NCBI GenBank assembly: GCA_047495785.1 | Contig: JBLDXI010000019.1 | Location: 930,001 to 994,000, forward strand | Length of the DNA: 64,000 nucleotides | Source of the DNA: Lepidodermella squamata | Lineage: Eukaryota; Animalia; Gastrotricha | Direction of reading: 5' to 3' | Part shown: positions 1-64,000 of the stretch, in pieces | Layout of the letters: every line of letters begins with the position of its first letter | Numbering within the stretch: position 1 is the first letter of the stretch | The notes under the pieces: model-generated | Told to the model about the DNA's origin: nothing | Databases searched by the model: none | The model's input: the letters and a program-made list of their open reading frames with translations, nothing else | Made by a program: the position numbers and the translations under genes

Positions 1-273
1 CTCTCTGTTTATCACTCTGGATAATAAATGGATTGTGTGAAATTTGTTGATCATTTCGATTGGCCAGGTCAACTGGGACAAGGGAGCAATGTGACAATCG
101 AGATGTAACTGAAGTCAACGAGGAGTTGTGATTACCCGTGACATCATGCTAAATGATGACAGTTGTGACCAGAGGATGAACACACTAACAAGAGTACAGG
201 AACAAATGCAGAATTCTTGGTTGGAAACTGAAGTCAGGAGTAAAACTAACACGAAAATTGGAAAAGCAATCAT
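1..273 (-). CDS. 5' part of a putative secreted orphan protein (exons 273-190 and 148-<1), running off the window edge
   Basis: ATG at 273 gives MIAFPIFVLVLLLTSVSNQEFCICSCTL (signal-peptide-like). A 41-nt GT..AG intron (189-149, phase 0) follows, and the frame stays open to position 1. Not in the ORF track. Confidence 0.4.
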
Positions 274-509
274 TGTTTCCGCTGGTTATTTGGGCTATCA
301 AGTTGATTTGAACAAAGAGTTCAGTTCAAGGCAATAAATTGAAGAAGCAATGAACATTTGGTTGCTGAGAATAAGCTAAGAATGATCTGCACCTCAGCCA
401 GCCCGTGCTGGTGAGAAATACCTGACAGTACGGAACAGTAATAAGACATGCCGAATTTAGGAGGTAAAATGAAACTGTTCAATGAATTTGAGATGAGCAA
501 AGAAGAGAT

Positions 510-602
510 GCTGAATGCTGAATGCTGAATTTAAGGAAGAATGAAGAAATGCTGAATGCTGATTTCGCTGAATTTAGGATGTGCGACAATGCTGACTGCT
601 GA
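510..602. repeat. Degenerate GCTGAAT heptamer tandem repeat
   Basis: gctgaatgctgaatgctgaat at 510-530, with further degenerate copies to about 600. Confidence 0.7.
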
Positions 603-771
603 TCCTGATTCGTGAATGTGAAAAAGTCACTTGGATTGATTTGATTGATGATCACGAGTCGTGGAAATATTGATCGATTTAAGAATCAGGCATTATATCC
701 GATCTCTTCATTCAATCGACCGCATGTAGATATCTTATTTATTTATTTATTTATTTATATTTATTTTCTCA

Positions 772-2101
772 ATGGCAATGCTCGCAACGCCCGTCGTTAG
801 CGACTTCTTGACGGCAGAAGCTCGGCAAGCCGGCGCAACAACGACACTTGCTGAGCTGAATTATGGGCCTTCAGACACGCAAACGCTCTACCTTCGCATC
901 CGTCGGCTATCTGATTGCCGCACCGTCGCCAGACCGAACCCTCACACGCATGTCAGCAATTTAGTGGTGTGCGAGAGTCCTCGCTACATCAAAGGCGTCG
1001 TCATCATGGAGCGGTGGATCCACGCCAACGACCGGCTTCATGCTGATATGAAACTTGGCTCCTTTCTCACCATTCGCCACCTTGAGTTCCAGCTGGGAAT
1101 TGAGAATCACAATTACAGCTTGGTGGAGCACATGACCGACCTCGTCAGCCCGACCATGGAGCGCGGCCAAATCTCGAATTCGGCCGAATGGCCATGCCTC
1201 ATTGTGCGACACCCGGCTTCAATTACCTTGGGCGCTGAAGCAGCGTCCATGCTGGAGTTATCAGTTATTGAAAACGCTCGCTACAGTGATGAGTTTGATT
1301 TCCGGCCTCGGAACAGCGCAACCGAGCGCGAGATCAACGTGAATATTGTCGGCCAAATTTTCCATGAGACGTAGCTACGTCTCATGAAATTTTCGGCTTC
1401 ACGGACAAGGGCGCACGACCTGTCTACCAGGGCAACAGGAAAGTAGACGTTGAGCTGTGCATCGTCGAAATCCGGAACCTGAGCAATGACATGCTGTGCT
1501 AGTTATTTCAATTGAGCTCTCCAAATATTTATAAACTATGTTTTCCCATATTTCTTGTACAGCGATTTCGCTGTGGGGCCGTGCTGAGAAGCAGGCTATG
1601 CTGAAGGCCATGTCCGAGATGAACCAGGAAAAGCTCGATGGAGGCGACAATTTTCAGCCCTGGTGGCTTTATTTGCTGGAAGCAGGGGTCTCTGATAATG
1701 GCGTTGTTGGCACCTGTGCCAGGACTGTCATTTCCTTTGACAGGGTGCTGCGCTACGATCTGATTGCTAGAGGTGGCGACAATTTTGAAATTCGTCGCCC
1801 TCATACCGATGCTAGCTTGTTAAAATTTCGCCGTCGGCAGCAAATGAATCTGCAATTTCGTTCAGCTCGGCTGCCACAGCTGCCTGCTAGTATTGGCGAG
1901 CCACCGGCGAAAAAGCCACAGAACCCCACCTTAACTGACGCGCCTTCAGTCGAGTTTGGCGTCCAGGAACCTCAGCCAAACATGTTAAGCGATTTCCTCT
2001 CAAAAATCGAGTTTGATTCTCGTTTCGGCGATCTGCGGCGAGATGATAAAAGTGGTCTTATCTTCAGCCGGGTATCCAAATCTGCTATTCAACTGGTTTA
2101 G
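772..2101 (+). pseudogene. RPA70-like tandem OB-fold (ssDNA-binding) gene, disrupted by a palindromic insertion
   Basis: TTLAELN..TLYLRIRRLSDCRTV..NLVVCES..IKGVV..DRLHADMKLGSFLTIRH follows the RPA1 DBD-A pattern. Removing the 32-bp insertion at 1363-1394 lets the frame continue VNIVGQIFGFTDKG..VELCIVEIRNLSNDML; a short intron then leads to ISLWG..LYLLEAGVSDNG, the DBD-B pattern. The intron donor near 1496 is uncertain. Confidence 0.55.
1355..1394. mobile_element. Minimal hAT-like insertion: 24-bp perfect palindrome flanked by an 8-bp TSD
   Basis: AAATTTTC(1355-1362) CATGAGACGTAG|CTACGTCTCATG(1363-1386) AAATTTTC(1387-1394). An 8-bp TSD with CA..TG ends is typical of hAT elements. Confidence 0.8.
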
Positions 2102-3149
2102 TTATCCTTATTATTCATTTTTTTTTATCTAGGCCCCTATCGTCAGAGCTTTTTTGAGCCTGCAATACGCCAAAGTGCCACTGCCTCTATCTCCCGAAAT
2201 TGGGGATTCAAGGCCTTCACACCAGTAGATTATCACGATGGCGCCACGCATATGTTCAGAGAAATCAGATCTGCCTCCATTCGCGCCAAATTTCAGGATT
2301 GTCGCCTCGAAGCTTGACATTGATACCGTGAGATTTCAGCATTCATTGTTTTTAAAATTAAGTTTTGCATTTTATATTTTGCACAATGAGAAATTCCTGA
2401 AATCTCTCAAGCTGAATGATAAGTAGTGGTGAAATGCTACGTAAGTTTTTGAGTTTCGATATAATTGATTGAAATCGAAAATTTCATTCTGTTTAGGCTA
2501 CGATCGACGATCGATACTGCCGATACGTGACATCTCCTTTCTTTCCACATATTTCTTCATCTCTTCCAAATACTTAATTTATTGTGCCTACGTCTTCTCG
2601 CGCGCCCTTCATTCTTCCTTCGGACTTATTGTTTTTTTTACCTTCAAATGTGCTGTTGCAGTATATACCTATCTGCTGGCGTGACATTATTTATTATATA
2701 CACGCGGTCAATATTTTCCTACCAAAGTCAAATATATACATCTAAAAATACTTCTGTTCTGTTCTGTTGCAATTTGATATTTTATGTGCCACCAAAATCT
2801 CATGCTTACTCACTCGCGCCTCCTTCGATATTTTATAACATTTGAGAGGGCAAAAAAATTGGAAAATGTGCGTCTGGAAAATATTATTTCGCCATGAAAA
2901 TGCTCGACTTGTTTTCTTTGTTGTTAAAATATTATAATAGTATATGCCTCGCTCTTGTATTATAGTCTATGAAACTTTCGTTTGTTGTTGTTATGGAAAA
3001 ATAAATTGAATTTTCATGCAAGAGTTTTCGGGCAACGCATGAAGTTTTTATTTCGATTTTTTCAAATTTTAGTTGGTTAAATATCGCAAAATTTTGAATC
3101 GAATTCGTTCTCATGAGAATCGGCTTTCCGTCATCTGATCTATATAATA

Positions 3150-5410
3150 ATGAGCGGCAGGGACTACAAATGCGGTCTAGATCCGGCGGCGTTGGCGTTT
3201 TTCAAGGGTAAAAATGAGCATAAAGTTATTTTTTTGCTGCAAAATTAAGGATGATGTCAATTTTACAGGCAAGGAGAAAAATAACTACGTGGCGAAAGTT
3301 GACACGGCAGCAAGCAATTTTTTCAAGAGTAAATTTAGATATACAACTTATGAACCGGAATATTCAAGCTTTCTTTTATATGATGGAAATAGGTCGTGAA
3401 AAATCTTCAAATGCCTCGGCTGTACCGACAACAGGGCCGACAGCTGCTGTTGCGTCTAGCTCGTCACCTTCAGTTGGAACGTCGTCGTCGTCGGCGGCGG
3501 CTTCACCTGCAATCACTCAAGTCACCGAAGTGAAATGGAACAATGCTACATTTTTTGTTGTTGCGGTGAAGGGGGTGCGTTCTGATTGGGAAATTGAAGG
3601 CCTTCGCTCAGTCATACCTGGAAACTCGCAGTTAGAATTCGCAGCTAGTACAAGACTAGATGTCGACTACCGCGTTAGCGTCGTAGTCGAAAGTGAAATC
3701 GACGCGGCTTCATTTCAGTCCCTCGGCTTCGTTACTCTGCCGAATACGAAGAGGGTGAGCCTGGCTCAGATGGTTCCTTTTCGATCGAAAGAGCCTGGCG
3801 AGTTCAAAGTTTTCACTCAAAGTGATATTGCTGCCTGCCACACTGAAGATGCCTATGAAAACCTGCTTCCTCTGCGGGATTTATCAAGTTTAGCAGTTGC
3901 TAATAAAGTCATTGCAACATCGCCAGGGCTAACTAAGGCCAATGCAGATTCTGAGCGGTTAGTCTCTATGACCAACGTTGAGCTGAGGACAACACAAGAT
4001 GAAATTCTGGCTTCTCTGGAGAGGGTTGGTTGGCAACAGCCAATTATCAACATTGGTTTCGCGCAAACATCGGCATCTACGCGGAAAGTAGCCATACTTG
4101 AATTTGAATCTTCTTCAAAAGCTGCGGAGTTTGTCAGTAAGGTGGGCCACACGTTTAATCTCGAAGGACAAGATGTAGTAATAGATCGAATTGGAGCGAG
4201 CAAAATGCTGAATTTACAGCGAAATGAAATCGTTCGCGCCGATATTATCGATTTTCGTATTTGCTTCGTCGTGAAGATTCCCATGGGCGTCACGTTAGCC
4301 GATTTGAAAGCAGCTTACCCCGGGCCAACAATTTATTTGGAAACCTTTCATGGTGCTGATCGGCAAATGGCCGTCCTCGAATTCGCCACTGAAGCGCATC
4401 GTTCGGAATTTTTGAAACGTACGATTGTAACAATCGGTGATTTGGTAATACCCGAAAAATTCGCCCCTTCTTTTACGTCAAACTCCTCGAATTCCCCGGA
4501 TAAATTCTTCATCACGAGACCTAGTGCACCTATATGGCGCTGTTCACCGTCTGATCCCGCTTACTATGCTGCCAGCTTGGTCAATCTATGCTACATGAAA
4601 GCCTTTCTATCATGTTTTCGCTCGGATCTGGCCAATGCCTCAGACCACTCGATCGCTGGATTTCTCGACGAAAGTTTTAGCGGAGATTTCGCCGTTGACA
4701 TCGAGCCTCTCCTCAAGGATGAATTCGGTGAAAAGCGTGCCAAGTCGGTCTTATCGTTATTCGGGCAATGTCGCACACGTCGCCGCAGCTCGGCTATTAT
4801 GCGAAATAGCTACTATTGCTATTATAATAACGACGTAATGTGCCTCCGCCAAATAACCGGGCGCATTCCTGCCCTGCATGATATGAAGCAGACGTTGCTG
4901 AGCTTGTCCGATCGTGCGGTTGACGACTCGACGTTTTTCAAACGGTTTTTCCAAGCGATCGCAAGTTCCACGAGAAAGCCCGAATTCAAGAACTTTTTCA
5001 CGAAAACGAATTTGTCTTATTTTTCGCCGCGCTGTCATCGCTGCCCCCTAGTCAATCGAAATTTTTGCTTCATAATTTCCGGTCGCTTGACGAACCTCGG
5101 CCTTTTGGATGAACATTGTGTCGTCAATGTTCTGTACTATATCAACGATTTGAATGGGTCGCTGATGATTTACGTCGGAACGACGATTCACCCTCTTGTT
5201 CGCATGCGAAACCACGTACTAGCGATAAACCAATGTGATGTGCATTCATCAGTCGGCTGCTTTTTCACTCGTCGTCACACCCTACATTCGGCTATGCCGA
5301 TAAAATTCCACATTTTGGCCGTGGTTCCTAATTCATTCAACGCGGAACAAAGTTTAATTGACGCCACGTGGTCTTATATTTGCAACCTTGCTAGAGATTC
5401 TCGACGCTAG
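3150..5410 (+). CDS. Multi-RRM protein with C-terminal GIY-YIG endonuclease (exons 3150-3207, 3269-3328, 3393-5410)
   Basis: Two phase-1 GT-AG introns join the ATG at 3150 to the 719-aa ORF. RRM-like segments: LVSMTNVELRTTQDEI..VAILEFES and CFVVKIPMGVTLADLKAAY..MAVLEFAT. The C-terminus CHRC..HCVVNVLYYI..IYVGTT..LVRMRNH..AEQSLI..CN matches GIY-YIG motifs. Confidence 0.7.
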
Positions 5411-6315
5411 ATTTTTGCTGGAGATTTGCTTTTAAGTGCTGCAAAAGCAGCAGCGTCATCATCACCTGCCGTACTACTACTATGATAATCTAATATGTTT
5501 TTTCCACGAAAAAATTCGGCACGATTCGGTTTATATTGCTGCTGTGATGTTTTTCTGTGAAGTGCTCTTTCCCTATATATTGCTCACTGTCGCTGCTTCT
5601 CATTTTGATCGCACACTTATTATTATTTCGCTCATTATTTATCGTATTCTCTTAATTTTAAAGATGTCTGGACAGCAAAGCGCATTCTGTCAATTATACG
5701 GAATTTTTGTATAAGTAGCCATCTCAGATACGATACCCGGTTCGATTTATCTATTATACCCGACTTTTGTTGCTCTTATACTACTACACAAATATTTTGA
5801 ATTTTGTATTGTCCGCATTTGTTGTAATTACTTATGTCATATTCGCGTTTTTATGATATAATTTCAGTCTTATTTATTTGTTGGCCTCGATTCTACACTG
5901 CTTGGCATTATTTTCACCCGATCAACCCGGTCGGATTCGCCAAAAATTAGCGTAAAAATCGCATTTGTGTACATACCAACAACAACAACTGTTTACTTTC
6001 TTGGCAAAAATAACAAATTTGACTACCTATATTTATTTGTTGCCAGCTTACACTCTCATTCTGAAAATTTGATTTTATTTCATCGTCGAGCATTTATTGC
6101 GACTATATATAATAGAAAAAAATGATAATAAATTTCAAACGATGAGGAATTATTTGCGTGTACGTTTTTTTCGGCGAGAAATTAGGCAACAATTGAAAAG
6201 CAGGCTTTCATTCACAAAATAAGGAATATGTACAACAATGCCGAAGAATCGAATGTTCGAGATCAAGAGGTGTTCTCTTACAGCAGCAGCATCATCTTAT
6301 AAAGCATCGCTGCAT

Positions 6316-6730
6316 ATACCGTACTGCGCCAGAAATGTTGGGCCTGTCCTTTATTTTTGCAAAACAAGTCGAAACCCCGTCTTATATGTGAGACCGCCCT
6401 TTATTTGAGGCCTGACCTTAATCGAACCATTCTCAGCTCATCACGCGGTACAACGCATCCAGTCGCCTCTGAATCGACCTCTAAATAGATCGGCATATGC
6501 TCAGTTTTTTAACCCAAGGAGAACGCGATGATGATGATGATGATGACGACGTAATATATAATTCGAATTCCGAATTCCTTTAAACTATTTCGAAAGTTAT
6601 CAAAATTTATCATAAAATGATGATACACGCGTGGGCGACCTGATCATGATTTGAGGCCTGACCCTTATTACTATTTTGAATGACCATTGGGCCCCGTCTT
6701 ATATTTAAGGCCGACTTTTATACGAGGCTG
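6316..6730. repeat. Dispersed short direct repeats resembling a Tc2/pogo-like MITE remnant
   Basis: ccccgtcttatat at 6375 and 6692; tttgaggcctgacc at 6404 and 6650; TA-CCGTA at about 6317. Confidence 0.35.
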
Positions 6731-7071
6731 ACTAACTTTGTCGGACATTGGAATGGCGCGACTGCTGACTGATATCACGCTCCGCAGCTTCCATTACACC
6801 ACCGTGCACGAGGTACTAATATCAACCCCATCAGATATAGGTCGTAAATCTCTTTTGGATCATCGCTAGGTTTTCAGCCATGACTTGTGGGTCTAGCACC
6901 CTTTGTTTACAGTAGTAAATAGAAAAACTTCTCAGCTTTCAGCATTCATATTACATGTGAAATATGAATCAGCCAACCCAAACTGTTTTTTTTTCGCTTT
7001 TAAATCCTTGAAATATTACGGTTTCTTTTACGATAGAACAATAGTTCTTAATTTCTTAGGATAATGCTGTC

Positions 7072-7563
7072 ATGATTCATAACTTTCTAACGTTTTTCCT
7101 CGCCTCAATCGCCTTGCATTTGGGGTATGTGATCGGGTCCTCGAAATGGGTCGATTTTACTGAAAGCGAAGACCCGCCAGAAATTCGAGGCGAAAAGGCT
7201 AAAATGCTCTACGCCAAAATGTCGCCTGAACAACGCTACGTCATCGAGGCGGTAGCAACTGTTCTCGAGAGCGAGTACGTCAAAAAATATGCCGCTCTGG
7301 CTAGGCGAACGTCGAATGAATTGAACCAAAGGACGGAGGAACTAGCGGAATTATCGTCGAAAATCACTGAAATGGTGCAGATCACTCATCAACGCAACTG
7401 GACTAGTCTGATGGCCGAAGCGACGCTATCGTGTTTAGCCTGTGCTTTACCTCTACTGCTGATTTACATTCTTAGAATGGTGATGAATCAGGAAAAAATG
7501 ATTGCGGAAGCTATCCGGCTGCAAAACCAGCAAAATGTTATTTTCGGTCGGGCGCCACTGTGA
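7072..7563 (+). CDS. Orphan signal-peptide/coiled-coil/TM protein (paralogue A)
   Basis: 163-aa ORF with hydrophobic N-terminus and C-terminal TM segment; AATAAA just after the stop; shares motifs with 8095-8601. Confidence 0.65.
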   Translation: MIHNFLTFFLASIALHLGYVIGSSKWVDFTESEDPPEIRGEKAKMLYAKMSPEQRYVIEAVATVLESEYVKKYAALARRTSNELNQRTEELAELSSKITEMVQITHQRNWTSLMAEATLSCLACALPLLLIYILRMVMNQEKMIAEAIRLQNQQNVIFGRAPL

Positions 7564-8094
7564 AATTTTATGGCAATAAAGTGATGAAACTTGCAAAGCT
7601 GTTGTTTATTATTTTTCAAAGCCTTTCGAGCGAAAAGCCACATCGAGTCAAAGTTCATGCTGCGTCTCTTGTTTGTTGAAAAAGATGAGTATAAAACTGT
7701 AATTGGGCAATTAACAACTGCCAGTATTCGCCATTAGTCTCCATCTATCCCTTGATGATGCTGACGTGGCAATTTTTAAACATCAATGTAAACACATAGA
7801 ATAGAAGATTCGCAGGCAAAAAATGAGCGTATAATGAAAACCATACATCTATACAAAAGACTATGTACTAAAAGAGAGAGAGAAAGAGAGAGGCGGAGGG
7901 AGGGGGCGCTTTTTATTTATAACAAAAAAACCCCACCGCATTTTTTCTATTTATTATCATAAATCATTCCAGTGTTTTTGTGCCTTTATTGTATAAATAA
8001 CGCGCGGCATAGAACTTTGGACCCGGCATATACAGCAGCAGCAGCACAATACGGGTAACAATAGCAGTTTTCTCGCAATCAACCAGACAAAACG

Positions 8095-8601
8095 ATGTTG
8101 CATCTGAACTCGCCATTCGTTATTAAATTGCGGCAAATCACGTCGTGCTGCCTGTTGTTCGTGCTTTATTTCAGCCGCGGCGTTGTCAGCTTCGATGTCG
8201 AGGACGAAATTTACCTGCGAAACCAGTTGGCCATGCTGACCGAGGAGCAGCATGAAGCCTTGGAGAAGATAATCGACGTTATTCGAAGCGAGTATTCTAA
8301 AAAATGTACGAATGTGATGTACGACGCGTTCTTCTCGCCGGCTGATACTGATAGTTATTACGAACGAATCGAAGGCCCGTCTCTGCTGCCGCCGGCTCCG
8401 CGCATCGAATCGTCATCGACACGGTATGCTAATTCAAACATGGCCGAAGCGCCGGCGAGATTCTGCCCGCCTTCTCCGCCTTGCAAATGCGAAAGGTGTC
8501 TCTCGACTATGGAAGTATTTTTGACGAGTCTTGCCGCAACTTCGCTCGTACTCGCCGCCTGGCACCTTCGGACATCAGTATTTCAGCTTATCAAAAACTG
8601 A
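8095..8601 (+). CDS. Orphan signal-peptide/TM protein (paralogue B)
   Basis: 168-aa ORF; AMLTEEQHEALEKIIDVIRSEYSKK aligns with AKMSPEQRYVIEAVATVLESEYVKK of paralogue A; C-terminal hydrophobic segment. Confidence 0.65.
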   Translation: MLHLNSPFVIKLRQITSCCLLFVLYFSRGVVSFDVEDEIYLRNQLAMLTEEQHEALEKIIDVIRSEYSKKCTNVMYDAFFSPADTDSYYERIEGPSLLPPAPRIESSSTRYANSNMAEAPARFCPPSPPCKCERCLSTMEVFLTSLAATSLVLAAWHLRTSVFQLIKN

Positions 8602-9451
8602 CTCATGTAGCAGTGTTTTACGTCAAATGCCAATCTTTTCACCAAAATTCAGTTCTTTCCTGATAGTAAAAACAGATTTTTTGTCGTGTCATGAATTTTT
8701 TCGTTGAATTGAGTATGAGCGCCAAAATTCGAGCTTAATCCAGCTCAAAAAATGAACCCTTTATGGGTATCATTTCTGAAAGAATTACTGAATTATTTTG
8801 CAGTATTACATAAGTATACGTTACCTGAAGTTCACATGTAGATCCAATGCAAGCTCCATGCTTATATTTTACTATTTCTATCATGTCAGATGGCTTGTAA
8901 AGAACTATCAGAGGCAATCACACAGGAGCACAGGAGCACATCCAGGAGCAGAAGCCAGGAGCCAGGAGCACATCGAGGTTCATCTATACTCCAACGAGAA
9001 GATTTCCAGTATCGATATGAATTTCCAGCATTGGGTATGCAGTCTGAGGAGCAAACATTGAAGATTTAAATAAAATTTATTAAATTAAAATTGGATATAG
9101 AAGGGTATCGGGTTGCTAAGAAAAAAATCAAGGGAAAATGCGCGAACAATTTGAAACTATTAAAAATGAAAGTGTGTCCCAAATGTCCCAATTTCCAGTC
9201 CCGAAATGTCCCGTTAAAAGAAAATGTTTTCGGTGAAAGGAAAATTGCCTAATTTGGAGGAACCAATCCAGATTTACTTTTAGTGTAAAAAAGTAACAAA
9301 AGTCCAGATGTACCAGCGGAACATTTACTGTACAATCGCAAAAAACGGTGTCAGAAAGAAATGGGTTTAAAAAATAAGTTTAAATGTTTAGCTATATATT
9401 AGAGGCTCGTGAATTTTTGGTTTTCATTGTTATCGTCAGATCTTTAGATTC

Positions 9452-11941
9452 TCAATCTGTCATCGAGACTTTATTCGGATCAAATTTATCCGCAAATTTG
9501 GGCACTACGCCGAAGAGGACTATCGGGGCGCTGATAGCCAGGGTTCCAGCGATCGTCATGAGAAAATTGTCGATAACTCGAGAAACGTCCTGCCACGATT
9601 GGAAAAGATATCGGCTATTTCCTGTCACTTTCGACGCCATCTCCAACGTGATTTCGTCACTGCTTTCGGCATCACCTAAAATTTTAACAGGGCTAGGCAC
9701 GATTTGTCTCGATAACTTATTCGCGTTACTGGCAGCTAGGATCATTCGTGAATTTTCGTAGTTATGCCCCCAGTAGCTGACCATCGACTGGGTGTTGTTC
9801 GTCATCTTGGAAAAGCCTTTATCAGGCTGCCAAACTAGGGGTGCATTCATGCGATCGCTGTATGCTTCATTCAACTTGTGATAAATCGGCGCTGTGGATG
9901 AGATTGATGAATCATCGCGCGACAAGGTCAACTTCGGAATCGGAGGCGGGGTGCAAGATTTGCAAGAAGACCGCCGCCTCGGAGCCATTGCCGGGTGGTC
10001 TATAATGACACATTCCAAGGGTTGGCGGACATTATTTTTAGCATTGGCTGGCTTGCGACGGTTGCGGCACATCATGCAACAAAGAATGAACTTCGGATGC
10101 GGTATTCGGGTCAGCCATTGCGGCATTTTTCGCTTTTGTTCAGCGAAAATTGCCATTTTTGCGACCAGGATTGAAGTGACAACACTGAGGGCCGAAACTA
10201 TGACCACTGTAAAGATGTAAATAGTCAATAGGGGCACGTCCGTCGATGTGCTAGGCTGGAAAACAAGAATAAATTTTCTTCATAGCAACCGTTGCTAAGA
10301 AAAAGCGTCATTTTTTCAATGCCTTACCAAGTGTGAAATAGCGACGGTTTGAAACACAACTACAGATAGCAAGGTTGTAGTCGACGAGCCAACACGTTGG
10401 GGATGGGTGACAGGCACGAGGAAGAACATGATTTGAACACCTGACAGAAATACGGCTGGTAAGATGACGTTGAGTAGGTGATAGATTTTCGCGCGTTCGA
10501 TGTGCAGGTAGAACTGGACGCGGGCGAATGCCGTTCTAGCTCCGACCTGGTTCATGCTTGAATAACCGCCCCAGTGTATAAGTTGCCAAGTTTCGCCGGG
10601 TAGGTACATGCGAATGTCGACTGGCGTCTTCTCAGATCGGAGTGTTATATTCATGAAACGAATGTCCAAGGTCGGGCTCTCAAATACGAACCTGAATGAA
10701 AATTTGTTGATATATTGTAGCCCCTAAGTTGAGCAAATAACCACAGAAAATAGGCGGAAAAAGGTCTCAAAAAAGTCTGAAATCAGAGCTTTCTCAAAGC
10801 CAAAAAAATGAGAAGGCTAATCAGCTTTTCAAATGGAAAAAAATCGGACAAATTTGCCCCATCGGGTAAAATACCGATCACTTACCGACCAATTACCATC
10901 GGGTTTTTCGGATATTCTCCTTCTAAGTTTAAGCGTTATTGAAATCGCGGATAATTGATGGGAGATGCTATTAATGGGTTAAATTTTGAAAAATGTGCTC
11001 GCGCAATTTTTGAGACACGAGGTATTAGTAGGCAGCCTATTATTTACCAGCAAGTCTGTTTATCGAATGGGAAGAATCGAAGGTTGAGTTTGCAGTATGA
11101 TTTTACGATACCAGTCGGGTGCCACCAAAGTCTGCCGGTATGTTCGACTTTGATCTCGAATCGAGTGTCTCGTATCACATCGTAGACATCAGATACACTA
11201 TTCCTATAAGAAAAAATAGTGGAGTGAATTTTGGTAAGAAATTTTTATTTTTACAGAATTGCGATGTCCGGAGTCCAAAGAGTATTGGCACTTACTACGA
11301 CCTCGGTCACATTTGCGAATAGCTTCGGATCCCAGCTCAGTCTTTTATCTTGCCAGGTCTTTGTTATCGAGAAAAAATTAGTTTGGAATTTAGGTTATAA
11401 GGCGTCACCTACCAGTTGTAGTCGTACAGTCGTTTCCAAAACTTCCGATTTCTCAATTAGCTCTTGAATTTTCAATGGGATCAGTGTCATCTAAAGACAA
11501 TTTCTAATAGGCAGAATGAGTAAATTTTGCATTTTTTACCTTGACATTTATGGGCCCTTCGTCTCTGTTAGGGTGTTTGAAAAACGGATTTCCCAGTAGC
11601 TCGATGACATTATGCCGGCCGATGGCCAGGGCAGTTCGATGGCCAGCAGTTGGATATCCTGCTACTTCCATATACTGATTGATGTTATACAGCTGCTTGT
11701 TCAGACTTTGCGACGGGCTGGCTTTTACACTTCCATTCCTATTGCCATCTTTAATCAATGAATCATCAGGATTCGCAGGGTTATTTGTGTTAGTCGCGTT
11801 TGATTGTAGTTTGCTTGAAGGTGCACCAGAGCGTAAATGCAAAACTGAATGCCCGGCTATTGTTAAAGGCTTGAAAACACCCAAATCTGTCGAAAGGGTA
11901 GAGTGGCAAAAATTTGCTAGCAGAAGAGCAATGACCAGCAT
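9452..11941 (-). CDS. Cys-loop ligand-gated ion channel subunit (nAChR-like, non-alpha), about 6 exons
   Basis: Signal peptide; spliced exons give WQDKRLSWDP..LWTPDIAIL, the Cys loop CKLNLRFFPFDKQTC, M1-M3 (YHLLNVILP, TTTLLSVVVFQ, PSTSTDVPLL) and M4 (VSRVIDNF). Confidence 0.93.
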
Positions 11942-12312
11942 TTTTAGCTCGAAAAATTTCTACTCAAACTTAATCGGTAAAAATGAACCAATGCAGCCGA
12001 TAAAACTGGGTAAAATGACCAGTTCCACTCAATAATTATTCAATTTCAGCGGCTTTGAGTCGGGGGAAAAAACGATGTCTCTAACCGGCAAAAACGATTT
12101 AACCTCTGCTCATGAACCCCGAGGCACTGTCGAGAGTAATTTTTGACAACTGACGACAATAGCCAATCTGGCAGCTGACAAATCAACCATTAGAAAAAAT
12201 ATAGCGTCCTCAAAACAATTTGGAAAATTTTATATCTCGATTAAAACCGCGTTATATTACATAGAAAAATGACATAACAAGGCAAGGATGAGTCGAAAAT
12301 TGATGATAAGTG

Positions 12313-13597
12313 TTATTTTGCTGTAGTTTTCTTGGCACTCGTTTTTTTCTTGGCTTTGCCAACCGAACTAGGCTTCGAGCTGACCGAAAGACCAGAAATC
12401 GATGAAGTCGTAGAAGCACCACCGGCTGAAGTCGACGCGCCAGCTTCACTGCCTAGTTTTGACTTCTTAGTCGTGGGCAGCAAAACATTCTGAATATTCG
12501 GCAGGACGCCACCCTCGGCTATCGTAACATCGGACAGCATTTTGTTCAGTTCTTCGTCGTTTCGAACAGCCAGTTGAATGTGGCGAGGTATGATGCGCTT
12601 CTTCTTGTTGTCCCGAGCGGCATTTCCGGCTAATTCCAGCACTTCAGCAGCCAGATACTCCATGACAGCAGCCAGATAGACCGGGGCTCCACTTGCCAGC
12701 CGGTCGCTGTAGTGACCAGCGCGAAGCATTCGCTTGATCCTTCCGACTGGAAATTGAAGACCAGCCTTCGAACTGGATGAGCGAGGCGGCTGCTTCGATC
12801 GGCTGCCACTTTTCCCACCTCGATGAGCCGGTCTCGAGAAGCTACTCGACGGCAGCCGGTCTGGCATCGACTCGGAGACGACAGGTTCCTGCCTGGGTTC
12901 CAACCTGGTACCAGTACCCAACTCCGGTAGACTAGATGAAAGTAACCCATGATCGACCATCTCTTCAGCGGAACGAATTGAAGGTTGGGTCAGCGGCGGG
13001 CCATCAGCGACTTCATCTTCGTCAAGGTCGATCGAGGGTGATTCACGGGCCACAGGAGCAGCAGGTTCCAACTCTTGTTCTGGCAAGGTCGCCGGCGTCC
13101 CCGGGTTCATGGGGCCTGGCGTTTCAGGGCGCGATTCCGGTACTTGTTGCGGGACTGGCTGGGTGAAAGGAGGTGATCCAACTCTCGGCTGTTCAACTGG
13201 ATCGTCTTGTGATGAGGGTGGAGTAGAAAACTGCTCGTTTTCTTCGGCGTGAAGTGAATCGTTCGCGGGCGCTTTATCTTCGTTTTCTTGATCGTGATCT
13301 GTATCCATGGCGTTGTCATCGCCGTATTCGGCTGGTTGAGTTTCAGCTATGCCTTCGTCGTTATCATCGGGTTCTTCAATTTGAGGCGGCTCGTTAAAGC
13401 GAGGTTGGCCGTCGTCTTCTGGGGCTTGCTGATCTCCTGGAATCTGATGCAAAAAAAACGCTTAAAACCGAACGAAAATTGAAATGAAATAGGCATACCG
13501 GAATAGTCGCAATGGTCTCTTCTACGACGGAGTGCGATTCAATACGCTGCGTGAAAGCCAGAATGTAACTACCGGCTGATTGCCGGTGCAAATCCAT
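12313..13597 (-). CDS. Histone H2A variant with very long acidic/Pro-rich N-terminal extension and Ser/Lys-rich C-tail (exons 13597-13499, 13443-12313; about 409 aa)
   Basis: Clear H2A fold: [72 protein letters not shown]. In-frame phase-0 intron. Confidence 0.9.
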
Positions 13598-14497
13598 TTT
13601 GTTTAGTGACTTTGAATAGATTGATAATAGTTGGAAAATTCGCCATGAATTCGCTTTTTATCATCCAAGCCACGAATTTGCACAGCATAAGTTGTGTTCC
13701 TCAAGCTGAAATTTGTTGCGCAACACCGCCTATTGTTGCGTCTTCGCTCCATTTTTGTCAGAGCCACCAAAACAGGGACGCGGCACCAGCCAAAATCGGT
13801 TATCATCATCATTTCAAATGATTAAGAAAAGCTTTCAATTATTCCGTCATAACTGTTCGAATCTCACGGAATCAAAGGCAAATGCTCGGCTGAGGAAATA
13901 TCTCGGAATTATTGGGAATTTTCCGAAAATGTCTCGGTGTTTTCCATTTTTCAGTTTTGATCAGAAAGATGCATGCGAAATGTGAAGAAAATAAAAAGCC
14001 TTGAAATATTGATTCGCAAAAATAACATGGTACACCATATACTTTTGATAATTACAGCGAATAAGTGCGCTACCGGGTGAGCGGAAAGGTTATAAATTTT
14101 CGCAAATAAACACGGTCTATGCGCGATTATTACGACAACTGATCAAACAAAAAGCGAAATCGAGAGATGAAGCGCGCGCGCGGGAGGCACGCGAACGCCG
14201 ATGATGATGACACTTGTTATGTTTACTTTTCGCTATAGCGCGTTGTAAAATATACCTATCTACCTCGAGTTGACTCCTCCTTAACAATATTATGGCAAGG
14301 CAGCGATGGTTGGATGGCACCTTTACTAATAAGTTGGGCAAATAATTACGCCCATTATCATCATCGCCGCCGTCGTCGCAAAAATTAGTCGCATGGTCAT
14401 TTTATATACGAGGTAATAGTCGTCACTTGACTTTTATTAGTGCGTTGTGCGAGCAACTCTCATAAGTAGCACTTGAACGCAAGTCGACACCTCGTCG

Positions 14498-15554
14498 ATG
14501 ACGACAATAAAAACAGGAAAGCGTAGGTCAGCCAAGGCGATGAGTGGTGGCAAGTCGCCGGAACCCGGCGGCCAATCAGGTAGCATCGCCTTGCCACCCT
14601 TCCACTCGCTGATATCCCTCGACGCTGCTGCTAAAAACTCGGCATTTTCCTCGCCAAGCGCTTTCACCTCAACAGCAGCTCTATCTACCTACGAACAGCA
14701 ATACCGTGAATTTTACCAGTCTTCTTGGAACAGTAGCAACAACAACATGTCAAGCGCAGTTCCAGCTTTCAGCGGAAATAATCAGTACAGCACGTCTGAC
14801 GCTGAATTCTTCTACACTGCCCAGCAAATGGCGGCGCAGTTGTTCGACCAGTACCACAGCAGTCAACAGCAGTCGAGCTATCCCAACTCATCTCAACAAC
14901 AAGACTGCAGCTTCTACCAGGCCGCCGCTAATTTCCCCAGCAGCGACGGTGATGCTGCGGTTAGCTTCTACCCGTCTGGTTTGGAAAACGCTGCGTTTCC
15001 ACATCAGCATCACACTTCGGTTGGCATCGGCAACTTCCCGTGGGGTGATCTACACAGTGGCTTGAATAATCAGAATAGCAACGGCAGCCACACTGATAAC
15101 AGTTACTCGAGTGAAAAATCTTCGTCGCTAATGCCGAATTCGTCTGGCGAGAATGGGTCCGAATTGCAAGCTCTTACTGATAGACAAACCGTTTTCATGC
15201 TACCCCCACCCATCAACTATCGCAGACGGAATGAGAGGGAGCGAGAGAGGGTTAGTTTAGCTCATAATTAATTGACCTAATTATATTGTTGAATTTGTCC
15301 TTCGACTTTAAAGGTTCGGTGCGTTAATGACGGCTATTCCCGACTTCGCGAAATTATTCCAGCTCTTAGGACTCGTCAAAAAAGGATAAGCAAGGTAGGA
15401 ACTTGAGTCGTTAAACTGATTTAATCACATTTTAAAACAAACGAATTATTTTAAGGTGGAGACCCTTAGAGCTGCATCTCGTTACATTCGCACGCTTCAA
15501 GAAGTTCTTGGAATGGCGCCGAAACCGAAGTCGAGCAGCAGCCGCAAATCGTGA
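14498..15554 (+). CDS. Achaete-scute family bHLH, ASCb (ASCL3/4/5-like) (exons 14498-15250, 15314-15394, 15456-15554)
   Basis: Spliced bHLH reads RRRNERERER|VRCVNDGYSRLREIIP..KRISK|VETLRAASRYIRTLQ. Confidence 0.9.
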
Positions 15555-15859
15555 GAAATTTGACAATGATTCATGTGCAACAAAGATAATTCTGCTGAGA
15601 TGGTAAACAAAATATGCTTTCGATCTTGTTGATATTGGGGCTTCTGAGAAATCTGCCTATTTATTATCAAAAATTGTTACAAAAAAATAAAAAACAAAAC
15701 ATCGCTTGATCAGTCTGCGCGTTTTATTATCCAAATTTTACAATAATAATTGTTCGAAATTTGCTTACAAACATGCGTCCAAATAATAATTTGCTTTCGT
15801 TATAATATTGCATGTACCTGTCGATAATGATTACTATACAGAGAAAACCCGAATTTGTT

Positions 15860-18712
15860 TCACCTATGGTGGTGGTGGCCATGGTGATGTGATGAAGAAT
15901 GGTGGCGGTTATCTTTCGAGTCCTTTTTATGACCGCTATTGCTGCTCGAATTGCTATGACGACTACTCGAGTCGAGGTTATAATTATCTGACCGGCCGTT
16001 GGGTGACCGAGAACGCGACCGCCTCCAACTGCGGTCTTTATTGTCACTTGAGCGACGACGATCCTCATCCCTCGTGTCAAGCCGCTTATGCTTATCTCTG
16101 CCTCGACTCAGACTCCGGCTACGACTCCTAACAAAAAATCGAAGAGAATTTTATTCGCATTCAAAATATGAGAAATCCCCCTTAAAATTATCGTCAAGTT
16201 TTTCCCAGTTAAAAATTATAACAGACCGTGATTTATCGCGTTTTTTGCACTTTTTCTTCTTTCTTTCGGAGTCTTTCGAATCTAAACTGTCAGATCGAGG
16301 TGTCGACGAGTGACCTTTCAGCCGGCTCGAAGATGCGGGTGGAGATGGCGGTAGTTCAATACCTTCAGCTAAATATAAAATAAATTATTTTTGAGTGAAA
16401 GTACAATTTAACGCACCATCAGCGATGTATCGATTCGCCTTTCTTGGCCAAGCGGCGACTTTCGCTTCGATAGACCGATGTAGCTCCTCGTCAGAGTCGG
16501 GTTCTTTCATCGGGGTAGCTGAGGCTTGTTCGCTTTCATCATCCTCTTCGTCATCACTGCCATACTCGACCAAAACTGTAAATTCGATTAGCCAAAAAAA
16601 CAGAAAAGGTGAATCAAAAGTTCGATATAAACAAGCGGTGGGTAAACTCCAAGAATGCTGCGATAATTGGGAGACAAATGACATTGAGAGAAATCACGTG
16701 ACAAGACATTGAAAAATGCGAGTTTTTTCAAGTTTTCATTTTTATTATTTCGAGATGAAAGACGTGTTTAAATTTGAGCTAAAATTAGGCGTAACTGTAT
16801 ACCTGATGTTTTTCGCAAGTTGGCAGCGGTATTAGTAGAAGAGCTACTTCTCACCAACTGGACGACTTGTCGGCTCGACGAAGCTTCATAATATCGAATG
16901 AAAGAGATCGGCCATATAATATTACAACAGTAGAAAAATTTGTAAAAAAATAAATATGTTATATATATATCACAACAAAATTCAAGTTATCTGAGCTGCA
17001 AGTCAATCAAATAGTCACGCGATTCACAGTTTTAGGTAGCAAGAACAAACCGGTTAGCTTTTGCTTTGCCCGATCATGAACTTCACCTGCCACAGCTTCA
17101 ATTTCGTCATTTGTCACTTGAAGCAAAATCTCAGTCATCCACGTTCGAATTTTATTCATCTGGAATTTCAAACCTTATGTAATTGGATAAAAACATGCAA
17201 TTAAATCCTACCAAAATTTGCTCGCGATCGACTTTTTCCACTTCCGGTTTGACATCAGGTGAGGCTTCCGCAGTGTCTCTGAATCGGCTCGGTTGGGCCT
17301 GATGGGAATTCTCATTATTGGGCAATGCTAATGCAAAACACTTTACCTTGTGATATCTTTTCTCCGACTCGTTTGAATCGGCGTTTTCTTCGGGCGGAGG
17401 TGGGAATTTAGCGTAAACGCGGCCATTTCCACTTCTTTTTTCGCTCTCTCGATCTGATTCGTCGTCATCATCATCGTCATCAAACTTGCTACCGGCCATC
17501 TCGCCAGACATCAATTTTTCTAAATTCTGTTTACGATACGCATCGCGCTGTTTTTCGGCCTCGGCTTTATTCGCCTCGCGAGCTTTCTTCATTTGCATCT
17601 CCTCGATCTCAGCCTTCAGCCACGACGGCAGTTTCCTACCACCGCCTGAGCTGTTGAAGCCGCCGTCTCCCAAATCCGATTCCGAATAACCAGCCGCATG
17701 GGACGGGTCCATCAAAAGTGGCGGCAGGTGATTTGGTTCGGCGTGATAGCCGTAATGAGGCGTTGGGGCGGACCCAGAACTGACCACAGGCGGTAATTGA
17801 TATTCCACTTCATAGTGCTGACTCGGCGGGGACGGAGGCGGCCTGGGCAGGTGAGAAATCGGCATTGGGACGCCGACAGACACTGACGGGAACAAAGCTT
17901 GAGGCGGCGGGTGATGGCCGTTACCATTCGAGTTGAAATCCATCGGCGGCCGGGGAGGTGGCGGGTGATGATACACCGGCGCGAAAGATGGCGGCGGTTC
18001 ATGCCGAGGAGGAAAAGACGCGTGATTGTGCGCAAAATCTGGGTGTTGGTGATGATTATGAGCGAAATCAGGCGGCGGATGGTGGTAAGGAGCCGCGAAA
18101 TCGGGATGATGCTGAGGCGGGCCGGGGTGTCTAGCTGAAAAATCCGGCGGTGGAGGCGGCGGGGGTGGTGGTGGAAGATGGAATCTCGCATGGTGAGCCA
18201 TTCCATTGCCGTTCGCCAAATGGTGTTGAGGTGGCATAGACTGCTGATACATCGGCTGGCCAAAATGTTCATTCATAGGGGGCGGGCCGGAATGCGGTGG
18301 GTGTCCCATTTGCGGGTGAGATGGTGGGGGCGGTGGACGCTAAAAATACCAAAAAATCGATTTTACAACGAAATTAAAGTCAAATCTGAAAGTGAAACCT
18401 TGACTCCCCGTTTTTAATACAATTTTCCAGATCAGTGTGTGAAATCTAACATACCGTAAAGACTGGAGGCATCGATTGCGGTGGCATCGAAAATTGTGGA
18501 TGGGGTGGCGGTCGAGAGTGTTGTTGATATCCATACGGATCAGAGGGTGGCATTTGATGAGATGGTGGTGGAGGCGGGGGCGGTTGATGAAAGGGAAACT
18601 GGCCAGCCGGAGGCGCATCTGCTCGCTGGTTGGCCCATTGCTTCGCCAACTGAGCCCAGTCGACGCCATTGGGCGGCTGGGGCGCGGCTTTGTTACCGGG
18701 CGCAGTCCACAT
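15860..18712 (-). CDS. PNISR: PNN-interacting serine/arginine-rich protein, multi-exon
   Basis: VDWAQLAKQW, RKLPSWLKAEIEEM, MTEILLQVTNDEI and YGSDDEED motifs; RS-rich last exon with stop at 15860. Confidence 0.85.
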
Positions 18713-19007
18713 TATTATTCAAATTATTTCAAACATGCCTAATTTTTACACAAAAAACGAAAATTATTTAATAAAATTAGAAATCTTTTTACTATTTGCA
18801 TAGCATTTTATCATATCATCATTGTTTTTTCAATTAATCACACTTGCAAAACATACACATTAATAGATAGCTTTTGCTTCAAAGTGAATAGGCTCATCAA
18901 GTACCGTTATTTTACACATAGAGAAATACTTGATAAAGACTGAGAGAGAACACCGAGTGCCTTAACTTTAATAAGAAACAGAAACAACTTGAATAATTTT
19001 GCATTTT

Positions 19008-22000
19008 TTATCTCGAAGTCTTTCTTGACGAGCGGTCGTCTTTTTCTGAAAATTTAGGGTAGCTTTCGGGCGCGGCTGAAGTCTGCGCTTCATGACTGAG
19101 GGCGGTTAAAAATTCCTCGAGTCGGTCCTGCATATGGCGGACGCATTTCAGCTCCTCGGCCAGTTCGACTCGGCGACCAGACAAAAGTTCACCGAGACGC
19201 CTGCGATCGTCGCCAATCGCGTCTAAATCGTCACGGGCCTCGGCCTCGAGCCGCCTTAATTCAGCACTAGATAATTGCTGCCTCAACGCCACAGTTGTAT
19301 TTTCCAGCATGCCGCAAAGACGGTGGAAGAGCACCACGGAAGAGCAGCTGCGGTCAACGCCGGCTGATTTCAGAGGCGAAACGCCGCCATTGGTTCGCTC
19401 ATGTTGATACAGCGTGAAAGCTTTTTCGCACAAATCAGCCTCGGCCAGCAGCCGGCGAGCCAGTTCGCGCCTTCTGACGTTGTTCCATACTTGTTGGTAG
19501 GTTTCTTTGTTAATAGTGTGGCCGCATTGCGATTCGGCACTTCGTTTGGCAGCTGTTAGGTCTTCGCTAGAGAGCAAACCCGCATCCTAATAATTACGAA
19601 AAATTGTATTAAAAACATCGAAATTCAAGTTAGGGCCATAGCTTATCAGCTAAAAATCGAAGTCAGTTCGAATTTTCAAGAAATTTAATTGAATCCTATC
19701 AAGGATTTACGCCTAAATTTACCCAAGGGCGAGTCATTATTTTATTTTCGATTTCACTAAGGAGTCCCAAACCAATCATACTGACTCATATTTCTTCCGT
19801 AATTTCAACGAATATCACAAGAGAAAATCTTACGGCGGTACCAAATTTCATTCAATTCAATACCTAACCATTTTATTCGGTTTTTAACTGGTTAGGGTTA
19901 GGTTAGGGGTTAGGGTTAGAGGCTGGGCCTTGAAATTTGGGATTTGAACTGATTGGAATAATTTGGAACAGAATCCAATGATGTACTGAATTCAACAACT
20001 TGGTAATGAATTCACTATATCCCATATGGCAAAGAAGCAAACCTTGGTTCGACTAGAAACGCCGCTCCAATCCCGATCTCGAACCGCGACAAGCATTCGC
20101 TCGATTTCATGCGCTAGCGTCTTCGCATCGTTCTGCTCATCCGTCGGCCTTGGCTTCCATTTCACCCACTGGTCAACAGCCGATGGGCCAGACAATTGCG
20201 ACAATTTAGCACTTGCGTCTTGCTCAACCGCCTTAACAGCTTTCCGCAACGCGTCGACAGCAGTTTGCCACTGAACTCTGGTATGAACGGCCCCGTCGTC
20301 CAACGCAGTGCGCTGAATTACTCTCAACGCATCCTCAGCTTTCGAGTCCCATTTATGCTTCGAAACTGTCTCGGTTTGAATAGCAGTTCTAACCCCGGCG
20401 TAAACTGCGTCGGAAGCACGTGCTGGGTCGAGGGCTTGGAGAGCAGCGCTCTTCAAAGTCCCGAGACCGGCATTGACGCAGGCGCGAGGTAACTCGCCAC
20501 TATCGGCCCATTGCCGCAGACGAACATCGACAATTGTATCGAATTGATTAACAGACTCAGCAGCTGGTAGTAACACGTTATCAATGATGAAAGGCGCGAG
20601 GTGTTGCCACAACTGAGCGGCTAAAACGTCGTGCCAATGCCGGGGCGGTAGCATACTCAACGCGGCCAATTCATCCAAAATATCAGCTCGGGCTCGGTCG
20701 AATAACTCAGCGCGTTCTAATTGGCGATATCTGCCGAAAGAATTCTTCCACTCGGTTTCCAAATTGTAACGCAGGGCTCGTAGTGCGTCGGACTGTTGCG
20801 CACTCGACTCGCGAACCATGCGCCAAAAGCACTCAGAAACAGCCATAGCCAAGTTATGAGTAGTCAACTGGGTCGGTTTTACAATACCAGTGCGGAAAAC
20901 TTTTGAGCCAGTGAAAAAACTCTGCTCATACTCCTGAATCTCCTTGATAGAAGCAGGCGAATTTCCTTTACCGGTTACCACAGCGAAATAGCCCAAAGCT
21001 TTAAGTTGGAATAGCCGGCCCTCCAAAATTTGGGAAATTCGATTTGTATTGGCGAAAGTCGATTCGGCTAAATCAGCTTTTGTCATCACGAAAATTGTCC
21101 TTTTACCTTCTTGATCAGCCTGCGAGACTAAATCAGTCACCGCATTCCGCTCAGCATCAACACTGCCGTCTTGCACACATAGAATAATAGCACTGGGATT
21201 TTCGAGGTATTGCCGGCAAATTGATTGAATTTTCTCGCGAGTTCCACCCGCCATTCCGTAGGTTTCGGAGTTGATTACTCCGGGCAGGTCGATTAAAACC
21301 ATGCGGGGTAATCCAGGGCCTTTAACGGTCATAGAAATGCATTCGGGTGATACTGTTTCGCCCTGGGGAATGTTGGCTTTCATTCTTATTTCAATCTCCT
21401 TCCTCAACGCGCTCAATTCATCCTCACGGGTTAAATCGAATTCTCGAGGCGAGTCTTTGAAAAACGCAATGTGATATGGGCCCTCTGATAGGGTGACTTT
21501 AACCGGCGTTCTGGTCATCATTTCGCCGGAGCCACGTGGAAAAATGCGGGCTTTTGCGATAACCTCAAGAACTGACGTTTTTCCTGAACTCTGATCACCG
21601 ACTACAACGACCCTGGGCAGGTGATCGTGCATGCTGTACTGACTGCCGAGTTGTTCAAACTCGAGTAGGTCGTCTAGAACCTCGGAGTACATATCTATAA
21701 GTGGTTTCCTGACCCCGCGGCGTTTGCCGGTTTTCGGGTCATTGCTGCTATGGTGGCTCTCTTTGCTGGCTAGCATCTGAGTTTCGCGGCGCAGTTCGCG
21801 ATTTTCGCGCTCGAGCCGGTCGATTTCGCGCTGGTAGCGCACTTGAATGTTCATAACGTCCTCTTGCGGTTGTTGCTGCGGCTCGCCTGTGGTACGAGCG
21901 GCAAATGCAATTAGAGGATTATTAATTTTCAGCCCGGACTCACCGGATTTCACAGCAGTTTTCACTGTTTCTAACTCGCCTAAATCTGGTTTTGACTCAA

Positions 22001-22334
22001 TCGCTGCGTTCGATTGTGTAACTCTATCGAACCAAGCTGATGTAGCGGATTGTAATTTGTTCATTTTATCGCGGATAGCGTCCAATGCCCCGCCATCTCC
22101 GACTTCGGGAAGTCGGATGTGAAGGGAGGGCAGTTGAATGCCCGAAACTGAGGCGTAAAACTTTCGAATTTGCTCGCGATCTGGCAGCTTGTTAAGGAAG
22201 GGCGAGAAATCAGGCATCGCCTCACGCACATCTTCGTACTTCTGATGAACGTAGGCGCCGCCGCCCACGGCACCCCCGACTGCCAAGTATCGAAGTCGCA
22301 GTAATCGGAGCGCGAATCTGGCAGCAAAATTCAT
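19008..22334 (-). CDS. OPA1: Dynamin-like mitochondrial GTPase OPA1 (exons 22334-20043, 19586-19008)
   Basis: LRLRYLAVGGAVGGG, LIDMYSEVLD, LPRVVVVGDQSSGKTSVLE, GEMMTR, DLPG and TKAD motifs; C-terminal ELKCVRHMQDRLEEF. Confidence 0.97.
19832..19977. mobile_element. Small MITE-like insertion carrying TTAGGG-like repeats, in the OPA1 intron
   Basis: ggttagggttaggttaggggttagggttag at about 19890-19919, bracketed by the inverted pair ccaaatttca (19841-19850) and tgaaatttgg (19931-19940). This intron is much longer than most in the window. Confidence 0.5.
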
Positions 22335-22943
22335 TTAAAAAAATCTAAAATAAAAACAGTATAAATTTTGCTATTATTTCAATATTTTTACTGTGTTCCG
22401 CTGTTTCAAGACTAGGAGAATAAACACAGGACAAAACATTAATTCGTAATCACCGTCAACTTGCACCTTTTTCACTTCTAAGAAGAAGATATTATATCAT
22501 CGCGACAGGACGAGAGCGCACGTGTCTCACACTCACTGGCCTTATACACGAAAAAAACAAGAAAATGGTAAACGGCTAGAGCAGTGTGTCCGAGCGCAGT
22601 TTAAATTCACAATCATTTATAGTTCATCATCGTTCATTTTTTTCTCATGATCTCATCATCATCGTTAGCTGTGTGAAAGGCTTTGCAAGGCAACGAAGAT
22701 TCTGTACAGTTTGTAGCTTTTTAAAGAACACACTCACAAGTGAAGCGACATGACGGGAAAACTTAACGGAATTGCTGCTCGTCTACCACCATCCATCAAA
22801 CACAGTCATGCCAAATAAACTTTATATATGAATATGATCATCGATCATACAGACATGAATGCAAGCAACTAAAAAACGCGGTAGATTTATTTATTCATTT
22901 TTTATTACGAATTAATCTAGGAATTATAGGGGGTTTGGCATTA

Positions 22944-25262
22944 TCAAAATGCGTTCCGCGACAGAATCGAGCCAGATCCAACGCCCGACCCGGCGGCGAC
23001 CGGTGGCACAGGCGGTACGGAGGCGACCGAGTTCGACGATGCGCTGGCCTGCTGAGATGCCATTTGTTGCTGCTGGATAAACTGAAACAATTCCGAAGGA
23101 TCGACGTCCTTGTACTCGACGCGTTGTTCGCGGCGTTCGCGCTTCCAGTTCCGATAGTCGAAAACTTCGAAAATCCCGGCCTCGAACTCCTGCCCGCTCT
23201 GCGAAAGACCGTCGACGCGGGTTAGCCACATTTCTAAACGACGGTGGAAACGCCAGTTTCGCCGGCACAACTCGGCGGCGGCTGCTAATTGCAGCGCATC
23301 GCCTGGACAAGTGTAGAACAGGTAGAATAGAAGATCTTCGTGCGAAGTTCTCAGCGCAGCTGACGGCATAAGTTGCAGTTGTTGCTGTTGTTGAAGAGCT
23401 CGGTTTCCGAACCCGCCGAGACTCGCCCCCGAACTCTGCTCCCGCATCGCCGCCAGTTGCTGCTGTTGCTGACTGACGAGATACTCGGGCGGAACCGGGC
23501 AGTCCATGTCGTGAGGCCGCGAACCCGCAGCGTCGTGCCACGGCGAGGCGAACGACGTATGGAGCGGTTCGGGTGCGTTTAATCTCAATCCCAACTCAGT
23601 CAGAGCTAGACCGACCGCAATTGCAGACGACGCAGGGTCGAGCGCCGCAGACGGGGCTGTTTTCATAAACGAAAGCAAACCGACAAGACCGAACGCATCG
23701 GCGACCAGTCCCATCGGAATGTTCGAAACGCTTCCATCGCTGTCGACCAAAATTCCATTAGCATTAGCCGGGGAAGGCCCGCCAACACCGGCCAATAGGC
23801 CGGACGACGACTGGGAATGTTGCATTCCTGAGCTCGACTGCAGCTGAGTACTACTCCGACCACTAAGCGCGTTCATTCTACCCAACGACTGTTCCACCGT
23901 CGAGAAAGCTGACAGTGACGAACCAGATAAACCGTTGTCATTGCTATTGCCGGTCAAGTTATCGACCGACGTGCCCGAGCGGCTGGGGTTACCACTGCCG
24001 ATCAAACCCGCGCTGTTTTGAATGCCTTGAGAAGCAGACGAGGCAGTGACCGGCTTCAGAGCCGGGAAATCGTCTTCATCCATTCGAAACGCAGGTTGAG
24101 GAGGTTGCGGCAAGCCAGTCTCTCCTTGAGATTGCGTCGCCATTGCCGCCGCAGCAGCTGCCATGGCTAAATGATTCGTATATTGTTGCTGCTGTTGCTG
24201 GTGAAAACCAGCAAGTAGACTTGTGGCAAATGCCGCCGCATTAGGGACACCAGCGTTAGCAAACCGATTCGCCAAAACCGCTGCCGCCGCTGATTGAGCT
24301 TGAGTGAAGCCCGAAAATGCTGACGACGAGCCGATTCCCAGCGAATTGCTCGAATTTCCACTACCTGAACCAGGGGCTAATAATCGGGATGAAGATGTAC
24401 CAGACTGATTAGTCGACGAACCAGAACCAGACGTACCAGTTGATGCAAGCACAGGAAACTCCGATGGATCCATTAGCAGTCCACTGCTTCCACCAGTCGG
24501 TGGCCGCCTGATCATTGATGACTGACCACCAATCGCGTTGTTTTGCGACGTTGACGACGAGGAAGTGTTACCTGAGCCAAAAAGAGCTTGTCCAAAAGCT
24601 AAACGCTGTTGTTGCTGCTGTTGTTGTTGTAACGACGCAACCATCGCGGCAGTTGCGTTCATGGCAGAATTCAAGTTCGTACTACTGCCCGAGTTAGAGG
24701 AACTGCCACCGCCGATCGGAACGGACGTTGTGGACATTGGTTGCCTAAACATTCTATTAGGTGAAGATGCAGGCGGGGGCTGTTGCTGTTGTTGAAACAA
24801 AAGCGACTGCATAAACGAATTTCCACTATTACCACCGCTTCCACCCATAAGGGGAGGCGTTTGACGCTGCTGCTGCGGATTGAAATTCGGTAAAATGCTA
24901 CCTCCAAATGCACTGCCAGCCTGAGAGCGGGCGCTCTGGGCAGAGGAAGAAGATTGAGAAGACATTACGCCTGAATTAGATCCTAAAATCGGGAATGACA
25001 GTGCAGACTGGTTGAACAGGTTCGCTTGGCTAGGGGACATGGTAGCAGATGATTGTTGCTGGTTTTTAAAAGGCGTGTAGTTCGGCAGTTGGAGCAATTC
25101 TGGATCGAAATCTTCCAGGCCATCTCTCTTAGTTTTGAAACTTGACGAGCCAGAGCTTTGGTTTTGAGATGGCGGAAAAGAAAATGCGCCACCAGCTCTC
25201 AAAGATGTCAATACATCGCGTTGATCGAATGCATTCGATATTTTGTGCTGATTTAGGTCCAT
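22944..25262 (-). CDS. CNOT2: CCR4-NOT subunit 2 (Regena/NOT2); probable start at ATG 25262
   Basis: Low-complexity N-terminal region with EFPVL and DDFPAL motifs; NOT box DAFGLVGLLSF..LGLRLNAPEPLHTSFASPW..EDLLFYLFY..LQLAAAAELCRRNWRFH. Confidence 0.95.
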   Translation of the reverse strand: MDLNQHKISNAFDQRDVLTSLRAGGAFSFPPSQNQSSGSSSFKTKRDGLEDFDPELLQLPNYTPFKNQQQSSATMSPSQANLFNQSALSFPILGSNSGVMSSQSSSSAQSARSQAGSAFGGSILPNFNPQQQRQTPPLMGGSGGNSGNSFMQSLLFQQQQQPPPASSPNRMFRQPMSTTSVPIGGGSSSNSGSSTNLNSAMNATAAMVASLQQQQQQQQRLAFGQALFGSGNTSSSSTSQNNAIGGQSSMIRRPPTGGSSGLLMDPSEFPVLASTGTSGSGSSTNQSGTSSSRLLAPGSGSGNSSNSLGIGSSSAFSGFTQAQSAAAAVLANRFANAGVPNAAAFATSLLAGFHQQQQQQYTNHLAMAAAAAAMATQSQGETGLPQPPQPAFRMDEDDFPALKPVTASSASQGIQNSAGLIGSGNPSRSGTSVDNLTGNSNDNGLSGSSLSAFSTVEQSLGRMNALSGRSSTQLQSSSGMQHSQSSSGLLAGVGGPSPANANGILVDSDGSVSNIPMGLVADAFGLVGLLSFMKTAPSAALDPASSAIAVGLALTELGLRLNAPEPLHTSFASPWHDAAGSRPHDMDCPVPPEYLVSQQQQQLAAMREQSSGASLGGFGNRALQQQQQLQLMPSAALRTSHEDLLFYLFYTCPGDALQLAAAAELCRRNWRFHRRLEMWLTRVDGLSQSGQEFEAGIFEVFDYRNWKRERREQRVEYKDVDPSELFQFIQQQQMASQQASASSNSVASVPPVPPVAAGSGVGSGSILSRNAF

Positions 25263-26180
25263 TTTCAAATGGACACTATTAAAATTTATGAATTCTGTAC
25301 AATCTAACAAGTAATACAAAAGAATTGTATGTTGATCCACAGCAACTTGATGGATGCTCTGTTCAGGAATAAACCACGAATCAGTAAGCATCAAAAGAAT
25401 ACGACTTTAAGATATCATGGGTAAAATTCACTAACTAGATAGCATGTGAAATATGAAGAAATATGAAGCAGAGGATGAGGTAATTAATATTAAACTCGTC
25501 AATTTAAGATTGCAGGTAGACAGTTGCCAATAGCCTTCCACGGAACTAAAAGCGATCAGTTCTCCGAGATCAAATAATAATGTATTCTCCCAAATAGCAC
25601 GGGATACGGGTTGCAGAAGATTTAGCTTTGCTTCAGGCCACGAGCAACTCATTCAGAGAAGGCGCAAAGCCATTTTAGATAATTAGGTCATCGTCCAGAT
25701 TAAAGAGCTAAAGCGTTACCCACAAAATAAATTATACAACACATTCATAACTTAGAATTACCCATGCAGATTATTAACAGCAGAAAAGAAGTAGCCAGAC
25801 AACAATTGTCATCTCGATGATTAGCAATAGCAATTCGGATGAGAGAAACTACGATACGATAGCGTGAACCAAAGGGCGGTCAATTACTCAATTCGTTAAC
25901 GGCTAACGGTAAAAAGATGACTAATTGCCAGTGTGAACAATCTCATGAATGAAAATATTCCAAATTCTAGCTGATCTGGGACAAACCACTAGCAGCTAGC
26001 AACCAGCGCTTGCAACCTTAACGCTATCCGTCTGCTATTCTGCCGCTCGCCGATTGCCGACTCGACAAACTCGACATAAACTCTGCCAACTTCTTTGAAA
26101 AATCGAGCGAAATGACGATTCAAAAAATTCAAAAAATATCGCATAATAAAGTGTGCTCTTAATTAATGAAATTTTAAAAC

Positions 26181-26400
26181 ACAAGAATTACTGCTGATAA
26201 AAATAAGTTTTCGGCGAATCGACCTTGGGCGTCAACGACGCTAAAGAAGACGCGAGGAGAAGGCTTTTTTCTCTTACCGCGGCGCGAGCATCTGCACATC
26301 GACTATCATAAGCCTTCTCCTCGCGTCTTCATCTCTAGCGTCGTTGACGCCCAAGGTCGCTTCGCCTGAAAACTTCATTTTATCTGCAGTCCATTCTTGT
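26181..26400. repeat. Long imperfect inverted repeat (arms of about 86-91 nt, loop about 43 nt)
   Basis: Arm 26181-26266 is the reverse complement of 26310-26400, including perfect 23-bp (gaccttgggcgtcaacgacgcta) and 21-bp (gaagacgcgaggagaaggctt) blocks. Confidence 0.9.
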
Positions 26401-26639
26401 CTCTTCATCTTGAAATGGAACGGTTCATGGCGATGTTAATGGCGTGGAAGTAAAGTAAGATTTTGCGGCTTTCATTTTTGCTTATATCGTAGATCATTTC
26501 TTCGCTTGATTTTCAATCGTTAAATTCTCATTATATGTATTTGGTATTTGGCTGATATTATTCACTTCATCTTGAATCTAGTGAATCGGCAATCAGCTCA
26601 ATTTCCAATGCGGCTAATGACCAAGTCGGCGAAATTGAG

Positions 26640-27683
26640 ATGGAGGCTTTAGACATTGCATCTTCTGGTATCGTCATCGAGACTGCTACTAGAAAGCAGC
26701 CACGTCGCATGAAGCATGTGAAGCACCTGAATACTCTAACTATGATAACAAGCATATCTATTATGAGCTATGCTGGTGTTGCTATTCGCATGGGAATCGG
26801 GATCCTTTTTTCGTATGTGTATCGAAATTCCTCGCTGTATTTTGTCGTATGGGCAAATTTTCTGGGTGCTTTCATCATGGGTTTACTGGCTGACCACAAG
26901 GTTGCCTTAACAATGTATTACTCTCCTTTAGCCGTTGCTCTTCAGACTGGATTTTGTGGATCGTTGACGAGTTTTTCATCGGTCGTTGTCTCCGGATGCC
27001 GCCTAACTTTTGGTATAACTGATTGCAGCTTGTTTGTCAAAGAGCGTGTTGTTGTGTTTCTTCAAAATTACTTTTTCAACTTTTTTATTGCGTTTCAGTT
27101 ATTTTTATACGGAAAGCATATTTCGCACCAACCCTTTTGTGAGCGCATTAGCCGAAGAATGATCGAGACTGTCGATCGTGGGCACAGGGCTAATATATGC
27201 CTGGCCATGATTAACATTGCGTGTTTTTTGCTGCTGTCTCTCCTGCTGATACTGCTTGCAATTTTTATCCAAAAAAGTCGCGATATTACCATAGCCGTGC
27301 TTTTTGGGCCGTTTGGAGCTGTCACGCGATATTACATCGGTAAAAAGCTAAATCCTCGCTGCCCCTTGTTTCCTTTTGGAACCTTTACCGTTAACTTACT
27401 CGGTTCTTCAATATCTGCGGTAGCAGTTGCATCTTATACATACGTGTCCAGTGAATTCATTGACCCATCTCTAGTAACTATGTTTTTAGATGCTATTGTC
27501 AATGGCTTTTGCGGCGCTTTAACTACCGTATCTACCTTCGTTGCCGAGATACATCTTCTTCCAAATCTTAAAACTTCCAGCTTATATGCAATGGCTTCCC
27601 TGCTGTGTGCTCAATGCCTTGCGTTTTTTCCTTTCATAATGTTCCACTCTCTTGCCGAACATGTGCCAAAGCTATATTGCTAG
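26640..27683 (+). CDS. FEX: Fluoride exporter FEX (two fused Fluc/CrcB domains)
   Basis: ANFLGAFIMG..GFCGSLTSFS in domain 1; GPFGAVTRY..GTFTVNLLGS..GFCGALTTVSTF in domain 2; multi-pass membrane protein. Confidence 0.93.
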   Translation: MEALDIASSGIVIETATRKQPRRMKHVKHLNTLTMITSISIMSYAGVAIRMGIGILFSYVYRNSSLYFVVWANFLGAFIMGLLADHKVALTMYYSPLAVALQTGFCGSLTSFSSVVVSGCRLTFGITDCSLFVKERVVVFLQNYFFNFFIAFQLFLYGKHISHQPFCERISRRMIETVDRGHRANICLAMINIACFLLLSLLLILLAIFIQKSRDITIAVLFGPFGAVTRYYIGKKLNPRCPLFPFGTFTVNLLGSSISAVAVASYTYVSSEFIDPSLVTMFLDAIVNGFCGALTTVSTFVAEIHLLPNLKTSSLYAMASLLCAQCLAFFPFIMFHSLAEHVPKLYC

Positions 27684-28203
27684 ATACGTTGTTGATAATA
27701 CATCGGAAATGGGAATGAATGATCGCTTCTATTTTTTCCGTGGCACAATGAGAATGAATAATGGAGATTTTTTATTTAGTTGCTGATTTATAGGAAATAA
27801 AATGACAGTCTTTGTTGCTAGAATGCTACCACGAATACATAAACATGCCCGAAGATACATAGGAGACGCGGTTTGGGCGTTGTTACACGTTGACTGAAAT
27901 CTTTTATGGGTGTGTTTACTCTAAGAGATGCGATGCTATTTACCTTGTATAGCCAACTCATCACTCCGTGATAATGGACATGGCTGGGCGTGCCATTGGC
28001 GAAACGAATAAACAAACTAGCCATGCGTTGATGTACTAGTCAAGCCAAGGTTACCATATTTACCAGTGTTAGTAGTATTTGTGGCACAGGTATTGTGACG
28101 TGTAGCTCACCCAGCGAAAAGTTGCATCATTAAGTATCGCATTTTTCTGTCTTGATTTAGTGTTGTTTAAATGGTGTGCTAATTTCTCCGCTTTCATCTC
28201 GTT

Positions 28204-30908
28204 ATGTCTCCCGCCGTCAAAACGAAAGAATTTGACGATAACGTCGTTTTCGAAGACGACGGAACTGCTTTCTCGCCATCCGAGACCGAATTTGCTGTCG
28301 TGCAGTGCGAGCCTGTTTTTTCGCTGACTCGTCTATGGAATGCGTTGCTGTGGCTAGGCCTCGCTGTCGGTGCTACCACGTTCGGCGTTTATCACGCGTG
28401 GCTCATGTATAATGTGCACGAAGCGCAAACCAATTTCTCTCACATAACGGTAAGTCTTGATCGATAGTACATCATTGCATTGATTATTCACGCTCGAAGC
28501 CTCAGTAGTTAGTTGCTACTTATTGTCAAACCAAGCATTGTGGTCGTTTACATTTCTTACTTACGCATCTTTATTCTAACTAAAATGGGCATTGTGGGAA
28601 TTGCTTTAGCGTTGATGATATTCAATCGGAAGCCTAAGAAAGTTAATCGCGACATAGCTCGGCAACAGCAACTTATTGCTAAAAAGCCACCCAAGCCAGA
28701 CAGGCCGTTATGTACAGCCTATCGTTTACTAGTTTTTATGTGTGGCATTCTGGTCGGTTTTTTCTATTTCGATAAACTTCTGGATAATTTAGATGGCGTA
28801 GAAGGATCGGTAAAAATTTGAGCGAAAACGATACTCATGGTTTTATTTTGAATTTTCAGACCATCGAACGTGAGATCAGCTTTCGAACCGAGTGCGGCTT
28901 CTATTATTCGTATTACAAGAGGCTTGTGAAAGCCACATCGCTCATTCAGGGCATCAAAGACTTGACTGAAGATACTCTTGCCGAACACCCAAACACAGTG
29001 AATGCGCTGGCTCGATTCAACATCCACCCTGAGGTCGTCCTCGCTTTCTTCTACCGAATTTTCGGCGATAAAACTGAAGATCCAATCATGTTTTACACGC
29101 GATGGGTCTGGTTCTTGCAGGGCGTTCAAGCGTTTGCCCTGTTCGTTTTCGCCACGATATTTTGCCGAAGCCTCGTTGGCGGTTTTCTCACCGCCCTAAT
29201 GTTTAGCCACATGCGCCCGTTTGCTACACGAGCCTTCTTCACGGTTTCGTTGCGAGAAAATTTTTCCATGCCCTTTTTCTGGCTGCGCTTGCTGTTTTTG
29301 ACAATCATGTTCCGATCGCCGAAAAAGGGCAAAGAACGGACTTTCTGCATGGCCGGGCTGCTTTTCACGACGTTTTGCTTCTCTTCTAGCTGGCAACTTT
29401 CGCCTTTCCTTCTCTTCGCTCAAGGCTTGCCGTTGTACGGCGGCGCGTTGTTGAATGCCCTTGACATGACAACCGTCGAAACTGTACTGTGTTGTGATGC
29501 TTCGATCTTATTCATCGTCGGACTGCTTCATTTCGCCTATCCGTTATTCCTGTCATCGCCAGCGATCACGTGCACGTTATTGGTGATGCTATCGAACCGA
29601 TTTGTACCGCCACCTCCCGCTACAAAGCGCCGATTTTGGTCGTCATTTTTCCGATGTGTCGTTATTGTTGTGGCTGGCGTGTTATCGTCTGGCTTTATCA
29701 AGTCAACGCTAGGGGTAGCTGATGATAACCATGTTTTCAAGCTGTTCCTAGCTAAATTTGGCATTGCTTATCACCACGATTTCGACGTTAACATGTATCT
29801 GGCCTCGTCTGTTTTCCGCGCTCAACAGCCCTCGTTTTTCCTAGACTTGACGTTCGGAGCGTTCTTCTTATTCCCGATTTACCTCGGCTGCCATGTTATA
29901 TTCTCACTCGGAATATTGAAAGTTTTCGAAATGACGACATCAGGCGTGTATTTATCGGAATACGAGGCTAAGAAGAAGGATTTAGACGAGCAGCAACTGG
30001 CGGAAATGTCTAAACAACACCCGCCTAGTTTGCTGGCAGTTCTTCTGTTGAAGCGACCTGAATTATCGGCAAATGCCCTGATTTGCATTCCAATGGCCTT
30101 TCTAGGCGTCTACATTCAACGACTTCAACTGTTATGGACGCCTCACATGTGCATTTTCTACTCTTGGGTCATTGCTACCCCAGCGTTGTATACCCTGTTG
30201 CCGCTGCCTATCGCTTTGAAGAAATGGATACCGAGATTGATGCGATTTGCCCTGCCGATTTTCATCATGTTGATAATAATTTCGGGTTACGTTCCAGCGA
30301 TCAAGTCGGAAATGAGCGTCGAGCGTCGCCAAACTTTTTCCGACCCTGATACTGTCGCTATGATGGATTGGATCATTAAAAAGAGCCGTCCGAACGGCGT
30401 TTTCACGGGGTCAATGCAACTTATGTCGGCGATTATGTTGTCAACGGGCCGGCCAATCACCAACCACCCGCATTACGAGAATGGCGATTTGAGGGAGAAA
30501 ACGAAAATTTTGTACCGAGCTATTTACGGCCGTTCGAAAATCTCTGAAACCTACAAAGTTATGCGGGATTTGTACGGCGTTGATTACATTGTCGTCGAGC
30601 CGAATATTTGTTTCATGCCGAACGAGGGGCATCCATTTGCGGCTTTCCGCTTAGTTGATATGATCGACCAGGCCGATGGCTTCCAGCCGGAAGAGGGACC
30701 TTATTCCGGCGATCCTAGGCTGAAACCGCCTGCCGATCCGGAGAATCCGAAACGCCAAAAGCCGTTCTGCCATGCCGTTTTCCCGGGTCAAGATGAAAAT
30801 CTGGTTCACGTTGTTGACGCCGGGCTGACGGGCGAAGTGGCTCGTCATCCTAAATTTAAGCGAGTCTTCAAAAATCCGACGTTCATTATCTATGAAGTTC
30901 TTCAGTAG
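28204..30908 (+). CDS. DPY19L: C-mannosyltransferase DPY19-like (exons 28204-28449, 28860-30908)
   Basis: FSHIT|TIEREISFRTECGFYYSYYK, LARFNIHPEV, LRENFSMPF and RPITNHPHYE motifs. Confidence 0.95.
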
Positions 30909-31703
30909 AGAAATTGAATTCATTCAAAAGTGCCAGAATCAAAGTGAAATTAAATCTCATCGTGTTGTGAATGATAGCAAAGAGTTTGCCCTTCATAGAC
31001 GCACCGCTCACTTCTACCGTTGTTTCGAGACTATTCTTTCTTTGAGATACTGAAAAAAAATCACGTAAAAAAATAATAACGATTACAGAAGGATATCTCT
31101 AACTCAACACCTGTGATCTGTGATATATTATTTCGATCAAAATTTCTATCAAAAAAAAGTCAGTCGCTCTTCCGTTTTAAACGATCAAAACATTCTATAT
31201 AACTTTGTGCTTGAAAAAAATATATTATTATTATTATAGCTTTGTTTCGAAAAATTTTCCATGATATCTCATCTGATATTGAATATTTATGTATGTATAA
31301 TCTATCTGTTTGCTGTTGCTTTTCACATCGAGTAATCGAAGATCTCTTGTTCTATACATTCATATAGAAGTATGTTTTACACAATAAAAAAGCACTTGCA
31401 AAGCATTCCAGGCCTTGTTATTTACTTTCGCCAAGCTCTTTCCAAGATATCAAAAAATTAAATCAAGATCGCATATCGGAAAAAACTCAGGAATATTTCT
31501 GTTTTTTTTTTCTGTTTCAAATCGAGAATCCAAACAAATTAGTAAAACCGTGATTGCATTATCATCCTGAATTTAGCAATCACTCAAAAAATTCAATTTT
31601 CTAACGTTAAAAAAATGTGACGTCGTAATATATATAGCGCATGTTTGACTTCTCGACAATAATTTAGTCTAATCGAGGCATTATTATTTCAATGAATCAT
31701 TTT

Positions 31704-32625
31704 TCAGTAAAGCGAATGTTGCTGGGGTTGAGCGATCATTCCGGGCGGAAGGGGCGAGGTATTGTCGGGTGGTGCATGGTGGTGCATCGTCATCAGAGGT
31801 CCCGCTTGAGCTGCTGCCGCGTGAAGATGATAGTCTTTTTCACACCAAATTTGGTTGTTGATCATGACGAAGCTCGAGCCTTTCACCAGCCTGAAGTAGT
31901 CGCAATATTAGGTTTAGTAAAGCATGATGACCCAGCTTAATTTATATCACGTACCTCTGACGGCATAGGTAACAAGCGAAGCAGTCTGAGTGGTATTTGA
32001 GATCGTGTATACTGGTCACCCAGTCACTGGGGTGGAGCGGGCGAAAACAGGCGTTGCAAGAGCTACTTGTGTTGCTGTTATTTCTATGCAGGTTGAACGC
32101 GTGCTGTTGTTTGAAGAGCGCGTAGTCTTTCTCGCACAGTAGATTGGCGCCGTTGCGGTTGCGATAGCACTTGCTGCCGACTTCGATCAACGGCAAGCGG
32201 CAGCTGGTGCATCTCAAACACGCCTCGTGGTAATGGAGGCCGGCCACGACTAGCATATACCTCGAGTAGATGGGTTCTTGGCAAACAGCGCACGTACTGG
32301 CGATGGGCGGGCCGGTCGCGCCCGCCGGTTCCACCCAGTTCTGCTGCACAGGATCAGCCCCTGATGAGTCAACAAGGTACCGGCCTTGTTGCATGACGTA
32401 GACATTCTCTGACACGGATGAGCGTAGTGGCTCGTCGTTAGTCGCTGACAGCAAATCATCATTTTTAATTGGCAGGTAGTCATTCGCCACAGATGAAGGC
32501 TGACTCGATGTCAGCAACCCGTTCGGTGATAAGTTCGAAGAGTTGTTCTCCTGTTTCAGCAAGTTACTGAGTGGCGAGACGCCGGAGTAAGCTAGCGAGT
32601 TGTCGACAGGAAGGCACGATGCCAT
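31704..32625 (-). CDS. Two-LIM-domain protein, no homeodomain seen (LMO-like) (exons 32625-31955, 31890-31704)
   Basis: CAVC..YHEACLRCTSC..LCEKDY and CNAC..YHSDCFACYLCRQR|LVKG..WCEKDY. Confidence 0.85.
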
Positions 32626-35490
32626 GATTCAGCAGCAGAAACACGCAAACTCGCCCAGTTATTTCTTTAAAATCTACCATAACAAAAGTGCATGATTCAG
32701 TAAAAGGCTTCATGAATGCGGATTTTTTCAAGCGCGCAGATTCAAGAGCTATTTTGAAGGTGCAGCTCAATTTATACGTTAATTCTGCGTTAAAAGGCTT
32801 ATATACCTATAAATTAAGCAGAAAAACAATCAACACACAGGCAAAGAGCCTTTATAATTCGCTTTTGTAAAATACAAAGCAGTAAAATATGTTTGAGTAG
32901 CTATTTGGTGGGCTCATCTGCCGTATAATTTGATTCGTAATTACTTTTTTACAAATAAAAAATAAATTAAATAAATAGGCTTTTTTACACAACACCTGAG
33001 AAGCCATTATATCGTGCCCAAATGAGCACGAGCGGCTTTTGACAAATTGACATTTTTTGGCTATGGTTAAAAGCATTAATTGATATTACCGTCCATATAT
33101 ACATTTAACTACAGCTTTCAATTTGCGCTAAAATCTCTTCAAACTTTCAAAAATTGAAGTTATATCTAAATAAATAATCAAAAACGATTAACGTTAATTG
33201 TTTATGATAATTTGACTATATAATACGTCTGCTGCAGATAGAAAGAAGATTAACTGACCTTAATTTCCACGCTACTTGCACGTTGAGCGGTTTAATCCAC
33301 CGTTTGATGTAATGCGGCATATAATTATATTATTTTCGGTGAAAAATAATAATTTTTAATGGCTTTGCGGCGATAATGAATTATAACGCGCTACCTTTAT
33401 ATTATTTTAAAGGTAGTGCTATGTATAAGCTGAGCCGAAAACAGTGGTGATGTGGCGAGTGATGAATGATGGCGATAGCGCGGGCTCAATGTCTTTCGGG
33501 ACTCGAAAAAGCAATTATCTAGGATCTCTTGTGACCAGAGAGGCATAGCGCATATATTTTAGCATTCCTCAATTTACCTTACTCCATCAGGTTTCAAAAT
33601 TATATCACAAACAACAAGTTCGCTCGCGGCCATTATTGCCGGACACATTTAAAAGTGCCCTTCAATCCATTAACGGTCACGCCGAATCTACAAAAAAAAT
33701 ACTGATGGGTCGAAACGATTATTCATGTGCCTATATAAAAATTGTTCGCAAAAACACCAGAATTTGCGAACAAATTTATACTCAATGTTCAAAGTGTGCG
33801 TTTCTTACATGGAGCGCTAAATTATAGATGCGAAAGAAGCAATTATGGGGAGAAAAATATAACGTGGAAGAAGATGCCCGTAGAGCATGGCTGCACCTTT
33901 GTTGCAAGCAGAACCAAGGTGACTACGAAATTAATTTCTACCGATTTAATTGCTTTCCGCGTGATCTCTCTCGCGTGTCGAACAATACTTATTACTATAT
34001 GAGGCCGAAAAATAATAGAATTCATAATTATAATAGCGAAAATATTGCTATTTCTGATTAAAACTTATTACAGCCGTCGACAGCGGCGGTAAAAGCCGAT
34101 GTCTCGTACACACCTTACGCGCGCTTATAAATTTTACACGAGCCGAGGTAAAAGGCCTGGCCTGCCAACAGCAGAAAAAGTGGTTTCGTAGGCTTATTAC
34201 AAAACAACAGGAAACAATGACGGAAAAACACTATTCACCCAATCACCTTGCGTCCTATGTCGCACTAAACATGCATGTTTTATAAATTCGAAGTATATGA
34301 CTGATGCACGTGCGACTGCTACGGATAGCTGGCGTTTATTTATGCGCGTCGCAAGGACGAAATACTTGCAGTAAAAGATATTAGCATGAAAATTTGATGC
34401 CTTAAAAGATGTCCATATTTCAAACCGGAAAGAAATGTCGGCTGAATAAATAATCAGCCTGAGCAATCGTAAATAATGAGCAGAAAAAAATTGTCAAATA
34501 ATAATGAAATATATTAGGGTACCAGCACGCTTCCATTTTCAAAGGCCAGCTAAAGCATTGCACTGCTATTTTGCGTTAAACAAGGATGCGTGAATGTGCG
34601 GATATTGCGGTGAAAATAAACGTAGCCAATTTACGAGAGCTTCTTATCTGTTATTTGCTATGCTATATGTTATGCTCCACTTGTGAGTAGCGTTTCAACC
34701 TTGTGCTGGCAATGGATAATGCAACTCGCCACCGCACACGATTCGTAGTAGTAATGTGCCCTCATATACTGTCTCCACGCTTGTATTAGTGGCCGGTTTT
34801 TGTTAATTATCGCATGCTACTGATAAAATATCTTCGCCACAGAATAATTGCCTGGTTCGTAATTTAAATTCTTTTCATAATTTTCATTCGCTAATTACAT
34901 TTACCAACTCATGTAAACAATGCTCAGCCCACAGTTATTTTCCATAGGGACTTGCAGCGAAAAAAAAACAACAGTATCTTCAATTATCTTTTCAATTTAT
35001 TTTTATAATTAAAGATGAACAGGTAGATTGATACGTTTTTTTCACAGATTTTTAGTAGCAAAGTTTACGCACGCCAGAATATCTTTCTTTCAAAGAAGCA
35101 CATTTCGCGTTTACTCACAATATGCCTCATTTTTTCAGCCGAAATTAAATACAGTTCAATTGTTAATAATCGGCCAGAATCTCTTTCTCAAATCTTGGCC
35201 GCGTTAAATCAATCTTTTCAACAACGTCGATTATAACGAAATCATACACGAAAAAGATGTCATTGTCAAAAGCCGCGAGAGATGAGTAAGAAAACTACAA
35301 AAAGCACACAGTACAAGGAAATGGACGCATCTCCTCATTGCGAAATGCCAATATTACGTGTTTGTTCCCATCAAAATAAATTAAATATCATGTTAAAACA
35401 AAACAATTTAGCGCTTGGATACACATCGAGTAAGCATAACCAATATCGGGGTCTCAGAGTGTGAAAGCATTGCATTTACGATTACCATCA

Positions 35491-38326
35491 TTATTTCTTG
35501 ATCGGATCAGTTTCTGCCGAGCCGGCGCTTGGCCAATAAATGAAACCGTAGCGCTGATATAACGCCAATGCATAGGGGAGAAAAAAATGAGAGGATGCAG
35601 ACGATTCTTCCACGTAATGAAATTTCAGGTCGGGCATCTAGAAAAAAGAAAAAACCTTAAATACTTACAGGAATTTTCAACTACAACGTTACCTTGCGAA
35701 GCCGAGTTACAGGAAAGTGGGAACCAGCAATTTTCACGGCCTTTAACACTTCACTAACGCTAGTTAGGGCGAATCCTTTTTCAGCCGAGTTATTGCCGCT
35801 AGAAGTTGGCGAGGGTGATGAATCGTGATCCATGTAGTTCGTGAAAAATTCCATCGTGAATTGAATGTTGAGGAGTAAGTCTTGGAAATTTGGCACCGAT
35901 CGGAAAGCCGACACTATCGTGTCTTGTTCTCGAAGCAGCGAAACCACGAGATGCGCATTTGCCGCCGGGCCTTTTCCGCGAGCTGATAGAGCAGCATTAG
36001 CGGCTTCAAGCAATAACCGGGCAGTGTCGTCCGTAGCCGATAGCGCAGCTTCCGTTTCTTCAATCGATGGGTTGCCTTTCGGGGTGGCTGAACGCAGGAT
36101 TGAACATAAGCGAACACGGCGACGAGCTAGAGCAACTAAAAGATCGACTAAGCGACTAGCAACAGCGGTATGCATATCGGTACAGTGTGCACAGAGATTA
36201 GCGAGGGCGGCGAGGCAGGAAGTGTGCAGGTAATGATCCCGCCCGACCAGAAGATTGCGGCGAATAGCACGTAAAAGCACCAAAAGTGACAAGCTAGCTA
36301 ACGTCGGGTGGTTGCCCAACGTCGAGGCATCACCGTGCTCCGCGTAAAATGAAAACAGTGACTTCGAACTCAGACTAAGATCGTTCGCAAATCGGCAAAA
36401 TGCATCGTCTTCTGTGAAAATCAGCAAGCAAATCAGGGCTAAATATGCGTGATCTCGCTGCCAGGACGAAGTAGGACCGTGAGGTTGTTCTTTTCCAATA
36501 GCGAGTGACGAATTGCTATCAGCAACAGCCGGGGTTCCACTTTCGTTGTTGAACGAAGTATACGCGTATAGTATCCGCAACAATGGCACTACAAGACGGT
36601 CCATGTCACTACGAGACAACGCGCAAGCTTTGAAAGAAGAATTTCTGTGCAGGAGAAGGTAGAGGAAAACTAGCGAAGGTCTTTTACGAAGGCCGAGGCC
36701 TTCAGACAAGCTATTACTCAGCGCGATACAAATATTGGAGACGGGTAGGCGGAATGGTGGAGAGATTTCAAGAACATCTTTAGCGGAAGTTGATCGATTG
36801 GAAGATACAATGTTGATTTCAGAATCACTGAAAGAAGCAAGAGCGTTTAGAAACGGATTACCGACATCGGCGACAACATTATCGGACGAGTCGAGGTACG
36901 AAAAGTCAGAGCAAGAAAGCAATATACACATCATGAGACTATGATTAGCCAATGCAAATGAGAGATCTTTCTTAGATATTTGATGATTGGACGGGTCACC
37001 ACCGGAAGCATCGTCGTCACTTTCTTCTGTTTTATTGTCAGCCGAGCCGAAAAAATTGCGAAGCCCTATAAAAAAGAGAAATTGAGTCATTTCTAAAACA
37101 ATCACTCCGTTGATTTATACAGTCGAATGAAGCCACCATGAGACTGGTTGGTTTCTCCTCTGCGACGTTCATAGTGTTGTGCATTATCTGTTTCGGAGTT
37201 TCGTAGCGATTAATAACATTGGTGATTAGATATTTTGTCAATTCTTCGGAGTTGAGTCTAAAAGCATCAATAAATTTCCACAAGTTTCCACACTTGGCGA
37301 TATATTATACCTGATAGCAGTTAAGAAAGCTCTCTTCTTCGGCAGACTTGAGGTGCTATCTTCCACAGCAACGTCAATGCCAGCAAACACGTGACAGGAT
37401 AGAAGAACAAAACAGGTCGATAAAACTTCTAAATGCAGTTCCAGAGACACGTCGCTGCAATGAAATAAGCTATTAAAATGTAAACAAGGCTTGCAAATAA
37501 CTACTCACTTCACAGGAACATTGAAAAGCAGTTTAAGTAAACACGCGATGAATTCATCAAATACGCTGATTGATTCGCTTTCGTCGTCTAATTGCACTAC
37601 AATTTTACACGGAAATACCAGCAAAAACTGATAGCATACCTTTGGATGGCTGCTGCTGAGGCAGACATTCAACTTCTAATAGAAGTAGTCCACCAGTTCC
37701 TCCATTTTTTAGGACTGTCATGCACTGTATTACAAGGCGAAGAACCAGGAGAGCGTTTCGAGCTTGCTTGATTAATATGTCTCCGTTGCTAAAAAAAATA
37801 TTGAAAGGTAAATATCAGAACGGATGACTTTTTAATCATAACACTGCACTTTGCAATTGCTTTAAAACTAAACGAGAGTTCAATTATTGAGAAATTAAAG
37901 GTTAGGAAACCGTAAATCATCATGAACTTTCCTAGTTCATAGCTTTATAAGTTCAAAAAAATCGACGAACCCTTGGTCGGCATCTCCAGACTGATAAATC
38001 GCAATGATCTCTTTCGAGTACTGGATGAAAATCGCCATTAGGTTAACAATGTTTCCCGATCTGTAATTCTCGATCATCTGATTCCCATACTTTTGCTCCA
38101 GCACAGTCCACAATGACTTATGTATAGACCTTAAAAAAATATGTAATAATCAGCTAGTTTCATAAATGATCATGACTCACTTCGTAATAAGAGCATCGGC
38201 GTGAAATGACAGAAATTGGTTCCAAAACGGCTCGCCAAGAGGAATGGTTTCTCTGCCGACGAACTCTTGCAGCAAAGAATTAGTCTCTACTTGTCGACGA
38301 TTAAGAATCGAACAGGAGTGCCCCAT
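35491..38326 (-). CDS. DYM: Dymeclin, multi-exon
   Basis: N-terminus MGHSCS..EPFWNQFLSF; LYLLLHRN, DHYLHTSCLAALAN and FQDLLLNI motifs; last exon PDLKFHYVEE..FFLPY with stop at 35491. Confidence 0.93.
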
Positions 38327-41300
38327 GTTAAACTTGACTCGAATATTCCTAAGAGCGAAAAAATATATTTAAAATCCCTTCTGTGGATACCGGCAACCAA
38401 CGGTTCGAAAGAAAACAGTGAAAGAAGCTGAAAGCTGAATAAGTACCCCCTGAAATCGAGATAACATCCGTCTGAAATTGGAGCATACCACAATTATGTT
38501 CGCAGTTGAGAGCTACTGATGCGAAAAACCACGTCAAGTGGAAGGATCACTTCAGCAACTGATTCAACGGTGAGTTTACTTTCAATGAGCCCCTTTTCAG
38601 TGAGAGCATACTTACTCTAAATAGAGAATAGAGAATAGTAGAAAATTGACTTCCAATGATAAAAGTATAAGTAATTGAGTTTACTGGCTGCTGATTGCTG
38701 AAGCAAATTGAATCAATTGGCGGAGAATAAGCCCTGGCGTCGAAGCCAATTTGTCAATCCTTAGGATTTTAACATGTTATCTGTTATTTAGATACTGTTG
38801 TGCCTTACACGTTGATGATGAATGTTCTACCTTAAGGAAAACACTATTGGTAAAAAGTTGTAAAGCTGTGGATCTGACATCTCAGAGTTTCATCTTTCAG
38901 CGTATACCTATGCTTACAAACAGAGCAGTCGCAAGTAGACGCCACAAACCACTTGTTTCGCTTTTCGTTCTGACTTTCGTTAATGCAGACAACTCAATCG
39001 CTAACCCAAAAATTAGTCATTTTGGCTCAACATCCAAAAATGGTAAGGACCCCCTTGTACTCGTATTATCCAGTATGCCACACATCGTGTTTAGGAGGAG
39101 AGAAGAATACGGCCGCAGTGCAACTGCTAATCCACAATCTACGCATTGGATAAGTAGAGGTACTCCCAGAACGCGCGCGGCCCATAAACACTAAAATCTC
39201 ACTACAAAATTTTGGCCGCCATATAGGATGTGAAGGCTGATCAATGAAAATATACGTAGGTTATCTGCTGCTAAAACTAATTTTCAAGCATTTTTTGAAA
39301 ACCCTACACGCAAAATTGTTATTTGTTGACCGCAGTTAAAAGCGGGCAGCTGTGTTTTGCAAGTGCCTTTTCAACCGTGGCCAAGTCATCTTTTCAACAG
39401 CAGCTCACTTTTCTGGCTTGCTGGGCTACTGTACGTCGACCAGGGATGCGTCCTGCCCAGTGTTTTCACTCGGCTTTTTATCTGGATTGCTGCACTTGAT
39501 GATTTTCTTTGGTGCAGCTGCGAGGTTCGAAATTCGAAATCTACGCCATTCTCGGTTCTCAGCGTTCGTGTTGGCGTACCTGTGATAAAAAGATACCATA
39601 TCCTTCGTCACTGGTTTACACTCTGTTTACACTCTGTTTCTCATTAAAACCGTTGAGAAAATAAGGGGTATATGTGTCGTTTCGGCGTACACTTATGAGA
39701 CCTTGCGAGGATTAAGTTTAGCCATTTTGGTTAGAAAATCGCTGTCGTACGTTTTATTTTCTTACGCCGCTGCGCTGCGCTTGCAGCGTGGCGTAATGGG
39801 CAGGTCCCATTGTCTTGCGTTGTCCTGCGGAAAAAAGGAGTTTTATGTTTTATATAGAAAAGGTCTATTAAGAGCCAGCGGCTAGAAAAGCCAGCGGCCA
39901 GCTTGAAATATCAGATCTCCCATTCAAAAAAGTCAAGAATTCGAGTAGAGCAGCGGTCAGATGTTCGTGGCATTGAGTAAGTCACCCAGCCCTAGCTAGA
40001 CGATCAAAGCATGCAGTCAGCGTGACGATGCGTTTTCAATGTGTTCACTGCATGACACCAGCGAATATCGGCGCGTTCGATCAGCTGTTCCCACAACTCA
40101 GTTTTACAAGCTCCCGCAAGCTCTCATCGGAATTATTCATTCAGTTTTATTGTGCTCAGTTGCGTATCTCAATTTGTCTCTAGAGGTATGATTTATCTGC
40201 GCCGTCAAGCTAAAATATCTTAGTTTTGGTGCAGACCACGTTGATGCCATGCTGAATTGAATTGATAACTTCGAACTCGCACGGGCGCTGACATTTACGT
40301 AACCGCAGTGGCCATCTGTAATAATCGAATCAAAACTTTAACTCTAACTGTGAGTTAGCGAGTGCATTTGTTCTTCGTTTTAAAGAAGTTATACCAGTGA
40401 GTCAAAGCCAACACTCATTTAGCAAACGAGCAACTTGAGAGCATAGAGAACAAAACTTATGTCTCTCTGTGCTTTTTATGGTGCCTTTCTGTGGTTGAGC
40501 TCAAATGCTCAGGTAAGGATCGTTCAACGCGGATAATGATGGATGATAAGCATATACACTTCTGGGCTTATTGACGATTCTGAACTCCGAATTTCTCTCG
40601 GCTCTATCACTCTTCTAACGAAAAATATGCAAACTCAAAATCCAAATTGGAAGCACAATTGCGTTCGATATATTAATCTCCAAGGAATTCAGCCGGTAAA
40701 TTTCTGAGAAGATCTAGAAGTTCAAGATTATTCAAGAGGAATAACATTAACACAAACTAATTGGATTGTGGCTGATGGCTGATGTCAATATTATTCCATT
40801 TGCGAAGACCTCTCAGGGTAGCTTCATCTCTCAGCATTATGCTTCTGCTCTCTCTAGATGCGTAAAGGTTAGATCTCGGAATGCGTACCCTTAGAGGAAT
40901 TAGCTCTCTCATATAAAAGCGTTCTTCTGATAATAGTTTTTCGAATACAAAACTAAACTATTACTGATGATAAGGTATTGAATAGAGGTTAGCTATGTCG
41001 TAGAGAAGCTTTCTTCCGATATTACTTGCTCTTTATTAGATACGAAACTCACATGTCATTGATCACTGATCACTGATCAGTTATTAAAGATAACACAGCG
41101 TGATTATCATTGATAAAAGAGTAAATAATTCTGTAAGTAAGTCTAGAATGACTCCGGAGATTCCTCAAGGAGCAGCAATCCTGTAATAATAATAAAACGT
41201 GAGTTGACATGAGTTCAGCGAAACCTTAATTGTGTGCTCGGGGCATTAGGGTATGTTTTCTATAAATCAGATGATCTGAAACCTATAATTCATGTGTTCG

Positions 41301-43185
41301 GAGTTCGGATGTTGAACAAAAATAAACAATGTAACCAATGTTGAACATTGTTCTCAACAACGGCAACCGTGCTTTTGACCTAGAAAAAGTGTGGGTGTTG
41401 AGAGTGTGTCATCTGCGAATCATACGCACAAGAGAAGCGGGAATTGTAGTCTGCAATCACATTTCAATGGCATTGCAGGCGTCGTGTGCCAGCAATATTA
41501 TATTTACTCTCAGTTGACCGAATGAAACGATGATCAGTGAAAATCAGAAGTCTTCCACACAGGACATTTGATCGACTACTATCGAACGGTGTGAATAAGT
41601 GTTACAGTGATAAAACACACCTCAGTGACGCGGCGTTCTGCTCTGATCATCGTATGCTGGTGCCTACTAATGTTGAATTGAAGGCGAGGGGGCATTGGAA
41701 AAGTATCGTATGTGAATCAGAAACGCAATCAGAGTCATTTTAGCTATATGCAATCTCATTTGTTAACTGCAATAGGCTTCAGTGATTTTCAGTGAAATAC
41801 TCAGCTGACTAAATCATTGAAAGACTTCCCACCGATGGAGTGATTTTTTGAGCCTACCGTCTCGCCAGTGGCGCAGTTAATACTCCACTGCTTCTCTTCT
41901 CACATTGTAACTGCGAGACGGAGCGAGCAGGGCGAGCGGAGTGGGGTAGAACTCACGCGGCTTTGTAGTTCTACCTCCTTTTGAAACAGAACCCTCCCTC
42001 GAATAAGTTATTCTCGTGTGGCGCAGTTAATACTCCACTCCGCAAGGCTTCCTTAGTTGTCAAACAGGACTGCGCGACAACCGTGTAACAATATGCTGCT
42101 CTCGTCGAAGTTTTCGCCTCTCACTCTACACAAAATCTGTCGATGAGGGTAAACCCAGCACGAGCACTAAGACGTCTCTCCTCTAAATTAGGCGAGACCT
42201 AATTTGCATAAATTTGAATATTCATAGAAATAAAATTGAATAGAATAAGTTTTCAAAAAAGTTTAGAAGAATTGCAAGAGATTAACAAGGAAATCGACGG
42301 AAGTCTGCCGCATTCTTCACGGACAAACTCTCGTCTTCCGACTAACAGCAGTCCCCGGAGGAGTCCGGGGACCTGCCCAAAGAAACATTCAGCTCACTTC
42401 GCTCTTGTGGTAGAAATCACGAACTCTTCGCCGTAACAAATGCGTAGCAAAACGTGAACCTGCCTGCTCAAACAATAAAAAGACACGTAGAATAAAATTT
42501 CCTCCTCTTTTATTGAAAAATTCAATAAAACGGCTGTTTCAAAATTACTACAAGCACGGAATAACATTATCATACACGATAGACACTGTAAATAACAACT
42601 GCAATTCTAATAATAGCTCAACATCATTCAACAATAAATAGCTTCGGTAAATATTCCGTATTTTTCACAAATTTAGTGCGGCCGAATATTCCTTTAGCAG
42701 TGATATAGGTATTTTAAAAATTAATACAAATAATTCAAAAAACTAAAACAACTAATAGCAAGTCACAACCTTGTATTCTTTGCACAGCGTTTAAATTATA
42801 ATATCTGTATAAATTCAGCTTTTCCCAAGAGCGAAAAATGCACAACCGATTCATTTTTTCCAGACTAATTGACTGCGTTCGTTAACAACAACAAAAATGA
42901 TTATCGAGATACCGAGGCTTTCTTTCTTGGAGAAATAAGCCGCACACAGGTGTTTGAGAATGATTTGCGGAAGAAGCACTGACTGACTACATTGAAAAGT
43001 GTATAAAAAATTGAAGCGCAAAATGTAAAAAATCTTGTCACAACCGTAGGTTTCGAAATGGAATCTTCATTCAACAGCTTTAAATGGCAAAGGCAAGTCG
43101 ATGAAAAACTTTCAAATAAAACAACCACCTTAAAATGCATAAATTTCGATTAAGTAGCGGAACTGAGATGAGGTGTACATTGAGT

Positions 43186-46100
43186 TCACATGTAGGTTTC
43201 AAGCGGCCGGGGTTCGTACGATACATCAGACATGGTTGTTGAGTTGACCGTTGAGGCGGACGGCGGCCGGTCGGTGGCTGGTAGAAACCGTGGCAGGGTG
43301 TCTAACGCGACATCTTCCTCATTCCGGTCTATCCTATGCCTCGGTTGAGGGTGCCTCTGCACGACCTGCGATGTCGTATAGTGTTGCTGAGGCGGATAAG
43401 CAGCCGCTGCTGAGCCACTACCCCGCCACGAGTCGAAATCAGGCGCGTATTGCTGACCCGCCCCGCTGCCCCAAGTTCCAGACGGCATGGGCTGGCGACT
43501 CGATGCCATGCCTATTGTACCAGGCCAGTACGACGTCTGCATGTCCGTATTCGTTGACTGCATGGTTTGATGGCCTGGCTTTTGGTTCGAGTCCCAAGTG
43601 AAGAACTCGTCTTCACCGGGCGGCATTCGTTGGTAACTGCCTGGCGTTAGCGACGACGGCCGAACTATGCCGACGGGTCGATTTTGCGACGTCCTAGTCA
43701 TTCGACCCGGGTTGTTCGGATCCATGTCCATTACACTGGTATCCAAAGTGTTCCTCGACGCAGTTTTCGAGCGGAGACTAGCTCGTAGAGAGGCGCGTCT
43801 TTGGAAACGCTGAACTTGGCGCCGGCGAGATTTGGAAAAACAGACAATAAGGAGGATGATTATTGCAATTAGAATCAGCCCGCCTATCACACAGGCGACG
43901 ATGACCGGGGTCCAGGCGTAATCGGCCGGGGTGTATGGGTCTGATTCGCAAATGAATGGTTTCAATTTCTGGCACTCGAGTTCGGTCAAGAAATTCATCT
44001 GCAGAGCAATGCAGCCGCTGGTAACCTCGCGATTTCGCACCCATGTCTGTATTCTTGCGTCATAGTTTACTTGGCGCTGTGATACTAAGGCGTAGAGGAA
44101 CTGAGTTCGATACAACGCATCGGCAAGCCAACCGCGCTCCAATCGGCACAAATCCTGGGCAGTTCGATAGTCTGCAACGCCACCCATGTAACGGTAACAG
44201 CGGCTTTCGTACAACGACCAGCCAGGTAAACAGTGACCCTAAAAATGATTGAAAAAATTAGAATTACTTTTTCCGATCGCGTATAACGTAGCTAAAGCTC
44301 AATGACAAGTTTTGCTGGCTTATTCTTGGGCCTGAAACGACATTCGAAGATTTTACAAATATTTCCTCGAATTCGCGAATTATTTTGCTGAATTTAGAAT
44401 GATTTTATATAAATTTTTAGAAAACTCAACACATTTCAGCACACATTTCAGGGTTTTATGCCTTTTTATCATTTCTATCTTTCTTTCTAATGGTTGAAAG
44501 TGATTTCTCTGCCATTTTCAACCAAGTCAAATAAACACGAATAATGTTTTACTCCACTTATTTCTTATGGATTCAATTTCATAAGAAAAAGTAAATATTT
44601 ACCTGCAGCACGGACGAGTTACTTGTGTAAAAGTCGTCGATAAGAACAGGATACAGCTGCCAGTCTTTCGACCAGTCCCAAACACGGGCTTCCACGAAAT
44701 ATTTCTGCGATTCGCCCCACCAATTGCGACTCGCATCAACCCTCAAAAACGGCTCAATAGTAGTCATGAGCGGCGCGTCCGAGACCAGAGGAGTCGTCGT
44801 GTAATAGTAGGCCGGTTTGAAAGTCGGCACTGTGAACAACGTGTGGTTAGACGTGACAATGTCATACTCATTCTCCCAGTTCATAAAATAGTTATCGTGC
44901 AGCGTATGCCGCGGGCTGTAGCACAAAATTGTCGGACGGTACTCGCGCCACGAATTGTTAACCGGAACTCCGACGGCTGAGTTGTTATAAATATGGTTAT
45001 ACATCAACGAAGTGCCCCGGTCAATCCGCTCCGGCCCAGCCAACTGAATATTATGCGAACCACTGTTGTTATACACAACATTCGATGTGAAATTAACAGT
45101 CGCCCCGGTTAAATTGACATTAGGCAACAACCGCCCGGCCTTATTTTTCGCAATCCAGTTATTAGAGACTTGAACGACCTCTAAATGATGGCCTTCAACA
45201 TGCAGCGACGAGCCGTGCGTGTTTCGAGATATGTAATTATTCGAAATATTAGCCGATTCTAACGGGACACCGCCGCCCAGGGTGAAAACTCGCACCCATA
45301 AACCACCTCGATTTCTCAGAATCAAATTACGGGTGACTGACAACGATTCCGAGTTTTGCAAATCGAATTTAATCGTCGGATCTGAGGTTAAATTGTAAAT
45401 AGCCAGGCCGTTATCGACAAAAGTGCAGTCCTCGAGACGAGCGGCTGGGGTCATATCGCCAACAGCAGCGTAATTGACTGCTCCATCTTGATTCCGCTCG
45501 AATTTCACGCGTTGAATTAGCGACTCGGGTGGTCGGGTTTGACGTTCAGCCGGCATGGAGAATATTTCGGCGATAAAACCGTACTGACCAGCGGCGCCGC
45601 TAGCGTGAATATGCACGCCTAATCTGTCCTGGAAAGGCTGGGTCGCGTACAATTTTCGCCGTTCAATTTCCGTCGCATTCGACCGAATAGCAGCGATTAA
45701 GGTGGTGTTCATGAAAATATCACCGTCATACAACTCGATAACATTTGCGTAGAACGGGTCTTCGTACAAATTCAGCTGCAAGAACCGAATCGCAAGCCGT
45801 TTGTTGCGAACTTGGGCCTTGAAATCTTTCACGCAGTCAGCTGGTGCATACGAATATTTGTAGAAAGCCAAAATCCGCATACCGACCATGACAGTTTTCT
45901 CGACCGTGCAAATATCGATGAGGCCATAGGTTGAATACGGTAGAACGTTATCAACCAGTGGTAGAAAAGCGCTCATTTGGTCAGAGGCAGCGGCGCCCTG
46001 GGCGGCTAAAACTTTGATTCCGTGGCCTAAATTGTCGGTAAAACGCGAGTCTGTGACTACAATACGGCTTTGAGGCGCGACGAGATGAACGGCGTCCCAG

Positions 46101-49100
46101 GCACATTGTTCGATATCGACGTTGTCTAAAATCGGTGCGTGGTAGATCGCTTCAATGGCAGCAGCTCTCTCACCGTGGAGCAACCCAGCGCCACGAATTA
46201 TTGCGTTTTGAATAACGCCAGATCCGCCTAGGCCCAACTCAGGACTAGCGGCTGCGAATCGAATGTTGCCCCAGTAATGAGCGGGTGGGTTCAAATTTCG
46301 CTGGCCACACCGAAGATATATGTAATCTTCCTGTTTCACGCATCGAACCAGGCGGTAATTGTATTGGCGAACACATAGATCTAAATTCTGCTCATCCCCA
46401 GCGCAGTGATAAGCCAACCGCCAATATTCACGATGAAAATGGGTATGGAAGCCGTAGATGATATAATCGTAATGTTTCGTCCGTTTGATTCGCGCGTTGA
46501 CAGAATCAAGGCCTAATTGGCGGCAAATAACGCCGGCAGTTCGTTCCGATAACGCGTAGTCACACATGACTGACCATCGGTTGATAGTGGCGTTCCAGAT
46601 CTCGACAAAGCCCTCAGTTACCACAGTCGAATCGCCGGCAGTCGGGCCGCGGTGTAGTCGAACTTTCGCGATTGGGTACTCGCTTAAGGTGGATCTTTTG
46701 CGGCGCAAAACCACGTCAGGGTAGACGGTTTGAGGCGGTGGGAAATAGGGTCGGAGAGAATCAGCTGCTGGTAGGAACTTGACCGGGGCTAGTGGTGTGC
46801 CAACAACCCGCAACAAGCCCAACACGAGAATTCCGATGTGAGGGCGAAACCTCAATTCAACTCCTTCCCTGATTTCTAAAGTAGCACCAGGCATGACGGT
46901 AATATCGCTATCTACGTCATAGGGGCTGTGGTCGATAGTCAATTGGACTAAACCATACAATTTCCCCCTTAGAGGTTGATCCGCGCGGAAAGTGGGTCGT
47001 TTCGTTGATTCTCGCGATAACGCAGTCGGGCCAATATTCGACGAAGTAACGAGAAAGGGGTTATAAATCGCGGTTGAGAAAGTGTTCCAGTCGTCAAAGT
47101 CCATTATTCGTTTATGAATTGAAACTTGATCAGCGACGCCCCACCAATTGAATCGCGAATCAATGGCGGTTTCAAAAGTTGACGCCCGCAACCCGGCGAC
47201 CAACTCGAAACGCAGCAATGGATTTTGAAATACGTTCCAATTCACGGTCACGTTTTGAACACCCAATATAGCAACTGCGTATGTCCGAGGTACCACCAGA
47301 CCATATCCGTCTTCATCATCGTCCAGAAAACCGCCGACACTCTCCGAAAAGCTTCCACTGATTCGATCTCTTTTCGTTCGACTTGAGGTGGACGATGCAT
47401 TTGGACCAGGGTGGCCAAATCCGATGTAGTTATTGACGTCTCCGGTAACCAAACCAGATTGCGGCTGGACGATCGGGTATTGCTTACGTTTACCACCCGA
47501 TGACTCTTGCCGGTCATTTGGCGTCGGACCAGTTTGCGTTATCGGCCAATTATCGATCAGGTAATTATAGCTGAAATCTGCCCTAGCCGCCTCGGGTTGG
47601 TCGACGTGACTCAGCATGTCGAATTTTATGACGTAATCGCAATGATTTAGCGTTATGTTATTGTTGAAGAAGTCAGTCTGCTTCTCAGTGCCGGAAATTG
47701 AGATCAAACCGCGTCGACATTCGTTTTCAGTTATCACATTATCGACAAAGGATAAATTAGCATGATGACCAGCCAGCGAAATTTCAGCCCATTTATTTCT
47801 GGCAAAAGTTGTCGAGTTGATTTCTATCGAGTGATTTAACATGAAACGGGTCGAATTCCAATCGCCGAGAACGCGAGGCATTTCGATTGAAAAAGTTGGC
47901 CCGCCGCTGTTGTGTTCGAACAGCGAGTCTGAAACCTGCCAAGACCACAGATTTGTGCCAAAAGGTACGCTGTTATGTTCCATAACCACGCCGCCGCCAC
48001 GATTTCGAGTGATATTAGTCGCGAAAATTCGATAGCGAATGTCACCAAGTCGAGCTGGGCGCTCCATAACATCGCGTTCTGGGTAGTAGAATTCGTCGTA
48101 TTTACTGATGGATTGCACGTTAATTCCGGCCTGAGCGTTGTTGGTGATGTCGCAGTTTATCAACTCAACAAGTTCGTAGTGACGTCGGCGAGTGACCTCC
48201 ATTCGATAACCAGTCGGCTGGTTGTAATGCTGAGCCACAATGCCGTAGGTATTGCCTATAAATTGAATCAGTATAATCTTAAATTTGTCAAATATTAAAA
48301 TTCCTCCTTAAAAATTCAGCAATATACAAGAATCTTATTCTTAGCGAAATCAATTCAGCGAATTTCAGCATTTTATCCAATCACTCAACGCCAAACGCCA
48401 AGGTAAACATGAATCGCTCATAAAAACGAAGGGTGTATATTGCCAAGAAATTTAGTCAAATCAGCCGATTCTTATTTCAATGAAAATCGTATACTCACCT
48501 GATATTTGGCCATTTTCAACTCGAATTGTCGCTGGAGGTCTATACCATGGCCAGTACCACTCCTCGATCTTAGCAGGAGGTAGAATAGTGATATCAAGCG
48601 CTTTCACTATGATCGCCAGCCGACCGCTCTGCGTTCGATTTACCCGCCATTCGATCGCCAACACGCCAGAAGACGAGAGAAACGGGAAAAACGTATCATC
48701 GCGTTGAACGTCAAAATGCCTAGTAGCCGGGTAAGTACCGTCATGGACTATCACTTGCTCTTGCAGCTCATTAGGGTTGAAATCGACCACATCAACGTAG
48801 ATGTGCCGCAAATTTGTTTGACGCAGGGTGACAACAAAAACCTGTTGATCATTCGGTTTTTCGTAGGTATTCGGTTTCGAGACCAAAAACAGTAGTTCAT
48901 CATCGGGAACTAGGGCATCGGTAGTGTCTGGTATCACCTTGGCATACGGCCCTTCGAACCAGCTAACGAAATCCCACGCCTCGGAGTCAGTGAATCGTGG
49001 CATGTAGTGCAAACCAGCACCGCCGTTCTCGTTATTACGAAGAACAGGATTTTTCAGCCAAATGTAAGGCGATCGCAACACGACTCCATCGCCCCAAGAA

Positions 49101-52100
49101 TCCGTAACTTTAAGATCATCTATCGGATTTAGCAGCATCGGATCGCCGTGGATAATCGATAGACCGGTGGTTAAAGAGTCTTCTAGCGTCAGACTGCGAA
49201 TGATAAGGTGGTTGTAGTCGATCTGAATAGCTGGTTTGAATAGCGGTTCAACTTCATCGAGGAGACCAGCCCCTCGAACAATGACGTTATCGAGGATATT
49301 GCCGGGTTTCGAGGTGGCTGTAAATCGCATTCCGGCCCACGTTTGCGGCACGCATGATACCCAAACGTCTTGGCCGTGGTCGCACGTGAATTCCGACGGC
49401 AGGTCGCTGTAACAGGTGTGGAGAGACAAATCATACTGGCGACATCGCATGTTGCTGTAGTGAATTGGCATGGAAGCAGGCGCCCGGGGACGAGATGAAC
49501 GTTTGATCGAGGCTAGAGAGGGTGGATATCCTTCTTCTTGGAACGCCACCGTATCAGGGTGCCAGTCAGTAGGATGAAGCGCGAGTCCCAATGCTTCACA
49601 GACTTTCATTGCTGACTGAAGGCGCCAACCGCGAGAGCAAATTGTACCCCATCCCTTGCCAGGTATGTAGATTTCCAAGCGACCTGAAAGTTGATAAACA
49701 GGAAATAATTATAGTTATTAACTACGGCAAGTTTCAAAATAATTGAAATTTTCAAGTCAGCAGAATTTAAAATATCTGAAAAAAAACAGATTTTTTCTGA
49801 ATTTTTTGCGTTTTGAGTTCAATTTTCAACATATCTTTAGGCTTTCTACTCAATAAATTTCAAGAATTACCTGAAAACTTGTCTGGGCCATCGACTAATC
49901 GAACAGGGCGCAGATGTCTTCGGAGTAAATTAGCCATAGCATTAGTATCGTTGCCAACCTCAGCCAGCACAGTCTCATTCAAAGCATCTCCCAATGGAGG
50001 CGCCCCTGGTTGCGAAAGCCCGGACAACAGATGAATATTCTTTTGAAGATACTCAAAAACGGCAGAAGCATTCGACAAATTAACCGCATCTTTCGGAATC
50101 GGGAGCCCGGGAATATTCGGCTGGTAGATCTCCATGACAACAGGTGCATGGGGCTGACCTCTAACGTAACATCTACCTCGAATTATCATGCCAACATTAG
50201 CCGAAAATTTCAACTTCACGCCAGGTGAGATGTTGATGATGTAATCAGGCGGGATATTAATATCTTGATCAACGATATATTCACCGCCTAGAATCGAAAT
50301 ATCTCGGGTGGCGTTAGTCAAAACTCCACCGAGTAGACCACCTCGAATAAAATCGGGCAAATATTTCGGCAAGTATGACGTGGTATATTCAACGAAAAGC
50401 CGATTATCACTCAGAGCGGGGTAGTATTCGATCGTAGCAAGGTCATATCGACGAGAATGGTCAATAATTCGGTCATAGATGTACTGATGATCAACACGAC
50501 CCCACCAGTTCAACGAGCAGTTGATGGTAGCAGATGATAATCGCAGCATTGTTGACACTTCGTACTTACTCTGAGGGTTGAACATCGCATTTCGGTAGAA
50601 GACTATGTTACTCGATGATAAGACGACCACGGCCGGGGTGTGACTTCGAGGTATCGAATAACCAGGTGGCATTCTTATGTCATTTTGCCGCAAGTCATTC
50701 AAAACAAATGAGACCTGTTGCACAGATGAGCCTTGGACTAATCTGGCGAAAACTGCGAACGGCCCACTGTTATTCACGAATTTGTTCTGTTCTACCGTGA
50801 AATTCACAGGAAGTGAAAATAATTCTCGCATTAATTGCCGGTCATCTGTGTTATCTATTACTAAAGCGCCTCTAGCGTGATCTCGAATCTCGTTGTCCAG
50901 AATTTTTCCGATTGCGTTGACAAGTGGCACCATTTTAATGGCGAAATCTCGATTTTTAAGGAAGACGTTATGATATAAAGTGTAGTTTTGAATCATGTTA
51001 TGCCGTGGGTGATAGCAGCATTCGACAGAAACTCCACCGTAATCGTTTCCTTCAATCCGACTGTCATTAACCATGAACAAAGCGCTCCGGCAATAATTTC
51101 CGAAAAACATCCCCAAGCCGCTCGTATTCAAAATTTCCGAACGCCAAATTTCAAGAGTTTGATTCACCTCAACTCGACTTTGGTTATATTTATAGAGCTG
51201 GAGGTAAACTCCTTTCTCGTCATTTCGATGAATTTTACAGTGATGGAAAACTTGACGACCGCCCGAGTAACTGATATTTGCACCTCCACCTAAATTACCG
51301 ACCAGGCTGGTTCGGTTTAATATCACGTCACCGGCTCCATATATAACTCTCAGGCCGGAATAGCCGTTTTCAGAAAGCTGATTGTCGTTAAGAAGGACTT
51401 GGCCCCTCATGTCTCTGATGTATACGCCTGAGGCCATGTTTCTGTCCATTTTCGATCTATCGACTGTCATTTCCGGGTAGGGATAAGGCGCTGGTCCAGT
51501 AGCGATTTGAATTATGAACCGGATGCAGTCGTCAATGAAGTAACATTGCGGAGCTCGTAACCAACGAAAATCTATCCGCATAACTGGAGATGCTATAATA
51601 ACGGATTGTGGCATTGTTCCGTTCTGCAAATGAATAGTGTGAGCAATACGCTCAAATCCGATTTTTCCAGAATAGAAGTCCAGCCAGCCGTCAGCTTCCG
51701 GGTCGACAAAAACCTCGGAAAAACTGACCATAAACATTAAAGACTGATCAGTGTAATAACTTTGTGAACACGGCGGCGAAGCCTTCGGAGTTCCAACGAC
51801 TAAAAGCGGATAGAACTGGTTTTGATACAAACTTGGGCTTAGGCAGAAATCGACGGCATTCGGAGTTTTCCGTCGATTGTTATTAATTACATCCAACCAA
51901 ATTCCGTGACCTCCATTGTCAGTTATATTCGAATCACTCACAACCATTCTACCGTCTCGTATCGCGGCAAAAATCCCTGATCCTCGATTGTGCTGTAAAG
52001 TGACACCGGATAATATAGCGGTGCTGTCTATGTCAGTTAAGTTGACAGCATCCATCGCTGAATATTTAACGGTAACGTTTCGAAGAATAGGAGCATAAGG

Positions 52101-53085
52101 GCTAGCAGTCAAGGCCGAAATCGGCCGACCTGTATCATCCACGCCGGCGAATTCGATGTCAACGAATTCAAGAACTGATTTAGATTCGTTCAATAACCTG
52201 CGCAGTTCCGGCGTTTTTTGCAAGACGAATGATGAATTGTAGAATGTAATTCCTTTCCAGTAGCCGATATTATTGAAAAGATCTTCTCGAAATCCGAAAC
52301 ATTTCAGCCCGGCAAGTGGTTGTAAATCGCATGCGCCGATGTTTACGGAAATATTGGCATGACCAGGGCAGGTTAAAACTCCGCGGTCATTGGCAGAACA
52401 CGCGGGGTTGTCGAAAACCATTTGAGCAGTGTCGTTATGTCCGTACCACCACCGTGAAATGTTCCACATGGGCTGTTGTGTATAATGGAATGTAAAGTTG
52501 CCGTCGCGGAAGCCCATTTGTCGACAAGCAAATCGAACGTCCGAACGAGTCCAACTAAGTACAGTAATGAGTAAATAATGATTCATAATACTTATAGAAA
52601 TTGCATTACTTCTTGTAATTAGTGCAAACGTCACGCCATCTGTTGCGGTAAAATATTTGCACCCGACCATCTTGTGCATTCACTCCGTCGACGAGTCTGA
52701 TGGTTCTGTCCCAATTCATGTGAGGTTCGATCGATGAATTCAGTAGTCTTGTAAATTTTATATGGGCGTATTGCGAACCCTGAAATCAGCAAATAATTTT
52801 CAATACGAAACGCCCGACGAAAGATTTTCAATTTACCTGTGCCTTCAGGGTGCCGTTGCAGATAATACCGAATCCAGCCGAAAAACTCACGACAACGCCA
52901 GGCTCAATAATCAATGTTCCTTTTGGGGCGATCCGAATGTCGTGATCAAACTGGAATGGGCCATCTCGTGCCAATAAATGCGCTTCTCTTGCTATTGGCT
53001 CCTTGGGATCAAAGTCAAGATGTGCCGATTCGGTAGGAGAGAGACCAACCGCCAAACAGCATAGCAGTATAGACAGTTGGTGCAT
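43186..53085 (-). CDS. bark: Bark beetle/anakonda-like scavenger receptor (SRCR, CUB and beta-helix repeats, C-type lectin, TM), multi-exon
   Basis: Signal peptide; three SRCR starts (IRLVDG, VRLVDGP, VRLHRG); repeated NWWG motifs; C-type lectin; TM segment; C-terminal PLETYM resembling a PDZ-binding end. Confidence 0.9.
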
Positions 53086-53637
53086 CTAGATCAAATTGAT
53101 ATGAAGGGAGAAGGGATATAATAGTCAAATGGGATGCAGGATGCAGGTTTCAGTGAAAATTGGGAGACAACTGAGTTCATTGCAACTCGACTGTGCAGGA
53201 GATAGAAAAGGTAAAGGGTAAAGGTAAGTTTGCTAACTGATGGCTTTAAACGATTTAGACATCGGGAAGGACTTGATTCTTGATTCTTGATTTCCCATTT
53301 TTAGCAGTAGAAGTCTACGAAGAGAAGCTCAAGAGCGGAGAGCGGCTCTTTCAAAACCTTTCTGCTTCAAAGAGCCGTTCAATCAAGCTTTCAAGCTTTT
53401 TGGGACAGACTTTTCAATTCATGCTCAGGGCTAATTTCACATTATTTTCATTTAGATCTATAATAATCAATAAAAGTTAGTTTTTATGATTATAGCAAAT
53501 TTTATTTTTTTGAATTGCCAGTGGCAACGTTGCAGCAATATGACCACACCCACGAGTACTTGCTTAGGCCAATTCATTTTTTTCTCTTTGTTGTCTGTCT
53601 CATCAATTTGTCGGTACATATCGATGGTAGCTGAAAA

Positions 53638-55534
53638 ATGAAGTAAGTTTTACACGCCGGTTTGATTGCTATGATCTCACATACTTAACTGCTGTGTATT
53701 CCCTTTGCACAAATTATTAGTCCGCTCTATGAAACTGAGTACGGCCATGAGCGCAGTGGTAGTAGTGGTCCAAGTACGCCTCAAGGTGAGAGGCGGTTCG
53801 CTTCTTTGACCCAAGAGAAAAGTTCCCATGATACTGATGAGCATATCATCATATCCGATTTCACATCTAAATCCACCACAATTGTGAAATCAGTACAGCA
53901 TGAAAGTGACGATGAGTCTGAAGATGAAACTTCCTCCTCTTCATCCGACGAATCAGTTGAAGTCAAACCAAACGTGTCGATGTCTAGCAGCGATATAATA
54001 GCTGTGAAAGCAAGCCCTCCCGCGGTATCATCAAAAGCTTCATCGTCATCAGAAGAAGAAGAAACTGATGACGATGAATCGAGCAATAACAATCCTCAAA
54101 CGAACGTTCCTGCTGAAAGACCGAAAACCGCTATAATTAGAGCACCCAGCTCTTCTGAAGAAAGCGATGATGACGAAAATGATACAAGACCGTCGCCGGT
54201 GGTACCGCAGAAGAAAGAATCTTCGAGTGAGTCTTCTTCCTCTTCGGAATCGTCCGAGTCAGACGATGAAGAGACGAGTAAGATCGCATCTAAACCAGAA
54301 GTGGTCACCTCTGTCATTGAAACTGAAGTAGCTGCGAAGATTAACTCTAATCAATCAAGCATGCAGTCAAAGCCGCAATCGGTCGCATATGAGGAAGATT
54401 TCGACGACAGCAGCGATGAAGACACGACGAATACAAATAGTCAACTAAAATTCTCGGGAGGAACTGCCTCGGTCACGATAAAATCTGAACATTTCAGTAG
54501 CAGCAAGGCAATAACTGAAACTCAGCAGACTTTCAAAACTCATACCGAGAGCGATGAAGAAAATTCTGCTTATTCTCACGACGTATCTGCTCACGAAGAG
54601 GAACAGTTTCCTCATTACGACGTAGCTTCCAGCGATAGGAAACCAGACTCGCTGGACAGAAAGATATGTGCTAAACCACAACAAAAGCCCTCAACAGCTC
54701 ATTCTAAAGGGTATAAACTAGCCTCCCTTTATTCCGCTGATGTCCTGAGTTGGGTTTTCTGAGTTATGATATAATTTCATTATCTGTGTTACCCTTATAG
54801 TTTATAAGTATACTTGGCGAGCATGAAATTTTTACAATTTGATTTTTATCGCAGTAACTCTCAGCAAAGGCACAATTCTGGAGATGGTCACCCGCATCGC
54901 AGTCGCTCGCCAGGATCCTCGGTGAGTAGACGACCACAGACGGCTAAAGATACATCTCCAATGGTGAGACATAAGCAACCCCAATTAATTGATATTAATT
55001 GATTGCATTTTAGCGTCGATCACTAAGCCCTGTAAAAAAGCTGAGCTACGAAGCCTGGTGCATGGAAAAAGACAGGCAAATCCGAAAAGAGAGAACGGAA
55101 GACAAAAGGCACCAAGAAGAGATTCAATTGCGTTTTCGACCAGTTACCAGAGCCGAAAATGAGGATGCATTCAGAAGGTAGGCTAAAATTATGCGCACCT
55201 AAAAACACAAGTTTAAATATTTATGACATCAATGCCCAGTGCAGATAGAGGTAACCATGTATTGTCTGTGTAGTAATCGATAGAATGTCCGGTTTAGCTA
55301 AGCAACAAAGCTATTTAATATGCGCACCTAAAATCGTACCTAGTTAATATTCATAATCAGCGTGTTTTTTTTGCGGTTTGCAGGTGGCTCCGTGCTAAGC
55401 ATGAACAAAAGAGAGCTGAGGAGGAAGCGGCTGCCAGGCTGCATCGCGAGTTTCTACGCTACATGCGGCAAATCAAGCGAGCACAGAACCGGCGGAATAA
55501 CCAAATATTGGCTAACCTTGCTTATCCACCATGA
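53638..55534 (+). CDS. CCDC181-like protein with long Ser/Asp/Glu-rich N-terminal region, multi-exon
   Basis: Spliced C-terminus YEAWCMEKDRQIRKER..EEIQL..AENEDAFRR|WLRAKHEQKRAE matches the CCDC181/MAP9-type 'AF..WL..K' repeats. The start was inferred via a 5-nt first coding exon. Confidence 0.6.
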
Positions 55535-56379
55535 TGAATTTTGATGAACATTCTTAGATGAATCAGTGATTAACATGCTTTCTTCACATTCCACCTGTAT
55601 TTTTTAATGAACTTTAACTTGATGATCAGTGAGATTTATTTTCAACATCATTCCAACAAAAAATAGTTCTGCTTTTTGTCTCATTTTTCTCTCATGCATG
55701 CAATTTTCATCAGTGTTTTGAGCTATAATTTCTGAAATTGTGACTAATTGGATTTTGCAGTTTTTGCACTGCAGCTAAGCAGTTACGCTGTATTGTATTA
55801 CTACACTGTTATATTTTGATAGGCCCATGATTGTTTGACTGCTTTAAAAGATGCGCTAAAAAACAGAATAAATATGTGTCACTACCGGCCTTCGTTGAAA
55901 TTTGCGTACGAATAACTATCATAATGACTCATCAGCAGCTTGTGGTGTGCTTGGGGAAAACAAATTTTCTATTCTTGGTTGCCTTTATAATACGAGGGAA
56001 CAACCATGGCAGGCTTTTGGGGGCCAACAAGAGACCTCGCGGAAATTACCATGCACCGGCGTCACTAACGTTCGTTGTGTTGTGATACAATATATCCGGC
56101 GAAATACAACGCCTTTACACCGAAAAGCGAGCGCGCAACTTTATCAAATGTGCGCATCAAGCCCGGCAATTATGAGACGAAGAAGCAAGAAAACAACCCA
56201 CTTGGGAAATGAGTTAATTTCGCAATGCAAAATGCAACACACTCAAGTGGGAGGCGATTGGCGACAGCAATCCCATTCAGTTATAAGTCTCCTTATTTAT
56301 CGCCATTAAATATCATGTCCACTATCTCGGACTAAAAACTCTTCAGAAAACAAACACTCCACCGAAAAAAACAACGAAA

Positions 56380-58182
56380 ATGGGCCAGATGAGTGATTGG
56401 GAGATAATGATTCTCTTAATTCTATTTTTGCTGGCGATTGTTGTCATTTCCGTTGTTGTATGCCGGCAACCCGTTTACCAAAACGCTTGTGCCAACATGT
56501 GGAACGCACTGATGCGCATGGCCACGCCACAAAGAGAGCGGCGCCGCAGCCGCTCAACCAGCAAACTGGATGTTCGACGCGGCGAAAGTGCGCAAAACAC
56601 ACCGGCATTAAGCCACAAAGCCATCCCTGTCATTGTATCAAGTCCATCGCTCGATAAAATGTCGCCAAGTTTACTCGACGAGAATACAAATAACAACGAT
56701 AGCAACTCGCAGGCACTTCTCGAGCCGCCCGATTTAAAACGAGCGCCCTCTTGGGTGTCCCTTACAGCGATCGAGGGTGAGTACGACCTGGTGGCAACTG
56801 ACGGCCTGAGTCGTTTGAAGCGAACCTATTCCGCATTGTCAGTCGACGCGAATTCGGCACTAGTGCCAGCTGTGCCCGATCCGATTCACAGCAGCGTCAG
56901 GGCTATGATCGAGGCTTCACTTTGCTTCGACGCTGCGAAAGGCTACCTTAATATTGGCATCGCATACGCTTACATCCTGAATCGCGAAGATTTGAAGCTG
57001 TTCACCGAGTGCTACGTTCGATTAGTCGTTACGCCGATGGTAGCACCACCGGTTAGCCCGTCGCGTTCGCAGTATCGAACGACAAAGGTTGCTAAAATAG
57101 GTGAAGTTGTGGAGATAATTCAAAAATTTCGATTCGATCTGCCGAAGTGCGACTCACTCGACCCTAATAACAGCTACGACCTTGCTAAACTGATGTTCGA
57201 ACTTAATGCCTATGGCAGAGCTCGATCACATACAACAGTCGGTTGGTTTTAGAGTATTGGAAAATATTTCAAAAATAAAGATTTTTTATTTTCAGCAAAA
57301 CGCGAAATGATTCTGGATTCAAACATGCTGCCTAACGGCGATCCGCGAATTGTTATGATACATCTTTATCAACCTTCTTTTCACGATTATTGGGAGCCCC
57401 CGGCTATGGGCGATATACTTGTGTCCCTCTGCTACCAACCAGCGCAGAGCAAATTAACGTTGATCCTACTTCAGCTGAAAAATTTGAATCTGCCTGTGCT
57501 TCAAACGACCTCCAGCAACCGAGCTACGCCAAAACCGCCTCATCGCCACGAGGAGGGCCGCGAAGGGAGCGGGAAGAGACGCGATGGTACGTCAAGTAGG
57601 CGTCGCAGGCGCCGTGAGCGCGAAGAATTACGATCGATCGGCGGCAGTGTCTACCTGAACATCAACGGCGAATCAGTCAGCCGTAAAAAGATGAAAGACG
57701 TGCATTTGTACGAGGAAGATCCGAAGAAGCTCGACCTGCACCAGGTTGTGTTTTTCGAGCTAAGTCCAGACGCTATTCAATGCGCCGAAATTCGCGTCCT
57801 CATCGAGCGCGTCACCGATGATGGCCAACGAAATCTTGTAGGATTTCTCTATATAGGAAATTCCGCGTCTGGAAATGGCCTGTTGCACTGGAAATACATT
57901 ATGGGAACACCTAGAAAGCCGTTTGTTTTGTGGCACACGATCACCAAGTTTCCAGTCGAACCGCGCCCGCCGCCTATTCCGCCACCGCAGCCTGTCGAAT
58001 TCGAGCTCATCAACGAAATTCAGACAGTTGATCTTGCCTCTCAGGTGACAACACCGAAAAAGCCGGCAACCGAGCAGTCTGATCTACCTCAATCTCCACC
58101 ACCTGTTATGCGATTTATTCCGCAACAACTAGCGCCAAAATCAGCCGATTATCGGGCTTTATTGAGTAACAGTCAAGCTTAA
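56380..58182 (+). CDS. Divergent synaptotagmin-like protein (N-terminal TM plus two C2 domains) (exons 56380-57241, 57296-58182)
   Basis: N-terminal TM segment; C2B signatures GDILVSLCYQP..LTLILL..KNL and HWKYIMGTPRKPFVLWHTI. Confidence 0.85.
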
Positions 58183-58378
58183 ACCCCTCCGTTTGATTTG
58201 AGCTTTTCAGCCTAAAAGAATTGTATGATATCTTGTGCGAAATTGATGCATTGTTGTAGATGAAAATAGCATAAACCGAATAAAATCAATTTCTTTATTT
58301 TTCTATCACATTGATGTATTTGAGATCTGATCACACAAAATAATTGATAAATGCTGTTTTGTTGTGAAAAATGTTTTT

Positions 58379-61300
58379 CTAATGAGCGGCCTGTCCACTG
58401 GGCAACTGGGTAACGACAAGGTTCGGCAAGCCGTAGCAGACCATAGTAAACTGCTGTCGAGATGGCCCATCTGGAATCTGGGTAGTAGACGGCTTCGAGC
58501 CATCCCCGCCCGCTGAACCCGGTTGAGGCAATTCGCCGGGAACTGCTAACGAGTCCTGGCGCATATCAGCCTTGGTGTGCTCAGTTTTCGACTTCAAAGT
58601 ATCGGCAACAGTGGCCGCGCCAGTGTTTTTCGGCTCCGGCGGAGGATTCAACACCAAATCGATTCCTTCTTGAGACCTGAAAAATTAGGGAAATTTAATT
58701 AAAAATCTGGTAAAAAACAATTGAAATTTACATGGTATTCATCACTCGGATGACTTGGCCAGTGGTCAACCCAGCGCCTAGTAGCAGGTTGATGATATTA
58801 GCCGTAGACTGGGCCTGATCGGTGACTGATCTCATGCTCCTCGCGCCTACAATACTGCGAATACCCGCAAGCGCCATTAAACCAGCTGCACTGACCGGCT
58901 TTTCAAGCGCTAAATGAATACCCGTTTTCTCCAAGTCGAGTTTCGACTGGCGAGAAACTGAATTAGGAGTTTGTGTCAGATCGAATGACATGAGAAGCCA
59001 GAGACCCGGCGCGCTGAGAATGCCAAGCTTTTCAGGCGATAGCGAGGACGAGATGAACTCAGTGCCGTAGTAAATGAAACCACTAGCGCCGTCTCGAATG
59101 TACGCCTCCCACTCACCCGGGCTCGGGGTGTGATCCGACCCGGTCACGCCTACCCAGCGTTGCATAAAAGAGGTGCCGTATTTTTCGGAGAGGGTCTGGA
59201 AAACAGCGCTAGGCGCCGTGGCTTCTTCTGGCCAGTAGTCGAGCCCAACATCCACAAAATATCTGAACGAATGGGTGTCGACAGGTAAGACACCCACAGC
59301 TGGTAATTGCCGGGAGACGGAAACTTTTTCTAACAAAATTCGAAAAATTGTCTAAAAAGTGTGAAATTTACTTAAAATAGCTAACCAGCTCCTTTTCCTC
59401 CAGCCGGGGGAGCCGCTGGCTTTTTTGCACCAGCCAAATCCCGAAGAGCTGGAACTCGAGATGGTAATTTCGGCGCTTTAGACGTTTTCTTCGCGCCGTC
59501 TTCATCAGTAGCCGCCGGTTCCAGCGTGACGTCGTCCTTGAAGCGGTGCCATAGTAGTTCCATCGAAAAATCGCGACCAATCGCAGCGAATGGGGCACGT
59601 CGAATCAAATCAGCGGCTTCAAGGGGTAACTCGAGGAGGGCTGGATCTGCGACGATCATCAGAGTTTCCGGCGGGTAAGTTTCTGCGGTGGGCGCAACAG
59701 TGGCAGGTGGCGGGGCTGGCGCTGGCGGAACGGGTGATTTCGCACCCTTACCGCCTTTCCCACCATCGCCCGGACCAGCTCCAGTCGCACTGGCCATGCG
59801 AACAGGTCTAAAATAACGAAAAAAAAATAAAAAATAAAAATGAATAATTATTATTCATTCTCAAGGCAAAACCATGCAACACATCAAAAATTAAGGTAGA
59901 TCAGTTATAGTTATTAATCTTCAGGTTCGTTGTCTGAAGGTTTTTCTTCCTCTTCTTCTTCAACTTCATCTTCTTCAGGTACAGTTTCCTCATCTTTGCC
60001 GTACAATGGATTTTCGAATGAAATGTCGCTTTTTGGCTTCCGAGTCTTTCGTAACTTGCTTTTCGAAGCCAATTTTCTGGCTATATTTTGCAGAGAAGAC
60101 GACGCCTGTTGCGGGTCAGATTGATGAATTCGAACTTCAGCCACAGTATCAACTATGTCACTTTCGGCCCAAGTGTCAGTAACTTGGTCAATTTTAGCAA
60201 CGTTTTCCGGTTCATTCGTTGTTCTAGACGGAATTTCTTCCTCATTTTCACCGAAACGAGCGTAGCTCGATGATGGAACAGCTTCTTCAACGATAGTAAT
60301 AGCCTTAGATGCCAGCGCTGATAAACGTGGCTTTAGTTTCAGCTTCCTAGCCCTCTCAGCCAAAGCGCCTGAAACTAGACTAAAACCTCGTGGGAAGGTC
60401 GAATCGTCACTTTGAGGCGGGTCATTCAACTCAGATTGCGTTGGCTGAATCCCGACGGCGTACGAACTAGTTGTCATTTCAAGGGGACTTTCACGCCGAT
60501 TTGTCGCGGTAATGAAATCTCTGATCTGCCGCCCGGAATTCGCCGTGAAGTCAACACAAGCCGCGCCGGCTCGGCGAACTGGTTCGAGCCTATTTCGAAA
60601 CCACATATAGACAGTTAGACCGAAGAGACAGCTGAAAATTGCGACGATCACAGTCACATAAATCGGCGTCGAATTCGTTTCGGATGTTGCCTGAGATGAA
60701 ATTTTCTCCGAATTCGGATGAGTTGCCTCAATACTTCGAACACTCAACTCAGACTCTAAAATCGATATTAAATCTTGTTCCAAGGTCGCGATCCGTCGGG
60801 CTTGAGTTGCCGACGGAAAGTCAGTAATTAAATGGAGAAAAACTGACAGCTGGCCGAGTTTCAAACTTTGCCTAGTTAGAGACATAGTAGCACCAGCGTG
60901 TTGTAGTAACGATGCAATCGAACTAGCCGCCTTGTTAATTCGACTTTCTTGCCGACGAAATCGCTTCAACCGCGAATTCACGCCTGGATTAACAGCAGAC
61001 TCGGCGATTTTTTGCATGAATTCAAATGTGTCGAGATTTTCAGGCAATGCCACGTCGTGAATTAGGCCACATTTATTAGCCAAGGGGCAACAACTTCCGA
61101 ACGGTTTAACCCTGAGTGAATAGCCAGAGGGACATTTAGGAGGCTTATCAGACCTGCAGTCTTCGTCCTCAACGAAAGCGCAAACCATTTCGTTAACCTG
61201 ACTTGAGGCCAGCTCGCAGGTATCAGGTAAGGACGGCAATGTCCTTTCGAAAACAATGCGAGAAAATGAGCTAAGAAAGTTTATTTGACCCATCCCATGA

Positions 61301-64000
61301 TTTCGGTCATAAGCCGGTAGAAAATCGTTACTATAATCAGGCTCGTTCTCAGAATTCCACTCGTTGTGCCCGACATGTAAACTCGACAACGAGATTGGGA
61401 AAATTCCGGGTCCTAAATCGATCCAATAAAATTGACCGGGTGAAAATGACACAGAATCACTCTGACACGGGATTTCCATCAAATGCGGCAGGAAAACAAC
61501 GGAAGAATTAGCGCAAAGGGTTTGGCAAATCAGGGCGTCTTCGCTGCTCAAAACGCTGAAATGGCACCAACTGGACGGGTCAAACCAAGGCCAATACTTG
61601 TTACCAGTATATCGTTTTTCGACAACAGCCCCGCAATCTTCCGCTCCGAATTCGATTCTGCTATCAGGGCCGAGGAGAATTTTAGCGTTATCGGCTGGCA
61701 AAATTAGGGTATTAACGCGATCGATAGGGTGATTTAGTACGACGGGAGAGAAACTGGCGAGACTGCCTGGAAAAATTATTTCCGACTGAGCGTGGCAAGT
61801 TGCGTGGTCCTCGCCCATCTCCCAATTCAAGGCGGACGACCAAACTGAAGATCTATCAGAGTTCCATACGAGATTTCTGATGCAAGATACGAGACATAAA
61901 AAGGTGGTAAGAGCAAGAAGGACGACACTCCAAGAAAACAGTAGGATTTGCATTTCACGTGTCAGGGTGCAAATTTCGGTATCAACGAGAGGCGAAATTT
62001 ACAGCTGAAATATTTGCATCCTGTCGGCACTGACCGAGACGAACTGAAATCCCCGACTACTCATATATTTATAATATAACCAGAAGCGCATGCAATTAAG
62101 CGTTAAACCATGCGATGTATTCATAACACATGCGGGGTAGTCGGAGTTCTTACTTTGTCTCCTTTGATTTAGGTTGCAACAAGTGAATAGGCCTATGAAG
62201 CCAGCATAAAATTTGGCAAAAAAAAATAATTTTTACAAAATATAACTTTAGTTAAATTGGATTTTGTTATCGAAGTCATACCGTAGTGAAGGTAAGAGTT
62301 GCCTGAGTATAGGCTCCAGATAGCAATCGAGCGCCTCCAATTGTTCGTGGAATTCTTCTTCGATTTGTTCGATTTCACGCTGTCGCTCAGCTTCATCCGC
62401 ATCTCCATCCTCGGCGATAACATCCCCGAGATCTTCAGGCACTCTCGGTAAAGCCACCTCAGTACATGCTGCCTCATGGGGCTGGCTAGGTGGTTTTGAG
62501 CCATCACCGCCCGTAGCACTCATTTTCTGGCGCTTCATCACAACATCAGCCTGAGAAAAAATAAAGAAAATGGCATTTTTTTTCGTGAAATTATCACCGC
62601 AAACAACTTTCAAGTTAAAAAAATATGAGAAGTAAAAAATATTTAAAAAATGATCAAAATCGTAAAATATTTAAATTTCGATTAAACTTCGGATTTCAAT
62701 CGTTAAATTTTCGAATTTTTATAATTTTAAATTCAAATAATTTTTATCAATTTTCTCAAATTAATTTTTAAATTTCTGAAAAATAATCTTTTAGGTGATC
62801 TCGAAGTAAGGTAAGAAATAACTGAATTTACCTGGTATCGATGTTTTAGGCTGATCTGGCCGACTTTGGAATCGGCAGACCGCCATCCGCCCAGCAGTAG
62901 GTCAAATTGACTGGAACCGAGCTCCAACCTCGCAACCCTAGCGCTCGACGCCTGTTGCGCCGCTGCCGCCTGAGCAGCAGCCGCCGCAGCCGCGCCAGGC
63001 GCCTGGTTCTTCTTACCCGCCCCGGCTGCTTCTTTCGGCGGTTTGCCACTCTGCCGCTCGGGAATGGCCGCGTACAAATACCGGTGATCGGGCGAGTGTT
63101 GCAGGATTAAAAACGTGAAATTCGGCGGGAAATCTTTCATAATTTCCTGCTGATTCTGCGACAGCACCAGGCGCCGCCAAGCCATTGACTTCTGCTCCAG
63201 CAATTTGATTACATTCCGATACAGCGGGGATGACATTAAATTTGTCTCAACGGAATATTTCTCAAAATTTTTCAGTTGATTCAAGAGAGACGCCTGAAGA
63301 GAGGCGTTTGTATCAGGTTGGGACAGCCATACTAAATCGTCCAGATACAACGACGCTGAGCAGTTTTGATGTACCATCAAGTAATAAGCGCTCATCGACG
63401 GTTCCATTTGACCGAACAACTCGACCAGTTGGATCGATGCGGCTGCACAAACTTTCCGATTGCCGATTTTTAGGGACAGGGTAACCGCTTGCTGTAAAAA
63501 TTCGCAGGCTTGAGCGAGGTAGCGCTTTGAACGATCCAATGCTTTTGCGTTTTCTGACAACATTACTTCAAGGTTGTGAACGTCCATGGCCGTTAGTTGC
63601 CGCTGTTCCCCATCCGCATCGACTATATCGACTTCAGGCGGCGGTGGGGGTGGTTGATCTGATGTCAAAGCCAATGTTGTAGAAGTGAGCTGTTCGGATA
63701 GCGTTATTGTGCCCCGAGTCGTTCCTGGTTCTAAAGTAGGTACTTGAGGTGGGGTAGCAGCTGCTGTTTGCCGAGACAGCGGTCGCGGCGATTCGCCCTC
63801 TGGAGCGGAGGCGGGTTTGGCGACGGGTACTTGGTTATCGATTACAATACCGCGCTGCGTCACTTCCCACTGAATAGGCGGATCTGGTGAGCAAATCTGA
63901 GCCGATAACAGCGATAATTTGCCGAGTAAACCAAGAACTTCTGCTTTCATGTTCGCAGTATGTGTCGAGAAATGGAATGCAGTTTTCAGCCATGCGAATA
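58379..64000 (-). CDS. CFAP46: Cilia/flagella-associated protein 46 (TTC40), 3' part, multi-exon
   Basis: LILQHSPDHRYLY, ADPALLELPLEA, RDFSMELL, GSDHTPSPGEWE..GFIYYGTE and VCYGLP motifs; exon phases are consistent. Confidence 0.85.
59914..61953 (-). CDS. AMN: Amnionless (cubilin co-receptor), intronless, nested in a CFAP46 intron
   Basis: Signal peptide; W..ALNW, WFDPSSW and PH...IPCQSDSVSF motifs; Cys-rich segment (CCP..CG); TM segment; cytosolic FENPLY (NPxY). Confidence 0.85.
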   Translation of the reverse strand: MQILLFSWSVVLLALTTFLCLVSCIRNLVWNSDRSSVWSSALNWEMGEDHATCHAQSEIIFPGSLASFSPVVLNHPIDRVNTLILPADNAKILLGPDSRIEFGAEDCGAVVEKRYTGNKYWPWFDPSSWCHFSVLSSEDALICQTLCANSSVVFLPHLMEIPCQSDSVSFSPGQFYWIDLGPGIFPISLSSLHVGHNEWNSENEPDYSNDFLPAYDRNHGMGQINFLSSFSRIVFERTLPSLPDTCELASSQVNEMVCAFVEDEDCRSDKPPKCPSGYSLRVKPFGSCCPLANKCGLIHDVALPENLDTFEFMQKIAESAVNPGVNSRLKRFRRQESRINKAASSIASLLQHAGATMSLTRQSLKLGQLSVFLHLITDFPSATQARRIATLEQDLISILESELSVRSIEATHPNSEKISSQATSETNSTPIYVTVIVAIFSCLFGLTVYMWFRNRLEPVRRAGAACVDFTANSGRQIRDFITATNRRESPLEMTTSSYAVGIQPTQSELNDPPQSDDSTFPRGFSLVSGALAERARKLKLKPRLSALASKAITIVEEAVPSSSYARFGENEEEIPSRTTNEPENVAKIDQVTDTWAESDIVDTVAEVRIHQSDPQQASSSLQNIARKLASKSKLRKTRKPKSDISFENPLYGKDEETVPEEDEVEEEEEEKPSDNEPED

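Follow-up and report, generated by a model that had tools for sequence, protein, structure and literature searches.

Introduction

Homing is known from phages and organelles, and to our knowledge a transposase, recombinase, Rep or reverse transcriptase (RT) is present in every eukaryotic mobile element. Homing endonuclease genes, selfish genes that encode just a nuclease and spread via host repair, offer the closest working analogy for the pair of genes described here, gene A and ORF3. GIY-YIG homing endonucleases (phage Seg proteins, I-TevI, T4 endonuclease II) resemble the predicted ORF3 nuclease in their core Y, YxG, R, H, E and N residues and in their separate nucleic-acid-binding modules. 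ORF3 differs from them, however, in being a nuclear gene of an animal with a linked OB-fold partner gene and in having partner domains that are RRM-like, not zinc-finger or HTH. A GIY-YIG domain is also the endonuclease of Penelope-like elements and occurs as stand-alone copies in rotifer Terminons (PMC8557442, PMC6431247); like these, ORF3 is an invertebrate sequence whose C-terminal GIY-YIG domain has R, H, E and N. HLE2 elements carry an RPA gene upstream of RepHel, their helicase can be followed by an endonuclease, and one family has been seen to hold a GIY-YIG domain (PMC11417382), a layout of the HLE2/Helentron type to which our locus compares in having an RPA-like OB-fold gene upstream of a large protein ending in an endonuclease.

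The locus lies at the start of a 64,000-nucleotide stretch of the genome of the gastrotrich Lepidodermella squamata (GenBank assembly GCA_047495785.1, contig JBLDXI010000019.1, positions 930,001 to 994,000 of the forward strand), referred to here as the window; negative positions lie before its first nucleotide.

Results

Two of four co-oriented genes recur together in the genome

The first-pass annotation had described four co-oriented genes at 772-8601 and taken them for a single mobile cassette. The orientation was correctly read, since the ORFs concerned (772-1374 plus 1538-2101, 3251-5410, 7072-7563 and 8095-8601) are all on the plus strand, but only gene A and ORF3 recur together. The features are as follows.

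772..1499, plus strand: gene A exon 1 (ORF1, 772-1374; family alignment A2)
1538..2101, plus strand: gene A exon 2 (ORF2), completing a probable second OB fold and ending in a variable tail
2102..3250, plus strand: spacer between gene A and ORF3, without conserved coding sequence
3251..5410, plus strand: ORF3 (alignment A1; genome matches)
6770..7719, plus strand: host segment with the membrane-protein ORF 7072-7563, not part of the cassette
8095..8601, plus strand: ORF 8095-8601, small, with weaker hydrophobic ends, single-copy, not part of the cassette

With the two gene A exons used as separate search queries, gene A exon 1, exon 2 and ORF3 were found at three other loci with order and orientation preserved, at 25-35% amino-acid identity, with ORF3 on the same strand as gene A and about 1-1.5 kb downstream. 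These linked copies, two of which (C18a and C18b) are 22.5 kb apart with more gene A pieces close by, have the following positions for gene A exon 1/exon 2/ORF3.

C18:494955/495860/498395, linked copy
C18:517509/518716/521239, linked copy
C21:2613134/2613727/2616753, linked copy

Remains of both genes are kept at four decayed or rearranged loci, namely C3 (minus strand), C55, C19:1477k and C56:283k. The co-occurrence in multiple copies that a mobile cassette led one to look for is therefore present for gene A and ORF3 and, being multi-copy and linked elsewhere, these two are not the single-copy, unlinked genes that the opposite view would have them be.

A cassette of all four genes was rejected, the membrane genes never being found with the pair elsewhere. 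The host segment at 6770-7719 has a single other copy, at C19:918379-919366, 18 kb upstream and with 90% nucleotide identity, in which the paralogue of ORF 7072-7563 is intact and under purifying selection (91% amino-acid identity; omega 0.23); no paralogue of this ORF occurs at other cassette loci. In its protein, a hydrophobic segment at the N terminus is accompanied by a TM segment (about 113-140), and a word search with it found no relatives. ORF 8095-8601, which has no DNA copies elsewhere in the genome and no Pfam match, shows a faint similarity to ORF 7072-7563 (BLASTP E=0.001 over 39 amino acids). The two small membrane genes are ordinary host neighbours, and the conserved run past 9.4 kb, which had already been set apart from the cassette, indeed consists of ordinary host genes (Cys-loop channel, H2A, OPA1, NOT2/3/5, CrcB, Dpy19 and dymeclin).

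Gene A is predicted to encode an RPA-like protein

The two ORFs are joined in phase 1 in the C18a copy of gene A, where a 203-nt intron runs from a GTATGT donor to a CTCTCAG acceptor. In the window copy the acceptor is of the same phase but an in-phase donor is lacking, and the conserved reading after ORF1 lies in a different frame, which opens at 1395 and meets a stop near 1497-1499 (three-frame translation). ORF2 has 20 invariant columns across four loci (alignment A3).

The gene A family profile had a sole PDB match, the archaeal RPA-related protein 2k50 (‘Replication factor A related protein’; E=0.0013), whose OB fold it matched with the typical strand pattern; a PDB profile search with exon 2 gave no match. 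The AF2 model has the strand order b1-b2-b3-a-b4-b5 at pLDDT 45, and its top fold matches are all OB-fold nucleic-acid binders, at Z values that are weak (at most 3.5) on a model of this pLDDT. These matches liken gene A to RPA70 and RPA-related binders, from which it differs in having no Pfam family match for its ORFs and homologues, RPA families included, and no detected RPA70 C-terminal zinc OB domain, the structure model being poor. ESM Atlas gave no usable match, and a profile search of the genome found gene A's own family only, at about 20 loci. Gene A thus appears to be a spliced gene for an RPA-like protein with at least one OB fold and probably a second, whose product is likely to bind single-stranded DNA.

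The window copy of gene A carries a short insertion.

1363-1394 (32 bp; feature 1355..1394), no strand: palindromic insertion (sequence, three-frame translation, inverted repeat I1)

It consists of a perfect 24-bp palindrome (1363-1386) and then a second copy of the 8-bp AAATTTTC, the copies of which, at 1355-1362 and 1387-1394, flank the palindrome. The 12-mer palindrome arm has no further occurrence in the window or the other loci examined. When the 32 bp are removed, the frame stays open into residues alignable with those of the C18, C74 and C21 copies. The insertion looks like a transposon excision footprint, and it is by this footprint that the window gene A was recently broken.

ORF3 is a predicted RRM and GIY-YIG nuclease

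The window ORF3 is intact, and is the sole intact copy of its own sub-lineage. Its domains are as follows.

3527-3760 (amino acids 93-170), plus strand: possible third RRM-like fold, of low confidence
3959..4447 (amino acids 237-312 and 337-399), plus strand: two RRM-like folds, AF2 pLDDT about 75-80, order b-a-b-b-a-b
5099..5407 (amino acids 617-719), plus strand: GIY-YIG nuclease domain, all catalytic-type residues present

The order in the two confident folds is that of the RRM fold, and the best Foldseek matches of this region are the tandem RRMs of FIR, PUF60 and hnRNP A1 (E~1e-6). Pfam RRM_1 was found in the C21 copy (E=4.6e-4), and all four protein-library matches of ORF3 are multi-RRM proteins. 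The aromatic RNP1 positions, read from alignment A1, are partly replaced, so that RNA binding by ORF3 is not implied. In the nuclease domain, Y629-x11-Y641-x-G643, R651, H655, E699 and N712 are invariant in six copies with 28-38% identity to the window copy, in agreement with the motif spacing (about 10-12 residues) and the R, H/Y, E and N of the GIY-YIG superfamily. Searched alone against Pfam PF01541, the domain scored 20.8 bits (E=4.8e-4), below the 22.6 cut-off, and three of the six members matched; the sole PDB match of its profile was T4 endonuclease II (E=0.42). GIY-YIG clusters score 0.95 in ESM Atlas, with 178 features shared by the first match, and the AF2 model has the order b-b-a-b-a at pLDDT about 30. 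The prediction of ORF3 as an RRM and GIY-YIG nuclease has good support, and the RRM and GIY-YIG calls of the first-pass annotation hold up to that extent, its OB-fold call having moderate support.

A profile search found about 14 loci with the ORF3-type nuclease in the genome, and the profile matches no Pfam-detectable GIY-YIG locus of this genome except the window's own. No relatives were found outside L. squamata, a profile search of 1.84 billion proteins yielding weak RRM matches only.

The type of nuclease brings to mind a derivative of a Penelope-like retroelement or Terminon, that is, a stand-alone GIY-YIG endonuclease that lost or never had its RT. Such stand-alone copies exist in rotifer Terminons (PMC8557442, PMC6431247), and a CxxC motif is present upstream of the domain in two lineages of ORF3. 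Compared with the Penelope endonuclease (cd10442), however, ORF3 has neither the core CCHH hallmark nor the CX2-5CxxC linker, and in six aligned copies no cysteine lies between the two motifs. Pfam found no reverse transcriptase in ORF3, and the sole RT in the neighbourhood belongs to a Ty3/gypsy pol, the LTR of which stops short of the unit. No hammerhead ribozyme was detected when 1-9500 was scanned with Rfam (E<=1), and the locus is internal to a 3.6-Mb contig. The Penelope type is ruled out on CCHH, RT and hammerhead, and descent from it in any form strikes us as most improbable.

Copies of the pair are dispersed and bear marks of purifying selection

Fragments of the window lineage, with 70-96% nucleotide identity, occur at six loci (C55, C42, C33, C3, C21 and C19:1477k), and short internal fragments (0.6-1 kb) of about 90% identity are spread over several contigs. 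In the C55 copy, window positions -854..-57 are joined directly to ORF3 position 3986-5309; this junction is that of an internal-deletion derivative, and hence the upstream region and ORF3 belong to one unit. One copy is scrambled, with an ORF3 piece embedded within gene A, and a gene A copy at C74 lies antisense within a ~1.8-kb intron of importin-beta. A 12-nt direct repeat near both ends of the latter intron was considered as a target duplication and set aside: about four such pairs are expected by chance (estimate), and the ‘TAG|G’ at both junctions is plain splice consensus.

Between C18a and C18b, omega was 0.13 for ORF3, 0.15 for ORF1 and 0.45 for ORF2. The window ORF3 gave 0.16-0.20 against the decayed C55, C42 and C19:1477k copies and 0.39 against C33, and the window ORF2 gave 0.19 against the C3 copy. 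Low omega between an intact copy and fragments indicates that the fragments were functional for most of their history. Judged from these sequence comparisons, over a long period the two genes were copied together, as a unit, on many occasions, and the copies evolve under purifying selection and are later lost by truncation and decay.

This pattern bears on a rival explanation, in which gene A and ORF3 form an ordinary lineage-specific host gene family, a coupled single-strand binder and nuclease with birth-and-death turnover, and the fragments are pseudogenes. The pair would then duplicate by segmental or ectopic duplication and have a role in, for example, repair or defence against single-stranded DNA parasites. 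Purifying selection on all compared copies, broken ones included, speaks for such a family, as do the splicing of gene A, the proximity of the two C18 copies to each other and to further gene A pieces, the low copy number and the lack of transposase-like genes and termini. It accounts less well for the 0.6-1 kb internal fragments at about 90% identity on several contigs, the internal-deletion copy, the copy inside a host gene intron and the scrambled copy. Nor does it readily explain why C18 homology ends sharply past ORF3 instead of continuing as a tandem block, or paralogues at 25-31% identity that have no relatives in 1.84 billion proteins. We regard a host family as a serious, if doubtful, candidate, nearly as likely as the selfish module discussed below.

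The unit extends beyond the window and shows no recognisable Helitron end at the C18 right boundary

Homology of the unit begins at window -1292, about 1.3 kb before the window and thus well upstream of position 772, at which the cassette had been taken to start, and it ends near 6258-6747. Its 3′ portion comprises the following.

5411..6313, plus strand: non-coding 3′ part of the unit, with the C33 copy collinear up to 6258
6314..6747, plus strand: dispersed repeat of ~434 bp, its copies sharing sharp ends, with sub-repeats of ~20 nt inside (D1, D2)

The reported AT-rich spacers and repeat debris were both confirmed. The AT bias is mild (GC of 0.40 in the 2-4 kb and 6-8 kb stretches, compared with 0.42-0.50 in the rest), and the debris includes the ~434-bp repeat, which has >30 copies at 72-96% identity with common bounds at about 5543-5976 in query numbering. 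In the C3 and C21 fragments, which cover 5690/5954 onward at 94-96% identity, the repeat is contiguous with the 3′ region of the unit; it may be the tail of the unit or a separate small element inserted there.

The spacer at 2102-3250 gave no tblastx match to the C18 and C21 cassettes, and ORF 2582-2845, the only small ORF scanned in it, had no Pfam match. No extra conserved ORFs were found in spacers or upstream by tblastx, nor in flanking ORFs by Pfam, and PADLOC and NCBIfam returned nothing significant, the sole row at E<=0.1 being a 10-bit E1-E2 match (E=0.043). An adjacent Ty3/gypsy element (pol with RNase H and integrase; LTR copies of 98-99% on C17 and C9) was considered as a carrier of the genes and rejected, since the 387-bp LTR of the element ends at window -1313, short of -1292, where unit homology starts, and there is no second LTR to enclose the genes. 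The homologous stretch of C18a and C18b breaks off sharply 158 bp past the ORF3 stop codon, and this right boundary has no poly(A), hairpin-CTRR, TIR or recognisable Helitron end. No LTR or TIR brackets were found around 772-8601, and repeat analysis of the window and inspection of the C18 right boundary found no terminal repeats or target-site duplications.

These boundaries bear on the proposal, made in the first-pass annotation, of a non-autonomous or partial Helitron-like element. On this view the RPA gene and endonuclease would be left from a Helentron-type layout, and the element would be moved in trans by the Helitron-like elements of the genome. In its favour are the HLE2 layout, with RPA upstream of RepHel, the endonuclease after the helicase and GIY-YIG in one family (PMC11417382), and the many Helitron Rep genes of the genome (41 PF14214 matches). 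None of those 41 falls within 159 kb of any copy, however, the nearest being 159 kb from any gene A or ORF3-type locus. As had been remarked of the window, there is no Rep/HUH or PIF1 helicase: Pfam found HUH Rep (Helitron_like_N) in none of the cassette ORFs and no helicase families in ORF1, ORF2, ORF3 or the C18/C21 homologues (E<=1-10), ORF3 shows no Rep or helicase trace, and tblastx detected no other conserved coding sequence in the unit. The search for linked RepHel, RT or transposase genes in other copies came back empty, in or beside every copy examined. The pair differs from HLE2/Helentron elements in that neither the protein nor the surrounding 159 kb has a HUH Rep or PIF1 helicase, and no Helitron-type end was recognised at the C18 right boundary; its nuclease family is separate from the other GIY-YIG loci of the genome, which the ORF3-type profile misses, and the gene A profile finds its own family only. 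A Helitron origin thus seems improbable to us.

Discussion

Our preferred reading, which we hold tentatively, is that gene A and ORF3 are a lineage-restricted selfish two-gene module with a putative copying mechanism. The pair would behave as a selfish module, mobile or formerly mobile, whose spread would start with a nick or break made by the ORF3 nuclease; the OB protein, and perhaps the RRM-like domains too, would hold the exposed single strand, and host repair or replication would then copy the unit in a homing-like manner. Alternatively, another element might mobilise the pair in trans. Neither gene of the pair codes for a polymerase, Rep, helicase, reverse transcriptase or integrase.

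A selfish module is supported by the linkage across loci, the dispersed fragments, the sharp C18 end, the C74 intron insertion, the selection on the copies, the domains and the lack of outside relatives. Against it stand the absence of detected terminal repeats, target-site duplications and empty sites, the lack of a known mobility enzyme in or beside any copy examined, and the low copy number (about 14 nuclease and about 20 gene A loci). Gene A has an intron and the intact copies resemble normal genes; the low omega is equally compatible with turnover in a host family and with competing element sub-lineages; and other transposons could have scattered the fragments. The nuclease and nucleic-acid binding are themselves predictions, with low-confidence OB-fold and GIY-YIG models (pLDDT 45 and about 30).

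Two more specific proposals can be set beside the selfish module. The pair might be an autonomous mobile element of a new kind, a new element having been the alternative named in the first-pass annotation. It would combine a GIY-YIG nuclease, RRM-like modules for single-strand binding and an RPA-like protein and be copied via host repair from an induced nick or break without transposase, Rep or RT, which we think unlikely. It may, on the other hand, be a host nuclease system that recognises and cuts the single-stranded intermediates of the genome's many rolling-circle elements.

If the pair is mobile, a nuclear module that multiplies with just a nuclease and a single-strand binder would be a new way of spreading, close to homing. 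As a host system, it would unite a GIY-YIG nuclease with RRM-like and OB-fold binders, an unusual combination, in a genome that abounds in rolling-circle transposons. In both cases this is a family with few intact copies and without known relatives, small enough for bench tests.

Gene A and ORF3 recur as a linked pair

In the 121-Mb eukaryotic assembly (151 contigs), the window (C19:930001-994000) carries, beyond 9.4 kb, long uninterrupted ORFs with ordinary animal-type products (Cys-loop channel, H2A variant, OPA1, NOT2/3/5, CrcB, Dpy19, dymeclin and amnionless), which marks the host as an intron-poor animal. Two adjacent large minus-strand ORFs (44579-48238 and 49860-52679; 1,219 and 939 aa), with SRCR and right-handed beta-helix domains, are probably tandem paralogues. 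For 772-8601, the first-pass annotation had proposed one mobile four-gene cassette, and every ORF it named was found:

772-1374, plus strand, ORF1, gene A exon 1
1538-2101, plus strand, ORF2, gene A exon 2
3251-5410, plus strand, ORF3, 719 aa
7072-7563, plus strand, orphan single-pass membrane protein, 163 aa
8095-8601, plus strand, second membrane ORF

None of these ORFs had a Pfam match at default thresholds. The spacers described as AT-rich are lower in GC, but the drop is only mild, to 0.40.

Whole-genome searches for multi-copy co-occurrence found ORF3 and both exons of gene A side by side at other loci, with order and orientation kept, so that part of the proposed cassette stands. Amino-acid identity to the window is only 25-35% at C18a, C18b (two loci on contig C18) and C21.

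Linked copies of gene A and ORF3 on other contigs.
C18a: exon 1 at 494955, exon 2 at 495860; ORF3 498395-500413; intact
C18b: exon 1 at 517509, exon 2 at 518716; ORF3 521239-523221; intact
C21: exon 1 at 2613134, exon 2 at 2613727; ORF3 2616753-2618099; one in-frame stop

Remnants of both genes lie at four further loci (C3 minus strand, C55, C19:1477k and C56:283k), and genome searches placed gene A without ORF3 at about a dozen additional places and the nuclease at about 14 loci in total. Fragments of the window sub-lineage, with 70-96% nucleotide identity and stop codons, occur on C55, C42, C33, C3, C21 and at C19:1477k. The last copy (C19:1476663-1478417) is scrambled: a 1-kb piece of ORF3 that matches the window at 91% identity replaces about 360 bp of gene A and sits between gene A pieces only 67-73% identical, which looks like template-switch repair or gene conversion between sub-lineages. 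On C74, an importin-beta intron of ~1.8 kb (C74:~1517790-1519585), whose flanking exons splice to continuous importin sequence, contains gene A in antisense, with a frame open over 232-242 codons. A second gene A-like fragment (C74:1516562) lies about 1.9 kb on, past the next importin exon.

Gene A probably encodes an RPA-like protein

Both ORF1 and ORF2 have homologues at other loci in the same order (alignments A2 and A3, respectively), and at C18a a GTATGT donor and a pyrimidine-rich CAG acceptor connect them in phase over 203 nt; judged from these sequence features, they are exons of one spliced gene. In searches with each exon separately, the only PDB match to the exon 1 profile was 2k50, an RPA-related OB protein (E=0.0013), with strands in the classical OB arrangement. 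The AlphaFold2 model was poor (pLDDT 45), but its strand order was nevertheless OB, and two fold searches with it returned almost only OB-fold nucleic-acid binders with weak scores. The OB protein originally proposed is hence retained, and an RPA-like identity is assigned to it with moderate confidence.

The window copy of the pair is half broken. At 1355-1394, gene A holds a perfect 24-bp palindrome (CATGAGACGTAG plus its reverse complement) between duplicated 8-bp AAATTTTC; together these shift the frame, conserved residues resume downstream in a different frame, and there is no in-phase splice donor. The insertion resembles what a cut-and-paste transposon making 8-bp target duplications (P or hAT type) leaves behind on excision. 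No second occurrence of the palindrome arm, and no parent element, was found in the window or retrieved loci.

ORF3 encodes a predicted RRM-GIY-YIG nuclease

The GIY-YIG residues Y629, Y641-x-G643, R651, H655, E699 and N712 are invariant in alignments A1 (window ORF3 protein and three homologues from other loci) and A4 (C-terminal domain, six copies). Alone, the domain scored below the PF01541 cut-off (E=4.8e-4; 20.8 against 22.6 bits), and three of the six aligned members matched the PF01541 model; its profile had T4 endonuclease II, a GIY-YIG enzyme, as sole PDB match (E=0.42), and in the ESM Atlas the segment adjoins GIY-YIG clusters at 0.95. AlphaFold2 gave two confident b-a-b-b-a-b folds (aa 237-312 and 337-399), which Foldseek matched to the tandem RRMs of FIR, PUF60 and hnRNP A1 (E~1e-6). 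Several of the RRM proteins matched have been crystallized on single-stranded DNA. These folds and residues support the annotation of ORF3 as a putative RRM-GIY-YIG nuclease. A word search with ORF3 found no relatives, and a profile search across 1.84 billion representative proteins gave just four matches, all of them multi-RRM proteins aligned over the RRM-like region (E 1e-4 to 1e-3). A Penelope-type origin was rejected: the CCHH motif is missing in all six copies, and there is neither RT nor hammerhead ribozyme.

Copies were under selection until recently

Fragments decaying neutrally since their split from the window copy are expected to show a selection ratio (omega) of at least 0.5.

Omega between copies.
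C18a vs C18b: ORF3, 0.13; ORF1, 0.15; ORF2, 0.45
Window vs C55, C42 and C19:1477k: ORF3, 0.16-0.20
Window vs C33: ORF3, 0.39
Window vs C3: ORF2, 0.19

Values below this expectation indicate that the fragment copies, or the copies they descend from, kept their function through most of their past and were destroyed recently. The pattern fits competing active element sub-lineages and, equally well, a host family under birth-and-death turnover. The C18 cassettes (C18:493488-501907 and 516060-524709) are mosaic in age, with dS of 0.38 for gene A exon 1 and 0.05 for ORF3, a contrast suggesting gene conversion across ORF3.

Extent and neighbours of the unit

In the C55 copy, -854 to -57 (negative positions lie upstream of the window) is fused straight to ORF3 position 3986, which places the start of the unit, the pair with flanking repeat sequence, at about -1292 (C19:928709) and makes C55 an internal-deletion derivative. 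On the 3' side it extends to 6258 (C33) or 6747 (C3, C21), and C18a/C18b homology ends 158 bp past the ORF3 stop. Each C18 cassette has, about 3.5 kb upstream, a decayed stretch resembling gene A (C18:491209 and 514122). The window unit (about -674 to -592) and C74 carry such a stretch as well; because of this recurrence, an upstream OB-like piece seems to belong to the unit.

The membrane genes, included in the original four-gene cassette, are bystanders. ORF 8095-8601 is single-copy; ORF 7072-7563, for which a word search found no relatives, has no copy at any cassette locus and just one elsewhere, also on C19 and 18 kb upstream (C19:918682-919170; 91% amino-acid identity, omega 0.23). ORF 7072-7563 and this paralogue enclose a 17-kb transposon-rich island containing the cassette and:

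C19:924723-927797, Ty3/gypsy pol, open ORF of 1,024 aa (RT, RNase H, integrase)
-1699 to -1313, 387-bp Ty3/gypsy LTR-like piece, 98-99% identical copies on C17 and C9
6314-6747, discrete dispersed repeat of ~434 bp

More than 30 copies of the dispersed repeat (72-96% identity) share sharp ends, some have a longer middle, and the repeat contains internal sub-repeats of ~20 nt of the form GAGGCCTGACCYTTAT. A perfect 447-bp inverted repeat lies upstream (-8198 to -7752 and -6218 to -5772).

A lineage-restricted pair, possibly mobile

The suggestion that the cassette is Helitron-like was not supported: all 41 Helitron Rep matches genome-wide lie at least 159 kb from any gene A or ORF3-type locus, and the ORF3-type nuclease profile matches none of the 24 other Pfam GIY-YIG loci. 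The order of gene A and ORF3 resembles, by analogy only, that published for HLE2 elements, where RPA precedes Rep-helicase-endonuclease (PMC11417382). The RPA-like OB protein and RRM-like GIY-YIG nuclease are a real, recurrent, lineage-restricted gene pair that has repeatedly been copied, kept under selection and lost to decay. The dispersed fragments, the C55 deletion derivative and the C74 intron copy shift the balance somewhat towards mobility, and we infer that gene A and ORF3 form a selfish module that would rely on its own predicted nuclease to spread.

Follow-up and report, generated by a model that had tools for sequence, protein, structure and literature searches.

The window analysed here is a stretch of 64,000 nucleotides from the gastrotrich Lepidodermella squamata (contig JBLDXI010000019.1, positions 930,001 to 994,000). 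It carries a nuclease gene that occupies the second place in a cassette of two co-oriented genes, the first of them being another orphan. The nuclease gene product is an orphan protein of approximately 700 residues in which RRM folds are followed by a helical middle stretch and by a GIY-YIG domain of very divergent sequence. In the list of open reading frames, the gene appears as a single uninterrupted frame of 719 codons at 3251–5410 on the forward strand. The main exon (3393–5410, +; 671 codons and a stop) is part of this frame and holds essentially the whole protein, and the alignment with its paralogues spans its full length. Two small candidate exons can be read upstream of it: exon 1 at 3150–3207 (+), with an ATG at 3150 and a GT donor at 3208, and exon 2 at 3269–3328 (+), with an AG acceptor at 3267–3268 and a GT donor at 3329. 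By frame arithmetic, these exons (58 and 60 nt) would lead into the third in the frame of the long ORF. A decayed copy of the gene on contig C33 is homologous to the window from position 3152 onwards, introns included. The first-pass annotation had described an intact spliced gene. The frame is indeed open and the GT..AG borders preserve it, but the proposed ATG at 3150 reads ACG in X1, a set of genomic contigs that is the sole public run containing this stretch, and splicing is a candidate. Translation may equally well start without splicing, at the ATG pair at 3380–3385.

Two RRM folds of the protein are supported by structure prediction. Module 2 (3956–4192, +), with the RNP2-like VSMTNV and the RNP1-like RKVAILEF, and module 3 (4259–4450, +), with CFVVKIP and RQMAVLEF, correspond to main-exon residues 189–265 and 289–351, and both are predicted to adopt the beta-alpha-beta-beta-alpha-beta fold at pLDDT ~80. 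Foldseek searches with the model of modules 2 and 3 returned tandem-RRM crystal structures at E ~1e-6, with module 3 lying inside these matches; there were 178 PDB matches with E up to 0.001, and RRM structures, mostly tandem pairs, accounted for 49 of the 50 best. The Pfam RRM_1 model (PF00076) scored module 2 of the window at 14.5 bits (E 0.034) and the same module of the C21 paralogue at 20.6 bits (E 4e-4), with a second score of 20.5 bits for that paralogue, against a curated cut-off of 20.7 bits. When 1.84 billion representative proteins were searched with the family profile, three matched and nothing beyond them; all three are multi-RRM proteins (E 3e-5 to 9e-4). The order of secondary-structure elements is the same in the model of module 1 (3524–3760, +), which has no Pfam match. 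Because this module was modelled at low confidence (pLDDT ~40), we grade it as a possible third RRM, so that the count of two clear domains and one possible one, originally made from the letters, stands.

In RRM domains, aromatic residues at positions 3 and 5 of RNP1 and position 2 of RNP2 stack on RNA bases. Both RNP1-like motifs of the window protein have aliphatic residues at the usually aromatic positions; at the RNP2 position, module 3 has Phe and module 2 has no aromatic residue. RRM folds also bind single-stranded DNA or proteins. The RNA-tethered or RNA-guided character attributed to the nuclease is pure inference. Downstream of the modules lies a middle region (4520–5030, +) for which Pfam has no family. 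It carries the family-conserved motifs PS..W, P..YAA, R..RR and C....D.M, which are invariant columns of the alignment, and it is predicted, at low confidence, to be all-helical. A decayed reverse transcriptase (RT) at the centre of the protein is ruled out: Pfam finds no RT family in the window protein at E up to 10, the YxDD motif is absent from the ORF and from every frame of window positions 1–9000, and the folds match RRMs. The first-pass annotation was therefore right that the gene has no reverse transcriptase.

GIY-YIG nucleases are single-domain cutters that borrow other modules for substrate finding, and in eukaryotes they occur in SLX1, ANKLE1, Penelope-like elements (PLEs) and a few giant transposons. 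Membership of the superfamily is recognized by GIY and YIG motifs 10–11 residues apart, followed by Arg, in many families His, then Glu and Asn. The C-terminal domain of the window protein (5111–5395, +) shows this arrangement, in the same register as PLE and SLX1 domains: a His-Cys pair at 5114–5119 is followed by the GIY-type Tyr in VLYYIN (5129–5146), Tyr-x-Gly in IYVGTT (5168–5185), Arg and His in LVRMRNHV (5195–5218), Glu in NAEQSLID (5339–5362) and Asn in YICNLAR (5375–5395), all on the forward strand. A CxxC (CHRC; 5033–5044, +) precedes the domain and, in the alignment, is confined to the window and C18 lineages. All parts of the motif string quoted in the first-pass annotation are thus located, at 5033–5395. 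The retention of the catalytic Tyr, Tyr, Arg, Glu and Asn, also claimed there, extends to the family, and to His as well: Arg, His, Glu and Asn are invariant in eight diverged members, and no member for which the sequence covers the GIY and YIG motifs lacks either Tyr.

Profile comparisons point in the same direction. The Pfam model PF01541 scored the window protein at 15.8 bits (E 0.017) and the C9 and C17 members at 15.9 and 13.3 bits, all below the curated cut-off of 22.6 bits. In hhalign, the family profile matched the PLE endonucleases of this genome with a score of 30.4 (probability 54–61%, P ~1e-4) over 83–86 columns, with all catalytic motifs in register. By comparison, 150 column shuffles gave a mean of 9.9 and a maximum of 17.0, the reversed profile gave 10.7, and two bona fide GIY-YIG families, the PLE nucleases and the SLX1-type domains, scored 31.9 against each other. 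The best match of the family profile among PDB sequences was SLX1, in the same register and at a non-significant E of 0.48, and feature matches in the ESM Atlas at 0.93–0.94 were GIY-YIG clusters. Both models of the nuclease domain have the order beta-beta-alpha-alpha-beta-alpha, but at pLDDT ~30–50; because of this low confidence, the Foldseek matches to I-TevI and UvrC domains (E 2–4) are hints only. Together, these data identify the C-terminus as a divergent, residue-complete GIY-YIG domain with predicted nuclease activity.

We found no relatives of this protein among 5.8 billion proteins, queried with the whole protein, with residues 520–719 and with the C-terminal alignment, nor among metagenome and viral contigs. 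The literature searched likewise contained no description of a protein in which an RRM array is joined to a GIY-YIG domain.

The other member of the cassette lies upstream at 772–2101 (+), in pieces at 772–1362, 1395–1501 and 1563–2101, and may extend to ~2312. None of its eight aligned pieces matched a Pfam family at E up to 10, and searches of PDB sequences and the ESM Atlas gave no match and no usable match, respectively; an OB fold or an RPA-like single-stranded-DNA-binding protein, considered for this gene, is unsupported by all three. Prediction of a complex between nuclease and partner gave a score of 0.00 with the partner's own fold uncertain, and speaks neither for nor against binding. 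In the window, a 32-nt insertion (1363–1394, unstranded) splits the partner gene; it is made up of a perfect 24-bp palindrome (1363–1386) and the second unit of an 8-bp direct repeat, AAATTTTC, whose two units flank the palindrome at 1355–1362 and 1387–1394. The insertion introduces an in-frame TAG and a frameshift; from 1395 the homologous frame continues. X1 contains the insertion as well, and the palindrome occurs at 19 sites in the genome (reversed control, 0). A 39-nt intron bridging the stop is ruled out by frame arithmetic.

The conserved partner, together with a multi-copy, decaying family of cassettes, is the key context of the nuclease gene and was absent from the first-pass annotation. 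The gene pair is found at a minimum of nine loci. At C18a, C18b, C21, C17, C59, C55 and C3, the nuclease gene is preceded on its own strand by pieces homologous to the partner, and at C19b pieces of both genes are rearranged. The nuclease gene is open in at least four other cassettes, whose products share 22–31% identity with the window protein, and a fifth open nuclease gene lies on contig C9, where the partner was not detected. At least eight decayed copies are located on other contigs. The window's own subfamily has further copies, with 70–91% DNA identity, on C55, C42, C33 and C3 and at other places on C19. All of them carry stops and deletions, and pieces of both genes survive in several. 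Overall, decayed fragments are spread over at least six contigs, some of them with both genes, and their end points differ. Read depth in X1 is higher over 3963–5378, as expected for extra copies. The C18a and C18b cassettes are tandem duplicates with dN/dS of 0.12 in the nuclease gene and 0.15–0.32 in the partner, and both genes of this young pair are under purifying selection.

Downstream of the window gene, a segment at 5411–6258 (+) was copied along with the gene in the decayed C33 copy, as revealed by blastn, and its part 5685–6258 also recurs on C3, C21 and C14 in a whole-genome DNA search. Examination of copy number and flanks showed a multi-copy gene with a partly shared downstream segment, but no shared termini among the copies examined, a comparison that excludes the right-hand flank at four loci. 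The cassette was found to have no terminal repeats, target-site duplications, empty sites or presence/absence polymorphism, and neither in nor beside the cassettes is there a transposase, RT or Rep of their own. Debris of mobile elements is nearby: upstream of the window there are a Ty3-like pol ORF and a perfect inverted repeat of 447 bp, a 434-bp repeat family is present at 6314–6747, and a decayed PLE fragment is located 2.7 kb from the C9 copy. Elsewhere in the window there are ordinary host genes, among them OPA1, NOT3 and Dpy19. Two ORFs for membrane proteins (7072–7563 and 8095–8601) were considered as cassette members; this is unsupported, as they have no counterparts beside other cassettes, and the first is part of a local direct repeat of 990 bp.

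These features led us to propose, tentatively and at somewhat below an even chance, that the cassette is a low-copy selfish DNA unit without its own RT or transposase. The co-oriented pair at many loci, the purifying selection, the dispersed decayed copies, the surrounding mobile-element debris and the lack of relatives elsewhere are all consistent with such a unit. In this proposal, nicking or cleavage of DNA would fall to the GIY-YIG domain, and delivery of the nuclease to its substrate (single-stranded DNA, RNA or a structured nucleic acid) to the RRM-like modules and the middle region, while the partner protein would act together with the nuclease. By analogy with free-standing homing-endonuclease genes, break repair by the host could then copy or scatter the gene pair. 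The more specific version, in which the pair is a free-standing, homing-type nuclease cassette, guided by its RRM-fold modules, equipped with a dedicated partner protein and dispensing with RT, transposase and Rep, and would be a eukaryotic nuclear selfish element of a new kind, we consider improbable. Against the selfish reading stand the failure to find terminal repeats, target-site duplications, empty sites or presence/absence polymorphism of the cassette and the low confidence of the nuclease-domain models (pLDDT ~44), and the census, the introns and the purifying selection can be read in another way.

That other way is a lineage-specific host gene family, in which nuclease and partner serve the animal, for example in DNA repair, in the processing of structured nucleic acids or in defence against mobile elements or viruses, and in which the family grew by tandem or segmental duplication and shrank by ordinary loss. 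We regard it as possible, if on balance doubtful. The C18 pair did arise through tandem duplication, and together with the birth and death of host genes in repeat-rich regions this process would give the same census; the spliceosomal-type introns of the gene models and the purifying selection on both C18 genes also fit host genes, as do the host genes that fill the rest of the window and the failure to find termini, target-site duplications, RT or transposase. A host family is harder to reconcile with the scatter of decayed fragments over at least six contigs, some with both genes, with the repeat-rich surroundings of the copies, with the extreme divergence of the open copies and with the lack of an orthologue outside this genome in the collections searched.

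Selfish or not, the window copy is probably decaying, given the disruption of its partner gene and an allelic record in which every change is nonsynonymous: five of five coding differences between the window and X1 in the nuclease gene, and likewise the single difference in the partner. It could even be that the window gene is already inactive, disabled so recently that no stop has yet arisen in its long ORF, which we consider rather unlikely. The 32-nt insertion with its stop and frameshift and the ACG in place of the proposed start in X1 would be expected of such a gene, and if the dN/dS of the C18 nuclease genes (0.12) applied here, five nonsynonymous differences out of five would be very unlikely. 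Five differences are a small sample, however, and some could stem from paralogous contigs in X1; an alternative start is available within the long ORF, and a 2.2-kb open frame with all catalytic residues is not expected to persist under neutral decay. Because selection on it is clear, the C18 pair is a better object of study than the window copy.

The first-pass annotation had called the nuclease Penelope-type. This holds in that the PLE endonucleases of this genome are the best fit among the families compared, but not in the motifs by which that type is known. PLE nucleases are defined by a CCHH motif whose two Cys lie in the interval from GIY to YIG (Craig et al. 2021, PMC8557442). CCHH is present in five of five PLE copies of this genome and absent from the cassette nuclease, and in the alignment no member of the cassette family has a Cys between GIY and YIG. 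The CxxC is absent in the C21, C17 and C9 members, and the upstream CX2-5CxxC linker of the Neptune, Naiad, Nematis and Terminon types is not conserved in the family. The PLE clades Hydra and Chlamys also have no CCHH, but they are fused to RT (PMC8557442). No hammerhead ribozyme or other Rfam RNA was detected in window positions 1–9000, and no PLE RT, hammerhead or PLE terminal repeat adjoins the cassettes examined, save for the decayed PLE fragment near the C9 copy.

The nuclease could nevertheless derive from a PLE and serve retroelements in trans, with those PLEs of this genome that have no endonuclease as its clients: the RNA of the element would be held by the RRM-like modules, and the nick from which target-primed reverse transcription starts would be made by the GIY-YIG domain. 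This reading corresponds to the RNA-tethered nuclease in the service of a mobile element that the first-pass annotation had put forward. The profile match to the PLE nucleases fits this origin, and stand-alone GIY-YIG nucleases have a precedent in the passages on bdelloid Terminons in PMC6431247 and PMC8557442. We nonetheless judge it very unlikely: Terminon nucleases, as characterized in those passages of PMC8557442, keep both CX2-5CxxC and CCHH, neither of which is conserved in the cassette family, PLE parts are missing beside the examined cassettes with the one exception on C9, and the constant partner is an orphan gene rather than a reverse transcriptase.

Returning to the selfish cassette, if it moves by means of its own breaks, the free-standing homing-endonuclease genes known from phages and organelles would gain an equivalent in the animal nucleus, and the cassette would bear on the origin of the PLE nuclease, as a PLE-like domain with neither Zn-finger motifs nor RT. 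If it is instead a host system, it would be a lineage-restricted nuclease with a partner, whose substrate, RNA or single-stranded DNA, is testable at the bench.

Among known systems, the PLE endonuclease (cd10442) is the most similar in its catalytic domain. It too is C-terminal in a large protein, agrees in the order and spacing of GIY, YIG, Arg, His, Glu and Asn, and gives the best profile–profile match of the compared families (30.4 over 83 columns); it differs in the motifs described above, in the upstream RT, in the hammerhead and in the PLE-type terminal repeats. Terminon nucleases, compared here by description only, resemble the cassette nuclease, in the passages of the two reports that deal with them, in being PLE-related GIY-YIG proteins encoded apart from RT in a small invertebrate genome. 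As described there, however, they have both Zn-finger-like motifs and reside within giant, RT-carrying telomeric elements of bdelloid rotifers, which are Athena-type PLEs (PMC6431247, PMC8557442), whereas the cassette nuclease lacks both motifs, is situated in internal regions that bear genes and is accompanied by an orphan gene. SLX1 and the SLX1-like tail of this genome's Helitron-like transposases share the GIY-YIG core, but the profile–profile alignment with this SLX1 and helicase-linked type covers only 17–19 columns, and SLX1-type domains have no C-terminal Asn (PMC1564403), which the cassette family retains. Cargo of a Helitron-like element is ruled out as an explanation for the loci examined, as tblastn revealed no helicase or Rep near these cassettes. 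In architecture and proposed way of life, a parallel is offered by free-standing GIY-YIG homing endonuclease genes (I-TevI and the Seg and Mob genes of phage T4), which likewise connect a monomeric GIY-YIG catalytic domain through a linker to separate nucleic-acid-binding modules and which spread selfishly through host break repair with neither polymerase nor transposase. The known genes of this type occur in phages, organelles and introns, with NUMOD or helix-turn-helix modules as their DNA-binding parts (PMC1564403), whereas the cassette gene is a nuclear, probably spliced animal gene with RRM-like modules and a constant partner gene.

The gene at window 3251–5410 (plus strand) is one uninterrupted frame of 719 codons, for which Pfam reported GIY-YIG alone, below its cut-off (E 0.017, ORF residues 627–699). 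Searches of the same genome, made with the long ORF or its main exon as the query rather than with the spliced product, revealed four other open genes, named here after their contigs (the tandem paralogues C18a and C18b, C21 and C17; also C9), and several fragments. In an eight-member alignment of the C-terminal domain (23–37% identity to that of the window), an Arg, a His, a Glu, an Asn, one Pro and one Ile were invariant, and the GIY-type Tyr and the Y-x-G were present in every member where that region survives; judged from the alignment, the residues kept across the family are the catalytic set of the GIY-YIG superfamily. The diverged window and C9 members each matched PF01541 at E of about 0.016 in identical register. 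The top two matches of the family profile among PDB sequences were SLX1 nuclease domains, aligned on Y...YxGxT...R...H at non-significant values (E 0.48 and 0.78), and an ESM Atlas language-model search with the C-terminal 200 residues returned GIY-YIG clusters as neighbours (0.93–0.94).

The strongest test of the assignment was profile-against-profile comparison. Using hhalign, the family aligned with five nuclease domains of Penelope-like elements (PLEs) from the same genome over 83–86 columns with all catalytic motifs in register (probability 54–61%, P about 1e-4). The score of 30.4 compared with a mean of 9.9 and a maximum of 17.0 for 150 column-shuffled controls, 10.7 for a reversed profile and 31.9 for a benchmark of two undoubted GIY-YIG families (PLE versus the SLX1 and helicase-linked type). 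On these comparisons the identification of the tail as a GIY-YIG domain with its catalytic residues, proposed in the first-pass annotation, is sound. Elsewhere in the genome, an open frame (L039:1–1929; C29:3525501–3528710) couples a PIF1-like helicase with a GIY-YIG domain of SLX1-like type, with close copies on C64, C60 and C24; it belongs to a Helitron-like lineage and is unrelated to the window nuclease family by profile comparison.

A structure model built from four family sequences was poor overall (mean pLDDT 44) and contained two beta-alpha-beta-beta-alpha-beta units at pLDDT of about 80 (main-exon residues 189–265 and 289–351). Foldseek matched this model to tandem-RRM structures (among them PUF60/FIR, hnRNP A1 UP1 and HuR) at E of about 1e-6, with several ssDNA-bound RRMs among the best matches. 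In the C21 paralogue the corresponding module scored 20.6 bits against Pfam RRM_1 (cut-off 20.7), the second window module matched RRM_1 at E 0.034, and all three matches of the family profile among 1.84 billion proteins were multi-RRM proteins. A third, N-terminal unit (nt 3524–3760) has the same order of secondary structure at low model confidence. The two clear and one possible RRM-like domains originally described were recovered, and so were the RRM hits expected of a structure search; for the nuclease part, a low-confidence model followed a beta-beta-alpha-alpha-beta-alpha order and I-TevI and UvrC nuclease domains did appear, but only among weak Foldseek rows. In the RNP1-like strands, RKVAILEF and RQMAVLEF, aliphatic residues occupy positions at which canonical RRMs carry aromatic ones, and because of this replacement we infer only that the predicted modules may bind RNA.

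Two candidate small 5′ segments (window 3150–3207 and 3269–3328, plus strand) with GT..AG borders total 118 nt and would join the main exon (3393–5410, plus strand, within the long ORF) in frame, yielding a predicted protein of about 711 residues. Contigs of X1, a DNA run and the only public run found to cover the stretch, are continuous across both candidate introns and read ACG at the candidate ATG at 3150. Because this run is genomic only and alters the proposed start, the 5′ end of the model is a candidate, and the gene could equally begin unspliced, at the ATG pair 3380–3385. Of the intact spliced gene claimed at first pass, the open frame, the GT..AG borders and the preserved frame stood, and the start codon is doubtful.

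The nuclease gene forms a two-gene cassette, overlooked at first pass, with an upstream partner gene on the same strand (ORFs at window 772–1374 and 1538–2101). Partner homologues, 27–39% identical, precede the nuclease gene in the same position and orientation at C18a, C18b and C21; more sensitive searches also detected the partner at C17 and C59, and C55, C3 and another part of C19 (the contig of the window) each carry remnants of the two genes side by side. Because the two accompany each other at so many loci, the unit that is conserved and copied is the gene pair, not the nuclease gene alone. Neither a family nor a fold could be detected for the partner, which leaves an 'OB or RPA-like' label unsupported.

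No Rep, helicase or reverse transcriptase adjoined the cassettes examined, apart from two pieces of unrelated debris. A Ty3-like pol ORF lies upstream of the window cassette at a distance of about 3 kb, and a decayed PLE fragment (reverse transcriptase end and nuclease; L050:1252–2317 on C9) lies downstream of the C9 member, 2.7 kb away and on the same strand. Otherwise the window contains ordinary host genes. Membrane-protein ORFs at 7072–7563 and 8095–8601 were rejected as cassette members, having no counterparts at other cassettes. The first lies within a 990-bp direct repeat (window 6770–7719 and C19:918379–919366, L020:3380–4367; 90% identity), each copy of which encodes a 163-residue ORF of coiled-coil and membrane-anchor character (the two 91% identical); the second is a more distant paralogue of that ORF. 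The repeat copies bracket about 17 kb in which the cassette lies together with the Ty3-like pol ORF and a perfect inverted repeat of 447 bp. Another repeat, sharply bounded and about 434 bp long (window 6314–6747), has more than 30 genome copies (72–96% identity), many loci retaining just its first 110–130 bp and last 120 bp. Direct sub-repeats of 20 nt and 37 nt occur inside it, it has no Rfam match, and it looks like a non-autonomous element family. Window 5685–6300, downstream of the nuclease gene, has 94–96% identical copies at C3:4367924–4369588 and C21:2595246–2595920, which run on into copies of the 434-bp repeat and each lie within 10–20 kb of another cassette copy; this could reflect a link to the cassette or merely a common repeat-rich compartment. 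Between the cassette genes, one X1 contig skips 276 bp of spacer (window 2696–2971) at about half the local depth, probably a heterozygous indel.

Across lineages, the open nuclease genes (window, C18a, C18b, C21, C17 and C9) share only 22–31% identity. The tandem pair C18a and C18b is young, with dN/dS of 0.12 at dS 0.05 in the nuclease gene and 0.15–0.32 at dS 0.11–0.38 in the partner; the unequal dS suggests gene conversion over the nuclease gene. Assembly and X1 differ five times in the window nuclease ORF, each time nonsynonymously (L136P, V146F, F177L, S573F and F591C), and the sole difference in the partner is also nonsynonymous. Purifying selection as strong as in the C18 pair would very rarely give such a result, though the sample is small; the window copy is probably drifting. 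Its partner gene is interrupted by a perfect 24-bp palindrome (window 1363–1386; CATGAGACGTAG plus its reverse complement) between 8-bp direct repeats AAATTTTC (1355–1362 and 1387–1394). Counted with one repeat copy, the insertion is 32 nt long and introduces an in-frame TAG and a frameshift, and the homologous frame picks up again at 1395, past the insertion, which X1 also carries. The palindrome occurs at 19 genome sites (9 exact; reversed control, 0). It may represent the two ends, fused together, of a small cut-and-paste element generating 8-bp duplications, possibly hAT-like with its interior lost, or may itself be a very small palindromic mobile sequence.

Fragments of the window subfamily on C55, C42, C33, C3 and at C19:1477k (70–91% DNA identity) have many stops and differing end points. 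At C19:1477k (L003, C19:1475752–1479630), a 1-kb nuclease-gene piece 91% identical to the window is flanked by partner-gene pieces at 67–73%; the non-collinear order of this mosaic points to ectopic repair or to conversion between cassettes. The cassette copies examined, which include the right flank for all but four, showed no termini in common, no target-site duplications and no empty sites. The identity of the protein and the pairing of the two genes are established; as to mechanism we infer, tentatively, that the cassette would be a low-copy selfish nuclease unit, the reading we favour; a close second is that the pair, constrained as it is at C18, belongs to a lineage-specific host gene family.

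The first-pass statement that no reverse transcriptase is present held: Pfam found no RT family in the nuclease ORF at E up to 10, and YxDD is absent from every frame of window 1–9000. No hammerhead ribozyme or other Rfam RNA was found in window 1–9000. That the nuclease acts in trans for endonuclease-free PLEs is an improbable, minor option beside the selfish unit. The 'Penelope-type' label, in turn, is apt only insofar as PLE nucleases are the nearest neighbour. These are distinguished by a CCHH motif, its two Cys between GIY and YIG, and many have an additional upstream CX2-5CxxC linker (Craig et al. 2021, PMC8557442). All five PLE copies of this genome carry a CxxC between the two motifs, whereas the family alignments contain no Cys there in any member. 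The stand-alone nucleases of Terminons, giant PLEs of bdelloid rotifers, carry both CCHH and CX2-5CxxC (Craig et al. 2021, PMC8557442); in contrast, the window family lacks CCHH, and the CxxC noted at first pass (window 5033–5044) is conserved in no lineage but those of the window and C18. By profile comparison, the SLX1-like type aligns with the family over merely 17–19 columns, compared with 83–86 for the PLE nucleases, its nearest neighbour.

Follow-up and report, generated by a model that had tools for sequence, protein, structure and literature searches.

The 64-kb stretch of DNA analysed here, referred to as the window, harbors on its minus strand a gene encoding a giant histone H2A, in which a recognizable H2A fold is embedded between long additions at both ends (Table 1). 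The start codon lies in the context AAAATGG, and the frame is bounded upstream by an in-frame stop codon at 13660-13658. The segment separating the two exons is the sole GT..AG pair that joins both frames in phase, and would represent a phase-0 intron whose acceptor AG (13445-13444) follows a T-rich run. We infer this 55-nt intron from the frame, the GT..AG boundaries and the indel pattern between two DNA forms of the locus (see below). The splicing anticipated in the original prediction is therefore supported by boundaries, phase and indels, whereas no spliced read across 13499/13443 is present in the sequencing run X2, one piece of which extends ~15 nt into the intron.

Table 1. Features of the giant H2A locus (positions in the window)
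Feature	Positions	Strand	Remarks
Giant H2A gene	13597..12313	minus	two exons, 409 codons; product of 43.7 kDa, pI 4.87
5′ flank, possible mRNA leader	13598..13767	minus	non-coding; upstream ATGs at 13688 and 13646
Exon 1	13597..13499	minus	ATG start, 33 codons; from ORF listing and sequence
Intron, inferred, 55 nt	13498..13444	minus	GT..AG, GTATGC...TTTTTTTTGCATCAG
Exon 2	13443..12313	minus	376-aa part of the product, closed by TAA
Acidic Pro/Gln-rich extension, aa 34-225	12868..13443	minus	from composition and variant pattern
Basic H2A N-tail, aa 226-259 (MPDRLPSS...)	12766..12867	minus	from alignment with H2A domains; net charge +7
H2A fold, docking domain and LLPTTKK, aa 260-360	12463..12765	minus	from Pfam and PDB phmmer
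Ser/Thr/Lys-rich C-terminal tail, aa 361-409	12316..12462	minus	from translation and composition
TAA stop codon	12313..12315	minus	3′ flank without histone stem-loop

Upstream of the gene, a 69-codon ORF (13812..13603, minus strand) terminates 5 nt ahead of the start codon; this region is regarded as non-coding because the two DNA forms differ by a 1-nt indel at 13689. If the X2 coverage up to ~13752 represents mRNA, the two upstream ATGs share one frame and open an ORF that overlaps the main ATG. In a leader as long as this coverage suggests, they would hinder translation from 13597, and a transcript start closer to 13597, or the addition of a spliced leader directly after ttcaaag (13611/13610), would eliminate them. 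At the other end, neither AATAAA nor ATTAAA occurs within ~400 nt of the stop codon. A possible splice donor, gca/gtgaag (GT at 12449-12448, minus strand), is located at the very beginning of the Ser/Lys tail, and the X2 coverage of the gene ends at 12446, 3 nt beyond this GT, which could reflect the use of a different 3′ exon or merely sparse coverage.

The gene stands alone. Neither motifs of H2B, H3, H4 or H1 nor a second H2A are found in the 64 kb, which also lack repeats and a second copy of either the extension or the histone part. The histone 3′ stem-loop, whose absence had been predicted, gave no Rfam RF00032 match at E <= 1 within 11000-15000, and its consensus occurs nowhere in the 64-kb window. 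As a solitary gene with an inferred intron and no stem-loop, it possesses the features of a replication-independent variant, as the original prediction had considered probable. The neighboring genes are ordinary animal ones, comprising a Cys-loop receptor exon, a bHLH-like ORF and OPA1, and these neighbors, together with the intron and the lack of repeats and of a second copy, led us to reject a viral or mobile-element origin of the histone.

The Cys-loop receptor is represented by a transmembrane exon at 9452-10237 (minus strand), and OPA1 by exons of the dynamin-like GTPase (Dynamin_N and OPA1_C) at 19008-22334 (minus strand), with an unusual single uninterrupted exon of 780 codons. Divergent from the H2A gene, an ORF at 14498-15271 (plus strand) encodes 257 residues rich in Ser, Gln and Asn; this exon alone has no Pfam match, and its terminal RRRNERERERV resembles the start of a bHLH basic region interrupted by an intron. 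A further ORF at 17152-18309 (minus strand) encodes a Pro/His-rich protein of 385 aa with an acidic, Lys-rich C-terminal part, which belongs to no Pfam family.

Coding constraint across the 409-codon frame

In the public DNA run X1, the locus (positions 11700-14500) is present in two forms at ~70x each, which differ by ~5% in the coding sequence and by ~10%, in addition to many small indels, in the flanks. This divergence indicates either very high heterozygosity or collapsed homeologous copies, and comparison of the two forms measures constraint whether they are alleles or homeologues. The classification covers 40 listed differences of the 98 between the forms, and three more indels lie beyond those listed. 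Among the listed differences in the extension, 15 are synonymous and 7 non-synonymous (pN/pS ~0.14, P = 9e-6 under neutrality), and third codon positions hold 16 of these 22 (P = 2e-4). All six listed in the fold are synonymous (P = 0.00027), as are all three listed in exon 1, each at a third position (P = 0.014). The C-tail, with one synonymous and two non-synonymous listed differences (P = 0.61), provides too few to judge. The listed coding indels, +3+3 at 13075/13076 and -9 at 13355, are all multiples of three. In the proposed intron, the listed indels are -3, -2, +1 and +1; the upstream flank shows -1 at 13689 together with -9 at 13780, and the downstream flank shows -4, -3 and -2.

This signature of codon positions, synonymous changes and indels therefore shows that exon 1 and the extension are coding and constrained in this very frame, and the same differences and indels mark the sequence upstream of 13597 and the 55-nt segment as neither. 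Moreover, a stop-free frame of 192 codons would arise by chance with a probability of only ~2e-5 at this base composition. Transcripts starting just ahead of MPDRLPSS, which would leave the extension untranslated and which the original prediction had raised as the scenario fatal to it, conflict with the coding signature seen in exon 1 and the extension, and an untranslated extension is rejected on the same codon-position and indel pattern. A pseudogene is likewise rejected, as both DNA forms preserve the open frame. Altogether, the comparison of the two forms shows that the whole 409-codon frame, including the leader and the extension, is protein-coding, with purifying selection on exon 1, the extension and the fold.

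The sole other run holding parts of the locus is X2, a run of 2015 whose label “RNA?” is a guess. Its patchy coverage of 12446-13767, at depth 3-25, has an upper end near 13752-13767 and is deeper over the conserved fold, where reads of other H2A genes add to it. Over 11794-12357 and 13768-14425, ~1.2 kb of intergenic flanks, the depth is zero, and coverage resumes at the neighboring genes. Many X2 pieces are >99% identical to the window and mostly carry the letters of the second X1 form, so X2 should derive from the same or a nearly identical organism; given the genic-only coverage of such an organism, it is probably RNA rather than DNA. These features suggest that the H2A gene is transcribed. 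No X2 read bridges the junction between the extension and the fold, where a gap spans 12828-12921, and the codons of the C-tail are also without coverage.

The H2A core and its class

Database and structure analyses were performed with the 376-aa exon-2 product, and exon 1 was analysed separately by script. Pfam search revealed the domains Histone_H2A_C (PF16211; 4.7e-16) and Histone (PF00125; 5.7e-14), and a phmmer search against PDB chains yielded E values of ~1e-52 to 1e-63 against canonical H2A and H2A.X. The 60 best chains are all canonical H2A, H2A.X, H2A.J or plant H2A.6, with neither H2A.Z nor macroH2A among them. The fold shares 76-82% identity with twelve H2A domains over 97 fold columns. 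The H2A fold that had been predicted within a protein of ~409 aa is thus recovered, as are all other sequence elements of that prediction, at the positions it gave. The core keeps the motifs AGLQFPVGR, GNAARDN and NDEELN, and the acidic-patch residues E262, E267, E270, D296, E297 and E298 (exon-2 numbering) occupy invariant alignment columns, matching E56, E61, E64, D90, E91 and E92 of human H2A.

About 15 substitutions are found at otherwise conserved H2A positions, clustered in α1 and the L1 loop, where RVHRLLRKGNYAERVGAG is rewritten. L1 is the contact between both H2A copies in one nucleosome and a usual place of variant-specific change. Other substitutions in the core are KKTR to KKKR, GGV to SDV, IAQGG to IAEGG and LLPKKT to LLPTTKK, of which the third replaces a Gln that is a known methylation site, and the last shifts the ubiquitination lysines by two residues, as the original prediction had correctly observed. 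As judged from these alignments, the core retains the residues for H2B pairing, DNA binding and acidic-patch display, and the α1-L1 region, one docking-domain residue and both tails have been rewritten.

The protein ends in KKTTAK rather than SQ(E/D)(Y/F/I/L), and no SQ occurs in its C-tail; Pfam detects no macro domain, and the added mass is N-terminal. These results agree with the original claim that the protein is neither an H2A.X, which would end in SQ(E/D)(Y/F), nor a macroH2A. None of the 60 best solved chains is an H2A.Z, the S/TPKK motif of H2A.W is absent from the C-tail, and, in place of the domain expected of a Tetrahymena H2A.Y, neither leucine-rich repeats nor any other Pfam domain is found outside the histone region, the surrounding sequence being predicted as coil by AlphaFold2. 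By defining features, the giant H2A is accordingly assigned to none of H2A.X, macroH2A, H2A.Z, H2A.W and H2A.Y at the sequence level. An H2A.X that has lost its motif was also rejected, as the tail shows no similarity to H2A.X chains in the PDB alignments, which reach no further than ~12-16 residues into the C-tail, to positions 148-156 of the 189-residue query. A long C-tail of the bdelloid H2Abd type, as described in PMC2642717, is present in the form of 49 residues following LLPTTKK.

Comparison with known systems places the giant H2A among histones bearing large additions. Like macroH2A, it is roughly threefold larger than an ordinary H2A and encoded by a spliced gene located outside histone clusters, but the extra mass of macroH2A is C-terminal and consists of a basic linker and a folded macro domain, whereas that of the giant H2A is N-terminal, acidic and unfolded. 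In Tetrahymena H2A.Y, the addition is also located at the N-terminus. It is likewise a large non-histone part joined to an H2A, namely a unique leucine-rich-repeat domain (PMC3380720); however, this ciliate domain is folded and has phosphatase-regulating activity, in contrast to the acidic, disordered arm described here. Plant H2A.W similarly carries a long basic Ser/Lys-rich C-tail on a normal core, which is thought to bind linker DNA (PMC6125630, PMC3380720), but it forms a plant clade, has S/TPKK motifs and lacks an N-terminal extension, whereas the giant H2A tail contains SKPS, TSAKK and GKAKKK. The function of Arabidopsis H2B.8 resides in a long disordered N-terminal region, with expression in sperm and dry seeds (PMC9668745, PMC11351261). 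It differs from the giant H2A in being an H2B whose disordered region condenses chromatin by phase separation, and the two share no sequence relation.

Further parallels come from rotifers. Bdelloids possess lineage-specific H2As with a canonical-type core, namely H2Abd, H2Abd1 and H2Abd2 (also H2A.1-3), which replace canonical H2A in these animals (PMC2642717, PMC3380720). Their genes have short introns of 52-76 nt, H2Abd2 is without a stem-loop, and none of the variants ends in SQ(E/D) (PMC2642717). Compared by description, they share with the giant H2A the long unique C-tail beyond LLPKK, the short intron and, in H2Abd2, the missing stem-loop, but a long N-terminal extension has not been described for them. 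Numerous H2A paralogues also occur in monogonont rotifers, with 13 counted in B. calyciflorus (PMC3701536). Given macroH2A, H2A.Y, H2B.8 and the bdelloid tails, long additions on core histones are not new in principle, whereas the architecture of the giant H2A is.

The acidic extension and the tails

The product starts with a leader (aa 1-33) that is non-acidic and fairly hydrophobic, with a net charge of -2. The following extension of 192 residues contains 47 Asp/Glu against 8 Lys/Arg, in addition to 32 Pro and 15 Gln, giving a net charge of -39; a Pro/Gln/Thr-rich middle part is flanked by two strongly acidic blocks. All five SP/TP sites of the 409-aa protein fall inside the extension, which also has one SQDD. 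The acidic arm is separated from the H2A N-tail by a neutral linker rich in Ser, Leu and Pro (aa 201-235), and the N-tail aligns as a rewritten but recognizable remnant of the canonical SGRGKxGGKxxAKAKSRSSR. The C-tail beyond LLPTTKK comprises 20 Ser/Thr and 9 Lys/Arg in 49 residues and terminates in ...TSAKKTTAK. Both the D/E/P/Q-rich extension with several SP/TP sites and the Ser/Lys tail of ~50 aa therefore correspond to what had been predicted. The N-tail, fold and C-tail together carry a net charge of +20, against -39 in the extension and -2 in the leader.

In the AlphaFold2 model of the exon-2 product, which was computed from a 13-row alignment and has low confidence throughout (mean pLDDT 51), helices occur only at 233-304, corresponding to the histone fold, whereas residues 1-232 and the C-tail are coil. 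Consistent with this, the extension and the C-tail lie on the disordered side of a charge-hydropathy plot, and the leader and the fold on the ordered side.

For the extension, no relative was found by word search with residues 1-205 in 5.8 billion proteins, by phmmer against 1.84 billion representatives, or in JGI metagenome contigs and the ESM Atlas. These blanks are weak evidence, because the animal's own proteins are absent from the libraries, as seen from the protein having no match to itself. A metagenome scan with the distinctive segment comprising the N-tail, α1 and L1 returned only generic H2As of 46-72% identity. Word searches with the full-length protein or the fold alone yielded neither an orthologue nor a useful classification, and both are uninformative because mis-annotated tandem H2A-H2A models, from fishes among other sources, reach doubled bit scores and outrank everything. 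Thus, no rotifer, other animal or microbe that has been sampled shares the extension at detectable similarity. The orthologues in relatives that the original prediction called for did not emerge from the protein, metagenome and ESM Atlas searches, from whose libraries this lineage is missing. The new variant class that it proposed is not established, since these libraries yielded no orthologue from any other species. In a full-text literature search, no animal H2A was described as having a long acidic arm at its N-terminus, which in itself does not prove that none has been reported.

Proposed function, alternatives and significance

We conclude that the H2A variant encoded here is real, restricted to its lineage, replication-independent and new in its architecture. 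A 409-codon coding frame with constraint on exon 1, the extension and the fold, a conserved H2A core, and a rewritten α1-L1 region, docking residue and pair of tails are results in which we have high confidence. That the gene is a functional, single-copy variant of this kind and also acts by the nucleosomal mechanism outlined below is, as a whole, somewhat better supported than not.

We propose that the conserved fold would allow the variant H2A to dimerize with H2B and enter nucleosomes. The disordered arm would then project from the exit point of the H2A N-tail, bearing ~40 net negative charges and five sites for proline-directed phosphorylation. As a tethered polyanion tunable by phosphorylation, it might repel neighboring basic tails or compete with DNA for them, resulting in looser chromatin that is open to H1 or other basic proteins, with weaker fiber compaction, or in competition for linker histone. 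Alternatively, the arm might serve as a docking platform that recruits partners. The Lys/Ser-rich C-tail might bind linker DNA at the entry/exit point, similar to plant H2A.W (PMC6125630) and the bdelloid tails (PMC2642717), and the changed L1 loop might favor particles with two copies of the variant. H2B.8 is a precedent for a disordered histone region that changes the chromatin state (PMC9668745), and DNA-binding long C-tails of H2A have precedents as well (PMC6125630, PMC2642717). A role of the arm as built-in chaperone or in decompaction, both suggested by the original prediction, is pure inference, and expression in the germline, egg or dormant stage would be a guess. Moreover, an arm with a net charge of -39 beside a basic histone could hinder rather than permit nucleosome assembly.

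The main rival explanation takes the arm as a propeptide or self-chaperone, which would neutralize the basic part during storage or transport, as in eggs or spermatids, and then be cleaved or displaced at deposition. Mature chromatin would in that case hold an H2A of ~20 kDa with only the long C-tail added. Histone chaperones hold H2A-H2B by acidic disordered tracts, and precursor forms exist for some sperm nuclear basic proteins. Such a segment would fit equally well with the nearly balanced charges (-41 in the extension and leader against +20 in the remainder) and with the otherwise complete H2A N-tail behind a neutral linker, and an extension that is selected yet without a fold also agrees with it. 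However, neither a cleavage site nor a protease motif was found, and we know of no other core histone from which an acidic propeptide is removed; we consider this explanation unlikely, although the three that follow are less likely still.

One of these assumes two products, with H2A made mainly from an internal start at M226 on a shorter transcript and the upstream frame encoding a separate acidic protein or a minor isoform. M226 immediately precedes the complete H2A N-tail, the X2 gap at 12828-12921 falls on the junction of extension and fold, and the upstream ATGs in the putative leader would disfavor the start at 13597. Against this, the frame is continuous, so that a separate acidic ORF would run into the histone without a stop codon, purifying selection acts on the extension in precisely this frame, and the gap is one of several where X2 coverage is thin (depth 3-10), which together make two products improbable. 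It is more doubtful again that the protein is a non-nucleosomal derivative of H2A, with a soluble H2B-binding or regulatory function. The ~15 substitutions at conserved positions, including the L1 loop and the Gln-to-Glu change in IAQGG, and the overall pI of 4.87 would suit such a protein, but the core is 76-82% identical to H2A and retains the DNA-contact arginines, the acidic patch and the docking domain, and fully synonymous differences in the fold (six of six listed) are the conservation expected from nucleosomal constraint. A young chimera or annotation artefact without lasting function, formed by an H2A retrocopy in frame behind an unrelated open stretch, would explain a solitary gene with no known orthologue and an extension that is an orphan in every search, but it is the least probable of all, given a frame kept in both DNA forms with coding indels of 3n only, purifying selection on the extension, exon 1 and fold, and exons cleanly joined by a phase-0 intron.

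Returning to the nucleosomal variant, its fullest version can be offered only tentatively: a kind of animal core histone not described before, namely a nucleosomal H2A with a full, selected acidic arm of >200 aa ahead of an intact H2A tail, the arm acting either as a phospho-tunable polyanion that opens chromatin, excludes linker histones or holds basic proteins, or as a self-chaperone for storage in gametes or dormant embryos.

Eukaryotes build chromatin of differing physical properties mainly by means of histone variants. An H2A dragging ~40 net negative charges from the exit of its N-tail would be a natural experiment on a tethered polyanion, and would bear on nucleosome stacking, linker-histone binding and the handling of histones. 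If the arm is a removable or self-binding chaperone segment, it would represent a new solution to the storage of free histones. As the gene is small, single-copy and easily expressed, direct testing is feasible. In addition, the giant H2A is a further instance of the unusual freedom with which H2A has diversified among rotifer-like animals (PMC2642717, PMC3701536).
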